The notes under the pieces are model-generated. The model was not told the DNA's origin, searched no databases, and saw only the letters and a program-made list of their open reading frames with translations. Of a stretch of DNA of 64,000 nt, positions 1 to 64,000 are shown piece after piece. Every line of letters starts with the position of its first letter. Within the stretch, counting starts at the first letter, position 1. The DNA lies in sequence record MK308675.1; one strand, written 5' to 3'. The position numbers and the translations under genes are program-made.

Positions 1-767
1 CCCACGCGGCGGCCCTTATCATCACGCAAGGTAATCTCTTTGAGGTCACCCGCCAGAGAAGTAAAGATAGAACCATCGCCTACGGAAAGGAATGACTTCG
101 GAAACTCTCCGTCTTCACGTACCTGATGGCGGTATCTTAAATCGCCCGCATGGAAGCGGTCACGGATAAAGATAGTCGGTAACGCATCTTTATGACTAAT
201 CTCTAACTTCTCAGTGCGGCCCGCCTTACTTAGCACTTTAACGCATTCTTCAGGTGCTACTGGCGGCTCATGTACTGCTTCCGCTAACTCTCCATTATCG
301 TCCCAAGTTTGACGAACCGTTGTTTTAAGTTCGCCATCGCAATACCATTCTCTTAGCACAAGACGTTTACCGCCACAGGAGAAAAGTTTCACACAGAGAA
401 CCTCACGGTCTTCGTGTGTGTATTTGGTCTCCACGCGATAGATGCCCGCACCTTCATGAGTAATAGTACGTACTGCTTCCGTTACTTCAGGGCGGTCGTT
501 AAAGACTAGCGTTGCCTGGGCGTCCGGTAAGCAGAAATGGAAAGCTTTAACGTGCTGACCGGTTTCATCCCACGTACACCATGCACCCTTCTCTAATACT
601 TCGGCTACTTGGTCTACCCAAGAACCTTCAGCTAGAGCCGGCATATGGCGAAACTGAATTAGTGCGTGTTCGCCCATATGGTTTCGCATGACCTCCCCTG
701 TTTGCGGAAGGTCTAGCAACTCTAAGATTACTGGCGGGATTGAATATAACATATCGTTATCCGACAT
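1..767 (-). CDS. Hypothetical protein with degenerate YD-like repeats, running off the left edge (absent from the ORF track)
   Basis: Hand-translated open frame from ATG at 767 (MSDNDMLYSIPPVILELL...) to position 1 with no stop; SD-like GAGG upstream; motifs TWDDNGELAE and DDKGRRV. Confidence 0.8.
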   Translation of the reverse strand, partial: MSDNDMLYSIPPVILELLDLPQTGEVMRNHMGEHALIQFRHMPALAEGSWVDQVAEVLEKGAWCTWDETGQHVKAFHFCLPDAQATLVFNDRPEVTEAVRTITHEGAGIYRVETKYTHEDREVLCVKLFSCGGKRLVLREWYCDGELKTTVRQTWDDNGELAEAVHEPPVAPEECVKVLSKAGRTEKLEISHKDALPTIFIRDRFHAGDLRYRHQVREDGEFPKSFLSVGDGSIFTSLAGDLKEITLRDDKGRRV

Positions 768-1653
768 TTTCTACCTCTTTTCTATATGTGTTGTAGTCTC
801 CGATAACTGCTATTTCTATGCCATTATGTTGACTGATTTGAAAACCTACGAAATCACGAAAGATGGGATTACCTTCAGCGTCACCTGTAGTAATGTTCAT
901 GTCTAAGAAGTCTATTGCTTTCTTCTCTTCTTGAAACATACCTGTTTGAGATAGGCCGCCTAAGATAGCTTTCTTTGCGTTCTCTGTGAAAGGCTGTTTA
1001 CCTTTCGTTAAAAGTTTATTGAAGAGACTAACGAAGAACTTTCGGTTTCCTTGTAATCCTTCCGTACTATCTACGAAAGCACACATCTCTACCTTATCGC
1101 CTTTACGGTAAACGAGCCGATAGACAAACGCTTTAGCGTGTGTTGTCCATAGTTCTTCTCGTATCTTCTCTAATCCTTCCAATACCCATTGATGTGACCC
1201 AGGCCTAGCGATTGCCTTCTCTCCTTCACCGAAAACATAATAGTGAACGAGCGGCAAACTAGTTTCTGAGAACAGTTGTGCAGTACGACTATTGGACTGT
1301 AACTTCAGTCGGTTACAGAAATGGATTTCATCTCGGAACTCCTCTTCGGGAAAACCGACCCATTCCTCTTCCTTTACTGTAGCTAGAATCTCTTTACCTA
1401 ACTTCTTCGCTTCATAGCCCCGGGCAGACTTTAGTTTGTCTATCTTGGCTTTAACATCGGCAGGCCAAGCTTTATCCAGCATGGTGGTGCGTATGAAGTA
1501 CCACGCACCTTCCACTGTCTTGAAATAACCGAAGTCCGGATGCGAAAAAGAAAGGTCAGCAAAGTGAGTAAGAGCCCGACCTATTTCGGTCTGGCCCTTA
1601 CTGTACACATTGATGTGGTCGTATCCGTCTCTATTTGGATTGACCTCCGACAT
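757..1653 (-). CDS. NADAR (YbiA-like) domain protein with C-terminal extension
   Basis: DHINVYSKG..GRALTHFA..F...FKTVEGAWY...A.GYEAKKLG fits the NADAR SNF/TVEH/AKxLG pattern; start re-called at MSEVNP. Confidence 0.6.
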   Translation of the reverse strand: MSEVNPNRDGYDHINVYSKGQTEIGRALTHFADLSFSHPDFGYFKTVEGAWYFIRTTMLDKAWPADVKAKIDKLKSARGYEAKKLGKEILATVKEEEWVGFPEEEFRDEIHFCNRLKLQSNSRTAQLFSETSLPLVHYYVFGEGEKAIARPGSHQWVLEGLEKIREELWTTHAKAFVYRLVYRKGDKVEMCAFVDSTEGLQGNRKFFVSLFNKLLTKGKQPFTENAKKAILGGLSQTGMFQEEKKAIDFLDMNITTGDAEGNPIFRDFVGFQISQHNGIEIAVIGDYNTYRKEVENVG

Positions 1654-2716
1654 AAACCAATAGTTCCTCTTGACTAGTTGGAATGCGAGTTTCGAAATGA
1701 ACACTATAACGGTCACAGACTAGGTGTACTGTCTTACCGGTAGCTGGGTCCAAGCGACGGTCATAATCCGCAAAGTGGCCACCGCCATAAGCGATGCGCT
1801 CAATGCGCTTATTAGCGTCCCATTGGTAGTAGCTACATTTAGGGATGTGTTCGTCACGCACTGTCTTAATCTCGCCATCAATCTCTTTGTGAGGAGTGAT
1901 GAAGCGATGTGACAGTTTTTGGTAGAGCATGTTGTCACGGAAAGTATAAGTATACATAACGTGACCAAAGCGCTCCTGTTCTTGGAACATAGCGCGGTGG
2001 TGCGTTACTGTAAACTCGCCCTTGCCTAGACCCTGGGACATACGCAGAGCCTCACGGTTCTTGTAGTCATCCCAACGGAACTTCTCTTCCACTTCTTCAG
2101 GCATGATGTCGTTACGCTCACACATAACGCCAAACACAGCTTCCCAACGCTCTTTAAAGATACGCTGTTCACAGAACACGCCAGGGGTTTTAGCACGACG
2201 ATGATGGTATGCCACATAGCTATTGCTTTCATTGAATGAAACAAAGCCCATGTAGTGACCGCGCTGAGAATACTGATACACGCGAGTAGTGATGCGCTGG
2301 TTTGCTTCAGACGTACATACGGAACGCAGTAGCTTACCCTCAGTAGAGAAGTAGTATTCGAACCATTGTAGTCCGCTATCTACTGTTGTCTTGATATAGT
2401 CATCTTCAAAGATAACTTCGAAATGCACTGGAACACGACGAGAGATTTCTTTGTTGTACCCGCGAGACATCATCATGTCAAACGGATGTTCACAAGTAAA
2501 ACGGAAATCGTCCGAAAGGTCATCCAAGAATTCTGCATTGTTTAATACTTCTAGTAAAGGCGCCACCAACGAACCACGGTACTGATTAAGTTCTTCTAGA
2601 GAACAAGGCACGATACCTTCAGCTTTAAGGTCATTGGTTAAATCCATTCCTAGGATAGGGATAAGGATTACGTCATTAACTAGTGTTTCCATCGACAGCA
2701 TATCTGCGTTTTTCAT
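1631..2716 (-). CDS. Hypothetical protein with degenerate YD-like repeats
   Basis: 361-aa ORF; YFSTEGKLL, YQYSQRGHY, YQWDANKRIERI. Confidence 0.7.
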   Translation of the reverse strand: MKNADMLSMETLVNDVILIPILGMDLTNDLKAEGIVPCSLEELNQYRGSLVAPLLEVLNNAEFLDDLSDDFRFTCEHPFDMMMSRGYNKEISRRVPVHFEVIFEDDYIKTTVDSGLQWFEYYFSTEGKLLRSVCTSEANQRITTRVYQYSQRGHYMGFVSFNESNSYVAYHHRRAKTPGVFCEQRIFKERWEAVFGVMCERNDIMPEEVEEKFRWDDYKNREALRMSQGLGKGEFTVTHHRAMFQEQERFGHVMYTYTFRDNMLYQKLSHRFITPHKEIDGEIKTVRDEHIPKCSYYQWDANKRIERIAYGGGHFADYDRRLDPATGKTVHLVCDRYSVHFETRIPTSQEELLVYVGGQSK

Positions 2717-2793
2717 TTTGTGTTCCTCTGTTTAAATTAGTCATTTTCAATCTCCTGGTACATTGAATTTTGACCGAATGTTATTTATGATAA

Positions 2794-3441
2794 TTAGTGA
2801 AGCTCGATGCTTTCGCAATGAACTTTAGGCTGGTCTTTAGTGAAACCGATAACGGTAACCGAAGAAGGACATACGGCAGACCATAGCCATTCGCCCTCGA
2901 CTGCTTTAAAGCGGTCTATTCCATTTCCACGACAGTAGTAAACCTCTTTTAAGATACCGTCGTTGGCGTGGCCGTGGTAAGTAATCTCGAAGTCTTCAGC
3001 GAGATTAGATTGCTGCATTAAGCGTCCTTTCTCATCAAAACAGCTTACTACGTTTACCTTGCCGTTTGCGGTTTTAAGCGTAGTGCGGTGACCGCCCGTG
3101 GCTCGCTCTTCTCGAGTTACCGTGAAGATATCGTCATTGGAATCACGGATGTGAAGGAGATGGCCTTCGTCGTTAAAGTAGTAACGCACCGAATGGCGAG
3201 TGTAAACATAGCAGTTGCTACTCTCCATGAAGTGATAGGCACGTTCTCGGAACCACAGCTCTTTCCCTGCTTTATTAAAGAAGAGGAACGGAGCTTCTGC
3301 CTGACCTAGAATGGGGCCAAGGAAAACATTCGCCAAATCGATGTTTTTATCAGTTACCGGAATGAGCCCCTTAGACTGCATGATGGCCAACGTTCTGAAG
3401 TCTAAAGCGACCTCCAGCATGTCATACGTAAACTTATCCAT
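2794..3441 (-). CDS. Hypothetical protein with degenerate YD-like repeats
   Basis: 215-aa ORF; YYFNDEGHLL, CFDEKGRLMQ. Confidence 0.7.
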   Translation of the reverse strand: MDKFTYDMLEVALDFRTLAIMQSKGLIPVTDKNIDLANVFLGPILGQAEAPFLFFNKAGKELWFRERAYHFMESSNCYVYTRHSVRYYFNDEGHLLHIRDSNDDIFTVTREERATGGHRTTLKTANGKVNVVSCFDEKGRLMQQSNLAEDFEITYHGHANDGILKEVYYCRGNGIDRFKAVEGEWLWSAVCPSSVTVIGFTKDQPKVHCESIELH

Positions 3442-3679
3442 TAGCTAGTTCTCCTATGGCTTTAGATTGTAGAGGTATCAGGTCATCTTCGCTTTGAGTC
3501 CAGACGTCTTCATCGTGAAGGATTACCTTCTTAATGTCGTAACGGATTTCCATCGGCTTATCTTTACGGAAGATAGGACGGATAGCGATTACTTCACCCT
3601 CCAATACTGTGCCCATTGCATTGAACTTAATGTCCTGGCTCATAGTGAACGCTGGCGTGATTGTGATTTTATTTCCCAT
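3434..3679 (-). CDS. Small hypothetical protein (SH3-like beta fold possible)
   Basis: 81-aa ORF tightly coupled to both neighbours. Confidence 0.65.
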   Translation of the reverse strand: MGNKITITPAFTMSQDIKFNAMGTVLEGEVIAIRPIFRKDKPMEIRYDIKKVILHDEDVWTQSEDDLIPLQSKAIGELANG

Positions 3680-4341
3680 TACATCATCTCCCTAAGTTCT
3701 GCTAGTGAAATGCCTAGCTCTTTAGCTAAGGCCATGGCTTCTTTTAAATCCGATACCTGATGTTGCGCTTCCATGCGGCGCTTTATTGCCCCACGGTTAA
3801 CCTGCGCTTTAGGAGCGATATCTTCCAATGAAGAAAGACTCTCGTCCATGTAGTAGTCTTCACCGCCATCGTCTAAGCTAAGGTCTTCTTGAGGACGGTC
3901 AGCTTTCTTAAGTTTAGCTTTACGTTCCTCTTCCAACTTACGCTTACGCTCTTCGCGTTCCTTCTGACGTTTCTTGGAGGCTTCAGCTTCACGGCGACGT
4001 TTCTCAGTAGCGTCTTTAGCACGCTTATGTTCACGCTCTTCCATTTCAGCTTTACGCTTGGCGTCACGCTCAGCGCGTTCTGCCTTCTTCTTAGCACGCT
4101 CTTCAGCAATGATGCGCTCACACTCGACACACTTACCTGTCTCAACGTTACGAACCGAACCATTCCAGCTGCGGACGTTACCTTCCCACAAATAGAAAAG
4201 AGTTTCGTGTTTCTCAGCACAGGCACGCCCAGCATATTGACTATGTCCTTCTGCTAGTGCTGCCTTTTTAGTGGTCACCATGTCGACCCGACGGAAGGGC
4301 AATTCTGCACCTTCGTCATTAGGATATACTAACGTAATCAT
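3679..4341 (-). CDS. Zn-finger (HNH-endonuclease-type N-terminal module) plus charged coiled-coil protein
   Basis: AALAEG..YAGRAC...H...KCVEC motif, then an E/K/R-rich coiled coil; SD GGAG. Confidence 0.6.
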   Translation of the reverse strand: MITLVYPNDEGAELPFRRVDMVTTKKAALAEGHSQYAGRACAEKHETLFYLWEGNVRSWNGSVRNVETGKCVECERIIAEERAKKKAERAERDAKRKAEMEEREHKRAKDATEKRRREAEASKKRQKEREERKRKLEEERKAKLKKADRPQEDLSLDDGGEDYYMDESLSSLEDIAPKAQVNRGAIKRRMEAQHQVSDLKEAMALAKELGISLAELREMM

Positions 4342-4370
4342 TTTAATCATCTCCAAAGATTATAAGGGAA

Positions 4371-4392
4371 AGGGCACCCTTTCGAATGCCCT
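4371..4392 (-). terminator. Intrinsic terminator
   Basis: AGGGCA/TGCCCT stem just after the stop at 4400. Confidence 0.5.
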
Positions 4393-4399
4393 GCTTTTA

Positions 4400-5302
4400 C
4401 TACGCGTTCACAAAGTCTTTACGGAAGTTACCTTCGATGCGACCTTCGATGCCTGTGATGTAGCGGCGACCAGCCATAAACATACAGGTACCTTCAGGCG
4501 TAACGCAACTGTCTCGGACCATCACCTCTTCCCAGCTAGAGTAGCCGCTGAAGTTGTAGGTGGTCTCTTTTAAGACTGCCTCAACTTCGTGGACGAACCA
4601 AACGTCCGATTTAGAAACAAGTACTTCATCGATGCGTGTTACGTGAACATCGTATCCTTCGCTGGTGTAGATGTCGACTAAGGCCTGAGTACAGTCCATC
4701 GAACGCTGGCGAATCTTAATCGCCTCCTCCGGTGTACTACCTGGGTATGCTAAGTTAGCAAGTAACTTGCAGATGCCCTGACCAAGATACATTTCGTCTT
4801 CGAAGTCCAGAGTACCTTTACCTTCCTGACGCTTCGCAAGCCATTGTTTCTTGAACTCTTTACGTAGAATAAGAGCAGCAGCAGTTACTTCAGAAACGGT
4901 AGCCGTCAAGTCAGGACCGACTTTGACTTCGCTTTTAAGGAGACCCTCTTTAGCAATGATGTTCGGGAAAGAAGCCCCTAGACCTACAGAGAACACGCGA
5001 GGTTTTATTCCGCGCGAATACTGCATGCCTTCAGGTAACGTAATCTGACGGAAGTCTTCAGCCTTAAAAACTTTACGAGGTGACTTCTCGTAATGGTCGC
5101 CTTCAATAAGTAGCGCCATGCGAATGGCTTTACGTCCATTCACTTGCCATTCCTTAGGGGCGTCGACTGAAGTAAAGCCTTCGTAGTTAATTGGTAGCCC
5201 ATTGATGTCTTTGAAGATAGTTTCAGTACGTTGTTTAAAATCGCCAGCTGTAAGAACTTTTTCCAGGTGCTTAACGATTGCTAGTACATTTGCATTTACC
5301 AT
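4400..5302 (-). CDS. Hypothetical protein
   Basis: 300-aa ORF with SD. Confidence 0.75.
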   Translation of the reverse strand: MVNANVLAIVKHLEKVLTAGDFKQRTETIFKDINGLPINYEGFTSVDAPKEWQVNGRKAIRMALLIEGDHYEKSPRKVFKAEDFRQITLPEGMQYSRGIKPRVFSVGLGASFPNIIAKEGLLKSEVKVGPDLTATVSEVTAAALILRKEFKKQWLAKRQEGKGTLDFEDEMYLGQGICKLLANLAYPGSTPEEAIKIRQRSMDCTQALVDIYTSEGYDVHVTRIDEVLVSKSDVWFVHEVEAVLKETTYNFSGYSSWEEVMVRDSCVTPEGTCMFMAGRRYITGIEGRIEGNFRKDFVNA

Positions 5303-5337
5303 TGTATATCTCTCTCTTTTTAAATAAGTGGTGAGTC

Positions 5338-6408
5338 TTAAAACTCAGTTGATTGGGCGATGCGATTAAAATACTCTCGCCAGAAAGCCTTCGCTCCACT
5401 TCTTTCTTTGAAATAGGTAGAAGGATGGTTTGAGTTAATCATTGCGTCTATCATGTCCTTCTCACAAAAGTAATCTTCACAGACATCTTTGTGATAGTTC
5501 ATGGCACTATCGTAAGGGTCCGGATAGTATCCGACCTTACAAATAACGTCTCTTACAGAGTACTGACGGAACTCGGCCCCTTTACTTGCCAAGTTCTCCA
5601 GAAACTCTTTAGAAGGCATTGCGCCTGCACGCAGACAGCCAGGGTAAGTACCGGCAGAAGAGTAATAAGACCCGCCTTCTGCCTCTGACGGGAAGAAGGT
5701 GTAACCGCTTGCCTTGACAATGCCTCGCTTATTATGGATAAGGTCGATTGCTTCTTCTAAAGTAATCTCCTTACCTAGGGGCACGTGTTCGCGTACGCGG
5801 AAGTGGTCACCCAATGAAGCTGGCGCCAGTGGGGCGAGGTTAGCCATTGGCGAAGGTGGAACCGGTTGTTGCTTAGGGATGTAGTGACAACCGTACATAT
5901 CTTCACGAGACCATGGTGTAATTCTCAAAGGGCTCTTCACTCCGAATAGGTACACGTTCTTCTCTAGCCACTCTAAGGTCTTAGGATGTTCTAGGTCTAA
6001 GATTGGCGCAGATTTACCACCATCTACTTCTTTAAGGAAAAGCGGAATGCTTCTCCAGCTAGTGCGGCACTGTAGGGAACTATGCATGCCGTATGGCATA
6101 AACCATAGTTTCTTAATAGTGGCACGCATAACGTTGCCGTCGAATTTCTCATCCCAGCGCGGCCACTCTAGACAGTAGTCCGGTAGCGTCTTGCTGATGG
6201 CTTCGCGGACATACATAGGAGGAAGCACCGAATGGCGATGTGTCGAGTAGTAAGCAACGTAGAGCTCTAACAGAACCTGGACGCGCTCATAGTTGCCTTC
6301 TGCTTCGTGCAGTGTGGTGCGGTAAGAGTCCATCTGTTTGAACCACGTTTTACCTGGCCCACGACGAACGCTAGTCATTGGTCTTTTATAAGGTTTTAAT
6401 TCTTCCAT
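5338..6408 (-). CDS. Hypothetical protein
   Basis: 356-aa ORF directly downstream of the AAA ATPase. Confidence 0.75.
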   Translation of the reverse strand: MEELKPYKRPMTSVRRGPGKTWFKQMDSYRTTLHEAEGNYERVQVLLELYVAYYSTHRHSVLPPMYVREAISKTLPDYCLEWPRWDEKFDGNVMRATIKKLWFMPYGMHSSLQCRTSWRSIPLFLKEVDGGKSAPILDLEHPKTLEWLEKNVYLFGVKSPLRITPWSREDMYGCHYIPKQQPVPPSPMANLAPLAPASLGDHFRVREHVPLGKEITLEEAIDLIHNKRGIVKASGYTFFPSEAEGGSYYSSAGTYPGCLRAGAMPSKEFLENLASKGAEFRQYSVRDVICKVGYYPDPYDSAMNYHKDVCEDYFCEKDMIDAMINSNHPSTYFKERSGAKAFWREYFNRIAQSTEF

Positions 6409-6411
6409 TAG

Positions 6412-7695
6412 TTAGTCCTCGGATAAAATAAAGTCTGTTAAGTTGTAGTTCTTGACCTTAGGCTGTTCAGGCATTTGGTCTTCGATGTAAGCGGCTAGTT
6501 GCTCCGCAGTTGCTGTTTTAGAAAAATATGCTTGTTTAAAGAAAGCAATGTCGCAGCCACGCCAATCCATGGTTATGTTCAGGTCTTGAACGTCCTCGCC
6601 GAAAACCCGAACTAGGTCGTCCTTAACAAGTTCTCTAGGGATGCGGGCTAACTCATGAACTGCTGTAACGCGGCTATTTCTAAAGATGGCCGGATGCAGT
6701 AGCTCTAGGTCGTTCGATGTTAAAACGATAACGAGGTTCTTGGCTCTTACTGGACCCTGCATCGTACCGAGCAATGTCTGTAAACTGACGTTCTCGCGAA
6801 CGAGTTCTCCGCGATGTTCGTCACGGAAGAGGTTAGGGTTTGAATGTAGGTCCTCAATAAGAATCACGTTCTTTTTCTTACCTATCTCACCTAATGGCGA
6901 ATATGGGTCTTTTGCTAAAGTACGATAAGACTCATTGTCTTGCCCTACCATGCACAGGTCTCGGTCTAACATGGAAGCTAATACCTTGGCCATGGTGCTT
7001 TTCCCTGTACCTGGTTCGCCTGGCAGAACAATAACCATTTTGTGGTCTAGGTTGTGTTCTTTAGCAAACTCGGCGCTTTCCTGAAATGTCGCTACTTGCT
7101 TCTCCAGGAACTCACGGTCTTCCTTACGAATGACGATATCGTCAAAACCGATTTTACGGTCTGTTGACTTATTGCCCCATTCATCCCGTACGCCCATAAT
7201 GGTGTCGTCTAGAGGTTGCTCGATGGATTGAAGGAATTCCAACAGGTAGCGATTACTTAGAGCGTAAGTCCATACCGTGATTCGGTACTTATTCTGCTCT
7301 GTGCCTTCTGAAGGCATGTCCTTCTTATTGTACCAGAAAAAGCGTCCCTTATAGCGACAGATGGAGGTACCTAGACCGTTTCGAATTATGGGCTTATTTC
7401 TGCGGATAAGCAAGCCGGTAATCTGGAAGAAGCGGTCACTGAACGGAAGTTTGTATTGCTGAACTAGATGGTCGATTTCCCCTACCAGTTTTTTGGAAGA
7501 GGACCCTGCACCAGTACTCCCCGAGGAGTCTACCGTTGCAACATAGCGCAGTCGATAACGAATGGAACTATAGACGCGCATCGGTACCTTACGACATGCA
7601 ATGGCTGCGCCTGAGATAATCGCAGTAGTTAGGAACTGGTTGTTCCCGGTAATAGAGTTAACGAACTCTACACCCTGTGCTAAAAAGTCTTGCAT
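6412..7695 (-). CDS. BCS1-like AAA+ ATPase
   Basis: N-terminal hydrophobic segment, Walker A GEPGTGKS, Walker B ILIED, LVIVLTSN, SRH-like LHPAIFRNSRV. Confidence 0.75.
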   Translation of the reverse strand: MQDFLAQGVEFVNSITGNNQFLTTAIISGAAIACRKVPMRVYSSIRYRLRYVATVDSSGSTGAGSSSKKLVGEIDHLVQQYKLPFSDRFFQITGLLIRRNKPIIRNGLGTSICRYKGRFFWYNKKDMPSEGTEQNKYRITVWTYALSNRYLLEFLQSIEQPLDDTIMGVRDEWGNKSTDRKIGFDDIVIRKEDREFLEKQVATFQESAEFAKEHNLDHKMVIVLPGEPGTGKSTMAKVLASMLDRDLCMVGQDNESYRTLAKDPYSPLGEIGKKKNVILIEDLHSNPNLFRDEHRGELVRENVSLQTLLGTMQGPVRAKNLVIVLTSNDLELLHPAIFRNSRVTAVHELARIPRELVKDDLVRVFGEDVQDLNITMDWRGCDIAFFKQAYFSKTATAEQLAAYIEDQMPEQPKVKNYNLTDFILSED

Positions 7696-7732
7696 TGTTT
7701 TTTTCCTATTTTTTAATATGGATGTTCACCTA

Positions 7733-7745
7733 GGTAATATAGGTT
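7733..7745 (-). promoter_or_regulatory. phiKZ-type early (virion RNAP) promoter AACCTATATTACC
   Basis: Exact 13-mer at three intergenic sites, each upstream of a minus-strand gene; contains the phiKZ early consensus TATATTAC. Confidence 0.7.
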
Positions 7746-7763
7746 TTAAAAACAGCAGAGATA

Positions 7764-7793
7764 AGGTAGGAGAAGCCGAAGCCTCTCCTACCT
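7764..7793 (-). terminator. Intrinsic terminator with UUCG loop
   Basis: 10-bp outer stem; the 22-mer core is identical to 62013-62034. Confidence 0.75.
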
Positions 7794-7800
7794 AAAGTAA

Positions 7801-8160
7801 TTATGCGTAAACCATCATTTGCTGTGCGCGTAGCGCAGGGTTAGTGCTAGGGTTAACACTTTCGTTGAAATGGTTCATACTAAATAGACTCGGCGTACCG
7901 TCTTTACGGATAACGGCCAAATCTAAATCGTTAACGATTTCGCGGAAGCCGTCGATATCCGACATACCAGCCGCAGCTAGCTCTAAAAAGTCGCCTAGAG
8001 GCGTCTGGAGAAAAGCTATCGCCGAAGGAGTGATGTTCAGTAATGCATCGTAAAAGAACTGAGCGTTAGCTGCTGTCATGTCTTGCGCCAGTTCCCATTC
8101 TCTCTCGGACATTGGACCGACCACGATAGTGTTGTTGGCGGTGTTAAGTACTGCTTTCAT
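7801..8160 (-). CDS. Hypothetical protein
   Basis: 119-aa ORF with SD, preceded by AATCTTATAG and followed by a terminator. Confidence 0.75.
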   Translation of the reverse strand: MKAVLNTANNTIVVGPMSEREWELAQDMTAANAQFFYDALLNITPSAIAFLQTPLGDFLELAAAGMSDIDGFREIVNDLDLAVIRKDGTPSLFSMNHFNESVNPSTNPALRAQQMMVYA

Positions 8161-8190
8161 TTTGTTTTCCTTAAAGAAGTTAAGCTTAAG

Positions 8191-8200
8191 CTATAAGATT
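8191..8200 (-). promoter_or_regulatory. Candidate middle/late promoter AATCTTATAG
   Basis: Same motif as upstream of plus-strand virion genes. Confidence 0.45.
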
Positions 8201-8364
8201 TGTAATCATTATCAACCCTATAGACGGCCAAAAGTCTAGCCTGGGTCCTGGGCAGTTATTTTCACTATCCTAATAACTCCAGCGTATTTATTTTGACCCT
8301 AAGGGAAAAATGTACGCGGAGTAGTATCGTATGAAGAATAACTTTCAACTAAGGAAACATTAGC

Positions 8365-9735
8365 ATGCAACATGACCTCATTAGTCGAAAGGACATTCAC
8401 CTTTACCTCTCCAACATTCCTAAGCTAGACTGGAACGCATTTAAGAATGGTTTCCGAGCAGCAGGTCGTTGGATTTGTAAGAACTGGCCACTGGTTATCG
8501 GTGCCCTTACGTTTGGTTTCAATCCAACCGCTAAAGGCTTCGCTCTATTCTTGGCTGGCTTTATCCTATCTGAAGTGACTTCGGGTGAGATTGCAGTGTC
8601 TTACATCAAAGGTTGGTTGACCAGTCCTTCCGAATTTATTCGCAATAGCATCAGTTACTTAGCCGAAGCTATCCTAGGTCCTCTAGAAGAAGAGCGCATT
8701 ATCTCGGACGCCTTTAAGATTAACAACCTCGTTACTGCGGTTGCTGAAGAAGGTAAGATTCTTCATTCCGATACGACTAAGGTTTGGAATAACCACAATC
8801 GTGGCCGCGTCGAGTCTATGGGCCCTGGCCGAGTTAAGTTCGAATTAGGCGGACGCATCTTCCATGGTGTAATCATGACTGAGCGCATGGAGTCCTCTTC
8901 TGTTCGTCACTGGGAGATGAAGGTTTGGACATGTAAAGATGAACCAAAACCGTTTGAAGAACTCCAACGCGCCGCTGACGATATTGAGCCGGATGATAAA
9001 GACTTCGTGCCAATGGGTTCTTACGGTAATGAAGAGATTGCTTTCGGAGCTTCTCAGAAGGTACCTAATCTGGATGACCTCATCCTGTCGGACGAAACTC
9101 GTGAAACTATCGTTGGTACTCTAAAGTCTTTCGAAGCCCGAGCTGAGTTCTGTGACAAGAATAAGCTAGCACACAAACTAGTTATTCTGGCACACGGCGA
9201 ACCTGGCAACGGTAAGTCCGCTTTAGCAGCAGCCATCGCCGCTCAAACAGGACGAGCACTTGTTACAATCGACCCATCGAAGTTGACTAACAAGACCAAG
9301 TTCGACCTGCTTTATGAGAGTGCACCAGATAATGTCTACCTAATCGAAGACATTCATCGAAGCGAGACCTTCTCCGATAAAGAAGCGGTCCAAGGCAAAT
9401 TAAGCCTTTCTACTATCTTGAATGTCTTTAATGGTGCGGTGCCTCTACATGACGCCATCATCGTTATGACCACTAACGAGAAAGATAAGCTAGGTAAGGA
9501 CTTAGTCCGCACAGGCCGCATTGACTTCGACCTCGAGTTACCTCGTTTAGAGCCAGAGCTCATTAACGAGAACATCGAGAAAGTCACTGGTTTCAAAGCT
9601 AATCTCGACCGCCCTATTCGTGGTGCTGACTACTACGCTATCCTTTCGGAAGGCTGCATTAGTCAAGAGCGCATGGACATGGTAGTGGAACGCGTTATCA
9701 AAGAACTGCCAGACCTGAAAGACGCTAAGCTATAA
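8365..9735 (+). CDS. BCS1-like AAA+ ATPase
   Basis: N-terminal TM segments, Walker A GEPGNGKS, Walker B YLIED, LSLSTILNVFNG, IVMTTN, SRH LVRTGRID. Confidence 0.8.
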   Translation: MQHDLISRKDIHLYLSNIPKLDWNAFKNGFRAAGRWICKNWPLVIGALTFGFNPTAKGFALFLAGFILSEVTSGEIAVSYIKGWLTSPSEFIRNSISYLAEAILGPLEEERIISDAFKINNLVTAVAEEGKILHSDTTKVWNNHNRGRVESMGPGRVKFELGGRIFHGVIMTERMESSSVRHWEMKVWTCKDEPKPFEELQRAADDIEPDDKDFVPMGSYGNEEIAFGASQKVPNLDDLILSDETRETIVGTLKSFEARAEFCDKNKLAHKLVILAHGEPGNGKSALAAAIAAQTGRALVTIDPSKLTNKTKFDLLYESAPDNVYLIEDIHRSETFSDKEAVQGKLSLSTILNVFNGAVPLHDAIIVMTTNEKDKLGKDLVRTGRIDFDLELPRLEPELINENIEKVTGFKANLDRPIRGADYYAILSEGCISQERMDMVVERVIKELPDLKDAKL

Positions 9736-9741
9736 TAAGTC

Positions 9742-9777
9742 GCTCTCTATCTTCGGATAGAGAGCTTTGTCTTTTTT
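9742..9777 (+). terminator. Intrinsic terminator
   Basis: GCTCTCTATC-TTCG-GATAGAGAGC followed by a T-tract. Confidence 0.85.
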
Positions 9778-9814
9778 AACCTATCTGGAACATCTCATAG
9801 TTAAGGAGGCTTCT

Positions 9815-10027
9815 ATGGAAGTTAATTTATTTAAAGGCCAAGGTACCGCTACCGAGATAGAAGTGCCCGTTTACGATGTGACTAAGTGCTATATGCACGG
9901 AAGCGTTATTTCATTCGGTACAGGGCTCTTCCGTCGCCATGACCCATTGAACCAACATATTTACAGACCCGATGGGGCTTTCAATGAAGCACGTTGGATT
10001 AAGATAGGAGAGAAAAGAAATGCCTGA
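9815..10027 (+). CDS. Small hypothetical protein
   Basis: Start re-called at MEVNLF after SD AAGGAGG. Confidence 0.7.
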   Translation: MEVNLFKGQGTATEIEVPVYDVTKCYMHGSVISFGTGLFRRHDPLNQHIYRPDGAFNEARWIKIGEKRNA

Positions 10028-10649
10028 TGGAATCCCGGCAGATAGTTTCATTGTTACTCGTGCAATGCAGGAATACGTAACTGCCCTTGCAGCGATGCAA
10101 AGAACAGTAAACTTAGTAGTGCCTTCAGCAAACAATGCGAGTATTACTGTCGCAGCACATAAGCTTCTAGCTGAACCTGGCTTAGACGGTTTCAGTATTG
10201 CCGTTAAAGACATGCAGGATATGATTGTCGGCCCTGACATGTTCTATCGCGCAATCCCAATAAAGGACCGTATGGCTTTTCCTAACAGCATCTTGGAGTT
10301 CAAAGACCGAGACGCTGAGAACGTACGCCAGATTTTCCGTAATGTCTTTACTGGTTACATCCGTTATGCTATCGAGACAACGGAGCTTTGTAATCACTTC
10401 GACATGAACTGTTATACCAAGGAGATTACTCCTCATCGTGACTACGAAATCGAAGTACTGGTTAGCGGTAGCACGTATGGCGTTCGTCTTCTTGACGATA
10501 AGTTCCTGGCTTTGGAAATCCCTTCTGGGCTATCAGCCTCTGTTGTAAACGCTTTAGTTTGCGGCGTAGAGTCCTCGATTGATATAAACCTGGCGAACAT
10601 TCAAGGTGCTCCTCTCGAGTGGGAATTCTTGAAAGAGTCAAAAGAGTAA
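10020..10649 (+). CDS. Hypothetical protein
   Basis: 209-aa ORF coupled to the previous gene. Confidence 0.75.
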   Translation: MPDGIPADSFIVTRAMQEYVTALAAMQRTVNLVVPSANNASITVAAHKLLAEPGLDGFSIAVKDMQDMIVGPDMFYRAIPIKDRMAFPNSILEFKDRDAENVRQIFRNVFTGYIRYAIETTELCNHFDMNCYTKEITPHRDYEIEVLVSGSTYGVRLLDDKFLALEIPSGLSASVVNALVCGVESSIDINLANIQGAPLEWEFLKESKE

Positions 10650-10661
10650 AGGTAACGTCCC

Positions 10662-11126
10662 ATGAACTACATGCAATATCATCCGATAGACGTGGTGAAC
10701 GGTGACGGTACTCGCTGTACTCTCTTTGTAAGTGGCTGCGCACATATGTGCAAGGGCTGCTACAATGAAGGTACTTGGAAGACTAATGCCGGTCATCCTT
10801 TCACTCAGGAACTAGAAGACCAAATCATTAAAGACCTTAATGACGAGCGTATCAAGCGCAGAGGCTTATCTCTAAGCGGCGGTGACCCACTGCACCCTAA
10901 GAACGTTTCGACCGTTCTGAAGCTAGTACAGCGCGTTAGAGCAGAGTGTCCTGGTAAAGACATTTGGGCTTGGACGGGTTATACGCTAGGTGAACTTTCC
11001 GAAGAACAGAAAGAAGTAGTAGACTTATTGGATGTCCTCATCGATGGGAAGTTTGAAGAAGATAAGAAAGACCTCATGTTGAAGTGGCGAGGTTCTTCTA
11101 ACCAAATCATTCACGTCTTTAAATAA
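10662..11126 (+). CDS. nrdG: Anaerobic ribonucleotide reductase activating protein (radical SAM)
   Basis: DVVNG.GTRCTLFVSGCAHMCKGCYN (CxxxCxxC), GLSLSGGDPL, DIWAWTGY, WRGSSNQ. Confidence 0.95.
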   Translation: MNYMQYHPIDVVNGDGTRCTLFVSGCAHMCKGCYNEGTWKTNAGHPFTQELEDQIIKDLNDERIKRRGLSLSGGDPLHPKNVSTVLKLVQRVRAECPGKDIWAWTGYTLGELSEEQKEVVDLLDVLIDGKFEEDKKDLMLKWRGSSNQIIHVFK

Positions 11127-11144
11127 ATAGACGGAGTTAATACC

Positions 11145-11393
11145 ATGAAGACGAAAATCGTCCAGGCTGACAGCACAGGGCCCATGGAAGAAGTCTTCCA
11201 GCCAACCGCAGCTTATGGTCCAGGTGACCTTGTCTATAAAGACGGCCAGTATTACCGCGTTGTAGAACCTTACCTGAAAAAGATTGCAGGTGAACGTAAG
11301 CGAGACCGACTTACTAAACCTAAAAGACGAGTAGCCAAGATAAAAGCTTCTCGCAAAGCTAAGCGTCAATCCCGACGCAACAACAGACGTTGA
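11145..11393 (+). CDS. Small basic protein with Arg/Lys-rich C-terminal tail
   Basis: 82 aa; SD GGAG. Confidence 0.65.
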   Translation: MKTKIVQADSTGPMEEVFQPTAAYGPGDLVYKDGQYYRVVEPYLKKIAGERKRDRLTKPKRRVAKIKASRKAKRQSRRNNRR

Positions 11394-11468
11394 ACGTAGT
11401 CAGTGATTACGGCGTCTACTTAAACTAGTGGGCTCACGAAGGGCCCAACATTTACCGGAGTAAATAAA

Positions 11469-12281
11469 ATGAAACTACATGAACTATTACCGAACGCTAT
11501 TGAACTTCGCCCTACATGGTGGACGTTTGAAACTTTACGCAGCTTACCTCAAGAAGGCTACGAAGTCTTTGTTGTTGTTCCTGACTTGGAAGAACCTGAG
11601 AATGCCTTGGCGTTAAAGTTCTCGTCTGACGGAATAGGCGCTGACTTCCATTTCGGTACCATGTCGTCAGACACTCGCATGTCCATTTATCTCAATGACG
11701 AACAGAGAGAACAAATGGCGACTTATGATACTAACCCTAACTTGCTCATTGCAGGTAACACGTTAGTCATCTCTAAGTACCAAATTTACATTAGCTTCCG
11801 TGGCCTCACCGGCGAGATGCTCAAAGAGAAGTTCCTTAAATCTGCCGACCATGCCTTGCGTTGGCGCCTAGCTCACGTATCGGACCTCAACCTGAAACCA
11901 AACGTTATCACGGATAAAGCAAAGCTTATCACGGAGATGATTCTTGCTTGTGACAACATAAAGGTTGAAGGCGGCGTCAGCAAGGTTATGGACAATATCT
12001 ACCCGCAAGTCAATAGCGCGTGGTGGGAAGAGTTCCGTGGAATTAAGCTTAAGTGGGCGGTTGACTCAAACAGCCAGGTGATGTTGGCCTACGAGAAACA
12101 CGGCGAACTATTCTACGTGGCGGATTCCGGCGCAGTAGGCAAGTTCCATGGTAATAACCCTACTACTCGTGAACTCTCTTATAGAACGCTAATGGGTAGC
12201 CCTGAGTTTAGTGTTAAGACGGTAATTGCTAGCACTTTAGAAACTCCGGCGTTTACAGTAGACGTAATCGAAATCGACTAA
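11469..12281 (+). CDS. Hypothetical protein
   Basis: 270-aa ORF with SD GGAG. Confidence 0.75.
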   Translation: MKLHELLPNAIELRPTWWTFETLRSLPQEGYEVFVVVPDLEEPENALALKFSSDGIGADFHFGTMSSDTRMSIYLNDEQREQMATYDTNPNLLIAGNTLVISKYQIYISFRGLTGEMLKEKFLKSADHALRWRLAHVSDLNLKPNVITDKAKLITEMILACDNIKVEGGVSKVMDNIYPQVNSAWWEEFRGIKLKWAVDSNSQVMLAYEKHGELFYVADSGAVGKFHGNNPTTRELSYRTLMGSPEFSVKTVIASTLETPAFTVDVIEID

Positions 12282-12294
12282 AAAAATAAGATAG

Positions 12295-12320
12295 CTCCTC
12301 CTAGCCTAAGCTAGGAGGAG
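12295..12320. terminator. Bidirectional terminator
   Basis: Perfect 11-bp stem between convergent genes. Confidence 0.8.
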
Positions 12321-12329
12321 TATTATCTA

Positions 12330-13154
12330 TTAGTTATTTCTCTTTAGCCAGTTACCATATGCGGTACCAGCTCCCTGAACTTCAGAACGATTATAGAAGA
12401 ATAGATTATCGTAAGTAGGCTCCCAGCAAACCGGAGACGTGCCGTGTTCTGCACAGTACGCGGGTAGTTTATCAAGATAGCCGGCTAGCTTTTTAGCTTT
12501 CTCCTGACTAGATGCTTGACGCTGAGCAGCTTGATGTATCGCGTTGTCTCTTTCAAGTTTAGCAAAGCGACAATCTTCTTCAAAGGCACTGCTCCCGCCT
12601 AGGTCGACGCAGTACTTCTGAACTTTCTTTTCAAACCACGGAGCGATTTCATTCGAGCTCGCTTCTTTTTGCTCATACCTTAAATCCATTCCTAAGAAAT
12701 GGAAAGGATTAATACTGAAAGACTCACGCTCGTACTGAGCAATGCCGTAGTAGTCATGCGCTTCCATGTAGTTAGAGTAACACTGTTCTAGCTCGTAGCG
12801 AAGTCTAGAGCGGTCTCTAAGCAGCTGGTTCGAGATAGGTAGAAGTTCAGCCCTTGCTTGTTTGTGCGATGCTTGAATGTCGAGCTTTGTAGCATCCGGA
12901 TGCTCGCTCAACATGGCCGAATATAAAGCATTAGTGTAGTACTTGTATTCTTTCAAACCGATAAACGAGATGCCTTGAACCAGTGTGCTACATTTATTAA
13001 CATAGACCAGTTCTTCAATTGGGTCGCCTACAACAACGTCTCTGTAGCTGCCGTCGGTGTAGGTGATACGCTCAACGTGTTCGGCTTGAACCGCACTAGC
13101 GAAGTTAAGAGATACTAAGGCCGCTGCCATTACTAGGGTCTTATTGTTTAACAT
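12330..13154 (-). CDS. Putative secreted/periplasmic protein
   Basis: Sec-type signal MLNNKTLVMAAALVSLNFASAVQA-E; several Cys. Confidence 0.65.
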   Translation of the reverse strand: MLNNKTLVMAAALVSLNFASAVQAEHVERITYTDGSYRDVVVGDPIEELVYVNKCSTLVQGISFIGLKEYKYYTNALYSAMLSEHPDATKLDIQASHKQARAELLPISNQLLRDRSRLRYELEQCYSNYMEAHDYYGIAQYERESFSINPFHFLGMDLRYEQKEASSNEIAPWFEKKVQKYCVDLGGSSAFEEDCRFAKLERDNAIHQAAQRQASSQEKAKKLAGYLDKLPAYCAEHGTSPVCWEPTYDNLFFYNRSEVQGAGTAYGNWLKRNN

Positions 13155-13231
13155 GATAATGTCCTTTTTATTTTGGAATGTAAAGTAATAAGAGATAACT
13201 CTCTCCCGAAAGAACAGGAGAGAGCGGGAGT

Positions 13232-13594
13232 TTAGTTAATAGAGATGCCTAACAGTGCCTCTAGTTGACGGCGTATAATCAGGCGGGTTGAACTTACTTC
13301 GATGCTATAGCCTAAGTAGTCACCTAAGATATTCCAGCCTGTTTCATCATGGAAAAGGGTATAGGCCGGAATGTCAGTAGTGCGATTAGGGAGCATCCCT
13401 GCGTTTTCTACGAAGACACAAATTTTGGTTTCTGTTTCTGCCGCTAAATATAACCGCTTGCTTAGCTTCTGGCTTGTAGCATAGACGTTGTAAACTTTTA
13501 CTTCTTCTATTAGCCATTCCCATTGCTCGACCATGCGAGGAGTAGGAGTGGCGTAATCTTTAGCTTGTTCAATGGTTTTAATTAAGTACGGCAT
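13232..13594 (-). CDS. Hypothetical protein
   Basis: 120 aa; SD AGGAGG. Confidence 0.75.
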   Translation of the reverse strand: MPYLIKTIEQAKDYATPTPRMVEQWEWLIEEVKVYNVYATSQKLSKRLYLAAETETKICVFVENAGMLPNRTTDIPAYTLFHDETGWNILGDYLGYSIEVSSTRLIIRRQLEALLGISIN

Positions 13595-13603
13595 AACAGC
13601 CTC

Positions 13604-14686
13604 CTATTTGTTTATGTCAAATAAATCATTAGATTCCTTGTCAGACATGATGTAGAAAACGTCCAGGACTTTACCGCAGTCCGTGAAGACTTGTTTAATG
13701 AAGCCGTCGCAACTAGTACGAACGGAGTTAAGTGGGTAGCCGACGCCGTCCTTATCGAAGACGATTAACTTCTTGACATTGGCAGCTGAGAAGTAGTTCT
13801 TCTTGTTTAACTCACGGAACTGAGACTCCAAAGATTCGAACTTCTCTCTTTCCTCATCCAGATAAGCATTTAGGTGCTTCTCGTTCAGTGGACGGAAATG
13901 GTACGGAATCCCAGGGCGAGAACAAACCGTGTGCCATTTTCTATCGTCTGCTTCCCAGTCGAAATTGTCAACGGTGCGGTATTTTCCGTCTTCGATTACT
14001 TTGAGGACACGATTGAGTTTAACCCAACTCGGGTCTTTACTGCCATAGGTCATGTAGCCTTCTAGCTGTGTCTCTCCATCCAGACGAATTACAGTCTTAG
14101 GGTCTTCACAGACCTTCGCTACTGTATCGCCCGGTTTCCAGTCATGGAGTCGCATGAGGGTCTCTCGTTTACTCCAGTCTATCACGAAAGCCTTAACGAG
14201 AGAAGGAGCTAGCTCGCGAATTTCATCTTCGGAGATAGATAGCCAGTCCTTACCGATATGCGGACAAGATGTAGGTAGAACCGTCTTGCTCCAGATGTTA
14301 CGAGGAATTCCATTGTCGGGAGACAAGTCAGGTATCCACGATTCAGGTAACCAGAACGGAGAGCCTGAATGAGAGTAAACCGCAGACAAACCATGTTTGC
14401 CATGTATGACAATCGGGATGCCCCGGTCGCCATGACAAAGGATTTCGCGATGCAGTACCATAGCTAAGAAAGCGCCAGTCTTGGTATAGCGCTCTACGAG
14501 ATAGTCACTACTTAGAGAAACTAAAGTTGCTTCGTAAAGGTCTTCTTCATCGAAGTGCTTTGTGAGCGCCTTAACTTCTTCTGGGCGAATCTTCGAACGC
14601 GCTTCTATCTCGTTCTCCGCTTTCTTAAGGCGACGGGACATTCTCCATGCGTGGAACATACCTAGTAGGGATTCATCTTTAAACAT
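13604..14686 (-). CDS. Hypothetical protein
   Basis: 360-aa ORF. Confidence 0.75.
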   Translation of the reverse strand: MFKDESLLGMFHAWRMSRRLKKAENEIEARSKIRPEEVKALTKHFDEEDLYEATLVSLSSDYLVERYTKTGAFLAMVLHREILCHGDRGIPIVIHGKHGLSAVYSHSGSPFWLPESWIPDLSPDNGIPRNIWSKTVLPTSCPHIGKDWLSISEDEIRELAPSLVKAFVIDWSKRETLMRLHDWKPGDTVAKVCEDPKTVIRLDGETQLEGYMTYGSKDPSWVKLNRVLKVIEDGKYRTVDNFDWEADDRKWHTVCSRPGIPYHFRPLNEKHLNAYLDEEREKFESLESQFRELNKKNYFSAANVKKLIVFDKDGVGYPLNSVRTSCDGFIKQVFTDCGKVLDVFYIMSDKESNDLFDINK

Positions 14687-14693
14687 TTTCTAC

Positions 14694-15056
14694 TCACTTA
14701 GTTAGGGATTCTAAACTGCTAAAGTCACGATTGCGTTCTCTAACGCCACCAATGCCTTTACCGTGTTTCTGAAGGATACGTGCGAAGTTTCGAGCGGCAT
14801 GTGTCTCAGCTTGCTCCTCTTGGCATTTCTGGCAAGGGTAACTACTCTTCTGAACAAAGGCTCTAGCTGTCGCTGTGAATTCACCATGATGCATACAGAC
14901 CGCTTTAACCATAGCGTTCGCATTTACCTTTTGGTCGGCCGGAATGAAGTAACGTTTAAGGTGTTCCTTCTCCGTTCTCATCCGTAGGGTTTTTAAGTCC
15001 CAAGGATAAACCTTGGGACGACCTTTCTTTCTCTTAGACAGAGATTCTAGGTTCAT
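14694..15056 (-). CDS. AT-hook plus DUF723-like Zn-binding protein
   Basis: KKGRPK; KAVCMHHGEF...YPCQKC. Confidence 0.55.
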   Translation of the reverse strand: MNLESLSKRKKGRPKVYPWDLKTLRMRTEKEHLKRYFIPADQKVNANAMVKAVCMHHGEFTATARAFVQKSSYPCQKCQEEQAETHAARNFARILQKHGKGIGGVRERNRDFSSLESLTK

Positions 15057-15059
15057 GTG

Positions 15060-16010
15060 TTACTCCTTGATTAGAGAAAGACCTTCCATGAAATCTACGA
15101 CTTTGTATGCATGAATGTGGCTGCGGAACTTTTCATTCCAGTTGCTAAAGTCAGCCTCTACGCAAGAACGCTTACGGGAGCTAATGCTAAAGCCTTGTTC
15201 GCCATTACCCGAAACGAATGGCGCATAGTGGAACTCCGTTACAGTAGGTCCGTTACATTGGTTTACTCCACCGGAGAGTACCCATGCTACCTCGCCACCG
15301 CCAAAGTAAGTAGTTTCCGCGTACCAGTTCTTTCCGAACTTCTTACGCGCGTTACCCGGAACATTAACGTAATGACGTACAACTACGGCATCGTCCAGCA
15401 ACATGTTGGTCTGTACCACTTCTAAGTCCCAGCCAGGTGTCCCATCTAGAACTTTGACGTAGTCTTCTTTCCATGTCCCTTGTTTAAAGACGTGCTCTGT
15501 TACAGCAACTTTAATGCTGGCAGAATCCAACACAGAAGTACGCTCTACGTCAATGTCGCGGTAGGTAAGCAGAATGTCATCGAAGAACAGAGGAGAACGT
15601 TCCAGTATCTCCTGTTGTTCGTTATCCATGAAAACCTGACAACGGTACTGACCATCTTCATGGAAATCGAAATGTTCCTGAAGTCCATCTTTATCCCAGC
15701 TGTTGCGTATAGAGCTTCTATTCTCTACGTTAATGGTAAAGGCATGGCCGGTAAAAGTCTGGCAAGTCAGGATAGGGTAGTTCATCGAGATGAGCCAGTT
15801 CTTGTCCGACAGAGCAAAGGTAGGCACTACACTGCCGCCTAGGTTAACTACCGACGTCAGTAGTTCCAATAGAGGGCGACCAACTAAGGCACGGCTGTAG
15901 AAATCGTACGTGTTAACAGAAACATTACCAAAGATAGTGACTAACCACAGTTGGTCAATCTTAGTTTCTTTAACATAGTCTAGAGCTTCTTGAGTGAAAT
16001 GAATAGTCAT
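15060..16010 (-). CDS. Hypothetical protein
   Basis: 316-aa ORF. Confidence 0.75.
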   Translation of the reverse strand: MTIHFTQEALDYVKETKIDQLWLVTIFGNVSVNTYDFYSRALVGRPLLELLTSVVNLGGSVVPTFALSDKNWLISMNYPILTCQTFTGHAFTINVENRSSIRNSWDKDGLQEHFDFHEDGQYRCQVFMDNEQQEILERSPLFFDDILLTYRDIDVERTSVLDSASIKVAVTEHVFKQGTWKEDYVKVLDGTPGWDLEVVQTNMLLDDAVVVRHYVNVPGNARKKFGKNWYAETTYFGGGEVAWVLSGGVNQCNGPTVTEFHYAPFVSGNGEQGFSISSRKRSCVEADFSNWNEKFRSHIHAYKVVDFMEGLSLIKE

Positions 16011-16052
16011 AAGGGGTTTCCTTCTTAAACGAATAAACTAAAGGGGTTTCCT

Positions 16053-16688
16053 TTAGATAGGGAGTGAGCGCATTAATGCGGCTCGGTTAGCTTCTTTGGC
16101 TTCGGACTTAGCATGTGCTGAGCGATTGTCCTTACCGATGTGAGAACCGGTCTTATTGTAGCTGGACTGATAGCGGTGGTTCTTGATGGTGAAACGACGA
16201 CTCTTAAAAACATCAAAGACGGCCTTATTCTTCTCAAGTAAAGAGTAACGTTCAGTCCAGACGACATGGTGTTTTTGAACTTTGCCCATGAGACTAATAA
16301 GGCGATTGAGGTCAACCCATGGAGACCAACGCGCTCGGAGCTGATGCATGCATGGAGGCTTAGTGCCATATGTAAAAGTTTCATCCCAATTAATAACCGG
16401 GCCGTCTTTCTCTATGTCGTCGAATGTACCGCAAACCACGCCGCTATTGTCGACATGTTCGCGGTTTTCAATCCATCGAAACATCCATTTACCTTCTCGA
16501 AACTCACACTGCATATTGTGGTATATGTCCCATACCTGCACGACTGTGCAGTCTTTCAAGAAACGTTCCATCCGAGGATATTGTTGAGCGTTTGTCGCAG
16601 CCTTCTTAGCCTCCGCTTTATGGACGTCGCGTGAGGTAATCGTCTTCCCTGCACACTTATCTTTACTGCGGATAGTTCGTATACGCAT
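16053..16688 (-). CDS. Hypothetical protein
   Basis: 211-aa ORF with SD and downstream hairpin. Confidence 0.7.
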   Translation of the reverse strand: MRIRTIRSKDKCAGKTITSRDVHKAEAKKAATNAQQYPRMERFLKDCTVVQVWDIYHNMQCEFREGKWMFRWIENREHVDNSGVVCGTFDDIEKDGPVINWDETFTYGTKPPCMHQLRARWSPWVDLNRLISLMGKVQKHHVVWTERYSLLEKNKAVFDVFKSRRFTIKNHRYQSSYNKTGSHIGKDNRSAHAKSEAKEANRAALMRSLPI

Positions 16689-16742
16689 AAGGGTTTTCCT
16701 TAAAAGAAAAGACCAGAGGGGTTTCCTCCGGCCTGTTTGGGT

Positions 16743-17354
16743 CTATAGTACGTAAAGGTTAGATAGGTCGGAGTTCGCACGTAGGCAAATGTGCTCTTTC
16801 CCGTCTTCTTTTACGTAGACTACGATATTGCAGAGTTGCTCTTCGGTTACGTTCAGTGCCAAAGATGTTTCAGTACTGTCGTATAGAATAACTCCATGTT
16901 TGGTAGGTACCAAATTGTCATAGGGCGTCTCAATAAAAGGAGTATCCCATAGCTTAGAGAAAGCCATTATGAGCTCATCCTGAAGAGACGCTACGACGTG
17001 GCCAAAACCACGGTCGTGAATGTTGTGCGACATGTAAAGGACAGACTTCCCTTCCTTTACGTGAGCGCGGAACTTAAACTTAAGCGGCCATAGGTTCTTG
17101 TTCTGCAAGAGGTTCTGCATAGCAATTTCCAGATGAGTAGCCACATAAGGCAAGCTCAGTACTTTACGGTCTATTTCAAAAAGGACCGTTGAAGACTCAC
17201 TGACCTTATCCTTAGCCGCATGAATGATTTGCTTCGCCGTTACGTCATGCCTTAAGATGTTACGGGTTGCTTCATCGACGTATGTGAGCTTATCGCTAAG
17301 GTTCACAGTGGACGTCTGACAGTAAGGTTGCTTTTTACTTAGCATTATCTTCAT
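16743..17354 (-). CDS. Hypothetical protein
   Basis: 203-aa ORF. Confidence 0.7.
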   Translation of the reverse strand: MKIMLSKKQPYCQTSTVNLSDKLTYVDEATRNILRHDVTAKQIIHAAKDKVSESSTVLFEIDRKVLSLPYVATHLEIAMQNLLQNKNLWPLKFKFRAHVKEGKSVLYMSHNIHDRGFGHVVASLQDELIMAFSKLWDTPFIETPYDNLVPTKHGVILYDSTETSLALNVTEEQLCNIVVYVKEDGKEHICLRANSDLSNLYVL

Positions 17355-17544
17355 TCTCCATTACGTTAGAGATGCGCGTGAAGCTATCTGCGGTTAGACC
17401 TGCCTGTATCACTACAGAGTAAAGAGAAGGGCGCGGCGACATAACAGGCATGTTGCCTGAGTTCGCCATGTTTTCCCATGTTGCTAGTTCGCCCTTGTAG
17501 AAGTTAAGGGCGGACTGTTCTTTAGTCGTTAATGTTTGTTGCAT
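17335..17544 (-). CDS. Small hypothetical protein
   Basis: 69 aa, coupled to neighbours. Confidence 0.55.
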   Translation of the reverse strand: MQQTLTTKEQSALNFYKGELATWENMANSGNMPVMSPRPSLYSVVIQAGLTADSFTRISNVMENEDNAK

Positions 17545-17842
17545 CTTCCAAGCTCTTCCTTAGATATTGTCCCACCAGGGAATCATTGTCTTTGCGGATT
17601 CTGGCACGTCTTTCCTCTTCCTCTTTTATTTCAGCTTGAGGAAGTTTTACTTTAATGTGCCAGTAATAAACCGGCCACACCAGGAAGGCATCGATAAAAC
17701 CGATTACCCAAAAGATGCCGCCGCCTGTTACATGCGTTAGGCCTGAGAATAAACAGATAAGGCCTAACACAGTATAGATGAAGAGGAAGACCAGCATGTA
17801 CTGGTCTAACAACTCTATCTCTTTTTCTATTCTCTTGGGCAT
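17522..17842 (-). CDS. Membrane protein (2 TM)
   Basis: Two hydrophobic stretches. Confidence 0.7.
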   Translation of the reverse strand: MPKRIEKEIELLDQYMLVFLFIYTVLGLICLFSGLTHVTGGGIFWVIGFIDAFLVWPVYYWHIKVKLPQAEIKEEEERRARIRKDNDSLVGQYLRKSLEDATNIND

Positions 17843-18147
17843 AAACCGATTAGCTCCAAACCGAGTTGCTTACAGATGAAAGCACCGCGTTCCCTAATCT
17901 GCACACAGGCGTAGGAACACTGCATTCTGGCTTCTTCCGGCGTATCCGCTATCTCTTCTAAAGCTAGCTTATGGACATAACTCTCGTACCACACCTTACC
18001 ACGCAAAGCAGCAGTAGTCGTATCGCGTCGGTCAACTTCTTCTTCCCAGAACACGTACGGTACCGCTACTTGCAAATAAGTAAGCACTAGAGAGACCAGA
18101 ATAATTATCCAACCGAGGTCAGGATTATTTAGAAAAGAATCTATCAT
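17827..18147 (-). CDS. Membrane-anchored hypothetical protein
   Basis: Start re-called at MIDSFL; one TM segment. Confidence 0.65.
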   Translation of the reverse strand: MIDSFLNNPDLGWIIILVSLVLTYLQVAVPYVFWEEEVDRRDTTTAALRGKVWYESYVHKLALEEIADTPEEARMQCSYACVQIRERGAFICKQLGLELIGLCPRE

Positions 18148-18937
18148 ACTCTTTGTCCTCTTTCTGCTTGTGTGCCAAGTTATCGAGCCAGAATAGCTCA
18201 TGTTGAAGTTCACGGGTACCGCGTAGCCAGTGAATGCGCTCTAGGCCGTCATTGAACATTAGTCGGTCGACATCGATAAAGTAAGTAGTGCGGTCAGCAT
18301 CTAAGACTTCATCGCCTACAGGCTCACGTGTCTCTTCCGTTACCACACAGTTACCAAAGACATCGCGCAACATAATTGCCACACTGCCTTGCAGGATATG
18401 AGCAGACTTAATGTTGTTCTGCTCATCGCGCTGTACGTGGAAACCACGGTGGTCATTCACGCGTACTTTACCGCGAGGTTTCAGAGGACCACGTTCCAAC
18501 GGGTTCGTGTAGTCTAAGAAAGGCGGAGTATCTTTACCTTTCTCGATAGTCCCTTTAACTTCAGCTAAGAAGTCTTCGTAGTCGGCCATGAAGTTAGCAC
18601 CGCTTTCTTCCATCATGGATAGGATGAAGCGAGCGTCAACAACTATATTTACGTGGGCGCCGTCGCAGTTACAATCCTTAGCTTCCAGAGCAGAGTTAGT
18701 AATAGCCACGTTACGACTACGCAGAATATTGCGACCTGATGCCTTGACGTGGTTGTCGATTTCCGCCTTAGCTTCCTCTAGCTCTTCCAGGAGCTGACAT
18801 AAGCCTCCCCATTCACGCTCGGCTGCTAGTTCTTCAGCTCGGGAGTCTAGTTGACCGCTCAACCAAACATTGCTTTTACCGTTTAGATGACGGATACGGT
18901 CTTTTGTTTTAGCGATAAGTGCATTTAACTTTTCCAT
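18125..18937 (-). CDS. Hypothetical protein
   Basis: 270 aa; SD GAGG. Confidence 0.75.
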   Translation of the reverse strand: MEKLNALIAKTKDRIRHLNGKSNVWLSGQLDSRAEELAAEREWGGLCQLLEELEEAKAEIDNHVKASGRNILRSRNVAITNSALEAKDCNCDGAHVNIVVDARFILSMMEESGANFMADYEDFLAEVKGTIEKGKDTPPFLDYTNPLERGPLKPRGKVRVNDHRGFHVQRDEQNNIKSAHILQGSVAIMLRDVFGNCVVTEETREPVGDEVLDADRTTYFIDVDRLMFNDGLERIHWLRGTRELQHELFWLDNLAHKQKEDKEYDRFFSK

Positions 18938-18949
18938 GATGTACCTCTC

Positions 18950-19996
18950 TTACTTAGCTACTTTAAAGTTACCACGACGAACTTCCATGTACTTGCGTTG
19001 TTCGTCATTAGGTTCACAGAACCCAGTTAAAGGATAGTCGGCCTCATAGCGAGTAGATGAGTGGCCGCCATGTAAACGTTCAAAGCCCATACATTCCAAA
19101 TGGTCCGAAATGAGCGTTTGGAAACCATGCCAATACACAAGCTTATTCTTATAAGTGTGTAAGGCACCGTTCTCTACAGCTTCAACGAAATCGCGGCGTA
19201 GTTTAACACGTGAACGCCAACGACTGTAGAAGTCTAATTCCAGACGACGTTTATCCGTTGGGCTCATGGTAGCTTCTTTTAGTAAGTCTGAGAAGCGACG
19301 CTCCAAACGGATGTACGTATCTAAGTCAGGATTCTCGAAGTGTTCAGTGGAGTGAGAGTGCACTGCAAGACCTAAAGGAATTGTAAGTGGTCGTCCCCAA
19401 CCGCGACAAATCTCTACTGGTTTTGCAGTAGCTACATATTCGCGTAAGCGCTCAACGATAGCACGCTTAGCCAGTTTGTAGTCGTGGCGAGCGATAGGAA
19501 TTGAAATGCGTTCCCATTCGCCGTTCTCTAGAACAACCATACCTGCCCCTGTTTCTTTCTGGAAGATGGAAACAGTATGGTTTTCTTCGTAACAGCCTTC
19601 GCCGTCATAGAACGTGTTGTCATGAATGGCAAAAGCTAGGTCATGGCCTTTCAAGTAGTCGTCTAATCCGACAGCAGTTCGTGCAATTGGCGTGAACTCT
19701 TTCCCGGCTTGGAAGTCTAGCCATTGTTTCTCAGCTACACCTTCAAACTTAAAGTAGTACATTCCCAAAGGACGAATATGGCCAGGATTAACTTTAATGG
19801 TGCGACCGCCGTGTAGCTCCATACGTAGAAGAGTACGGTTCTCTAGGTTAGCGCTCCATTCACCGAACACTAACAGACTATCGATTTTAAACGTGCCTTC
19901 CTGCCAAATCTGAAGGTAGACGGTAACATTGGTTTGAGAAAGGAAGCGCAGGACTTCCGGTACGCTTTGCTCATCGAGCATAATAGAAGTTGACAT
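18950..19996 (-). CDS. Hypothetical protein
   Basis: 348 aa; SD GAGGT. Confidence 0.75.
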   Translation of the reverse strand: MSTSIMLDEQSVPEVLRFLSQTNVTVYLQIWQEGTFKIDSLLVFGEWSANLENRTLLRMELHGGRTIKVNPGHIRPLGMYYFKFEGVAEKQWLDFQAGKEFTPIARTAVGLDDYLKGHDLAFAIHDNTFYDGEGCYEENHTVSIFQKETGAGMVVLENGEWERISIPIARHDYKLAKRAIVERLREYVATAKPVEICRGWGRPLTIPLGLAVHSHSTEHFENPDLDTYIRLERRFSDLLKEATMSPTDKRRLELDFYSRWRSRVKLRRDFVEAVENGALHTYKNKLVYWHGFQTLISDHLECMGFERLHGGHSSTRYEADYPLTGFCEPNDEQRKYMEVRRGNFKVAK

Positions 19997-20007
19997 AGTG
20001 ACCTCTT

Positions 20008-20478
20008 TTATTTAAGGAATGTTTGAAGCGACTTGGCGATGATGTTGATTTCGTCCATGTCTAAAGGTACCTTCCAAGACTCACAGATAGGCTCAAGGTT
20101 ATTGTAGATGATTGCGGCTTCACCCTCAAGGTCTTGGTAGACAAAGTCATGAGCGTGGCCGTACTTATCGTCTTCATCCCAACGCTTTTCCCACGATGCT
20201 CCGTCTTCATCTAGGCCGTAGATATCGAAACGGTTATTATCCAGATAGACAACCACATGAGAAAGAACCTTCTCGAAAAGTTCTCCGTCTTCGTCTTTCT
20301 CTTCACGGTAGATGATGGAAATGGATGCATCGTGTCGCTCGTTTAGAGCACAAAGTCTAACCAGTGCCATTGCAAACTCGGCACAGTGACCTGAAGAGAA
20401 ATGTTCTTCTAGGTCCGAATCTTCACCTGCTTTATAGTCGCAGATACAAGCATTTAGACGTTCACTGAAAGTAGCCAT
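20008..20478 (-). CDS. Putative Cys-His-Asp (papain/transglutaminase-like) protein
   Basis: F.SGHCAEFAMAL...SHVVV...DIYG. Confidence 0.45.
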   Translation of the reverse strand: MATFSERLNACICDYKAGEDSDLEEHFSSGHCAEFAMALVRLCALNERHDASISIIYREEKDEDGELFEKVLSHVVVYLDNNRFDIYGLDEDGASWEKRWDEDDKYGHAHDFVYQDLEGEAAIIYNNLEPICESWKVPLDMDEINIIAKSLQTFLK

Positions 20479-20479
20479 A

Positions 20480-20929
20480 TTAACCTCGGTCTTCCACTTC
20501 TAGACTACGATAAAGAATTTCACGACCACAGCCTTCATTGTCAGAGTTCTCTCCGGATAGCAGAAAGCCCGATTCATTGAAGACTTTAATCTCCTGATGC
20601 CAGTCTGGTTTTGTATCCTTTACAAGAATTGACTTGGTGATATTCTCTTTGGCGTCGATGAGGAGTTCTCGGTACATGTCGCCATCGCTCGCTAATGCGA
20701 AAGTGATGCGAGTTTCCTCGGTAGACGTTTCCCAGTTAATCTGGATTACTTTAGACATTAGTGTCTGGTTCTTAAGGCGACCTACGTTGTAAGTGGCGCC
20801 TAAGAATTCTTCCATCGTTGCTGAACCCAGGACACTCTCGACCAACAGTAGGTCGTATTGGTCAAACCCAATGAGGTTAGCGAAAGCGTAGATTGCAGAT
20901 GATGGTACTTTTGAAGTTGGAGTTAACAT
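20480..20929 (-). CDS. Hypothetical protein
   Basis: 149-aa ORF. Confidence 0.7.
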   Translation of the reverse strand: MLTPTSKVPSSAIYAFANLIGFDQYDLLLVESVLGSATMEEFLGATYNVGRLKNQTLMSKVIQINWETSTEETRITFALASDGDMYRELLIDAKENITKSILVKDTKPDWHQEIKVFNESGFLLSGENSDNEGCGREILYRSLEVEDRG

Positions 20930-20981
20930 CGGTTATTTCCTTTTAAGTTAAAATGGTTAAGCATCGGCTTAACAGAGAAAA

Positions 20982-21011
20982 GGGAGGTACTAGCGATATG
21001 CGTTCCCTCCC
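20982..21011 (-). terminator. Terminator
   Basis: GGGAGG/CCTCCC stem followed by TTTTCT on the minus strand. Confidence 0.6.
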
Positions 21012-21091
21012 GATTTTATTTAAATGGCTCTTACTAATACTATGCTAGGAACTAGTGGCCTAACCGTGTTTACGGCAGACCACTAACTTCT

Positions 21092-21298
21092 TTATAGTCT
21101 GTTTAACCAGTACCACAATAGGAGATAACCTACTGTGGGCAGGATAACGCCAGAACTAATGGCAGCTACGCCGACCGACTTTGCAAAGAAGCCGGAAAGC
21201 TGGATAATCTCGAAGCCGTGGATGACCTGAGTTAATCCTTTATATAGCCACCAAAAGAACTGGACAAACAGAGTTAAAGATTTACCGAGCATACGCAT
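21092..21298 (-). CDS. Small hydrophobic membrane peptide (68 aa)
   Basis: Start re-called after SD GAGGAG; hydrophobic, Trp-rich segments. Confidence 0.65.
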   Translation of the reverse strand: MRMLGKSLTLFVQFFWWLYKGLTQVIHGFEIIQLSGFFAKSVGVAAISSGVILPTVGYLLLWYWLNRL

Positions 21299-21387
21299 CA
21301 GAAATCTCCTCATCAGGAGTAAGCCCTCGCCCTAAGGACGCTCGAACGTCCTTAGGGCATTCTGCTTTTTATCTAAAGCATCGGTAT

Positions 21388-21400
21388 GGTAATATAGGTT
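21388..21400 (-). promoter_or_regulatory. phiKZ-type early promoter AACCTATATTACC
   Basis: Exact copy of the 13-mer. Confidence 0.7.
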
Positions 21401-21410
21401 TTATTTTTAA

Positions 21411-21423
21411 CTGAATCTTATGA
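21411..21423 (+). promoter_or_regulatory. Candidate late promoter CTGAATCTTATGA
   Basis: AATCT motif with TATG (the phiKZ late TSS motif) upstream of a plus-strand gene. Confidence 0.5.
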
Positions 21424-21451
21424 CTTGTTAACCATTACAGGAAATATAACA

Positions 21452-22180
21452 ATGCAAAACGGTTTCAAACATCGCTCAATGGCGTACTGGCGTCAGGTGA
21501 GTAAGGGATTAAGTGCAGGCGCTCTAGTTGGTGCCGATGCTAATGACCTGCCAGGTGGCGCAGTGCATCCAATCGATGAATTAATGCGACCGCTTACAGG
21601 TAACGTGGAAATTGCAGGTTGGAAGATGGAAGGCACCGAGCCTCAAGAGAATACGCTATCGTACTCTCTGGCTACAGCTAACACCATCGAAGATTCGCTA
21701 GCAAACATCGACATCGAGTTCGACCCAGCTGAATTCGTACCAGGTCAGTTACTACGCTGGCGCATGGGTTTCTCCATCGAACCGGACGACCTTAAGCGCG
21801 TTACGACATCGCATCTAGTGTGGGGACTAGGGCAGACCAACAGTAAGGCCGATGGTGGCTGGACTATCGTATGTGAAAACGAGGTCTTAGACTGTGTAGT
21901 GGATGTCATCTTTGAGATGCGCACCGACGGCGCGGATAACTACAGTTTCCGTGTCTTCGACTACAGCATCCAGGCAGGTGCCTTCAACGGTAAGCTACCT
22001 GAAATTGAATTCAACGTTCGCGGCGGTGGTCTGCGCGACCTTGACTCTAAGGCAAACCTTACTATGGGCCTTAATGTCGAAGCCCCGGAGACTGGCGCCC
22101 TAAACGTTAAGTTTACCCAACACTTCATCGAACTGGATACAGTCGAGAAGATGCAAGAAGCAGCACTAGCTCTTCTTTAA
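21452..22180 (+). CDS. Putative virion structural protein (beta-rich)
   Basis: Stand-alone transcription unit with late-type motif and terminator. Confidence 0.55.
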   Translation: MQNGFKHRSMAYWRQVSKGLSAGALVGADANDLPGGAVHPIDELMRPLTGNVEIAGWKMEGTEPQENTLSYSLATANTIEDSLANIDIEFDPAEFVPGQLLRWRMGFSIEPDDLKRVTTSHLVWGLGQTNSKADGGWTIVCENEVLDCVVDVIFEMRTDGADNYSFRVFDYSIQAGAFNGKLPEIEFNVRGGGLRDLDSKANLTMGLNVEAPETGALNVKFTQHFIELDTVEKMQEAALALL

Positions 22181-22184
22181 AAGA

Positions 22185-22221
22185 CTCCCTCTCTATCTTC
22201 GGATAGGGAGGGGTCCTTTTT
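22185..22221 (+). terminator. Intrinsic terminator
   Basis: CTCCCTCTCTATC-TTCG-GATAGGGAGGGG followed by a T-tract. Confidence 0.8.
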
Positions 22222-22262
22222 AACCGCCTATTGAAATCTCATAGCTAAATAGGAGAACCATT

Positions 22263-22745
22263 GTGGATTTAAAAAACTTAAAAGACCTCAAGAACATTCA
22301 GGAGGTCCCCTGGAAAGGAGACGGGCGTTCCCGCTTCTTCCGCAAGATACCATGTGTGATGTTGAATCGCCATTCGTGGGTTTTTGATACCAAGAAGCTA
22401 GACTCCAACCAGAAAGCCTTTACGTACACTTACTGTCAGCACTGCGGCATTCCGCATATCGTCTTTTCTAAGAAGTTGCAGAACGTTGCACTGCCTGCGA
22501 CACAATGTCACATTACAGCCATCGAACCCAAGACAGGTTATGCTTTTAATCTTAAAGTGCTAGATGTAAACTATGATACTGGAGTAGGTTTGGTTAAGGT
22601 GTGGCGCGGTAACGCTTATTCTAAAGAGCGCTTTATCCAGCTCTACAATCTAAGAGACTGGAGCTACGTACACGACGATTTCCTAAACTTGCGTAATTGG
22701 GAAATCGAAAGAGAAATCGAACTACTGAGGGAACGCAACGCATGA
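22263..22745 (+). CDS. Hypothetical protein
   Basis: GTG start after SD AGGAG; CxxC. Confidence 0.7.
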   Translation: MDLKNLKDLKNIQEVPWKGDGRSRFFRKIPCVMLNRHSWVFDTKKLDSNQKAFTYTYCQHCGIPHIVFSKKLQNVALPATQCHITAIEPKTGYAFNLKVLDVNYDTGVGLVKVWRGNAYSKERFIQLYNLRDWSYVHDDFLNLRNWEIEREIELLRERNA

Positions 22746-23416
22746 TTCAAGTAGACTTCTGTAAACTGCTAGACTCACGAGAGCTAGGTCGCTTCACGGA
22801 CGCCGAAGGTCTTTTCGACCATTTTAACAAGGCCTCCGACGAACGTAAAAAGATTCTGACTTTCCTTAAAAGCATTGAGACGGCCGAACGATACTCGCTG
22901 GAGAAGGTTCACTTTAACGATGCCTTGTTGTTCCTTGGTTCTGTTGAGGAGACGGAAAAGGTGGACCTGGCTTGGCTTAAGGTACATCGCCCGATTCTTG
23001 AAACGGGTAGTAACTTTAAGGTACTCATCGTGCGCGTTAAAGGTGAGACAGTATGGTCCGTGTACGGACTCGACGTACCTACTTTTGACGGGTACCTTAG
23101 AAAAAGCCGCACGGGGCTAGACGCGGATAAGTTTATGTCTGCGGTAGACCTATTAAGAATAGCCGATGAAGACCGAGCATGTCTAGAACTTCGCGACTAT
23201 TACGAAAACACTTCCAGTAAAGACATCGGTGACGATATCGTCTTTACTACGGAAAGAGACATCGTAAAAACTCTAAAAATCTGGTATCGCTCAGATGCCA
23301 TTCTCACGGTAAGCCCTGCCACGCTTAAATGGATTACGGACGCTATTGACTTTATGCTCAAGGTTCCGCAACGCCAGCCTATTGGCGATGATAACTTAAT
23401 GGAGCGTCTAAAATGA
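22742..23416 (+). CDS. Hypothetical protein
   Basis: ATGA-coupled start. Confidence 0.7.
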   Translation: MIQVDFCKLLDSRELGRFTDAEGLFDHFNKASDERKKILTFLKSIETAERYSLEKVHFNDALLFLGSVEETEKVDLAWLKVHRPILETGSNFKVLIVRVKGETVWSVYGLDVPTFDGYLRKSRTGLDADKFMSAVDLLRIADEDRACLELRDYYENTSSKDIGDDIVFTTERDIVKTLKIWYRSDAILTVSPATLKWITDAIDFMLKVPQRQPIGDDNLMERLK

Positions 23417-23943
23417 AAATAGTTAAAGCAGGACAGTATGTTCTTTCGGACGGTAAGACCGTAAAAGACGAGGTTTACATTCGCTTCGAAACCGGCGAAG
23501 GCGAACAGGTGGAGTTTACGCCAAGGGCAATGGCCCCAATCTTAGCTGCCGCTATTGGCCAGGGCATCGCTGCCGACGTCAAGTTCTTCAAGCCCTATCT
23601 GAAACGCCTAATAAAGAACATTCGAGCGAACATGACTGAGCCAGACAGAATGTTCTCCGAATGCGAATATACGGACCTAGTAGGCATTCCGGACTTCAAA
23701 TGTGAAGTAAAGGCAGTCATGGTTCAAGACAAGCTGAACATAAAGCTAGAGACTCTTACAGGTTGGGAGTCAGAGCAGACGGCACCGAATGTGGTTAATC
23801 TATACAACGATGATTTACTCTTCGACCCTGAGAACTTCGGCAACAAGAACAGCATTGTTGTGGGCGGCGACATCTTAGGTAGCGTGACTTACATCCTACA
23901 TACTAAAAGGGAACAAGTATGCGACATCCAACCTCAAAAATAG
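23413..23943 (+). CDS. Hypothetical protein
   Basis: ATGA-coupled; 176 aa. Confidence 0.7.
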   Translation: MKIVKAGQYVLSDGKTVKDEVYIRFETGEGEQVEFTPRAMAPILAAAIGQGIAADVKFFKPYLKRLIKNIRANMTEPDRMFSECEYTDLVGIPDFKCEVKAVMVQDKLNIKLETLTGWESEQTAPNVVNLYNDDLLFDPENFGNKNSIVVGGDILGSVTYILHTKREQVCDIQPQK

Positions 23944-24701
23944 AAACCATAGACGAGCTAGTACAGGCTATCTATACTGCTACTCATGTTTTCTACGCGC
24001 CGTCGCTACCTGACGTCTATCGCGTCTCCAGTACGTATTCAGTAAACGGCGATACTATTACGATGACTGGCTACCATTCCAATACTGGAGAGGCACACCA
24101 GTTAGTGTTTGAGTTAGGCCATCTGAAAGATTGGGAGTTCTTCGACGTGAAGGATTCTAAGATTTCTAACGGGATGTCCTGTGCTGACTCTAAGGCTCTT
24201 TTCCAACCTCTGAATACCGCCGACAGAAAAGAAGGACATTGGCCATGTCGCGTATTCGCAATTACGTTATATCAGTTACTCAAACAAGGCTTTGACTTAG
24301 AAGGACACTTTGCTTTCCATCCGGTGCAACGCCGTATGTATGAGTTCCGATGTAAGGAGGAAGAATACTTCTTCTACAATAAGGACTGCGTTCGCTGTAA
24401 GTCAGAGAAGAAGATTTGGCAGATGCGTCTAGCAGGAGCGTCCACAGAGTGGGCTACAATCGACCCATTGCTAAACTTCGATACATTTGTCATGGTAGAC
24501 CGAGATGCCTTTAAGGAGGGCGCTGAGGTCGTTCTAGGGACATCGGTAGAATTCATGTCTCAGTTCCAACCGTGCCTGTCGGAAGGTAAAGGGCACATTG
24601 GCAACATGGGCATGGTAGATTTCTATGTAGCAACTGACTTGTTTGATGTTTTCAAAGTAGGTGAGGTTATACATGTCGACTCTGAAGGATTTATTTCTTA
24701 A
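23919..24701 (+). CDS. Hypothetical protein
   Basis: 260 aa. Confidence 0.7.
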   Translation: MRHPTSKIETIDELVQAIYTATHVFYAPSLPDVYRVSSTYSVNGDTITMTGYHSNTGEAHQLVFELGHLKDWEFFDVKDSKISNGMSCADSKALFQPLNTADRKEGHWPCRVFAITLYQLLKQGFDLEGHFAFHPVQRRMYEFRCKEEEYFFYNKDCVRCKSEKKIWQMRLAGASTEWATIDPLLNFDTFVMVDRDAFKEGAEVVLGTSVEFMSQFQPCLSEGKGHIGNMGMVDFYVATDLFDVFKVGEVIHVDSEGFIS

Positions 24702-25336
24702 GTGGGCTGGCATTGGTAGTAGGGAAACTCCTGAGTGGGTCTTCCCTCTTTTCATTGCCATTGGCTGGCATATGGCTAGCCTGAAATGTAAACTCTTTAG
24801 TGGAGGCGCTCCGGGGCCAGACACTGAGTTCGAACGTGGAACGATTCGTTTCATGCGCGATAATAATGTTCGTAATCTTATGGAGATTTGGTTACCATGG
24901 CGTACCTTCGGGAAGCGTAAGGGAATCGACGGAAATCACTACAAGGTTCTAGATAAGCCCGACTATGATTTCGCTCGGCATATTCTGAATGATTCCGGTG
25001 TTTGTGTAAACCCATGGTTCGTTAAGATGGGCCAAGCAATACAAAAGCTTTTTGCCAGGAATGTATACCAAATCCTTACAGGAGACTGGTCTAAAGTGGA
25101 CCTGGTCATTTACTATGCCAAAGAGAACAGAGAGAAGGGAACCGTTGGTGGCGAGAACTCGTATCGCAGTTTACCTAGCGCGCCATTTAGACATCCCGAC
25201 TTATAACCTGGCTATCCGAGAAGACAGGGATAAGCTCTTTGACCTCATTGGGTTTAGGAGGGCAGATTATGCCGAAGCCAATGAAGTTATCACTCAACTT
25301 GACAATGGCAGGGAGCCGTTTGCTGACGCAGCATGA
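24673..25336 (+). pseudogene. SLOG/DprA(Smf)-like protein interrupted by a +1 frameshift at about 25154
   Basis: WAGIGSRETP...SGGAPGPDTEFERG...EIWLPW...FARNVYQILTGD in one frame; family C-terminus TRIAVYLARHLDIPTYNL in the next frame. Confidence 0.7.
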
Positions 25337-25598
25337 CGGCATTGTCGTTGGGGCCCAGCATTTGGGCCAAGTTAAAGTAGTGCCGAAAGTCGTAGAAGTA
25401 AAGGTGAGTCCTGTTCAGGATTTTAGTTACACATTTTGGAAGAACGTCTTCTCTCGTAGAAGAAAGCAGCTAAGATGTTTACGACGTTTGGAAGTAAAAG
25501 GTTTAAATGACGGTGGTGCGAAAGCATTGGCCTGCGCTCTTAGAGATTTACATATCCAGCCGGAGACAATAGTCTTTGACGGTGTGCTCGTGAACTAA
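25269..25598 (+). CDS. Hypothetical protein
   Basis: SD AGGAGG 7-8 nt before ATG CCG. Confidence 0.55.
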   Translation: MPKPMKLSLNLTMAGSRLLTQHDGIVVGAQHLGQVKVVPKVVEVKVSPVQDFSYTFWKNVFSRRRKQLRCLRRLEVKGLNDGGAKALACALRDLHIQPETIVFDGVLVN

Positions 25599-25647
25599 TC
25601 TATCATAACTTACTCTCTCAGCGAATATGCTGAGAGAGGAGTTATTT

Positions 25648-26136
25648 ATGTTAGCTGAAATTGAAAAACATGTTGTTTATCTCAGTCCGACCGGCATTCG
25701 CTTTGTCGTAACTGACTTTGCATGGCATGCTCAGGACTGCAGTATCCGAATGGTTAACTATACCAATATCGAGCCGACTCACGATAAACCTGCCTTTACT
25801 AAGTGGGTAATTGAAGAGTCATTATTCCTAAAGCAGTTCAGTGAGCCAGAAGGACCGACCCAAATCTATCCTTGGTGCAAATCGCCTCGTCTTAGCGAAA
25901 GAGACGAGCAAATCCGCGAGAGCTTAATCTTCGGGGACTGGCATGTGTCGCCTGCCCGAACGGTCTTTGACCCTAAAACAATGAGAGAGGGGCCTGACGA
26001 TGTTCACCCTAAAGAGTTATCTCGACGCCTTGGGCAAGCACAGGAAGTATCGTCCGTTGCCAAAGAGCCTAAAAGGCAGACATTACGCCGTGTACGCACG
26101 GGCTTTAAACTCGTTCCCTCAGCGAGAAAGTTTTAA
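25648..26136 (+). CDS. DUF1653-like hypothetical protein
   Basis: Y.SPTG..F.V...A.H.QD.S..MV.Y...W...ES.FL..F; SD GAGGAG. Confidence 0.5.
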   Translation: MLAEIEKHVVYLSPTGIRFVVTDFAWHAQDCSIRMVNYTNIEPTHDKPAFTKWVIEESLFLKQFSEPEGPTQIYPWCKSPRLSERDEQIRESLIFGDWHVSPARTVFDPKTMREGPDDVHPKELSRRLGQAQEVSSVAKEPKRQTLRRVRTGFKLVPSARKF

Positions 26137-26425
26137 AGTAAATGGGGTTTCTATCTGCACTAAGATAGAAAGAGTAGTCATTGGGGACTATGGCGCTTAT
26201 GTGGAAATAGCACCCGATAACTTCATGGGCCCAATGGATGTCGCTAAAGGACAAGAGTGGCGTTTAGATAAGGACTACATCGAGCGAGCCGGACTGAGCA
26301 TTAAGTACTTGTGGTATGAGTGTTTAGGTAAGAAGCTTTACTTCCAACTGGATACCGTGAAGTATGCCGATTATAAGCCTGGCTTTTATTACATTTCCGT
26401 ACTAGATTTTGATAAGGTGAAATAA
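26000..26425 (+). CDS. Hypothetical protein
   Basis: 141 aa; SD GAGG. Confidence 0.7.
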   Translation: MFTLKSYLDALGKHRKYRPLPKSLKGRHYAVYARALNSFPQRESFKVNGVSICTKIERVVIGDYGAYVEIAPDNFMGPMDVAKGQEWRLDKDYIERAGLSIKYLWYECLGKKLYFQLDTVKYADYKPGFYYISVLDFDKVK

Positions 26426-27186
26426 TGGAACTTGTTGCACTAGAGCATATAGATAAAGAAACTTGGAACGCTATGCGCTTGCGCTTAATCGACGCTGTGG
26501 ATGAGGCACCTAAGGGATGGAAGAAAGACGGCTTCCGAAATTCCCTTGCTTGTCTGACAACGGCATTTGAGAATAGAGATTACCTGGAAGTGCGGCCAAT
26601 TCATACTCGAGACAGTCTCTTTCGAACGTCCGGAGATACCGTGGACGGCGGTTACTTAACTTGGTATGTTGAAGATGACCTTTTAGGACTACTTGTCGCA
26701 ACCGAAGCAACGCAGAGTTCGCTTTACGCACATCACGGCATTAACCTAGAATACCCCTTCGTCAGTGCTGATGCGGTCACGCATCTGATAGCATCTTCGG
26801 AAGAGGACTACATAGAGTTCTTGTCTGGTGGCACAGACTATATTCGAATAGCGACCGACTTCCTCCATGTTCCAACGAAGTCACACGTAATGACCTTTAC
26901 GACGTCTAACTGGGACATTCGAGAAGCTGACATTGGATTAACAACACCGCCTTATAGTAAAGTGCCTCATTTCGAAAAGCTTCGCATGTTGGAACAGGAC
27001 CGCAAGAAATCGGTTGCCGTTTTACATCGCTGTATTGAAGAAAACGTACGTCTTGTCAAGCACATGGGCCACCCTGCCGTCATTGAGTCGATTAATCTCA
27101 TTGGCCTTACTAAAGACGATATGAGCTTTAAAGTTCGTTCTTGTGATGAAGTTTTCTCATGTAGTTTCCTAGAGTGGCTGGATTAG
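26425..27186 (+). CDS. Hypothetical protein
   Basis: 253 aa, coupled start. Confidence 0.75.
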   Translation: MELVALEHIDKETWNAMRLRLIDAVDEAPKGWKKDGFRNSLACLTTAFENRDYLEVRPIHTRDSLFRTSGDTVDGGYLTWYVEDDLLGLLVATEATQSSLYAHHGINLEYPFVSADAVTHLIASSEEDYIEFLSGGTDYIRIATDFLHVPTKSHVMTFTTSNWDIREADIGLTTPPYSKVPHFEKLRMLEQDRKKSVAVLHRCIEENVRLVKHMGHPAVIESINLIGLTKDDMSFKVRSCDEVFSCSFLEWLD

Positions 27187-27239
27187 CGTCAAATCTAATA
27201 GACCTATAAACACCAACCTAAGAACTAAGAGGCTCCGCC

Positions 27240-29456
27240 ATGTCGTTAATACAAAGCGATGCCCCTTTCTTTATAGATACGCACGCAGACATAGACCCAC
27301 ATAAGTTTCTAAGTACTACGTGTGGCTATGAAGCATGGGAAATCGAATATGCTTGTGAAGCGATTGACTTTATTCTAAACGCACTACCCATGGTGCGCTG
27401 TGAAGAACACAACAACGTTGTCCGCGTCGGTGGATTCTGGGCAAGAGACTTGAACAATGACGTGCGTAAAGAATGGGGTTCTCAAAGAATCAACAACTCT
27501 ATCTTTATAGATTTAAGTGCACGTCAGTTAGTCTTCCATAGTTTCTTCGCAGTAGAAGTTCTTTACATCTTAGAAGTCTTAAAGAAAAGACAAACTAAGA
27601 CGTCCAACTCGGCCATCGAAGAGATGTCCCGAGCCATCTACGAAAACACGTGGATAAAGAAAGCTCAAGAGCGTTCGCCGTTATCTATTAACTGGTCGGC
27701 CATCTCTCGAGACATGAACGTTACTCTGTTGGAATCTCAGCGTAACTTCATTGTTAACTATTCCCGTTACGTTCCTAAGATGAACCTAAACGGGATGATG
27801 TTAGCAGCTCCTCCTGGTACAGGTAAGACAATTGCCGGATTCAGTTTCTCGCTAGCAATGAGTGCTGACATCACCATCTTTGCTGTTCCTAAGAACTCAC
27901 TTACTGAGGTTTGGGAAGAGACAATCAAAACGCGCTTTAAAAAGAAGCAGAAGTATTGGATAAGTACGCGGGGCGATAACCCTACAGGTAAAGAGAAGTA
28001 TATTATCTGTCACTACGAATCCCTACAGAAGCTTGTAGATATTGCTCCGCGTTTAGCAAGTAAGAATGTCGTTATTTGGCTCGATGAGTCCCATAATTTT
28101 AATGAGGAGTCATCTACCCGTACCAATCGCTTTGTTAGTCTTTGTAAACAATCTAGAGCCGAGCATGTAGTCTGGGCATCTGGCACACCTCTAAAAGCTA
28201 TCGGTAAGGAAGCAGTACCTTTCCTTACAACAACTGACCCTCTCTTTACAGAAGCCGTTAGAAAGCCTTTCATAGGTATCTTCGGGTCGACTAAAGCTCG
28301 TGCACTCGACATACTACATAACCGTCTAACTAAGGTTACGTTTAAAGTTGAGAAAGCAACAGTCGTTAATAATGAGAAAGAAGAATACGTCACTCACATT
28401 AAGACGAAAGATTCACACCTTTATACACTAATGCAGGTCCGTCAAGACGTTAAAGCTTTTGTCCAGGAGCGTAACGTCCACTACCAAGCAGAGATGCCTG
28501 AGATTGTAAGACGAACACAAGAACTGCTTAGTAACTTCGAGACTACCCGTAAGACCCAAGAAGAGAAAGTTGCTTACCGCAATTATCGCTTTATGGTCGA
28601 AGAAGTACGTAAGGGTCTCAACATGGAACTACATAAAGACTGGCTCCCGTTGATGAAGCGCTATGAAAAAGAAGAGATAGAACCTACGATGGATATGGCT
28701 ACGAAGAAAGAATTTCGTAAGCTTATCTCTCGCTACAAGTATATCGTTCTTGTTATTCGCGGAGAAGCACTAGGACTAGTAGTTACACGCAAACGAATCG
28801 ATGCAATTAAGTCTTTAGTGGCTGAGTCTCCTTTTGGTAGCATTATTAACCAATCTGAGAAAAAGACGCTTATCTTTACGTCTTATGTGGATGTAGCAAA
28901 CGCAGTAAAAGATAAAGTAAAAGGTCAGGGCTTTGAGCCACTGATGGTCTATGGCAGTACTAACTTGCAGCTAACAGACATAATGACTAAGCTTAAAGAA
29001 GACCCTAAAGCCAACCCGCTTATTGCAACCTACGCTTCTCTTTCTACAGCGGTTCCCGTCATCGAGTGCAACACGGTAGTCCTCTGCGATGAGGCATTCC
29101 GCGTACACATTCGCAAACAGGCCATTTCGCGTGTCGACCGTTTAGGTCAAGATGCCAAAGTTCACGTAGTCTCGCTTCTTTTAGATACGAGACCGGACGA
29201 TAACATCACTACTCGCTCTTTAGACATCATGAAGTGGTCTAAGGAAATGGTAGACCAAATGTTAGGTGTCGATAGTGAAGACGAAGTAGAAATTGCTATG
29301 GAAAGTTGCTACGACCTCTTAGAACAGACCGAAGAATGGGAAGAAGTTCCTAGCATTGAAGGCTACCGTGTAGAAGCGGAACCTATTCCTGAGAAAGTAG
29401 TTAACTACTCTTGCATATTTGATATTCCTCGTCGTTACTTCCAAGAAGCAGCATAA
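27240..29456 (+). CDS. SF2 (SNF2/DExH-like) helicase, phiKZ gp203-like, probably virion-packaged
   Basis: Walker A APPGTGKT, DESH, ASGT, QAISRVDRLGQ; late motif at 27192. Confidence 0.85.
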   Translation: MSLIQSDAPFFIDTHADIDPHKFLSTTCGYEAWEIEYACEAIDFILNALPMVRCEEHNNVVRVGGFWARDLNNDVRKEWGSQRINNSIFIDLSARQLVFHSFFAVEVLYILEVLKKRQTKTSNSAIEEMSRAIYENTWIKKAQERSPLSINWSAISRDMNVTLLESQRNFIVNYSRYVPKMNLNGMMLAAPPGTGKTIAGFSFSLAMSADITIFAVPKNSLTEVWEETIKTRFKKKQKYWISTRGDNPTGKEKYIICHYESLQKLVDIAPRLASKNVVIWLDESHNFNEESSTRTNRFVSLCKQSRAEHVVWASGTPLKAIGKEAVPFLTTTDPLFTEAVRKPFIGIFGSTKARALDILHNRLTKVTFKVEKATVVNNEKEEYVTHIKTKDSHLYTLMQVRQDVKAFVQERNVHYQAEMPEIVRRTQELLSNFETTRKTQEEKVAYRNYRFMVEEVRKGLNMELHKDWLPLMKRYEKEEIEPTMDMATKKEFRKLISRYKYIVLVIRGEALGLVVTRKRIDAIKSLVAESPFGSIINQSEKKTLIFTSYVDVANAVKDKVKGQGFEPLMVYGSTNLQLTDIMTKLKEDPKANPLIATYASLSTAVPVIECNTVVLCDEAFRVHIRKQAISRVDRLGQDAKVHVVSLLLDTRPDDNITTRSLDIMKWSKEMVDQMLGVDSEDEVEIAMESCYDLLEQTEEWEEVPSIEGYRVEAEPIPEKVVNYSCIFDIPRRYFQEAA

Positions 29457-29520
29457 AGATAACCTCTTCTATCGAAAGATAGAAGAGGAATCTTATGAAC
29501 CACACTTTAAGGAACTAACA

Positions 29521-30222
29521 ATGGCTAAGAAACTATGGCCTATTGAGTTCGGACCTTTCTATACACCAGAGCAATTAGCTTCCATGGGCACCTTCGAAGG
29601 CAGGTACTGGGAATCGGTTGCTAAGTCAGGTAAGAAACCAATAGGTAACATGAAAAGTTGGAAGTCTTTTGAGAACGTCGTATCTTTTTCAAAGGAAGAA
29701 AGAGACCCTAAAAAGTTTAATAAGTTCGGTGTTAAGTCTCGTTCTGATTTAAGCGATTGGCGCTCTAAAGGCTGGCTGACTAAAAACTCTCCTTTTGGTC
29801 ACTACCAATGGTACATTCACTTCTTCTTTGGTCGTCGAGAAATCGAACACAAAGGTAAATCGGAAGACGAATGGCAGATTGGAAGATGGCGCTCTTATAT
29901 TGCGCGACATATGGGCGGTATAAAGGCAAGAGGTGGAGCTACCGACAAACAGAAGCAAGGCATGTTGCAGTGGTACTGGAACTATGAACATTCCTTTAAC
30001 GAGAAGAGAATCGAAACCAACGCTAAGAAGATGGCTCGGGCCACCAAGTCAGAAATCTGCACGATGGACGAGTTCTTAATTGAATATGGCTTTAAGAAAC
30101 CGCCTAAAGAGAAAGAAGAAGTTTCTCAGGAGTCCCTAATCGTTACGACTAATCCTTGGGAAGAGTCTCGAGAAGAAGTTAAGATTATTACACCTGAAAC
30201 TCACCCTAGTTTCTTTTACTAA
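29521..30222 (+). CDS. Conserved uncharacterised protein of a jumbo-phage/giant-virus family
   Basis: F.P.YTP.....G.F.G.Y...NKFGVK...W..KGW...P.G..QWY..FF.GRR...D..QI.RW. Confidence 0.6.
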   Translation: MAKKLWPIEFGPFYTPEQLASMGTFEGRYWESVAKSGKKPIGNMKSWKSFENVVSFSKEERDPKKFNKFGVKSRSDLSDWRSKGWLTKNSPFGHYQWYIHFFFGRREIEHKGKSEDEWQIGRWRSYIARHMGGIKARGGATDKQKQGMLQWYWNYEHSFNEKRIETNAKKMARATKSEICTMDEFLIEYGFKKPPKEKEEVSQESLIVTTNPWEESREEVKIITPETHPSFFY

Positions 30223-30231
30223 AGATATGAT

Positions 30232-30263
30232 GTCCTCTCTGTCTCCTAGGAGACAGAGAGGAC
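30232..30263. terminator. Bidirectional terminator (near-perfect palindrome)
   Basis: 15-bp stem around TA between convergent genes. Confidence 0.8.
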
Positions 30264-30267
30264 TTTA

Positions 30268-30774
30268 TTAGTCCAGTTTAGGTAAATTGTAGATAGCCGA
30301 GAATCGATTAGTTGTAGCGTATTTGTATACTTCTGAAATGGGCTTACCTGAAGGCTTATCGTCGTCGGTGTAAAGTAAATCCATGATAACTATGGTCTTA
30401 GCGTAGGATTTACGTAGCTCTTCAATTTGACGAACATATTCCAATTCAACGGTTTTCTCATACGAATCTTTAGAATGTACTAACTGTTCTACATCGGTCA
30501 TGTCGCCTTCTTTACCTTTAGCAAAGACTTTAAATGGAGACTTGTCGTATGACGTAGCAATTAAGATACGTTTGTCCTTTTCGTAAAGTCCTAGAGCAGT
30601 GGCGATAAAGGTATAGATTTCATCCGCTACAGCTTTATTCCAAGTACCGACGCCAATGACAATAACTTCTCGCTTTTCGAAGGTTTCTTGTGCGCCCGCC
30701 AATGTTTCGCGGATTTTATTCATGGCCGTAACTTCTTTTAAAGAGGCATCCATGATTGGATTGGTTCTTAACAT
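30268..30774 (-). CDS. Hypothetical protein
   Basis: Start re-called after SD AGGAG. Confidence 0.7.
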   Translation of the reverse strand: MLRTNPIMDASLKEVTAMNKIRETLAGAQETFEKREVIVIGVGTWNKAVADEIYTFIATALGLYEKDKRILIATSYDKSPFKVFAKGKEGDMTDVEQLVHSKDSYEKTVELEYVRQIEELRKSYAKTIVIMDLLYTDDDKPSGKPISEVYKYATTNRFSAIYNLPKLD

Positions 30775-30825
30775 TACTATTCTCCTGTTTGTTCTACATG
30801 ATTTCACAGTGAAGTTATAAGGAAT

Positions 30826-30852
30826 CTGTCTCTCCTTAAAAAGGAGAGACAG
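30826..30852. terminator. Terminator
   Basis: Perfect 12-bp stem. Confidence 0.7.
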
Positions 30853-30856
30853 GATA

Positions 30857-32266
30857 TTAAGCTACACCATACTTACGCAAGAATAAGCCAAGCTCATTAT
30901 TTAAACGAATGACGTATTTCTCATTGGTATCTTCATGAACTACAACTGGGAGACCAATATGGATTTTCCAAGTAGCCCCAGTGTTACCGACTGCCCAAGT
31001 AGTATTAGCGGCAATTGCACCGTTCGCTTCAAAGACTTGTCCTTGGTAAACAACTAGGTCGCCAGCAGCATAGGCTTCAGACGCAACATAATCCGGAACT
31101 GGTTTACCCCACGTCGCATTGCCACGCAGAACCTTACCTCGGTCGCTAGAAGTAGGTGCAGGTACGCTGCCTGAAGAACCACCATGGGAAGCTGTTGCTC
31201 CTTTCATAATGTTTCGTGCAGCAATAAGCGTAGAACCAATTAGCTTAATAGGTCCTACGTACCAGTTAGAGGTGTTCGAGGTTGTTGCTGTTTGGAAAGG
31301 CGTTGAAGTATTAGCTGCGTGTGAACCTATGCAGACTGCGAAGTACTCGGCATCGTCACTAATTACAACATCGTTAGCATTGTAAGCAATGCTATCACGC
31401 CACAGGCCTCTAAATCCAGTTACGTCTTCGCCACTGACGATTGGTTTCCAGGTGTCGCCTGTCGTTCCTGGCATAAACGTGGACCGCGATGTCGCGCCAT
31501 TAGCTTTCCATTGAATTCCTTTATGGAATGTCAGTGCGTCAGCAGGGTAAGCTTTACTGCCCGTCCAGCCTTCAATGACTGCTCCCCATTCGCCGTCAGA
31601 CTTTAGAGCTAAGTTAGGGTCAGCCGGTAACTTAGGTACAAGCCCTGGCTTAATAACGGTTGCTTTAGAGCCATTAGGGTCGAATTGTTGGTCAGGCCAT
31701 GCTTGGAAGTATGCGCGCCATTTATCCGTGTCTGTCGCACCTGGGTTATAAACAGCATCGTTAAAGTTTGTTGCTGAGGATGACGTATGGTCCGTCGTAC
31801 AGATTAGGAAAAGGCCATTGCCTGCGTAAATGTAATCGCCTAACTTATAGTTAAAAGACGATTGCCAGCTACCTTTAAAGTTTTCTTCATCCGATGCGTC
31901 TAGTGCAAAGCGAATAGGTGTCCAGCGTGAAGTCTCGGTACCAATTAACGGATTAGGTAAAGGCCCATTTGCTCCGTTAGCTTTTAGATAGATGTTGCCA
32001 AAGCGAATTAAATCGCCTTTAGCGTAAACGCGAGTGCTGTCGTGCGGCGCGATGTTCAAGTCGCCTAATTCTGGTGAAATCCAGTATTGGTCAGTGTATC
32101 CCGTAATAGGAATGCGGTAAGTTGTCTCTGGTAAACTATCAGCCAAAGTAGCGGCTTTGTACATCAATCCCGTTTCATGACAAAAAACGATGCCTGGAGT
32201 TGGATGATGCGCCTTCATTTGCGCGATAGTATCTTTCATTAGACCGTTTATGGTAGAAACGTTCAT
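30857..32266 (-). CDS. Putative virion fibre with about five CBM5/12 (chitin-binding type 3)-like repeats
   Basis: Repeats W/Y....Y..GD.V...G..Y/W.A: VYAKGDLIRFGNIYLKA, NYKLGDYIYAGNGLFLIC, AYPADALTFHKGIQWKA, AYNANDVVISDDAEYF, AYAAGDLVVYQGQVFEA. Confidence 0.65.
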   Translation of the reverse strand: MNVSTINGLMKDTIAQMKAHHPTPGIVFCHETGLMYKAATLADSLPETTYRIPITGYTDQYWISPELGDLNIAPHDSTRVYAKGDLIRFGNIYLKANGANGPLPNPLIGTETSRWTPIRFALDASDEENFKGSWQSSFNYKLGDYIYAGNGLFLICTTDHTSSSATNFNDAVYNPGATDTDKWRAYFQAWPDQQFDPNGSKATVIKPGLVPKLPADPNLALKSDGEWGAVIEGWTGSKAYPADALTFHKGIQWKANGATSRSTFMPGTTGDTWKPIVSGEDVTGFRGLWRDSIAYNANDVVISDDAEYFAVCIGSHAANTSTPFQTATTSNTSNWYVGPIKLIGSTLIAARNIMKGATASHGGSSGSVPAPTSSDRGKVLRGNATWGKPVPDYVASEAYAAGDLVVYQGQVFEANGAIAANTTWAVGNTGATWKIHIGLPVVVHEDTNEKYVIRLNNELGLFLRKYGVA

Positions 32267-32427
32267 AGTTAAAAAATCCTTATAAGTGCACTATAGGGGT
32301 CATTAAATTAGTCCGCTCTAAATAAACTCGTTTATTTAATGGCGACAAATCTTCTAGAGTATGACCAACATTTATATAACAAAAAACATACCTTTTCACC
32401 ACACCTTTCCTGTAAGGGGAATAAAAG

Positions 32428-33474
32428 ATGACAAGTAAAAAAGTAAGAAGCATGGCTTGGTTCCGTGATTACTTTTCAGATGCTAATTCTGGAGTAGAGA
32501 ATGGGATACCTGACGGTTTCGAAATCACAAGTGAAAACGGTGCATTTACCATCGTTAAAATTGTAGGCGAGGACAGACACGTTCTTGGCTCCATGGGTAT
32601 GGAAGAAAGCTTCTTCCGAGACTCCATACGTACGGGTTCTTCTTCCGTACAAGTAGGTGGTCGACACTCCATGGGGTCGGCAGGTGAAAATGCCGGCTTC
32701 ATTAATCTACATACAAACATTTTTTACCATCCGGGATTATGGCACGGAATAGGCATCGATGGAGAAGACGACTATTTAGAAACCACTCGACATCTAGAAA
32801 AACTAGAAGAAGTGCAAACGGACGCGGGCGGCTACGGTAGTCTCTTTATCGATTACAACTTTTTAGCTAATCCGTTCTCTTTTAATTTCTGTCTTCATCG
32901 CGTCAAGTTTTGGCCTGAGGCGTACCGCGGTCGCATTGTTTGGGAAACCATAATGGATGGCGGTGAGGTATCGAAGGCTTATGCAGACATTGATACTGAT
33001 GGAAACACAGAATATGTCTTGCAGTTACCGTATCCGATTTTTGTCCCCAAAGGTAAAGCGGTTATTTATCGTGTAACAAAAGAAAACGGCGCATATCTAA
33101 GAATAAAGAACGGGGATACTGACCCAGCCGTAGGTATGCGTACTGGCTATCTAAGACGATACGATGACTACCAGGCGATTAATGGCTATTGTTTTATAAC
33201 TGCTTCTGGAGATTATCTCCATAATGCACATCACTTGGTAGATGCTTCGGGCGGTGCCATTGTTGTCGACGTTGAAGACAATAAACATTTAGCGGCGTTC
33301 TCAATTAGGGACGCTAACGGCACCATAGGCGGTGCCAACACTTTAGAAATACAGTTCGGCGGACAAGGTTCTGTTAACATTGTTAACCCTAATCACTATT
33401 ATACTTTTGTTAAGGATAAAGCAGGCGAGTGGTGGGCACTCAATGAAATTACCGGAGTCAACCGAAAAGTTTAA
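32428..33474 (+). CDS. Putative tail/baseplate fibre-associated protein
   Basis: C-terminal LVDASGGAIVVDV...IRDANG...NTLEI...GEWW resembles the T4 gp9/gp10-like module; late motif at 32348. Confidence 0.5.
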   Translation: MTSKKVRSMAWFRDYFSDANSGVENGIPDGFEITSENGAFTIVKIVGEDRHVLGSMGMEESFFRDSIRTGSSSVQVGGRHSMGSAGENAGFINLHTNIFYHPGLWHGIGIDGEDDYLETTRHLEKLEEVQTDAGGYGSLFIDYNFLANPFSFNFCLHRVKFWPEAYRGRIVWETIMDGGEVSKAYADIDTDGNTEYVLQLPYPIFVPKGKAVIYRVTKENGAYLRIKNGDTDPAVGMRTGYLRRYDDYQAINGYCFITASGDYLHNAHHLVDASGGAIVVDVEDNKHLAAFSIRDANGTIGGANTLEIQFGGQGSVNIVNPNHYYTFVKDKAGEWWALNEITGVNRKV

Positions 33475-33497
33475 CCCTGTAAAAACGGAGTCGGTCC

Positions 33498-34421
33498 ATG
33501 ACAGACACTATTATTATTACCTTAGGGGCTGATGTAAAAGCAGCCCAAGATACTGTAGGCGATGCGGACAGTGGACTGGTAAAGCAAGTTAATGACCTTT
33601 CCGGTCAATCCACTTCTTTTCTCGTTGACCGAAGTGACAGCAGTCAAAATTTGGACACTTACCTTTCCCCAGGACGGTTTTATTTAAGTGCCGTCGATGA
33701 CGCCCCATCCGCACTAGACGGTATATCGGAGTTTATTCTTAGCGTTAAGTCTGGACCTGTCGATGAAGACCATTATGTCGTTCAAGAAATTTCAGGTCTT
33801 AACAATTCGGACAATGCGCCAAAGCTCACCAGAACTATTTTTGTAAATGCCGATGGCAGTTTAGGCCTAATCGGCTCATGGCGAGGCGTAGGCACAACCG
33901 TCGACATGGAAACTGCCATTGCTAGCCTAGATATTAAAACGCGTTATCCCGAAGTTACTGTCGGCAAACAATGGTCTTCTACTGAAACAGACGACTATGC
34001 AGATATTTTAGTGGGCCAAGAACTTTCCCCTAATTATACCGGCATTACTTTTGATTTGGAACTACGTACTCGTTTAAACGGCGGAGATTATCAGTGGGCT
34101 CTTTATGCTACTCCGTCGGGTGGGTCGGTTAACACAACATGTTGGTTTGCGAGAACCAGTGACCTGGGCACAGGTGGCGGTACACAGCGCGAAGCTATGA
34201 CTAGCTATGTTAAGTTCAACCGTAACCAAAACTCGCGAGTGGCTGTAACGGGCTGGCAAGATATCGACAACCCTACAATCTTTACCTTAGTAGTTTCTCG
34301 CCACGGTAGTACCGACCCTGACGCTACGATTATTAAGGGTGAGTACATGTTTAACGATTCGGACTACGGAATACTTAACTTCCGTGTTGTGGGCGTTAAT
34401 GAAAACAACATAACGATATAA
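33498..34421 (+). CDS. Tail fibre/receptor-binding paralog 1 (pyocin-knob-like)
   Basis: Shared N-terminus DTI..ADV....VG...SGLV..VN.L; NLDTYLSPGRFY knob-like motif. Confidence 0.6.
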   Translation: MTDTIIITLGADVKAAQDTVGDADSGLVKQVNDLSGQSTSFLVDRSDSSQNLDTYLSPGRFYLSAVDDAPSALDGISEFILSVKSGPVDEDHYVVQEISGLNNSDNAPKLTRTIFVNADGSLGLIGSWRGVGTTVDMETAIASLDIKTRYPEVTVGKQWSSTETDDYADILVGQELSPNYTGITFDLELRTRLNGGDYQWALYATPSGGSVNTTCWFARTSDLGTGGGTQREAMTSYVKFNRNQNSRVAVTGWQDIDNPTIFTLVVSRHGSTDPDATIIKGEYMFNDSDYGILNFRVVGVNENNITI

Positions 34422-34430
34422 GGAAGCATC

Positions 34431-35360
34431 ATGAGTGATACAATCGTCCTAGGACTACAGGCTGACGTAGATGCCCTTAAAACTACCGTAGGTAACAATA
34501 GTTCAGGCTTAGTGCAAGCCGTCAACCAGTTAGAGTCCGAAGGCGGAAGCGAAATTACAGACCGCACTGGCGAAGTAGTAAACTTGAATAACGAGTTAAA
34601 TCCTCAAGTGGCTTGGTTGTCTGAGGTTACTAATCTCCCATCGGATGCCCCTACTACGGGAGCGCTCTATCTCTTGACAATAGAGGGCGTTCGAGACCAA
34701 GCCGAACAAACCGTGAAACAAACGGTTTCGCTCTTCATGCCAGGCAATGATTTCCCAGAAGGTCAATGGTCACGTCATGTCTACTTTAGTGGAAATGCCG
34801 TGAGTGGACGTTCTGATTGGCGAACGGACCTTTTCACTGGCCCTCAATTGGACCGGTTCAGTATTTACCATGAAGAGATAGCACGATATTCCGGTAGACT
34901 TGTTGCAGCCGGTACTTCATCTGAAAACTTTAATTCTCAGTTTATGGTTCCAGATACTAAAATTGGAAATGACAGTTCGGAGTTTAACATTCGTATTGAC
35001 TCTTTCCTTTCAGGAACAACTCCCGGTATTCGTATCTCGGCCGATAGTGCTAATACATGCAACTATTTCATGGGCTATATGCTGTCTAACGACTACGGTG
35101 CTAATGACACAGTAGAAGAGCAAGCCTCTGAACATTACGGTTCCATGACGCGAAGTCGCGATACGCGAGAATATAAACTAGGCCCACACGCCTCACGTCG
35201 TAGCGTTTACTTTAGAATCGTAATAGGTCGCGGTGGCGGTAACAATAAAGAAAACATGGTTGTCGAAGGCAACGTTACAAGAGGCGAAACAGACAACGAA
35301 GTTGTCTGGGCTTGTCGTGTGGTTTCCAATAGCAAAAATAACGAGGTAGTCGATGTCTAG
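34431..35360 (+). CDS. Tail fibre/receptor-binding paralog 2
   Basis: Same N-terminal motif; NLNNELNPQVAW..VTNLP. Confidence 0.6.
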   Translation: MSDTIVLGLQADVDALKTTVGNNSSGLVQAVNQLESEGGSEITDRTGEVVNLNNELNPQVAWLSEVTNLPSDAPTTGALYLLTIEGVRDQAEQTVKQTVSLFMPGNDFPEGQWSRHVYFSGNAVSGRSDWRTDLFTGPQLDRFSIYHEEIARYSGRLVAAGTSSENFNSQFMVPDTKIGNDSSEFNIRIDSFLSGTTPGIRISADSANTCNYFMGYMLSNDYGANDTVEEQASEHYGSMTRSRDTREYKLGPHASRRSVYFRIVIGRGGGNNKENMVVEGNVTRGETDNEVVWACRVVSNSKNNEVVDV

Positions 35361-36303
35361 TCCAGATACAATCGTCATAAGTACCAAGTCTGACTTTGAT
35401 GAGGTAAATACCGACATAGGTGATGCGGCAGCCGGATTAGTTAAAAGAGTCAACGACTTAGAGCTTTCTGGTGGCAATAAGCCTTATGAGAAACTTACAT
35501 CGAGTTTAGATTTAAACTCGCTACAGGAAGACGGCGGATATTTTGCTACGGCCGTGACGAACGGTCCTCCGATGACAGCATTTGAAAACACGCACTATCC
35601 AAACTTTATGATTGAAGTGTCGTCTACCGCATCAAGCGGTGCGCGCATCATGAAAAAGAAACTCTATTGGATATCTGTTAACGGTTTTCAGGTTATATGG
35701 CAAAGAACTTATTCAGTGGCAGCAGATGACACCGTTACGGCGGACGATGACTGGGAAGAAATAATACAGTCTCAATATTCTGGTTTACCGCGCGGAAAAG
35801 AATATGAGCTCGATAAGATGGAAAGTGGTGGCATCATAACTTTCACTACCAGCGATAACTTAGAAAGAACCGGATGGCTCTTAAGGAACTTTAGTTCAGC
35901 CATTACCGCTAACAGCGTACCTGCCTTAAGTATCCGAGTTAGATATCGTTATAACTCCGATAACCAGAGACAATATAAACTGGAACTGGTTACAGTGGCC
36001 GATTGGCTGGTTGCCTCAGCGTCTCTTTCTATAGGAGAAGCTACATCAACGGGTTCCGGCTCACATACCGAATTCTGCGATGAGTCATCTAGCATTGTAC
36101 GTAACAACAATGAAATGGTTCTTTTCGACTGGATGGATTCACGTCGTGCAGTACACGGGACCATTATGGTTGTTAACAACATCATTTCTGTTCCTACATC
36201 TGTGACGTTAGAACTCACTACATACATTATCGACACCAACCGGGTGGCGTTACATGTTCGTGAAGTTTCAGCAGACCAAGCCGAACTAAGTTACCTACCA
36301 TAA
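35353..36303 (+). CDS. Tail fibre/receptor-binding paralog 3
   Basis: Same N-terminal motif; DLNSLQEDGGYF...NGP knob-like motif. Confidence 0.6.
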   Translation: MSSPDTIVISTKSDFDEVNTDIGDAAAGLVKRVNDLELSGGNKPYEKLTSSLDLNSLQEDGGYFATAVTNGPPMTAFENTHYPNFMIEVSSTASSGARIMKKKLYWISVNGFQVIWQRTYSVAADDTVTADDDWEEIIQSQYSGLPRGKEYELDKMESGGIITFTTSDNLERTGWLLRNFSSAITANSVPALSIRVRYRYNSDNQRQYKLELVTVADWLVASASLSIGEATSTGSGSHTEFCDESSSIVRNNNEMVLFDWMDSRRAVHGTIMVVNNIISVPTSVTLELTTYIIDTNRVALHVREVSADQAELSYLP

Positions 36304-36310
36304 ATAAAAA

Positions 36311-36352
36311 TAGTATCTCTCTGTTTCGGTAGAGAGATACTAATCTTTTTTA
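36311..36352 (+). terminator. Intrinsic terminator
   Basis: 12-bp stem followed by a T-tract. Confidence 0.8.
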
Positions 36353-36447
36353 ACAGGTGCCTTTAATAAGAGACAAATCTTTTAGAGAGAACTCTCTCCA
36401 ACAAACCACCACACACGTCTTTAAGACAATATAAGGGAAGCTTAATT

Positions 36448-36969
36448 ATGGGTTTCACAACAGTTTCTAATACTGCCTTTTTCGGAGGAGGCGGTGGTCC
36501 TGGCGGCGATGATGCGGGCTATTCGCGTGTTTCATATTCGGCCGATGCGCGAGATATTAGCGCAGATACTTGGACCGGTCTTTTTCCCGGAGGCACGGTG
36601 CTCTCCAATGAAAGAGGCATGCCGGCAGGCGTCTCCGGTATAATCAACCCTAGCGGCATCAATCCGGGAACATTATCCGTAGATGACGTAATGGATTTTG
36701 AAGTTAACTTCTCTGTTACGCCAGAAATAAATAACTGCGATGTAAAAGTCCGCCTCACTTTCACCCGAGGTGGCGAAACCATAACCTTCGAAGAAGACTT
36801 AGAAAAACTAAGCAAAGGTGCTGGTGAAGAATATTCATTAAAAGCCGGATGGACGCTTCCGTTTGAAGACAGCGACATGATAGGCAATCCAGTTAGTGTT
36901 GAAGTTTTAACTTCGGCGCCATGCGCATTAAAAACAAAAACTTGCGTGGCGTACCTAACAAGAACATAA
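36448..36969 (+). CDS. Putative virion accessory beta-sandwich protein
   Basis: 173 aa, Gly linker, late-type motif at 36376. Confidence 0.55.
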   Translation: MGFTTVSNTAFFGGGGGPGGDDAGYSRVSYSADARDISADTWTGLFPGGTVLSNERGMPAGVSGIINPSGINPGTLSVDDVMDFEVNFSVTPEINNCDVKVRLTFTRGGETITFEEDLEKLSKGAGEEYSLKAGWTLPFEDSDMIGNPVSVEVLTSAPCALKTKTCVAYLTRT

Positions 36970-37179
36970 CCACAAAACATTTAAAAACATCTCCTGGGAT
37001 TTCTTTTTTCATTCCTTTTAGGTTACGACTTTCTAGTAACCAACAATTCTTTTATACTATAACCCTTTTCCTTTTTTCCTGTGAGAAGTGCTATACGTTT
37101 TTCCCTAACTATACCACTATTGCGCTCTTATTGATAAATGATAAGATTCTTCAAACCTTTCTCTGTCGAGGGGCAAAGA

Positions 37180-38355
37180 ATGAATATTAAAGTTGAAGTA
37201 GGTACCCTAGTTACACATCTAACGATTGGGTCAATTGTACTTAACGTCACGGGCTCTACGCATGAACTCGTTGACTTAAGCGGGGATAATTCTGGCGACC
37301 CCGTGACGATACGTCGCAAAGACAACCAGCAAAAAGAAATTAAATCGGCAGCTTTGTCCGACTTTAAACAAAGCGATGGCTCCACTGCCCTCTTAACAGA
37401 AACAGGCATTAATGGCTTTAATGAACTAAAAGGCATCTTGTTTGACGACAATGCTTTGGACGCCAGCGACATTGAAGACTTTACGTCCGCTGTTCAAGCT
37501 GTAGCGGGTTCAGGCGGAGGAACGTTCCCTTCTAGTGGCGATGCAGGTACCCCGGCGGATTCTACAGTCAGTCCTATTACCGGTAAGACCTTTGGTGACA
37601 TCCAAGGTAAAGGCGTTGCGGAAGCAATCATGGAAGCATGGTTCCCTTCTGTTGTTCCCAACCAAGTAGCGCCTATTTTAGGTTTCACGTCTGGCTTAAC
37701 AACAGCCGTTCTGGCCGGCAGCGATGTTTCTATGAATCTAGAATGGGCCTTTACGGCCAATGATTCTCAGGGTAAAACACCAGACCCTTATGTTTTAACT
37801 GCTGCACCTGGCGTGGGAGCACCGACGGTTCTTAACCCGGCGGATACGGATACGATTGCCACTTTAAACTTAACCGACGTAACTTCTAACTACGTTATAA
37901 GCTTGGAAGGCGACTATTTAGAAGGTGTCGTGCCTCAGGATAATTACGGAAACGACCAACCGGGGTCGCGTTTACCTGCCGGTACAGCTCAGACTAGCTT
38001 TACGCTTATTCCTTTCTGGAAAACTCACCACGGCCTAGTAGCGACAAATACAGTTTTAGAAACGGACTCGGCGCTTCTACGTACCCAGCTGAATAACCTA
38101 TCTGGGGAACAACAAGGAGCTATGACGTCTTTCTCTAATTTGACTATCGGCGCAGGGCAAGATTATCTAATTTGTATCCCTGGCACATACACTTCTGTAA
38201 ATGCCGTCCGTGCCGGTTTCCCGGTTAACATCGCGTCAGTTGAAGGTCAAATCACGCCAGATAACTACGCTGGGAGCGGGACCAATACATACACCGTTAT
38301 ACGCATCGAAGGACGGGCCGCTGACTCTGTTATCGATACATTGACTATATCTTAA
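37180..38355 (+). CDS. Putative virion fibre/decoration protein (T/G/S-rich)
   Basis: Start after SD GAGG; composition; position in the fibre island. Confidence 0.55.
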   Translation: MNIKVEVGTLVTHLTIGSIVLNVTGSTHELVDLSGDNSGDPVTIRRKDNQQKEIKSAALSDFKQSDGSTALLTETGINGFNELKGILFDDNALDASDIEDFTSAVQAVAGSGGGTFPSSGDAGTPADSTVSPITGKTFGDIQGKGVAEAIMEAWFPSVVPNQVAPILGFTSGLTTAVLAGSDVSMNLEWAFTANDSQGKTPDPYVLTAAPGVGAPTVLNPADTDTIATLNLTDVTSNYVISLEGDYLEGVVPQDNYGNDQPGSRLPAGTAQTSFTLIPFWKTHHGLVATNTVLETDSALLRTQLNNLSGEQQGAMTSFSNLTIGAGQDYLICIPGTYTSVNAVRAGFPVNIASVEGQITPDNYAGSGTNTYTVIRIEGRAADSVIDTLTIS

Positions 38356-38365
38356 GGAGCTAGAC

Positions 38366-39169
38366 ATGTATATTGAAAAGTTTCCAGCTGCCTTTGAACC
38401 TTCCGTAAATGTACCCTTAGACAAAAGAACTAAGATAGCTGACATTACTTCGGCAGATGCCGTTTTCTTGGCAACAGCCTATGTGGGCCTTGTTGTTTAT
38501 GATGAGGCTACAAGTACTCTTTTTAAAATCACTTCGACGGACGGCACACAAGACAACTTGACTTATGAAGAGTTAGGTGGCGGCTGAGTACCTACGTATT
38601 TTGCCGGACTTAGAACCACTGCTGACGAAGTCACTATGTCTGCTTCTGGGTTTGAGGCACTCGCCCACGGCGGGGCTAAGCAAAACCAGGTCTTTTTCGA
38701 TAGCGGGGAGGATGACCTAGGTGACCTCATTACTGCTCAGCCTATGTTGGCAACTATTCCTGCCGGGAGTTATAAGGTCGGAGACCAAATCCGTATAAAA
38801 CGCGTGATGACCATTACGCCTCAAGTTAACGGTACTCGCGGCACTAAGAACGCATACCCTACGGGGGCAAGTGACCAATACGCCTTTGTTGTAGAAAATC
38901 CGCCTAGTTCTGCGTTCGAGTTAGGTTCTGGAATTGGCGGCGATACCCATCTATACCCTCGTATCTTTAAAGAAGGCGCCGGGTATTGGGTAAGTAACCT
39001 AGGACATTCGCATGTAGTTGAAATTAACCACGGCCATGAGGCTAGTTTCTCAGGCTATCAAACCACCATCAACGACTTAACTATTTCTTACAAGAAAGGG
39101 ATGAGTCAGGCGGAAATTGATTTAAGGCAACCTACGTACTACTGTAATACCTTTATGGTTATTTACTAA
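38366..39169 (+). CDS. Fibre-tip-like protein interrupted by a single in-frame TGA at 38585-38587
   Basis: ORFs 38366..38587 and 38636..39169 are in the same frame; the intervening 16 codons are open; SD AAGGAG only at 38366. Confidence 0.55.
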
Positions 39170-39183
39170 AGAAAATAAGAAAC

Positions 39184-39209
39184 TCCCTCTAGTCCTAGGA
39201 CTAGAGGGA
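39184..39209. terminator. Bidirectional terminator (near-perfect palindrome)
   Basis: 12-bp stem around TA between convergent genes. Confidence 0.8.
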
Positions 39210-39215
39210 TTATTT

Positions 39216-40601
39216 CTATTTGTCTTCTTTTAGGCAGATGGTTTGGTCTGCGCGGCGGACATCTAACTTATCGATTTCGTCACGGTAACCATGTAGTTTA
39301 AAGCCAAGGTTAAGCGTTTCCATTTTGTTGAGCATGTCTTGAGCAATGCGTCGCACCGTCGGATGGACAGTAGGCCCGGACCTAAGCTCGGCCGTATAAA
39401 CAGCATTGTCGATTGGGTAAGACGTTTCCGTTGCAACGCGGTAACCCATCGGTATGATGTATTCCCAGTCCCAATGTTCGTTGTCGCCCCAGCCATGTAC
39501 CGTTAAGTCCATGTAGGTCTTGTGGATTTTATCCAGTAAAGCTTCTACGATAGAACGAGCTTCTTCAGGCATTTGCTCTAGGTACCACGGTTCGAAACCA
39601 ATCTGTGTGCCTAGCGGACTACGAGAAGTATTGCCTTTACGATGGCGGTTTAGGTCACGGTAACCGCCGAAGTCAACATTGTAGTTGAACTTAAGACGTC
39701 CGAAGTTACCTAGGTAGTCGGCCAGAGGAGCATACTTAGGGCGCTCTGCTAGATGACGTGCCCATTGTTGGATGCCTACAGAGTCCAGTAGACGAGAGTC
39801 CATATGAACCTGTCCGATGGCATCACGATGTGTTGGTGGGACAGCTGCGCTCGGCATCATCTGATGGTTAGCGCGGTGCTGCATAGACGCCCACATAGCG
39901 ATGTCGTCCGTTAGCGAAGTAAACGACTCTGGGTAGCGTTCACAAAGACTAGCGTGCATGTCACGAGCCATCAGGCGCACTTCTTCGTTAGGGTGGCCCC
40001 ATAGAACACGAAGGACGTAAGAAGCGTTCTGTAGGTCTACGTCCCAAACGCCTACAGTTTTACAACCAGCAGGAAGAAGAGAGCGACAGATGTCAAACTT
40101 ACGAGCGTTCAATGTAGCGTCCCATTTCTTATCGCTTACGCCTTCTGGTTTAGTTAGCGTAGCTTTAAGATGGTCGAACACCATAGGCTGGATGATTTCG
40201 TAGACAGACATTGTCTCTTCAATCAGTGGACGGAAACGTTCCATTGTTTCGGGTAGATAAACGCCTTCTGCTTCAAAAGGAATATATCGTGTAGAAGCTT
40301 CAGTGCCTTTATAAAGAGGATTAAGGTTTTGCAGTTCGTTAATAGCAATCATAGAGACGCCAGAAACGAAGACTTTCGTGTGTCCCTGTTTGCCTACCGA
40401 TTCGTGACCATAGCCCAAATAAATCGATTTCATGAAGCGCTCAGGGCCTTCGGCCATAACTTTGGCAAGGTTGCCTTTAGGCCCTTCCTGAGAGCGAGAA
40501 CAAAGAGCAGACAACATGGCGGATGCTTGAGCGTCTAGATTGTAGTCGGCTGCGTCGACAACGCTAACTTGACGTTCTGCTGTTTCTGATTTAAATGTCA
40601 T
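39216..40601 (-). CDS. thyX: Flavin-dependent thymidylate synthase, tandem two-domain type
   Basis: YGHESV, EASTRY, RSLLP, YRDLNRHR, ELRS...HP..R.IA. Confidence 0.8.
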   Translation of the reverse strand: MTFKSETAERQVSVVDAADYNLDAQASAMLSALCSRSQEGPKGNLAKVMAEGPERFMKSIYLGYGHESVGKQGHTKVFVSGVSMIAINELQNLNPLYKGTEASTRYIPFEAEGVYLPETMERFRPLIEETMSVYEIIQPMVFDHLKATLTKPEGVSDKKWDATLNARKFDICRSLLPAGCKTVGVWDVDLQNASYVLRVLWGHPNEEVRLMARDMHASLCERYPESFTSLTDDIAMWASMQHRANHQMMPSAAVPPTHRDAIGQVHMDSRLLDSVGIQQWARHLAERPKYAPLADYLGNFGRLKFNYNVDFGGYRDLNRHRKGNTSRSPLGTQIGFEPWYLEQMPEEARSIVEALLDKIHKTYMDLTVHGWGDNEHWDWEYIIPMGYRVATETSYPIDNAVYTAELRSGPTVHPTVRRIAQDMLNKMETLNLGFKLHGYRDEIDKLDVRRADQTICLKEDK

Positions 40602-41362
40602 TATTCTATCTCTTTTAGTAGTGCGGATTGTTCGCGATATTTATTAAAATGGTCAGCCCAAAGCATTTCGATTACGTTCGGTTTAAGCTGACGATGTGCC
40701 TCAATTAATGTCTCTAGTCTTTCTTTTCTGCATGACCAATAATAGTCGAAAGCCAGACGCAAAGTTGGAAAGGTTCGATTCTTTCCGTTTCTTGGGTTAA
40801 CATTATAGATAACGTTTTCGTTGGACGAGTTACCTTTTGGGTAAATGCCGGTTAACTTCCCTGCTGTATTTCTTTCGGCCAGAGAAGCATTGATGGCTCT
40901 AGGTAATAAGACGCAGGTTTCGGGAGAATAGAGTCGAAGTCCTTGTCCCACGAGGTCTTTGTCCACTTCCCAGACATCTTTACCTGTAGGTTGATTTTCT
41001 GTAAACCACTTTGCCCAGACTTGAAAATTCCACCAAGATTTGTCTACTTCGACGCCTTTATAAAACAACCACCTAGGGCCTTTCTCATCATAGCACCTTT
41101 GGAACGTATTTCTCCATATGTTAAATAAATGCTTGCCTCGAAAGCGCGTCTTTGATGTAAAGTCACCTTCTCCTAGAAAGCCCCTTCCGTAGACGGATGG
41201 GAAATAGGGGTCTCGTAGTTGTCCGTTCTCAGCCTTGTGTTTCGTCGTCCACTTAACGTAGCCGGTAAGGAGAAAGGAGACCCTTACCCGTTTACAGGTA
41301 ACAATTTCTTCTATCCTAAAAGAACCTGTTCTCTGTGAAGCGTAGGTATCTCCTATATTCAT
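40601..41362 (-). mobile_element. Free-standing HNH-type homing endonuclease
   Basis: PSVYGRGFLG, WRNTFQRCY, WWNFQVWAKWF, VDKDL....YSPETCVLLP..IN. Confidence 0.75.
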
Positions 41363-41373
41363 AATCTATTTCT

Positions 41374-41958
41374 CTATTCTGCATCAAGAGGAGCGTCTGC
41401 GTCACTGAGTCCGTTCTCTCTTGCTGCTTTCTTTTGTTGATTGATAAGTTGGAAATCGGAAGGGATGTACTTAGGGCGGATGTGTCCGTAATCTAGCATA
41501 ACCGGGCGCGTTACTCCTTCGTGGGTTAACATGCCCCAGTTAGCATCGTGTACGTCTTCCAGGAAGTCTGGAATCATCTCCGGGATATCTTCCGGAGCGA
41601 TAGGGTCGCACTTAAGCATGACTAAGTAACGGCCGCAATCTGAAATATCCGCAACGGGACAGAACCACTTAGCTAGCTCCGGCTTGTCCCTTACTTGAGA
41701 CCACACGTCCCATTCTCGAATGTTATCCGAGATTCCATAGAAACGTCCGCTTTCATAGAAGCAAGCTACCTTGACGACCTTAGGTTGACTGTAGTTGTCT
41801 TCTTTACCTTCTCCTAATAAAGGAGAGCGCATTGAAAAGCAGAACTTACCTCCGTTTAAGTCAAAGACCTTTCTAGAGGTTCCTTTTGGATAAGCGTGAG
41901 GTAAAAGAAACTTAAGTAAGTCCTCTTTATCCTCAGGCAATATGTCACCGTTGCGCAT
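41374..41958 (-). CDS. Minimal protein-kinase-like phosphotransferase
   Basis: VVKV Lys, N.REW Glu, catalytic D-V-H-D-A-N (DxxxxN), DYG. Confidence 0.65.
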   Translation of the reverse strand: MRNGDILPEDKEDLLKFLLPHAYPKGTSRKVFDLNGGKFCFSMRSPLLGEGKEDNYSQPKVVKVACFYESGRFYGISDNIREWDVWSQVRDKPELAKWFCPVADISDCGRYLVMLKCDPIAPEDIPEMIPDFLEDVHDANWGMLTHEGVTRPVMLDYGHIRPKYIPSDFQLINQQKKAARENGLSDADAPLDAE

Positions 41959-41966
41959 AGTTTACC

Positions 41967-42593
41967 TTACAAGAAATGATTGATGCGACGATACGCCATT
42001 AGCATGCAGCCCACTGCGGTATCAACTTCTTTATTAATTGACCATGTTTGCATGACTTCGTCCCACACATATGGGAACGCGGCTTTATCTGCCTTGGTTA
42101 GGAGACGATATTCTCGAGGAGGACATTTATTTCCTCGGCAACGGGCCACCGACCATTCAAGTCCATCTAGCGGAAGGTAGTTACACATCAATCCTTCGAC
42201 GCAAGTTTTATCCGATAATTCCGGAACGCACTGGTTGTCGACAATAGCGATGAAGTCGGCTGACGTACTTGCATATGCCACCATGATTTCTATGCTCATT
42301 GAGGCAATTTCTACATGAGGGATAACCACAACTTTAATAAAGCCGTTTTCAGCTTTTATAGCTAGACGGAATAGACCATCCCGATAGACTTCTTTATAGT
42401 AGTCTTCGTTCAGTACGCCACCCGTGAAGGTTAAAGGCATCGTTGTGCCGTCCGCTTCGGTTAGCGTGATAGTGAACTGGTCGGAAATAGCAGCTACCTT
42501 CACGTCGTGATAAGGCGGCTTCCATTCAAAGCGTTGAACTTGTCCGGCTTTACCGGACAGTTCTAGCTCTTCAATGATTCTGCGAGCTTCCAT
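41967..42593 (-). CDS. Hypothetical protein
   Basis: 208 aa. Confidence 0.7.
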   Translation of the reverse strand: MEARRIIEELELSGKAGQVQRFEWKPPYHDVKVAAISDQFTITLTEADGTTMPLTFTGGVLNEDYYKEVYRDGLFRLAIKAENGFIKVVVIPHVEIASMSIEIMVAYASTSADFIAIVDNQCVPELSDKTCVEGLMCNYLPLDGLEWSVARCRGNKCPPREYRLLTKADKAAFPYVWDEVMQTWSINKEVDTAVGCMLMAYRRINHFL

Positions 42594-42595
42594 AG

Positions 42596-43777
42596 TTAAC
42601 CTGCTTGTATGGTTTCAGTGCGGTTATCCGTAAGGAAGACGACGAGAGGTGAGCCGTAGCCTTTCTCGGGCATGTCAACGACATATTCGCAGTCGTTGGA
42701 TACCTGGCTGCGTTTAATGACATCGAACTCTTCCCATTCATCGGTGGCTAGATTCTTAGCCATAGCGCCCTCAATGCGAGTGGTGTCCGGACACGCGGAA
42801 GCGCGATAGTGGTTCGAGTATAAGTTCTTAAGGGAGAATGTCCGGCCCATGATTTGGTTAGCTTCAAACGGAAGGTCGCTCTTGCACGTCAGGACGTCTA
42901 CTTTCAATACAGAGTCTGCATCGCCAACCGAATTTGCCATCAGTGCGATACGTGAAAGCGCGCGCCCTGCTTTGCCGCTCGAAAGATTCCAAGATAGGTG
43001 ACAATCCTCAGTCAAGACAGAGCAGCTTGTTCTTCTTTCAAAGGTTACCGGAATTCGAGCAATAGCGTCTTTTGTTGGGACGTCTACTTGGACCACCGAA
43101 ATCGGGAAGTCGCCTATCTTTTCGATGCGACCTACCATTTCACCAGCTGGCACGTCTAGTTCAAATCTTACTACTTTCATTTTCTCTGTTCCTTCCTCGC
43201 TGCCGCCTTTCTCGCGACTCTTAAGTTCTTTCCAAACACGGTAACCTTTAAGGTTAAGTGCGTTGTCACCGTGCTCACCGTTAACTACGATGCGCACACA
43301 TAGTTCATGACCGTATAGTTCCGACTTACCACACTTACTTACGGCGTTACCGTCGAACAGCGGACCTTTAGCCATTTGCTCTAGTACTTCTTCTGCTTCC
43401 CCAGAAAGAGTATCTGCGATGTAAAGCACTTCTGCTTCCATGATGATGTCTTCAGCTTCAGCGAAGATTGAGTTGTACTCGCTACGGATATACTCCATGC
43501 CATAAATCGCGATTTCCGGACGGCACATCAGGACTTGAAGAGTCTCTACGCAGTCTTCGCAGAAGTTATCGTTATAACGCTCTAACATGAAGGCTTTAAA
43601 CTTGATGATTTCTTTACTAAGTTTGACGTAGTCTTTTACCAAACTAGGGATGTCAACTTTAATGCGGTGAGCTTCTAGTTTAGCGACTAGCTCTTTCTCG
43701 TCGTAGACTTTACCTGACTCAGAAATGCGACTGTGAAGAAAAGAAGGATTAATCCCTTTTAAGTGTTTTAAGTACAT
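42596..43777 (-). CDS. Hypothetical protein
   Basis: 393 aa; SD AGGAG. Confidence 0.75.
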   Translation of the reverse strand: MYLKHLKGINPSFLHSRISESGKVYDEKELVAKLEAHRIKVDIPSLVKDYVKLSKEIIKFKAFMLERYNDNFCEDCVETLQVLMCRPEIAIYGMEYIRSEYNSIFAEAEDIIMEAEVLYIADTLSGEAEEVLEQMAKGPLFDGNAVSKCGKSELYGHELCVRIVVNGEHGDNALNLKGYRVWKELKSREKGGSEEGTEKMKVVRFELDVPAGEMVGRIEKIGDFPISVVQVDVPTKDAIARIPVTFERRTSCSVLTEDCHLSWNLSSGKAGRALSRIALMANSVGDADSVLKVDVLTCKSDLPFEANQIMGRTFSLKNLYSNHYRASACPDTTRIEGAMAKNLATDEWEEFDVIKRSQVSNDCEYVVDMPEKGYGSPLVVFLTDNRTETIQAG

Positions 43778-43834
43778 CGTGGTTCTCCTAAATAAGTTAC
43801 ATATTATCGCCGATGGCTCTTATTTTTAACACCA

Positions 43835-43844
43835 AATCTTATAG
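43835..43844 (+). promoter_or_regulatory. Candidate late promoter AATCTTATAG
   Basis: Upstream of the internal head protein; preceded by TTTTTAAC. Confidence 0.5.
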
Positions 43845-43871
43845 ACCTTACTATTAACTTTAAGAGAGACC

Positions 43872-45113
43872 ATGACAATGGATATCCGCGAATCGATTAA
43901 TGCCGCACTAAATGCTAATCGCCTAGAAAACGCTGAAACATTTACTGTAGCCGAGACTCAGCAACTTATGACTGAGTTCACTACTCTAGCTAAAGAACAC
44001 TTCGAAGCATCTAACGTTCTAGCTGCTCTTGAGAGACTCATGGTTGAGTCTAAAGGTGCTAAGCCACAACTTGTACTGTCACAAGCAAACATGCTCTTAG
44101 GGGAGCGCTGGGAGCTTTCTCTACCTTCCATGGAATCGTACGACGAACTAACTACCGAAGTTGCAATGGAAGGTATTGTGGATGTCGGTAAGAAGATTCT
44201 TAAGTTCGTTAAAGACACAGCTAAGTCACTTAAGAAGAAAGGCAAGGTGTTCTTCCGTGCTTTAGGTAACCTATTCCGTAACGACTACCAAATCGCTCAA
44301 GACGTTCTAGCGGAGCTAAATGGTAAACCTGACTTTAAAGAAGGCGAACTTAGCTTTAGCGACGGTGGTCAATTCTTCATGGGTGAAGGTGTGGAATACC
44401 GCACTGCTGCTGAAGTAGTGACTGCGATGGCTTCTAACATTCTTACTCTAGACGCTGAGCGTTTTAATAAGCTATTCTCAGATGCAGCTAAAGCAGTAGC
44501 ATTTGCTGAGAACGATGCGGCCATGAATATCAGTGAAGTTACTAAGCACTGCATTGAGACCATGAACCTCAATCATACTTCTGACCACGATGAGAAAGCG
44601 TACTACATCACTGACGGTAAAGTACCAGGTAGCTGGAAATACAGCGCAGTAACTGAGAAAGCAGTTGTGGGCGGTCAGATTGCCGAATTCCTTATGGAAG
44701 GCGACTCTATTCTGCCGCGCCGTCGCGGTGGCATTAAGATGCAGGCGATGACTGAAGAAGAAGTACGTGCAGTTTGTGACGTAATCATGAAGTACTCTCA
44801 GCATGGACAGAACTTAGTTTCCGTTATGGCTGACCGTTACTGGGATACTGTGGCTTACATGGATAAAGTAGATAGCTCCATGTGGGAAACTCACGAGTAC
44901 ACGGATTACGAGAAAGACGAAGATGGTAACGATGTAGAAATCACTACGACCATCACTTACGACTTAGCTCGCAATGAACAACACTGGAAAGCATACGTTC
45001 GCATTTCTAATGTGTTCTGGGTAACCATGCATTACCTAAACGCTCTATTCAGTCACGCTAGTAACTGTAACAAAGCAATGGCCGAAATGGCTCAGTCTTC
45101 TTACGAAGTATAA
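43872..45113 (+). CDS. phiKZ-type internal head (ejection) protein with propeptide
   Basis: LSLPSMES...VAMEGIVDVGKKILKF pattern with S/A-x-E cleavage sites followed by a basic amphipathic helix. Confidence 0.75.
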   Translation: MTMDIRESINAALNANRLENAETFTVAETQQLMTEFTTLAKEHFEASNVLAALERLMVESKGAKPQLVLSQANMLLGERWELSLPSMESYDELTTEVAMEGIVDVGKKILKFVKDTAKSLKKKGKVFFRALGNLFRNDYQIAQDVLAELNGKPDFKEGELSFSDGGQFFMGEGVEYRTAAEVVTAMASNILTLDAERFNKLFSDAAKAVAFAENDAAMNISEVTKHCIETMNLNHTSDHDEKAYYITDGKVPGSWKYSAVTEKAVVGGQIAEFLMEGDSILPRRRGGIKMQAMTEEEVRAVCDVIMKYSQHGQNLVSVMADRYWDTVAYMDKVDSSMWETHEYTDYEKDEDGNDVEITTTITYDLARNEQHWKAYVRISNVFWVTMHYLNALFSHASNCNKAMAEMAQSSYEV

Positions 45114-45130
45114 AAAGAAAAATAAGATAG

Positions 45131-45155
45131 CTCTCCTCTGCATTGCAGAGGAGAG
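45131..45155. terminator. Bidirectional terminator
   Basis: 11-bp stem; flanks shared with 12295. Confidence 0.8.
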
Positions 45156-45161
45156 TATTAT

Positions 45162-45809
45162 CTATTTAAAGTCTCGGCTTAACCAATGCAGAGTAGCCTT
45201 TACCTTTTCAGCGGTTTCTTCAATAGTGCCTGAAGAATCTACCATAGCGGCATGGTCTGTCTTGGCCGCCAAATCCATGAACTTTAAACGAGCTCGCTGG
45301 AAGAAAGCCAGTCCGGACATTTCGATGCGGTCTAGCTCACCACGGCCACGGGCACGTTCCATCCCTAACATTGGGTCGACATCCATGTAGATGTAGAAGT
45401 CAGGCTCAAAGCCACCTAGTGCCACATCGCGAATGGGCATTAACTGGCAGTCAGGAATGCCGCGACCTGCACCTTGGTACGCTAAGGTAGACCAATCGTG
45501 TCGGTCACCGATAACTAACTTACCTTTCATAAGGGCAGGTTTAATGACGTTCTCTACTAACTGAACTCGAGCTGCGTACATCATGAGAAGCTCCGTTCGG
45601 TCATTGAGTACCTCGCCTTCATGTTCTTGCTTTACAAGAGCACGAAGTTTCTCGGCTAACACCGTACCGCCTGGTTCACGAACACACACGATGTCGTCTG
45701 GTGAAATACCGACGGAAATGGCATAATCTTTAATTGCTTGAATGGCAGTTGACTTACCTGCGCCTTCTAGACCTTCGATTACAATAAAGCGGCCGTACTT
45801 TGAAATCAC
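45162..45809 (-). CDS. tmk: Thymidylate kinase
   Basis: FIVIEGLEGAGKST, REPGG, YAARVQ, DRH..ST.AYQG; GTG start after GGAG. Confidence 0.95.
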   Translation of the reverse strand: MISKYGRFIVIEGLEGAGKSTAIQAIKDYAISVGISPDDIVCVREPGGTVLAEKLRALVKQEHEGEVLNDRTELLMMYAARVQLVENVIKPALMKGKLVIGDRHDWSTLAYQGAGRGIPDCQLMPIRDVALGGFEPDFYIYMDVDPMLGMERARGRGELDRIEMSGLAFFQRARLKFMDLAAKTDHAAMVDSSGTIEETAEKVKATLHWLSRDFK

Positions 45810-46426
45810 GCTGGTTCTCCTGTTACTTCTGTGAACACGGGATAGTTGGAAAGGAAACGGAACAGTTCGTCGGTTGTTGCGCCTAAAGGTGACGCCGTAT
45901 CGATGAAGCACGCGGCACGTCCGTGAATGGCGTAACTGTAAACGAATCTCTGTTCGCCCGTCCTAGGGTTGACAATCATGCTAGGCGTTGGCGCTAGGCG
46001 GATTGTGAAGCGGTCGTCGAGCATCGGGTCATAAGCCGTAATGGGTGAACCTCCCAAGAGCGCTTCGTACGCATCGAACGTCACTTCGCCAGGAGGCGCA
46101 TAGTTCGCATCGATGTAACGAACTTGTGGAGCCACGAAAGACGGCTCTGCGAATTCCGTATAGTGGAAGTACGTCTTATTGCGAGAGTTGATTTCGAACT
46201 CGATGTCCGCAGACGCAGTTAGGTCAAATCGCTGCAGATTGCCAGCGTCGACGTAGTCCACAAAACTGTCCGGACGCAGTCGAACTTGAAACAGCTTACC
46301 TTCGGCATCTACAGAACGACATTCCCAGATGCGGTACACTACGCCGTTCAGTAAGTTGGTTAAGTAGCGAGGCATCTGCGTACCTGCCGCTATGCGTCGG
46401 AAGATTTCCATTAAGTCTTCTTGCAT
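45806..46426 (-). CDS. Hypothetical protein
   Basis: 206 aa; SD GGAG. Confidence 0.7.
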   Translation of the reverse strand: MQEDLMEIFRRIAAGTQMPRYLTNLLNGVVYRIWECRSVDAEGKLFQVRLRPDSFVDYVDAGNLQRFDLTASADIEFEINSRNKTYFHYTEFAEPSFVAPQVRYIDANYAPPGEVTFDAYEALLGGSPITAYDPMLDDRFTIRLAPTPSMIVNPRTGEQRFVYSYAIHGRAACFIDTASPLGATTDELFRFLSNYPVFTEVTGEPA

Positions 46427-46441
46427 GGTGGTTTCTCCAAG

Positions 46442-46996
46442 TTAAAGTTTAATGCCTAGCTTACGTAAAGCGTAGACTTCGTCGTCGTTTAATTCAACAG
46501 ATTCTGCGATTGTGTTTTCTATGCCCTTATAAACATCGCTTAGCTTTTCTCGCCACTGGTCACGTTCTACTTTAAAGGGCGCCAAGGCAATGCGTTCGGA
46601 ACCAATAGTTCTTAAGTGGTGTTCGGGAACCTCTCCCTCAGGAACTGGCAACCACGTCACATCGCCATACTTCTCTACCGTCTCTTCCGTGACGTTGAAA
46701 CGAAGAATTTTGAAGTTCACTTTATGGTTGTCTGCATTAGGCCACTGCTGAGGAAGCATCTTTTCCTCAGTCTCGTAAAATACTTGACTCTCAGAGAGGA
46801 GTTCCTTTGTGCGGGCACAGTGCCCTGAGAAGTCCGCTTTAGGGTATCGGTCAGGATGGAACAGGTCTCTCATTGGTTCCGAGATTTCCCGGGCCAAGTT
46901 AAAGGCATCGGCCGTTGGGCCGCACGTATAGCAGAGTTCGCGATACTTCGGCTCAATGAGGCGCTTAAGCGCCTCAGGTCGGTAGGTTAAACGCAT
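46442..46996 (-). CDS. Hypothetical protein
   Basis: 184 aa. Confidence 0.7.
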   Translation of the reverse strand: MRLTYRPEALKRLIEPKYRELCYTCGPTADAFNLAREISEPMRDLFHPDRYPKADFSGHCARTKELLSESQVFYETEEKMLPQQWPNADNHKVNFKILRFNVTEETVEKYGDVTWLPVPEGEVPEHHLRTIGSERIALAPFKVERDQWREKLSDVYKGIENTIAESVELNDDEVYALRKLGIKL

Positions 46997-47637
46997 GGCG
47001 GTACTTCTCCGTGCTCTAGGATTTTATGTTGAAGTAGTAACGCTTCAACTTCTTTCTGTGAAAGAAACCCTGGAACTTCGGTACGTACATTTAAAGCCTT
47101 GCCGCTATACATACAAATCAAGCGGAAGGGCATGCGAGGTTCTTCACGTAACTGTCCCAGAGAAATGAACTCCTCTTTTGGCTCCACAATCAGTAAGCGG
47201 TTATGGCCGCCACTCCAAGGCTCCAGCTCGAAACGCGTAGGCATATCGGATTGGAAGCTATGCAGTGGGATAGCGTATTGCTTTCCTTTGAACTCATAGA
47301 CATAGTTACGGAGAGATAGTCCTACCTTAGAGAACGACCATTGAGGCAAGTCACAGAGAGGTATCTCTAAACACTCGAACTCTTCTCCCATTACAGGGAT
47401 TACGATAGACTGTCCATCTTTTATAGTATATGAACCTTTCGTCATATCAAAAGTGCGCCCGGTACTAACATGACAGAACGAACAGGACGTAGACATCGCC
47501 TGAGCGAATTCCTTTAGTTGCGTTTCCGGGGTTTTCATCAAAGAAACGGCAAGGGCCTTATCCATTTCGAAGAGGGCTTCGCTCGCTTCCTCTTGACCCG
47601 CATTAATTTGCTTTATTAGGTTAAAGTAGTTAGGCAT
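46987..47637 (-). CDS. Hypothetical protein
   Basis: 216 aa; SD AGGAG. Confidence 0.7.
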   Translation of the reverse strand: MPNYFNLIKQINAGQEEASEALFEMDKALAVSLMKTPETQLKEFAQAMSTSCSFCHVSTGRTFDMTKGSYTIKDGQSIVIPVMGEEFECLEIPLCDLPQWSFSKVGLSLRNYVYEFKGKQYAIPLHSFQSDMPTRFELEPWSGGHNRLLIVEPKEEFISLGQLREEPRMPFRLICMYSGKALNVRTEVPGFLSQKEVEALLLQHKILEHGEVPPCV

Positions 47638-48046
47638 TTTGTTTCTCCTGTTCTTTTAGCTTTTTAGCGTCAGTAATCTTCTCTTGAGTTTGAACAATCG
47701 CTGTATCAATCCAATCGTTACCGTTCTCGTCTAAACGAGTAGGACGCAAGTATTGGTCCATCTCTTTGGACAGCGCTTCTAGTTGACGCTCTGAGATAAA
47801 CTTAAAGCGACGTAGGTTCTTCGGTAAGAAAAGTCCACGGAAATGATAATGGCTACAGAAGTCTTTATCATTCTTTAGGCGACGAACGAAGGCCTCATAG
47901 AAACCTTCCTTATAAGCAGTAAGTAGTTTCTTACCTACTTTGTGCTTTTTGTTATATGGGTTCCAGTAGTTAGTCGGACCATACTTTTTGAAGTTCTCCG
48001 CACCTTCGCGTTTAGCTTGGAGAATCTGCTGCTGGAGCTTATTCAT
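47630..48046 (-). CDS. Hypothetical protein
   Basis: Start re-called at MNKLQQ. Confidence 0.65.
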   Translation of the reverse strand: MNKLQQQILQAKREGAENFKKYGPTNYWNPYNKKHKVGKKLLTAYKEGFYEAFVRRLKNDKDFCSHYHFRGLFLPKNLRRFKFISERQLEALSKEMDQYLRPTRLDENGNDWIDTAIVQTQEKITDAKKLKEQEKQNA

Positions 48047-48047
48047 G

Positions 48048-48560
48048 TTAGAGTTCCGTGTGTTTGTAGAAATACTCACGCTTTAGTCGTTCTTCGTAAG
48101 GAACAGGCGCATCTCCGTGGTTCATTAAGATGCGGTTGTGTGCCCAGTTTTGACAGCGACCTAAGATTTCTAGGTACGTGGCAATAGACTCTACGCCATC
48201 AGAGACGTAGGCCATCTCGTCACCTTCATTGCCCCAATCAGCAGGAATGAAGAGATGACACATGTCGTTACGTTTTTGGTAGACCTCACAGAGCTTGCCA
48301 TCTACTGCATAGACCGGCTTACCTGCTTCTTCGTAGATGCTTTCCATTCCGTTTTCCGCAGAGTAGAACGTAACCTTTGAAGAGAAGCTATCCTGCGCAT
48401 CTTCAGCATCTTTAAAATGTGCTACGACGATTGGCAGGTTATCTTCGTTGCGGGCGACGACAAAAGCCTGGAGATGTTCCGCAGCCGGACCACCGGTAAC
48501 TAGGATGGTTAGTACTTCTTCCGTATCTGGCTTCTGCCAGTTTAAAATAGACATGGTCAT
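48048..48560 (-). CDS. Hypothetical protein
   Basis: 170 aa; SD AAGGAG. Confidence 0.7.
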   Translation of the reverse strand: MTMSILNWQKPDTEEVLTILVTGGPAAEHLQAFVVARNEDNLPIVVAHFKDAEDAQDSFSSKVTFYSAENGMESIYEEAGKPVYAVDGKLCEVYQKRNDMCHLFIPADWGNEGDEMAYVSDGVESIATYLEILGRCQNWAHNRILMNHGDAPVPYEERLKREYFYKHTEL

Positions 48561-48571
48561 GGTAGTTCTCC

Positions 48572-49606
48572 TTAAACAGACGCGATGTAATGATTAAAAG
48601 CCGAGAGGCTCTCTTTAGCGAAGATGTGATTGACGATGATGCCTTCGAAGAGCTTAGCATTAGGTTTCTCCGGCAGGTCGGATTTAGCCATAATGTTTTT
48701 AACGCATTGACGGACATCTTCAATCGTGCGTTCCAGTTCGTCGAGTAAATCTTGAGTCATCTCACTACGTTTGATTTCCAGAATCTTCTTAGCTAAGTTT
48801 TCTTCTAGAGGTAGGGACAGATGGCTGTTCTCTGCGATATCCAAGCACTGGAAGGCAACACGATAAATGTGCCCCAAGGCCTTAGCATCGTAACCATTAC
48901 GTTCAGTGAGCTTCATGCGGTTGCCGTAGCCATTGAACTTCTTCTCGATTCCGTAGAAGAACTGCTCCGCTGGAGCGTTCAAGTTAAACTGCTTATCCTT
49001 AAAGCGAACCTTTGCGAACTTGCCTTTGTCGACGATGTCCACAAGGCCTTCTTCAACAAAGCGGTCTAAGTCAAAGGCGTCACGCACGTACTTAGCGTCT
49101 CGGTTGAACGTATCCATGATGGCCTGGAGCTCACGCATAGCGGAGATTTTACGGTCATAGTCCGCGCAGTGCGTTTCCATATACTCCATCATGCCCGTCA
49201 GTGACGTTGACAGCGCGTACTTACGTTGCGCCGATAGTTTATACCATAGTTCCGAAGAATAGAGGACGTAGGTTTCAGGAGTATACAACGTATCGATAAG
49301 GTTAGTATCGGTCTTCTCGATACATTCCGTAAATGACGTGATGGGTTTAACTTCAACTTCTAGGTCTGCTTCTTCCAGTTCCAGCTTAACGGTTTGACAA
49401 GCTCGGGAACTTAGGATATCCGAGCAGCTAGGCTGATACCATGCTTTAAAGTCTACGTCGGACTGGGCATCGGCTGTACCATGTAGATAGCTGCCCGACA
49501 CGCCTAAGAACAATAGCGTCCCGCCAATCTCTTTAACTGCGAGATTGACCTGTTCCAGTACGCTGAGCTCTTCTTCTTCCGTTAGGAAATCTCTTAGCTT
49601 TTTCAT
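48572..49606 (-). CDS. DNA pol-beta superfamily nucleotidyltransferase (RNA-repair-associated type)
   Basis: GVSGSYLHGT....SDVDFK; YDAKALGHIYR. Confidence 0.8.
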   Translation of the reverse strand: MKKLRDFLTEEEELSVLEQVNLAVKEIGGTLLFLGVSGSYLHGTADAQSDVDFKAWYQPSCSDILSSRACQTVKLELEEADLEVEVKPITSFTECIEKTDTNLIDTLYTPETYVLYSSELWYKLSAQRKYALSTSLTGMMEYMETHCADYDRKISAMRELQAIMDTFNRDAKYVRDAFDLDRFVEEGLVDIVDKGKFAKVRFKDKQFNLNAPAEQFFYGIEKKFNGYGNRMKLTERNGYDAKALGHIYRVAFQCLDIAENSHLSLPLEENLAKKILEIKRSEMTQDLLDELERTIEDVRQCVKNIMAKSDLPEKPNAKLFEGIIVNHIFAKESLSAFNHYIASV

Positions 49607-49607
49607 T

Positions 49608-50888
49608 TTAACCTCTTAAATATTTGCGAACGAAATCTACTTCGTTAGTTGCAGTGTTGAGTACCTTATGGCGCAGAATGTGATTACAGGCTTGTAGCTG
49701 GGCCTTATGAATGAGGTCCGGCACAGACTTCTTGTTAGCGCAGTTTTCTGCAATCGACTTTGAGTCCACGCCCTTGAGTTGTTCAACGGCCTCAAAGAAC
49801 AAGTAGACTTGCTCATAGCGCTTACTTTCAAACTCTGCGATTTCTTCCCGCTTGTGTCCTCGGCCTCGAGCATCTGAGATACACACCGCCATGGTGCCCG
49901 CCAATAAGCGAGGGTTCTGAACCGCACGGTGCTCTCGAATAATCTCTAAGAGTTTCTTCTTAGTTATTTGAGAACCTTTGGTCGTCGACTGGTGAATCTT
50001 AGTGTGGTTCTTACAGGCAACTAGCGCTAGCTTACGATATTGACTAGGCACTTTCCAGTCATCGCAGAACTTCTCGATTAAAGGAAGGCCCACCTCAGCA
50101 TGACCGTAAGCATTGCCTCGTTCTCTATAGCAAGAAGGCTTCCCAATGTCGTGTAGGAACGCGGCTAACGTGACTTTAGGACAACCGAAGACCTTAGCTG
50201 CATAGTCCGTGACAAGTCTCGTATGGTTCGCTACGTTGCCTTCTGGGTGGTGTTCTAGATTCTGAGGTGTATCTTCATATTCTCCCCATAGACCATAAGC
50301 ACCGACATCAGAAAGGAACTTGAAGAACGTAGAAATAGAACCGCCATGGACGATAACCTTTTCGAGTTCTCGCCACCAACGTTCCCGTGATACTTCTTCT
50401 AGATGCTCAGAAGCGATACGACATTCGCGGTAAAGTTCTGCTGTAGGCTCTAGGTCATAAAGAGCTAAGAAGCGAGCAGCACGCAGGACACGAAGTGGGT
50501 CTTCATGGAAATGTTTACCGATAGGACGTAGCATGCGTTGCTCTACGTCTTTAATGAAACCATGTGGGTCGATGAACTCTTCTTTCTCTTCGTCATACGC
50601 GATAGCATTGATGGTGAAGTCACGGCGCAACAGGTCCTCTTCTAACGTAACGCCTTCCCAGTTACAATCGAAGCCAGTATGACCTACACCTTCTTTCTTA
50701 TCAGTGCGGGCAAGGGCGTGCTCGTCACCGTACGCATCCATAAAGACAGGGAAGTCTTTACCGATTTGTATAAAGCCTTGACGGACCATCGAAGTAGGGG
50801 TTTCATTAATAACCACGTAGTCCACGTCTTTAGGTTCAAGTCTCATTAACTTATTGCGGCACCAGCCACCTACTATATATTTTTCCAT
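49608..50888 (-). CDS. cca: CCA-adding tRNA nucleotidyltransferase with HD domain
   Basis: VGGWCR, KDVDYVV, GKDFPVF, EDLLRRDFTINA, EDPLRVLRAARF, HHPEG, HDIGK. Confidence 0.92.
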   Translation of the reverse strand: MEKYIVGGWCRNKLMRLEPKDVDYVVINETPTSMVRQGFIQIGKDFPVFMDAYGDEHALARTDKKEGVGHTGFDCNWEGVTLEEDLLRRDFTINAIAYDEEKEEFIDPHGFIKDVEQRMLRPIGKHFHEDPLRVLRAARFLALYDLEPTAELYRECRIASEHLEEVSRERWWRELEKVIVHGGSISTFFKFLSDVGAYGLWGEYEDTPQNLEHHPEGNVANHTRLVTDYAAKVFGCPKVTLAAFLHDIGKPSCYRERGNAYGHAEVGLPLIEKFCDDWKVPSQYRKLALVACKNHTKIHQSTTKGSQITKKKLLEIIREHRAVQNPRLLAGTMAVCISDARGRGHKREEIAEFESKRYEQVYLFFEAVEQLKGVDSKSIAENCANKKSVPDLIHKAQLQACNHILRHKVLNTATNEVDFVRKYLRG

Positions 50889-50940
50889 TTTGAAAATCCT
50901 TAATAAAGCCGTAGTCTAAAACAGACTACGGCAGGGATGA

Positions 50941-51495
50941 TTAATCTGCTCCAGGAGGAGGCGTTTGTAGTGTGTACTCTGGCTGGTACCCGTTACCGTT
51001 AGTTCCGTCGAAAACTCGACGCTCCATCTTGGCGTTGTCGTCTCCAACGAAAAGTCTGTGATGGTTTCTTCTGTCGTTCTTTGGAGGAATCATTTCCGAA
51101 GACATGTCTTCCACGTAGTCCTTAGGCGGTTTTTCGTTAGACTCAAACTCTTCCTTGCGATATGGTTCCAGTAACGCGTTCGCAATCACCGATACTGCCG
51201 CATAAGCACCTTCTTCTTTCATGTTCATGCGAGCAATATCTTCTGCGTCTTTCGGCATAGCGTTTTGGATTTTCTCCAGTTCGTCCACAATGGGGCGAAG
51301 CTTCGCTAATGCTTTGGCCACAGATACGGTAGCGTTGGTGTTGATATATAGAGACTGGTTAACCATCTCGCGATAACGCTTCTTATAGTGCGCTGCACGT
51401 TTCTTGGCTTTAGATGTGGTTAGGTAATGTGAGATTGCCCAACCGACCATGATACCGGCACCCGAGAACAATACAGCCATTATTGATTCATTCAT
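50941..51495 (-). CDS. Membrane-anchored hypothetical protein
   Basis: N-terminal TM segment, coiled coil, C-terminal GNGYQP...PPPG. Confidence 0.65.
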   Translation of the reverse strand: MNESIMAVLFSGAGIMVGWAISHYLTTSKAKKRAAHYKKRYREMVNQSLYINTNATVSVAKALAKLRPIVDELEKIQNAMPKDAEDIARMNMKEEGAYAAVSVIANALLEPYRKEEFESNEKPPKDYVEDMSSEMIPPKNDRRNHHRLFVGDDNAKMERRVFDGTNGNGYQPEYTLQTPPPGAD

Positions 51496-52361
51496 TATAG
51501 TTTACCTGTTGCTTTAAAGAGGAAATTGATTTCGGTAAGTTTAGTGTTGACAGAATCAATTCTGAACTGACCGTCGGGTAGGAAGTAAATAGATGCCACT
51601 TCGACATCGACGCAATCTTCCGTACTAAAGAAACGCTTAATGGTTTCACCTTGGACCGGATGCTCCACTGAAGCTGAGAGCATTTCCAGACGAGCAACTT
51701 CAGAAGGTCTGCGAGTGGACTGAATGCTAACATCTTCCAGGTTAATATTGTTCTTGCCTCCAGGCCAGTGAATGTACTGACCCATTAGCTCAAACACATT
51801 CCCCTGAACCGGTCCGCCGTTACGTACAGCTAGGGTGTAAGGGATAGTAAATTCCGGAGTTTCCTGTTTGACAATCTGCATCTTGAAGTCAAATGCGTCG
51901 AGGCCATCTGTACGAACGTAACTATGTTCGCCTTTTCGATTGAAACATAAAAAGGTACCTGGGCAACTAGAATACCGAGATACGACCGTAGACCGTGGAG
52001 CCGTCTGTAGTGCGGCAGGTAGACGAGAATCTTCGACGATGATTCGGATACCGAAGACATTTAGTAATGCCTCCATATTTCCGCCTTTGGCTTGGAATAG
52101 TTGCTTATCGACAACTAGAATCTCGGGTGGATTTTCGATGATGTCTTGTGGCGATTTGTAACCCATCACGTTCTCGGTAAAGTAGCCGATGCGTTTTAAG
52201 GCGTGCTTGTGAGCTAGGAGTTCCGACAGATGTAGGGCTAACTGCGAAGTACCTGAAAAGGTATCTCCTAGGACCCGATAAAGGCGCTGTTTACCTAAAG
52301 CCTTCGCGTTGAAGGACGTCTTTACAGTTGTTTTAGTTTGCGAAAGAAATGTGCTGTTCAT
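51495..52361 (-). CDS. Hypothetical protein, possibly a degenerate P-loop
   Basis: GDTFSGTS and ILVVD. Confidence 0.6.
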   Translation of the reverse strand: MNSTFLSQTKTTVKTSFNAKALGKQRLYRVLGDTFSGTSQLALHLSELLAHKHALKRIGYFTENVMGYKSPQDIIENPPEILVVDKQLFQAKGGNMEALLNVFGIRIIVEDSRLPAALQTAPRSTVVSRYSSCPGTFLCFNRKGEHSYVRTDGLDAFDFKMQIVKQETPEFTIPYTLAVRNGGPVQGNVFELMGQYIHWPGGKNNINLEDVSIQSTRRPSEVARLEMLSASVEHPVQGETIKRFFSTEDCVDVEVASIYFLPDGQFRIDSVNTKLTEINFLFKATGKL

Positions 52362-52434
52362 GAGATAGACTCCGGCATAATTACGTTTATAAGCGATTGG
52401 TCTTTACGTGACCTAACGATGTAACATGACGCAG

Positions 52435-52914
52435 TTACGGGCGAATGCGTTTAAAGTCATCGCGGACTTTCTGGATGTAGACAACATCATATCGATAGAC
52501 ACTTCGTAGAATGTCTACAACTGAGTCTAGCCACACTTCGAGAATTTCGCGAGGATACTTCTCTGTTTCAAAGGCGGCTTGTTTACATATCCATTCCATG
52601 TGAGCGACAGCAGATGCGTCGTTCTTAGAAAGGTTTCTTACCGAGGCTTTCGCTGCTTGCTTAGATGCCAGTTTAATATGGTCCAGTAAGAAGTATGCGA
52701 AAAGGTTTGTTGCATTAGCGTGGATGGTCTGGTAAATAGGTCGCTTACATTTGCGACATTTATAGCCAGGCTTAACTGCGGGGTCTTCATAGCTGTACTG
52801 AAACAACATGAGTTGGCGAGTCTCACAATCAGGACACTCTAACTCACGTCGGTTCATGACGGCACCTAGGTAGTCGCGATAGACTGCTCCGTTAAATAAA
52901 GTTTGGTCTAACAT
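52435..52914 (-). CDS. Zn-ribbon-containing hypothetical protein
   Basis: CPDC...CRKC. Confidence 0.65.
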   Translation of the reverse strand: MLDQTLFNGAVYRDYLGAVMNRRELECPDCETRQLMLFQYSYEDPAVKPGYKCRKCKRPIYQTIHANATNLFAYFLLDHIKLASKQAAKASVRNLSKNDASAVAHMEWICKQAAFETEKYPREILEVWLDSVVDILRSVYRYDVVYIQKVRDDFKRIRP

Positions 52915-52951
52915 ATAGTCTCCTATCTAAAAAATTTTAAGATAAGGTTTA

Positions 52952-52983
52952 TTATCCCTCTGCTCCTAAGAACAGAGGGATAA
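52952..52983 (-). terminator. Terminator
   Basis: 11-bp stem. Confidence 0.7.
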
Positions 52984-52986
52984 GGC

Positions 52987-53844
52987 TTAGCTGATGCGCA
53001 AGTAAGTTACGCCCGTAGCGTTTCCACCGGCATACCCGATGCGGTTTGCTGAAGGGTCGTACGTCAAGAACAGCTCTTTGACTTCTTCATCTTCGTAGTA
53101 CTGGTCTTTATAGAACATCTTGATGTTGCCTGCATCGTAGATGAGTTCTTTGAACCACATCGGTTTCTGTTCTAAGCGGTAGCCGCCAGGAATGTCGTCA
53201 TCCACATCGTTATCGCGAAGGTCGTCTTCGCCCATAAGCACATCTTCAAAGAAGCGTAACTCAACGATATCCGCTGGGTTGCCGTCCATGTGGTAAGATT
53301 GCTCACGAAGATTCATCTCGCCGTGTAAACGATAAGACGTATTCTTTCTCGCGGGAATCACAGCCGTTGCAATGTGCGCATATTCGCCAGACAGATAAAG
53401 TTCTGACTTTTCTGAAGACGCAGTACATTCTTGCTGAATGTAGCCGTGCAGTACGTTGGTCATAGAAGAATCTGTAACCACGATAATGTGTTTCTTCTCT
53501 AGCTGTTTGCGATAGCGATTAAAGAACTCAAAGTTACGTTCGATACGTAGGTCCAGAATAAAGATGTCGTAAGCGCTAGCCACGATTTCTTCGGACTGGT
53601 CTTCCCACATGCGCTCACTGCCGCTATGGAAGATAAGTTTAGGTGTGCCTTTAGCATCGAAGTATTCCGCTAGACGGAAACCTGCCGCTTGTGCCCAACT
53701 CCACTGACCGCAATGTTTTTCGCCGGTGAACTCTAGTTGAGCAGGGAAGTCAGGGTCTTGCACCATGATTTCCATGTAGCGAGTACCTAAAGCATTGAAG
53801 GTATCAAAGAAGAACATTGCGCGGGCGATGTTTAAGAATTTCAT
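52987..53844 (-). CDS. Hypothetical protein
   Basis: 285 aa. Confidence 0.75.
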   Translation of the reverse strand: MKFLNIARAMFFFDTFNALGTRYMEIMVQDPDFPAQLEFTGEKHCGQWSWAQAAGFRLAEYFDAKGTPKLIFHSGSERMWEDQSEEIVASAYDIFILDLRIERNFEFFNRYRKQLEKKHIIVVTDSSMTNVLHGYIQQECTASSEKSELYLSGEYAHIATAVIPARKNTSYRLHGEMNLREQSYHMDGNPADIVELRFFEDVLMGEDDLRDNDVDDDIPGGYRLEQKPMWFKELIYDAGNIKMFYKDQYYEDEEVKELFLTYDPSANRIGYAGGNATGVTYLRIS

Positions 53845-53892
53845 AACGTCCTCGTTAATAAAGTTAAATAAGAATAGTCAGATTAGCAGTCT

Positions 53893-53905
53893 GGCTATAT
53901 AGGTT
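53893..53905 (-). promoter_or_regulatory. Variant early promoter AACCTATATAGCC
   Basis: 11/13 match to the early motif, upstream of a minus-strand gene. Confidence 0.5.
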
Positions 53906-53907
53906 TA

Positions 53908-55059
53908 TTATCCTCTTCGCTTACGCGTTTCGTGTAAGTTTTGAAGAGCCAGTTTAACAGCGTGGCGGGCACCAGAGATTTTCTCTTCGCAGCCGAAACT
54001 GATGTCGATGCCTTCATTGTCGCAGCCGAACTTCCCAGCTGACTTCAGAACGCCATCGCCGCGAGATTTTACTGACCAACGTCTCCAGCGTTTCTCTCCA
54101 GGCCAACGACTCCATGTTTGTTTGTACTCCGTCATGTACACGTCGAACCAAACACGCTCCATCGGATAGCCTTCGCAGTACAAGGAAGTTTCTAAGATAG
54201 CGTCAATGTGCGTGCCACCGTCATCTACGATATCGTCTCGGCCTTTAAGTAGTCGCTCCCAACTGAGGTAATGGTGTAAGCCTCTCCATCCGTCCGTATT
54301 TCCGCAATCATCATAGAAGAACGTACTCACCATATGTTCTTTACACATGTAGAAGCCCGTAATACGAGACTCGCGAACTAAGTAACTTAGGAAAGGTAGT
54401 TCCGCTGAGAAGTATCCGCCGAACAAAACGAAGTTAAAACGTAGACTGAAGTTTGTCTCATCACCGTAGCCCGTATAAACTTCAAAACGTGGCCAACCTG
54501 GCCCTTCCCAGCCCCACTCCAAGCGTAGGTCGCCTAAGTGTAAGTAACATTCATTGGTGTTCTTAACTCGGTGGAACCATATGGCATCTTTACAGCGCTG
54601 CCACAGCGTCATGCGCTTACCTTTCTCCACGGGAACTACGATGCGATGCAGAGACTTGTGTAAGGCCCAAACTCCACAGAACCCATAAACGATGAGCTGT
54701 AGGTTAAAGATGAGTAAATCGATTATAGGCAAGTAGCTCCCGTCCATACCGCACATTCGCGCGATTACCGCAAGTACTACCAGGTAGCCGAAAACTTCTC
54801 TGGGTTTCTGACGACTATAAGAACTAGTCTCTCTTACTGACCCTAGGGTTACCAGCGAGGCCAATAGAAGCCATGCGGTATAGACCATCAGGGACTCAGG
54901 GGAAACGATACCGAGATACGGCACATACTCGCGCCCCATGAAGTAAGTAATCGCCATATCCCAGCCAACATCCATTACAGAGAACAACAACATTAAGAAA
55001 AAGGCGAACGTTGACGCAGCTTGGAACGTCGCCCCTTTCTCTTTAAATAGGTTAAGCAT
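53908..55059 (-). CDS. Multi-pass membrane protein with soluble C-terminal domain
   Basis: About four N-terminal TM segments. Confidence 0.7.
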   Translation of the reverse strand: MLNLFKEKGATFQAASTFAFFLMLLFSVMDVGWDMAITYFMGREYVPYLGIVSPESLMVYTAWLLLASLVTLGSVRETSSYSRQKPREVFGYLVVLAVIARMCGMDGSYLPIIDLLIFNLQLIVYGFCGVWALHKSLHRIVVPVEKGKRMTLWQRCKDAIWFHRVKNTNECYLHLGDLRLEWGWEGPGWPRFEVYTGYGDETNFSLRFNFVLFGGYFSAELPFLSYLVRESRITGFYMCKEHMVSTFFYDDCGNTDGWRGLHHYLSWERLLKGRDDIVDDGGTHIDAILETSLYCEGYPMERVWFDVYMTEYKQTWSRWPGEKRWRRWSVKSRGDGVLKSAGKFGCDNEGIDISFGCEEKISGARHAVKLALQNLHETRKRRG

Positions 55060-55144
55060 TTCTTATCTCCTTAGTTTATTACCAATAGATTTTAAGCGAG
55101 GGTTAAAAGTAACAAGGCCCTGTCCGAAGACAGAGCCCTGCTGT

Positions 55145-55795
55145 TTATTTCATGTACGGTTTAAATTCCGTCCAGTGTACCGGAAACTCCGGCAGTAGGT
55201 TAAGCGTATCTAAGGTATAGATTAGCGAACGTCCTGTCATTTCACCGGCCTCGAAGAACTGCACGAGCTTTAACGCAGCAGCATATAAGAGGTCCTTGCC
55301 TTGACTCTGCCACGGCACAGATACTGTTTCGAAGGTACTTCTTCCGTCTTCTAGGAAAGACAGGTTAATACTCTTGTCAGTTAAATGTACTTCGGCGAGA
55401 CGCAGACTCTCCGCCTTAGGGTAGGAAAGTATCAGTTCTAAACTAGCTTTTACTTTTTCTACTCGGGCAGGTAAAGTCTTGTACGCGGTATTTAGAGGAG
55501 AACACATTAGCTGCCCTCCTTTTAGTTCTATCCCAAATGAGCCAGAAGAACGGCCCATCGTGAACGCAATTTCAGTTACGTTTTCATTAGTGTGGTGTTT
55601 GACTCCGTGAGCTGGGTTCTCACCTACGACCGGCACGACGTCAATCTTTTCCACAGCAACTAAAGCGATTGAAAAGTTATTAGCGTCTGCGGGAACATTG
55701 TTTAACACACACGGTTCTTGTGCTAAGTCAATGCTCCCACCGTCGATGGGTAAGTCCAACTCTAAAAACGTACGTTTTGTCGAACGAGTTTTCAT
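55145..55795 (-). CDS. Hypothetical protein
   Basis: 216 aa; SD AAGGAG. Confidence 0.7.
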   Translation of the reverse strand: MKTRSTKRTFLELDLPIDGGSIDLAQEPCVLNNVPADANNFSIALVAVEKIDVVPVVGENPAHGVKHHTNENVTEIAFTMGRSSGSFGIELKGGQLMCSPLNTAYKTLPARVEKVKASLELILSYPKAESLRLAEVHLTDKSINLSFLEDGRSTFETVSVPWQSQGKDLLYAAALKLVQFFEAGEMTGRSLIYTLDTLNLLPEFPVHWTEFKPYMK

Positions 55796-55823
55796 TGTTG
55801 TTCTCCTTGTAAAGTCATAGGAT

Positions 55824-58285
<2,462 letters not shown>

Positions 58286-58287
58286 GA

Positions 58288-58737
58288 CTATCTCCTCGGG
58301 AAGTTACGGAGAGCGTAGTCGTCATAGACTCCGCCGAATATCCAGCTATTAAGGACGCCGGTATAGAACAGACATAAGCTTGACGCAAAGTCATTGGCCA
58401 ATGTCGTATCTTCTCCGTAGAAGGTTAAATAAGTAATACCTCCGGCACAACAAGCCAGAGCGATTAAGATGATTCCGCGACGAGTTTCCCACTTCCCTAG
58501 CTGAGTGTCCTCACCTACTGCGGAGCCTCCTTCTCCATTAACGTGGTTGTCTGTAGCTGCACCGAACACATAGCCGGCGATTACTAGAGCACACATTAAA
58601 AGGAGAGAAGAGGCTAGCGTGGCATGGAGAGAAGATTCGCCTTCTCCCCAGCCTAACAGATACAGTAAGATGAAGGCAGCCCAACTTAGAGATAGCTTAA
58701 TCGTGAGACGTCGCATACCCCAGTTTGCTTTAGACAT
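58288..58737 (-). CDS. Internally duplicated 4-TM membrane protein (holin-like)
   Basis: Two copies of W..RR...TM..G.....A..TM..FG...D. Confidence 0.55.
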   Translation of the reverse strand: MSKANWGMRRLTIKLSLSWAAFILLYLLGWGEGESSLHATLASSLLLMCALVIAGYVFGAATDNHVNGEGGSAVGEDTQLGKWETRRGIILIALACCAGGITYLTFYGEDTTLANDFASSLCLFYTGVLNSWIFGGVYDDYALRNFPRR

Positions 58738-59059
58738 CTATGTCTCCTGTTTCTATTTTGAAGAACTCCGCTTCATGCGGGACTAGCTCTTGGCTACCAT
58801 AGGGACCGGTTTCTGCCAACGTTTTAATTCGTCTGGCGAACTCGGCTGGCCAGCGGACAATCATCTGCTTTATGGCGTAGAGTGCAGCTAGGTCATCAGG
58901 ACAACTAGAGGCCAACGCATAGCAATCGACTAACGCCTGAAGCTGTTCCTCTAGCGTTTTGTCGCCACCTGGAATCGACGGAAACTCAGTACCGAGATAG
59001 GCACAGACTTCGAAGTACCGCTTTACTGTTTTGGTTGTTACGCGAACATTAACAGTCAT
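58730..59059 (-). CDS. Hypothetical protein
   Basis: 109 aa. Confidence 0.7.
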   Translation of the reverse strand: MTVNVRVTTKTVKRYFEVCAYLGTEFPSIPGGDKTLEEQLQALVDCYALASSCPDDLAALYAIKQMIVRWPAEFARRIKTLAETGPYGSQELVPHEAEFFKIETGDIDV

Positions 59060-59068
59060 GTGTATTCC

Positions 59069-59983
59069 TTAGTCTTCGCCTTTACGGTTCACGGTAAGTG
59101 TATATTCGCCCACCGTGCGCGCAGAGTTCGTCCAGCAGTTAGTTTCCCAATCCATCGGACGGTCGCCCAGAAGCCTGACCATGTCTTCCTGAGAGAAATC
59201 TACGAACGTCATTCCGTTTTCACGTCTCTCTCGCAGGCTGACGCATAGCACTTTTTCAGCGACTGAAGTGAACCCACCTTCCTTAAACCGAGGACGCCAA
59301 TAATCTTCAACGTCTACGTAAACATCAAAGACTGTGTCAGTTGGCTTATGTGAAAGCGTAATTTTAAGGGCATCTGTTCCGACAGCCGTCTTACTCCAAA
59401 TTCGGAAGAAGTCCCACATGTCGACCACGAGGCGCCGTACGCTTTCCTTAGAGACCCATCCCGGAACACCACTATGCTTAAGGCGCATTGAACGCGCTTG
59501 AGTCGCACGGTGTGCTAGTTCCGCCATAGACAGTACTTCGTTACCGCCAGGTACGTTGTGTGTCTCTAACATCAGACCAGCGTGGTTACAGCTAAACGCA
59601 CGAGGCTTCCCTTCTTCATCGGCTTTCCAGCCTTTATGCAGCGGATAAGGCGGAACACCCGCAACGTCTTGATAGAGCATGCGCGCTAGGTTATACTCCA
59701 TTTCGTCACGGACGAAAATGGTTGTTTCGTATAAGCTCTTAGGAATTACCGGGTGTCCATCTTTCATCTCAGAAGGACATTCGCGTTTTAGCCAGCGGTC
59801 TTTAAAATGCTTACTCATAACCACTTTAATGTTCTGTGCCTCTTCTTCACTTAGCTCTACGCCAAGCAGGTCTGACAATGTTTCTGACGGTACGATAGCG
59901 TCCATTGCCATTTCCATAAACTGCATGTAGTCCGAACATGCTTTGTTTAGTATTTCACCGCGCTCTGTATTTACTGAAGTCAT
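59069..59983 (-). CDS. Hypothetical protein
   Basis: 304 aa. Confidence 0.75.
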   Translation of the reverse strand: MTSVNTERGEILNKACSDYMQFMEMAMDAIVPSETLSDLLGVELSEEEAQNIKVVMSKHFKDRWLKRECPSEMKDGHPVIPKSLYETTIFVRDEMEYNLARMLYQDVAGVPPYPLHKGWKADEEGKPRAFSCNHAGLMLETHNVPGGNEVLSMAELAHRATQARSMRLKHSGVPGWVSKESVRRLVVDMWDFFRIWSKTAVGTDALKITLSHKPTDTVFDVYVDVEDYWRPRFKEGGFTSVAEKVLCVSLRERRENGMTFVDFSQEDMVRLLGDRPMDWETNCWTNSARTVGEYTLTVNRKGED

Positions 59984-59987
59984 TTTA

Positions 59988-60710
59988 TCACCAATCTAAC
60001 TTTTCTGCTTGTTTAAGGATTTTCTTGCGCGCCAGGTCCGTACGGATAATAGAAGAAAGTTCGTCTGGTCCTAACTTCATATCTTCTAAGCACTGGCCGT
60101 GGTAGCTACATTCCATCTGAGGACTTTCTAGCGTACCTTTGTTTACTACGCGCTCGAACGGGTCTTTACGTTCGTCTGCGCACTTAGGGCAGCCAATGCG
60201 TTCAATCTCTTTACCTAGTAAAGAAACCTGAATCTGCATCGCTAGGATGTCCGTGGCTGGGTTCTGAATTTCTAACAGGGTGTTAACGAACTCGCCTAGT
60301 TCTTCCTCCCCAGAAATGAAAGGTTTAATGTGGTTACACTTAGCACATTGCTTAGTTAACTCTACGCGACCGGGTTCGTGCTTGAATAAAGGAACCATCT
60401 TACCGCCTTCACATTCAGTACAAGGCGTGTTCATATTAATGAACTCTAGATGTATTTTCTTCAGTGCCACTTCTTCAAAGAAGGTTTCTGCTTTCTCAGC
60501 AGAGAGCTGCAACACATGGTTCGATGAAGTAATCCACGTTTCGGACACACCATTCAATTCTTGCGTGGTGTGGCGACAAACAGAATGACAATTCGTGCAG
60601 CTAAACACACTTATAGTGTCGTCTTCCTTGCCATTCATGTCATAAGACGCATCCAGGGATAGTGCATGGGTTTCGCAGTTCTTACACATTAAGTCTTCGT
60701 AGACGCTCAT
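59988..60710 (-). CDS. Multi-Zn-ribbon protein
   Basis: CKNC/CTNC, CTEC/CAKC, CPKC/CSYHGQC. Confidence 0.65.
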   Translation of the reverse strand: MSVYEDLMCKNCETHALSLDASYDMNGKEDDTISVFSCTNCHSVCRHTTQELNGVSETWITSSNHVLQLSAEKAETFFEEVALKKIHLEFINMNTPCTECEGGKMVPLFKHEPGRVELTKQCAKCNHIKPFISGEEELGEFVNTLLEIQNPATDILAMQIQVSLLGKEIERIGCPKCADERKDPFERVVNKGTLESPQMECSYHGQCLEDMKLGPDELSSIIRTDLARKKILKQAEKLDW

Positions 60711-61240
60711 AGTTCCTCCGTCAGGAATTCAATTTTGTTTCGGAATCCCGACGTTAGGATTTCGATGTTAGAAGAATACTTCTTAATGCGACCGAATTCA
60801 CCAGTCTCAATAGAAGCGTTTAAGTTACGTGAACTATCAGCCACCTTAACGATGCGGGTAACCGGGCGGCGCTTGAGCATTACCATCTGTCCTTCATAAG
60901 GCTTGCCGCCTAAGATGTTCGCGTAATCGATTAAGTCAGGATGCACACCCATTTCGCGTAAATAGGTTTGACATTCCCAATGGTGCTCTACAGCATCATG
61001 GATGTAGCCTAAAGCTTTCAAGAAGAAAGAGGCATCGCGAGGTAAAGCCTTCTCTACCATGGAAAAGACCGCTTCGCCTACATCACGTACGTGGTAGCTA
61101 AATGGTGCGTTGCCGTATTTCTCACCCGCATGTATTTCTAAAGCTAGGCGAAAACAAAGTGCGGCTTGTTGGGAAGGCTGGTACTTCTTACCTTCTCCCC
61201 AATCTTCGGGCACCCAAGTAATCAATTTAGGGTCAATCAT
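60707..61240 (-). CDS. RelA/SpoT-type HD hydrolase (small alarmone hydrolase/Mesh1-like)
   Basis: A.EIHAG..YG..PFSYH..DV...IHDAVE...VKVAD..RNL. Confidence 0.7.
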   Translation of the reverse strand: MIDPKLITWVPEDWGEGKKYQPSQQAALCFRLALEIHAGEKYGNAPFSYHVRDVGEAVFSMVEKALPRDASFFLKALGYIHDAVEHHWECQTYLREMGVHPDLIDYANILGGKPYEGQMVMLKRRPVTRIVKVADSSRNLNASIETGEFGRIKKYSSNIEILTSGFRNKIEFLTEEL

Positions 61241-61968
61241 TTTTCCCTCATCTCCTTTATGCGTTGTTCTGCGACCTCATCCCAACTAGGCATCTGAGCT
61301 ATCGCACCTTTAGTAGACATGGCCCATATATAAGAACTCTCACGCTGGTTCTCATCAAAGCCTTCTAAAGAACCGTGCCTTAAGATGTAACGAGCACGGT
61401 AGTAATCGCGTACGCCAAAACCTTCAACAGGGTCCGGGCACACGGCTTGGTCTAAATATTTGAAGTAGTCAGATACGCTGTCGTCAATGACCACCCAGCG
61501 TTTAATAGATGGGTTCTCACGGAGATAGTCGTCTACGCCTTGCTCTCTTGAACTTAACTCCGTACCATACCTTTCTTCGATGCGCCACGGCTCACCTTCG
61601 CCTTTATTGCGTAAAGTGATAGAACTAAAACCAAAGGCCTCATGTAGCTTACTCGCGGCCAGCAGAGTCTTCATGTGACTCTTCCATACCGAGACATAAA
61701 CTATGCGAGCATTGTACTCTTTGGCTAGGCGATTAATGAGACCTACGGCATAAGGGTCTATGCGTAAACCCATTAAGTGAGCTCGCTCTGTCTGCACGAC
61801 TTCGTCCACATCTAAGAAGATAACTGCTTCACCGTCTCTTTGCTCGTCCATTATGTTTGCGAACGCAGAACGGAAAGCATTCTCGTAACCGTTAGCCAAC
61901 ATGTCTACAAGTTCGGGGTTCTCTCTTAGAAGTTCTTCGTACTTCTTTATTTCTTCGTAATAATCCAT
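61237..61968 (-). CDS. HAD-family phosphatase (Swiss-army-knife RNA-repair-like)
   Basis: IFLDVDEV, VSVW, REQGVDDYL, WVVIDD, DPVEGF. Confidence 0.75.
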   Translation of the reverse strand: MDYYEEIKKYEELLRENPELVDMLANGYENAFRSAFANIMDEQRDGEAVIFLDVDEVVQTERAHLMGLRIDPYAVGLINRLAKEYNARIVYVSVWKSHMKTLLAASKLHEAFGFSSITLRNKGEGEPWRIEERYGTELSSREQGVDDYLRENPSIKRWVVIDDSVSDYFKYLDQAVCPDPVEGFGVRDYYRARYILRHGSLEGFDENQRESSYIWAMSTKGAIAQMPSWDEVAEQRIKEMREK

Positions 61969-62011
61969 CTGACCTCCTTTCTATTAAATCCGGATTTAGG
62001 GTTAATAAAGA

Positions 62012-62035
62012 CAGGAGAAGCCGAAGCCTCTCCTG
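62012..62035 (-). terminator. Terminator with UUCG loop
   Basis: Core identical to 7768-7789. Confidence 0.75.
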
Positions 62036-62043
62036 GTTTATTA

Positions 62044-63030
62044 TTAATGTGAACTACGGTACTTGCGCACCATTAATGACGGGAATATGTAATCTGCATC
62101 TAGTAAAGACGGATGCCACATTATCCACGCTCTAGACTTTCCTAGATGGCGAGCCATGTCTGTTTGGAAGCGACTACCTTCATGCCAGTGGTCCGTAGAA
62201 TAGTAGTTAGTTAGCGTAGGTAACTCACGCTTCTTCCGACAATCTCGAGCAGCGCAAGAAGCCATGAGCTGAGTTTGCCAAGTAGCTAGGCCGTGGCGCG
62301 AATGCTCTATGTTGTCGACCGTTAGTCTTGCTGGGCTAAGACTGCGACACTGATTTATCGCCACCTCGTTATCATGTGAAGGCCAGTAATGTAAAGATTC
62401 CGTACCATTCTTCTTGGCCTTCTGTTCGAAACCACCGTAGAGAACAGTGTCAGCTATTTGAACGAGGTCCAGGTGGTCGGACATAGAGTAATCGAAAGCT
62501 TCGAATAGCCATTCAGGAACCGCTATAATCTTCTTCTTCAACATGGAATTGAAGTGATGTTCCGTTATCGTGCGGTTCGACTCCAGATAGACTTGAGTCA
62601 CGTTAGTCTCAAAGAGGAGCGTATGTAACTCTAGTCCTAAACCCCATATCGTCTTACCGTCTTGTCGACCAGCTTGGAACCATACGTCTTCGAGGTGGTT
62701 GTCTACAGCATAAAGAATACCTAGTGTCTCTGTGCTGATTTTAAAGGGCAGGTATTCAGAGAGGCCCGGGTTATAGACTCGCAGTACCTCTCTAAAGAAA
62801 TAGGTTTTATTTTCACGACACTCGAAAAAGATAATGCCTTTTTCTTGGTCAGTTAAATCTTCGGACCAAGGGTCTAGCCCTATTGTTTCAGGGAACTTAA
62901 CCCGTAAAGGATACTTGTAGTTTCCCACACGCATCTCTCTTAAAGTTTCCGAGAGAATGTTAAAGGAATGGTTAGAGGTCCCCGGATAAGAATACTCGCC
63001 GGCATTCGGATTGAAAGGTTTCAGTTGCAT
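62044..63030 (-). CDS. Truncated, degenerate paralog of the phiKZ-type terminase large subunit ATPase domain
   Basis: N.SF..L...L.....LDP...L...I..EC.EN..YFFREV.RV and RQDGKT; no nuclease domain. Confidence 0.6.
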   Translation of the reverse strand: MQLKPFNPNAGEYSYPGTSNHSFNILSETLREMRVGNYKYPLRVKFPETIGLDPWSEDLTDQEKGIIFFECRENKTYFFREVLRVYNPGLSEYLPFKISTETLGILYAVDNHLEDVWFQAGRQDGKTIWGLGLELHTLLFETNVTQVYLESNRTITEHHFNSMLKKKIIAVPEWLFEAFDYSMSDHLDLVQIADTVLYGGFEQKAKKNGTESLHYWPSHDNEVAINQCRSLSPARLTVDNIEHSRHGLATWQTQLMASCAARDCRKKRELPTLTNYYSTDHWHEGSRFQTDMARHLGKSRAWIMWHPSLLDADYIFPSLMVRKYRSSH

Positions 63031-63118
63031 TGTTTTAACTCCGTCGTTAAACAAACTAAGGCGCGATTGCCATTCTATTCTCAGGGAGAATAAAAAATAA
63101 AAGATGAGGTAAAGAAAG

Positions 63119-63138
63119 AGGGAGGCCGAAGACTCCCT
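63119..63138 (-). terminator. Terminator with UUCG loop
   Basis: AGGGAGTC-TTCG-GCCTCCCT then CTTTCTTT on the minus strand. Confidence 0.75.
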
Positions 63139-63144
63139 TATAGT

Positions 63145-63207
63145 TTAGCAGCCTGAAGAGCCACGGCCACAGCCGCCAGGCAGTACAATACTAAAGTTTG
63201 ATAACAT
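63145..63207 (-). CDS. 20-aa micropeptide MLSNFSIVLPGGCGRGSSGC (absent from the ORF track)
   Basis: SD GGAG-AAAACA-ATG, TAA stop, terminator 7 nt after the stop. Confidence 0.6.
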   Translation of the reverse strand: MLSNFSIVLPGGCGRGSSGC

Positions 63208-63222
63208 TGTTTTCTCCGTGTT

Positions 63223-63510
63223 TTAAAGGACGTATTCTTGACCTTCTTCGAGGCCGTGTGGCTGTTCAGTGATTAGGTAAGCTTGACGATTAACGAAGTA
63301 ATGTCCCGGGACTACCAGCACGTTATCGTTTTCGTCGTCGATGTAAACGGTTAAGATATATTGGTTGCCTTTTTGACGTAAGACTTCGTCTACCTTTGCG
63401 TCGAGAACTGGCCAGCCGTAAACGGTCCCGTCGTACTCAACACCTTCGCCGTTCGGACAAGAAACTAGCCCCTTAGTTAATAGGTATTCAAGGATGTCAT
63501 CGATTTCCAT
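63223..63510 (-). CDS. Small phage protein
   Basis: 95 aa; G.Y.VNR..Y.ITE.P motif; directly after the early promoter. Confidence 0.75.
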   Translation of the reverse strand: MEIDDILEYLLTKGLVSCPNGEGVEYDGTVYGWPVLDAKVDEVLRQKGNQYILTVYIDDENDNVLVVPGHYFVNRQAYLITEQPHGLEEGQEYVL

Positions 63511-63541
63511 AGGGTTTTCCTCTTACATTGATATTCACATA

Positions 63542-63554
63542 GGTAATATAGGTT
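63542..63554 (-). promoter_or_regulatory. phiKZ-type early promoter AACCTATATTACC
   Basis: Exact copy of the 13-mer. Confidence 0.7.
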
Positions 63555-63564
63555 ATAGTTTGCT

Positions 63565-63577
63565 CTGAATCTTGTAG
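63565..63577 (+). promoter_or_regulatory. Candidate late promoter CTGAATCTTGTAG
   Basis: Same motif and spacing as 21411. Confidence 0.5.
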
Positions 63578-63624
63578 GGACGCTGTTCCTATAATGAACG
63601 TTCATTTTAATCGGGATTAAAGTT

Positions 63625-64000
63625 ATGTACGATAACAAAATCATTAGACTCGCACGTTATGCGGGAGAAGACTTAGAATTCATGCCGTGGTTCTTTGTGG
63701 ACGACGACAGCGGAGTTACTCAGAAGGAAATCCCTGAGTTTAAGAATACGCTTTCGTTTGACGCGAACGATATCTGCGAGAAAGAAGGTAAACTGTACTA
63801 CACAGAAGAAGCCTTAGCTCCGGCAGACTGGGACGACACTAAGTGGAAGGAAATCGCTGTAGTGTTGGCTTACTTAAACAACCACAAGACTTATCTGGAA
63901 TACGAACTTGACTCTTTCGTTCTTCACGAAGACGTCATCTATAAGAACAACAAAGTAGTGTCTGGAGAGTTCAACAGTGCCGACTGGGACGAAGTAGATG
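63625..64000 (+). CDS. Putative virion protein with CBM5/12-like repeats, running off the right edge (absent from the ORF track)
   Basis: Hand translation MYDNKIIRLARYAGED...FDANDICEKEGKLYY..A..WDDTKWKEI...YELDSFVLHEDVIYK...FNSADWDEV, open to the edge. Confidence 0.65.
   Translation, partial: MYDNKIIRLARYAGEDLEFMPWFFVDDDSGVTQKEIPEFKNTLSFDANDICEKEGKLYYTEEALAPADWDDTKWKEIAVVLAYLNNHKTYLEYELDSFVLHEDVIYKNNKVVSGEFNSADWDEVD

What the first reader, a model, noticed from the sequence alone, without database searches (positions are those of the whole stretch)
63119..63554. Hidden 20-aa Gly/Cys micropeptide gene with a complete expression unit
Seen: early promoter (63542) -> 95-aa gene -> GGAG SD -> MLSNFSIVLPGGCGRGSSGC (63207-63145) -> UUCG terminator. 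It is below the ORF-track cut-off but has its own SD and is the last cistron of the unit. A hydrophobic leader plus a G/S/C-rich core recalls RiPP precursors (microcin B17/SCIFF-like GGCG), but no maturase is nearby. The two Cys could form a disulfide loop or metal site. Inference: an immediate-early peptide inhibitor, or a host-modified peptide, possibly partnering the 95-aa protein.
Basis: partly seen in the sequence, partly recalled or inferred. Interest (0 to 1): 0.7.

Follow-up and report, generated by a model that had tools for sequence, protein, structure and literature searches.

The report
Unannotated 20-codon ORF in phage early operon
A jumbo Vibrio phage carries a previously unannotated 20-codon gene-like ORF with strong translation signals at the end of a short early transcription unit. 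It has no relatives anywhere, so its function, and the suggested RiPP-like role, remain unsupported.

Summary

The signals exceed chance. Of 465 intergenic ATGs in the 290-kb genome, this one has the best ribosome-binding-site score. It is also the only intergenic ORF longer than 10 codons that ends just before a terminator. None of 20,000 shuffles of the gap reproduced the combination.

I therefore think it is probably a translated second cistron (about 0.6). Nothing supports the functional ideas:
- The peptide and the 95-aa protein have no homologue in phages, IMG/VR, metagenomes, 185,000 genomes or 15 billion proteins.
- The four known genomes are 100% identical, so conservation cannot be tested.
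- No RiPP maturase lies nearby and no precursor family matches.
- Codon usage is uninformative.

The Gly/Cys core is a run of six NGY triplets, which looks like a decayed GGC repeat. The ORF is also in frame with the 95-aa gene across a single TAA, so a truncated C-terminus remains a rival. Interest is modest.

The parts
63565..63570 (-). Upstream promoter element ATTCAG, about 20 nt upstream of the core
   Evidence: ATTCAR or close variants recur at the same distance upstream of TATATTAC at several of the 14 genomic sites. The literature reports conservation at -10, -20 and -30 in phiKZ / 201phi2-1 early promoters.
63542..63554 (-). Early-promoter core AACCTATATTACC (phiKZ-type TATATTAC), followed by TATGTGAA
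   Evidence: CTATATTACC occurs exactly 3 times in the window, always intergenic and on the minus strand. TATATTAC occurs 14 times in the genome, always on the minus strand. It matches the phiKZ / 201phi2-1 consensus.
63223..63510 (-). 95-aa ORFan gene (QAX96284.1), first cistron
   Evidence: Annotated CDS. Found only in Yong phages: tblastn, 5.8 billion proteins, 1.84 billion representatives (whose only other hit is a repeat-summation artefact). No family match.
63214..63217 (-). GGAG Shine-Dalgarno, 6 nt before the ATG and 5 nt after the 95-aa stop
   Evidence: The context CACGGAGAAAACA-ATG resembles annotated genes such as CAGGAGAAACAAA-ATG.
63145..63207 (-). 20-codon micro-ORF MLSNFSIVLPGGCGRGSSGC plus TAA
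   Evidence: Best RBS score among 465 intergenic ATGs genome-wide. Shuffle test. Identical in all four Yong genomes. In frame with the 95-aa gene (63510-63207 = 303).
63160..63177 (-). Run of six NGY triplets, GGCGGCTGTGGCCGTGGC, in the ORF frame; part of a 33-nt island with 73% GC
   Evidence: One of three such runs in the genome, and one of four intergenic 33-nt windows with at least 70% GC. Tandem Repeats Finder reports nothing.
63119..63138 (-). Hairpin terminator AGGGAG-U-C[UUCG]G-C-CUCCCU, starting 6 nt after the micro-ORF stop
   Evidence: Free energy -8.5 kcal/mol. Belongs to the purine-arm/CTTCGG/pyrimidine-arm subclass seen in 9 of 70 terminators of this genome.
63089..63118 (-). T-rich tail after the hairpin (CTCTTTCTTTACCTCATCTTTTATTTTTTA)

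Best explanation
The ORF at 63207-63145 (minus strand) is a real, unannotated second and last cistron of a short early transcription unit of the phiKZ-like jumbo phage vB_VmeM-Yong.

Proposed sequence of events:
- A virion-RNA-polymerase-type early promoter (ATTCAG-N12-CCTATATTACC) starts a transcript about 25 nt upstream of the 95-aa ORFan gene.
- Ribosomes finishing that gene at TAA, or binding afresh at the GGAG 6 nt before the ATG, translate 20 codons.
- They stop 6 nt before a short cUUCGg hairpin terminator that ends the unit ahead of the TerL-like gene.

Shown: the signals exist, are gene-like for this genome, and are far beyond chance.

Inferred: early timing, actual translation, and termination at this hairpin.

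The product is a lineage-restricted 20-aa peptide. Its N-terminal half (LSNFSIVLP) is hydrophobic. Its Gly/Cys/Arg/Ser C-terminal half looks derived from a decayed GGC-type triplet run, so it is probably an evolutionarily young gene. If the peptide itself acts, the most likely mode is a small cytoplasmic early binder of a host or phage protein, not a modified natural product. I put translation at about 0.6-0.7 and an independent peptide function at about 0.3.
For: RBS matrix built from annotated or called genes:
- 7.21 bits in the window, above 70% of 81 genes and 2nd of 2,202 non-gene ATGs.
- 7.41 bits genome-wide, rank 1 of 465 intergenic ATGs. An annotated 40-aa gene that my gene set had missed reappears at rank 5, which serves as a positive control.

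Geometry:
- 63 of 94 intergenic terminator hairpins start no more than 16 nt after a same-strand stop (56 of them at 4-16 nt). This one starts 84 nt after the 95-aa stop but 6 nt after the micro-ORF stop.
- It is the only intergenic ORF of more than 10 codons ending 0-16 nt before a terminator.
- In the shuffle test, ORF plus RBS at or above the median real gene occurred in 0.09% of shuffles, and RBS of 7 bits or more in 0 of 20,000.

Other points:
- Folding energy around the start is typical of real genes, -5.0 against a median of -5.1 kcal/mol.
- The 73%-GC stretch is one of only four such intergenic islands in 20 kb of intergenic DNA, and its triplet periodicity is in the ORF frame.
- The promoter motif is recurrent, strand-specific and matches published early promoters.
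- The hairpin belongs to a recognisable terminator subclass of this phage. Its energy lies inside the range of mapped 201phi2-1 terminators, -6.9 to -19.3 kcal/mol.
- The smallest annotated CDS in the genome is 39 aa, so the annotators' pipeline would have missed it.
Against: - There is no conservation evidence. The peptide occurs only in four Yong genomes that are 100% identical over 20 kb.
- Searches of IMG/VR, metagenomes and genomes were empty or gave chance hits.
- It is absent from a 15-billion-protein collection.
- The locus is not syntenic in BONAISHI or sm033.
- Codon usage is uninformative. The log-likelihood ratio is 1.55 bits, at the 14th percentile of in-frame windows and the 79th to 94th percentile of open non-coding frames.
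- The terminator is the second weakest of 70.
- About 10 other terminator-like hairpins sit 31-150 nt after a stop without any such ORF.
- No experimental data were available.
Confidence: 0.6

Rival explanations
1. The stretch is a non-coding 3' UTR of the 95-aa gene. The ORF and its Shine-Dalgarno-like GGAG are chance features, and any translation is noise.
For: About 10 other terminator-like hairpins in this genome lie 31-150 nt after a stop. An open frame of this size ending there arises in 7.2% of shuffles. Codon usage does not discriminate. There is no conservation.
Against: It has the best RBS context of all 465 intergenic ATGs. The joint probability with the ORF geometry is below 0.1% per gap. 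The GC-rich, triplet-periodic sequence is atypical of this phage's AT-rich intergenic DNA. RNA folding shows no significant structure that would explain the sequence otherwise (z = -0.75), and no Rfam family matches.
Confidence: 0.2
2. The ORF is the severed C-terminus of the 95-aa gene. It lies in the same frame with only one TAA between them, so an ancestral gene of about 121 codons acquired a nonsense mutation, or the TAA is occasionally read through.
For: 63510-63207 = 303, a multiple of 3, and no other stop lies between the two ORFs. The gene-to-terminator geometry would then be normal for a single gene.
Against: Being in frame has a 1-in-3 chance. None of the in-frame internal ATGs of annotated genes in the window reaches this RBS score; the best is 6.55. 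The genome has no tRNA gene and so no phage suppressor. All four genomes carry the TAA. No homologue of the 95-aa protein exists with which to compare lengths.
Confidence: 0.1
3. The act of translating the ORF matters, not the peptide. A ribosome stopping 6 nt before the hairpin would cover its 5' arm and modulate termination or read-through into the TerL-like gene, or protect the 3' end of the mRNA.
For: The stop-to-hairpin distance is 6 nt. The hairpin is weak. The next gene follows 88 nt further on the same strand.
Against: The same 4-16 nt geometry holds for most genes of the phage, so it is not special to this ORF. In phiKZ-like phages transcription is thought to be physically separated from translation (established knowledge; not tested for this phage), which argues against coupling.
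Confidence: 0.07
4. The ORF is a RiPP-like precursor (microcin B17, SCIFF or methanobactin style) matured by phage or host enzymes.
For: Only the G/S/C-rich composition after a hydrophobic N-terminus.
Against: No Pfam or NCBIfam precursor family matches. No maturase lies within about 5 kb. The stretch ahead of the Gly/Cys core is about 10 residues. The core is explained by an NGY triplet run. No similar peptide exists in any collection searched.
Confidence: 0.03

Closest known systems
Unannotated small ORFs (smORFs, 50 codons or fewer) in bacterial and phage genomes
   Same: Below the annotation cut-off, carries its own Shine-Dalgarno, lies in an operon, and is lineage-restricted. This class is widely reported from ribosome profiling and comparative catalogues (for example PMC11364881, PMC11188072, PMC5345727).
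   Different: Catalogue smORFs are usually supported by conservation or Ribo-seq data. This one has neither and rests on sequence signals alone. At 20 codons it is at the very short end.
phiKZ / 201phi2-1 early transcription units (early promoter TATATTAC, small hypothetical genes, hairpin terminators)
   Same: Same core motif and the same downstream GTG. The motif is expected about 10 bp upstream of the transcription start. Early promoters precede hypothetical genes, and intrinsic terminators of -6.9 to -19.3 kcal/mol are reported.
   Different: Different host and lineage: a Vibrio phage whose relatives are BONAISHI and pir03. No transcriptome exists for it, and the upstream element ATTCAR is this phage's own variant.
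Very short phage or plasmid-encoded peptides with a function of their own, such as T4 Stp (26 aa) and MccA (7 aa) (recalled from my own knowledge, not tested)
   Same: They show that peptides of 26 aa or fewer can be genuine, functional gene products expressed from compact units.
   Different: No sequence similarity. MccA needs the adjacent MccB-E genes, which are absent here. Stp's role is defined genetically, and nothing comparable is known here.
Microcin B17 (McbA) / SCIFF RiPP precursors
   Same: Gly/Ser/Cys-rich composition.
   Different: Those precursors are 45-69 aa with long leaders and sit next to their maturases. Here there are 20 aa, 2 Cys, no maturase and no family match.

Membership tests
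Protein-coding cistron of this phage (operational definition) | Shine-Dalgarno 4-11 nt before an ATG, in a context like annotated genes | tested here: met
   GGAG at a spacing of 6 nt. Matrix score 7.2-7.4 bits, in the top 30% (window) to 10% (genome) of real starts and the best of 465 intergenic ATGs.
Protein-coding cistron of this phage (operational definition) | Codon usage like the phage's genes | tested here: inconclusive
   Log-likelihood ratio 1.55 bits, between the coding (5.1 +/- 3.2) and non-coding open-frame (-1.9 to -4.0 +/- 4) distributions.
Protein-coding cistron of this phage (operational definition) | Frame and start conserved in relatives | not testable with these tools
   Only four 100%-identical genomes exist. 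No relatives in IMG/VR, metagenomes or genomes.
phiKZ-type early (virion RNA polymerase) promoter | TATATTAC core with downstream ..GTG and an A/T-rich upstream region | tested here: met
   AACCTATATTACCTATGTGAA at 63554-63534. Consensus taken from PMC7058600 Table 2.
phiKZ-type early (virion RNA polymerase) promoter | Recurrent in the genome upstream of genes, in the gene's orientation | tested here: met
   14 TATATTAC sites, all on the minus strand. Nine lie 32-105 nt upstream of a minus-strand ORF start.
phiKZ-type early (virion RNA polymerase) promoter | Transcription start about 10 nt downstream, with early timing | not testable with these tools
   No transcriptome of this phage was found.
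Intrinsic (hairpin plus U-tract) terminator | GC-rich stem-loop followed by a T-rich tract | tested here: met
   6 bp, then a 1x1 mismatch, then a C-G pair closing a UUCG loop; -8.5 kcal/mol; tail CTCTTTCTTT. Weak relative to the genome's median of -19.9.
RiPP precursor of microcin B17 / TOMM type | Adjacent cyclodehydratase/dehydrogenase (McbBCD or YcaO) genes | tested here: not met
   Pfam and PHROGs on ten neighbouring proteins found GH18-like, TerL-like, HAD_SAK_2 and HD proteins and unknowns. The genome was not scanned as a whole.
RiPP precursor of microcin B17 / TOMM type | Match to a precursor family, or a leader of about 20 or more residues | tested here: not met
   No Pfam or NCBIfam hit even at E = 10. 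Only about 10 residues precede the Gly/Cys part.
SCIFF (six cysteines in forty-five residues) | About 45 aa with six Cys, next to a radical SAM maturase | tested here: not met
   20 aa and 2 Cys. No radical SAM neighbour. The only radical SAM annotation in the window is the NrdG-type activase at 10662-11126, 52 kb away.
Bacterial lipoprotein signal peptide | Positively charged n-region, h-region, and a lipobox [LVI][ASTVI][GAS]C | tested here: not met
   The sequence before Cys13 is VLPGG: Pro at -3, no Lys or Arg before the Cys, and only 12 residues (read; the lipobox consensus is from established knowledge).

The most novel reading that the evidence does not exclude
A 20-aa Gly/Cys peptide is made within the first minutes of infection from a virion-polymerase early promoter of a phiKZ-like jumbo phage. 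It acts on its own as a host-takeover or anti-defence effector, possibly together with the 95-aa ORFan or after modification by host enzymes. That would make it one of the shortest functional phage gene products, and a young gene born from a triplet-repeat-like sequence.
Probability: 0.12. Interest if true: 0.6.

Novelty: new member of a known kind. Interest (0 to 1): 0.3.

Why it matters
If translated, it adds a gene to a jumbo-phage early unit, the class of genes that takes over the host. It would also show that annotation cut-offs of about 39 aa in this genome hide cistrons that sequence signals alone can recover. The genome-wide method used here picks this ORF out cleanly and could be reused on other phage genomes. 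That method combines an RBS matrix, the stop-to-terminator distance and gap shuffling. With no relatives and no data on function, it does not at present open any long-standing question.

Tried and rejected
Searches for relatives that found nothing:
- Megablast, blastn and tblastn of the locus, the 95-aa protein and the peptide against 50,697 phage records found only the four Yong genomes.
- The search for related loci in IMG/VR, metagenomes and genomes returned nothing.
- Neither the 95-aa nor the 328-aa protein has any relative among 5.8 billion proteins.
- A phmmer search of 1.84 billion representatives gave one extra hit. It is a 1,689-aa protein of about 53-aa repeats whose score is a sum of weak repeat matches, so I rejected it.

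Degenerate DNA patterns for the peptide:
- The C-terminal 11 residues plus stop gave 4 metagenome hits. All lie inside GC-rich unrelated sequence and were rejected as chance.
- The same pattern gave no hit in IMG/VR.
- A pattern for SIVLPGGCGRG gave no hit in genomes or IMG/VR.
- The exact peptide is not in the 15-billion-protein collection.

Synteny:
- The GH18-like neighbour has homologues in BONAISHI and sm033, but in different contexts.

RNA explanations:
- No Rfam match and no tRNA.
- Folding z-score -0.75.
- No internal repeat in the genome and no tandem repeat.

Other negative or unusable results:
- Codon usage is uninformative.
- AlphaFold2 on the 95-aa protein gave pLDDT 41.8, which is unusable, so no fold search was run.
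- PADLOC found nothing.
- The lipoprotein reading (LPGGC) was rejected on lipobox rules.
- The promoter scan for sigma-70 sites found none in 62000-64000, consistent with phage-polymerase promoters.

Full report
**Identity of the window**

The region 62900-63700 is 100% identical to four Vibrio mediterranei jumbo phages, vB_VmeM-Yong XC31, XC32, MS31 and MS32. Window position x corresponds to MK308674.1 position x + 210070. No other phage record matches at DNA level, even with sensitive blastn. The four genomes are 100% identical over the last 20 kb of the window, so they count as one genome.

The Yong phages are relatives of BONAISHI and pir03. They supply the best hits for pir03's phiKZ-like RNA polymerase subunits (PMC7765460), so this is a phiKZ-like jumbo phage.

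**Check of the observation**

- TATATTAC at 63550-63543.
- The 95-aa CDS at 63510-63223 (QAX96284.1, annotated).
- GGAG at 63217-63214.
- ATG at 63207, then 20 codons (MLSNFSIVLPGGCGRGSSGC), with TAA at 63147-63145.
- A hairpin at 63138-63119 with a C[UUCG]G apex and a T-rich tail.

The micro-ORF is not annotated. The smallest CDS in the record has 39 codons.

**The promoter**

CTATATTACC occurs three times in the window, always intergenic and on the minus strand. TATATTAC occurs 14 times in the genome, all on the minus strand. Nine of them lie 32-105 nt upstream of a minus-strand ORF start. The shared context is AACC-TATATTAC-C, often with ATTCAR about 12-14 nt further upstream.

This matches the published early-promoter strings: phiKZ TATATTAC, 201phi2-1 ..BTATATTACDWHDGTG, and EL ..AAACCTACATTAT (PMC7058600 Table 2). 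It also fits the description of an AT-rich early motif about 10 bp upstream of the transcription start that precedes hypothetical genes (PMC11512511). That this is an early promoter is therefore a well-founded inference, although no transcriptome exists for this phage. The sigma-70 scan found nothing in the region.

**Is the ORF more than chance?**

I built a position matrix (-20 to +6) from the 81 annotated starts in the window.
- The micro-ORF start scores 7.21 bits. That is above 70% of real genes and 2nd among 2,202 non-gene ATGs.
- Among the window's 23 intergenic gaps of at least 60 nt, every other intergenic ATG scores negative. The one exception is a 22-codon ORF at 2744-2676.

I then joined the whole phage genome from the fetched loci and called ORFs greedily. 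This recovered 80 of the 81 annotated stops in the window.
- Genome-wide, the micro-ORF has the best RBS score of all 465 intergenic ATGs (7.41 bits, the 90th percentile of ORF starts).
- An annotated 40-aa gene that my ORF set had missed appears at rank 5, which acts as a positive control.

**Terminator geometry**

In the window, all strong intergenic terminators start 4-16 nt after a same-strand stop. This hairpin starts 84 nt after the 95-aa stop but 6 nt after the micro-ORF stop.

Genome-wide, 63 of 94 intergenic terminator-like hairpins start no more than 16 nt after a stop. About 10 lie 31-150 nt away, so a long gap is uncommon but not unique. Of the 465 intergenic ATGs, only six open ORFs that end 0-16 nt before a terminator, and only this one has more than 10 codons.

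In 20,000 dinucleotide-preserving shuffles of the 84-nt gap:
- 7.2% contained an ORF of at least 15 codons ending 0-16 nt before the hairpin.
- 0.09% also had an RBS at or above the median real gene.
- None had an RBS of 7 bits or more.

Folding energy around the start (-5.0 kcal/mol) equals the median of real genes at -5.1.

**Weak points**

- The hairpin is weak: -8.5 kcal/mol against a median of -19.9, weaker than 97% of 70 terminators. It does belong to a recognisable subclass of this phage's terminators, with a purine-rich arm, CTTCGG, and a pyrimidine-rich arm, such as GGAGGCTTCGGCCTCC. It also lies within the energy range of mapped 201phi2-1 terminators.
- Codon usage does not help. The log-likelihood ratio is 1.55 bits, between the coding and non-coding distributions.

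**The peptide and its origin**

The C-terminal half is encoded by GGC GGC TGT GGC CGT GGC TCT TCA GGC TGC.
- The first six codons form a run of six NGY triplets. It is one of three such runs in the genome and the only one outside my called ORFs.
- The 33-nt stretch is 73% GC, one of four such intergenic islands in 20 kb of intergenic DNA.
- All five Gly codons are GGC, although GGC makes up only 37% of Gly codons in the window's 81 annotated genes.
- Cys (TGY) and Arg (CGY) codons are each a single base change from Gly (GGY).

The Gly/Cys/Arg richness that suggested a RiPP core is therefore most simply the trace of a GGC-type triplet run. That points to a young sequence. Tandem Repeats Finder itself reports nothing.

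**Search for relatives**

None was found.
- The peptide has no tblastn hit in phage records outside Yong.
- It matches no Pfam or NCBIfam family and no PADLOC family.
- It is absent from the 15-billion-protein collection.
- Degenerate DNA patterns gave only four chance hits in GC-rich metagenome contigs and nothing in IMG/VR or 185,000 genomes.
- The 95-aa protein is an ORFan. The single extra hit is a repeat-summation artefact.
- The locus is not syntenic in BONAISHI or sm033.
- AlphaFold2 gave an unusable model of the 95-aa protein, pLDDT 41.8.

**Neighbourhood and the RiPP idea**

The ten surrounding proteins are a borderline GH18-like 586-aa protein (divergent), a 328-aa TerL-like paralogue, a HAD_SAK_2 protein, an HD phosphohydrolase, and unknowns. 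None is a maturase. The stretch ahead of the Gly/Cys core is about 10 residues and there are two Cys. Membership of the microcin B17, SCIFF or lipoprotein classes fails on every feature tested.

63510-63207 = 303, so the micro-ORF is in the same frame as the 95-aa gene, with a single TAA and five sense codons between them. The ORF could therefore be a severed C-terminus.

Against this:
- Being in frame has a 1-in-3 chance.
- No in-frame internal ATG of an annotated gene in the window reaches this RBS score.
- The genome has no tRNA gene and so no suppressor.

I give this rival about 0.1.

**Verdict**

The expression-unit reading is supported. The ORF is probably translated (about 0.6). Function is unknown, with at most about 0.3 for an active peptide, and the RiPP reading is unsupported (about 0.03).

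It is a new member of a known kind: an unannotated small ORF in a phage operon. Interest is 0.3.

Noticed in passing
window 62044-63030 (-): The 328-aa gene right after the unit is a paralogue of the N-terminal ATPase part of the terminase large subunit. It is about 26% identical to phiKZ-like TerL proteins and matches a PHROG TerL family. It is 32% identical over 111 aa to the phage's own 716-aa TerL (QAX96101, record 107033-109183), including the Walker-A-like RQxGK motif. It lacks a nuclease domain.
   Followed up: partly
window 2676-2744 (-): A second unannotated small ORF (22 codons, MTNLNRGTQNEKRRYAVDGNTS) has the best RBS score of all non-gene ATGs in the window (8.0 bits). It overlaps the start of the annotated gene 1631-2716 by 41 nt in another frame. 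It could be an upstream or leader ORF, or chance.
   Followed up: partly
window 21329-21397 (-): The early-promoter copy at 21388-21397 is followed about 30 nt downstream by a perfect 12-bp hairpin (GCCCTAAGGACG-TTCGAG-CGTCCTTAGGGC) in the 5' UTR of the 68-aa gene 21092-21298. This resembles the 5'-UTR-derived sRNA or premature-termination arrangement described for 201phi2-1.
   Followed up: no
window 49608-61968 (-): A cluster of RNA/DNA end-repair-type genes: CCA-adding enzyme, NAD+ ligase, an HD phosphohydrolase and a HAD_SAK_2 domain protein. Yet the whole phage genome has no tRNA gene detectable by ARAGORN.
   Followed up: no
whole genome (window plus L003-L008): All 14 TATATTAC sites are on the minus strand. 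Most terminators share a CTCTCC...GGAGAG stem motif (41 of 70), and many sit between convergent genes as two-way hairpins, for example window 12294-12321, 39184-39209 and 45130-45156.
   Followed up: partly
window 26137-26424 and 36970-37179 (+): Two unusually long same-strand intergenic gaps, of 288 and 210 nt, have no good-RBS ORF. The first holds a 66-codon ATG ORF (26225-26425) with a poor RBS that runs into the next gene.
   Followed up: no
MK308674.1 89729-89769, 97996-98034, 98211-98246 (outside the window; L005): These are the only other intergenic 33-nt islands with at least 70% GC in the genome. Their nature was not examined.
   Followed up: no
window 63625-64000 (+), continuing to record 275455: The divergently transcribed 586-aa gene has a borderline Glyco_hydro_18 match (28.7 bits against a cut-off of 29.6). 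It has 36-38% identical homologues in the Vibrio phages BONAISHI and sm033.
   Followed up: partly
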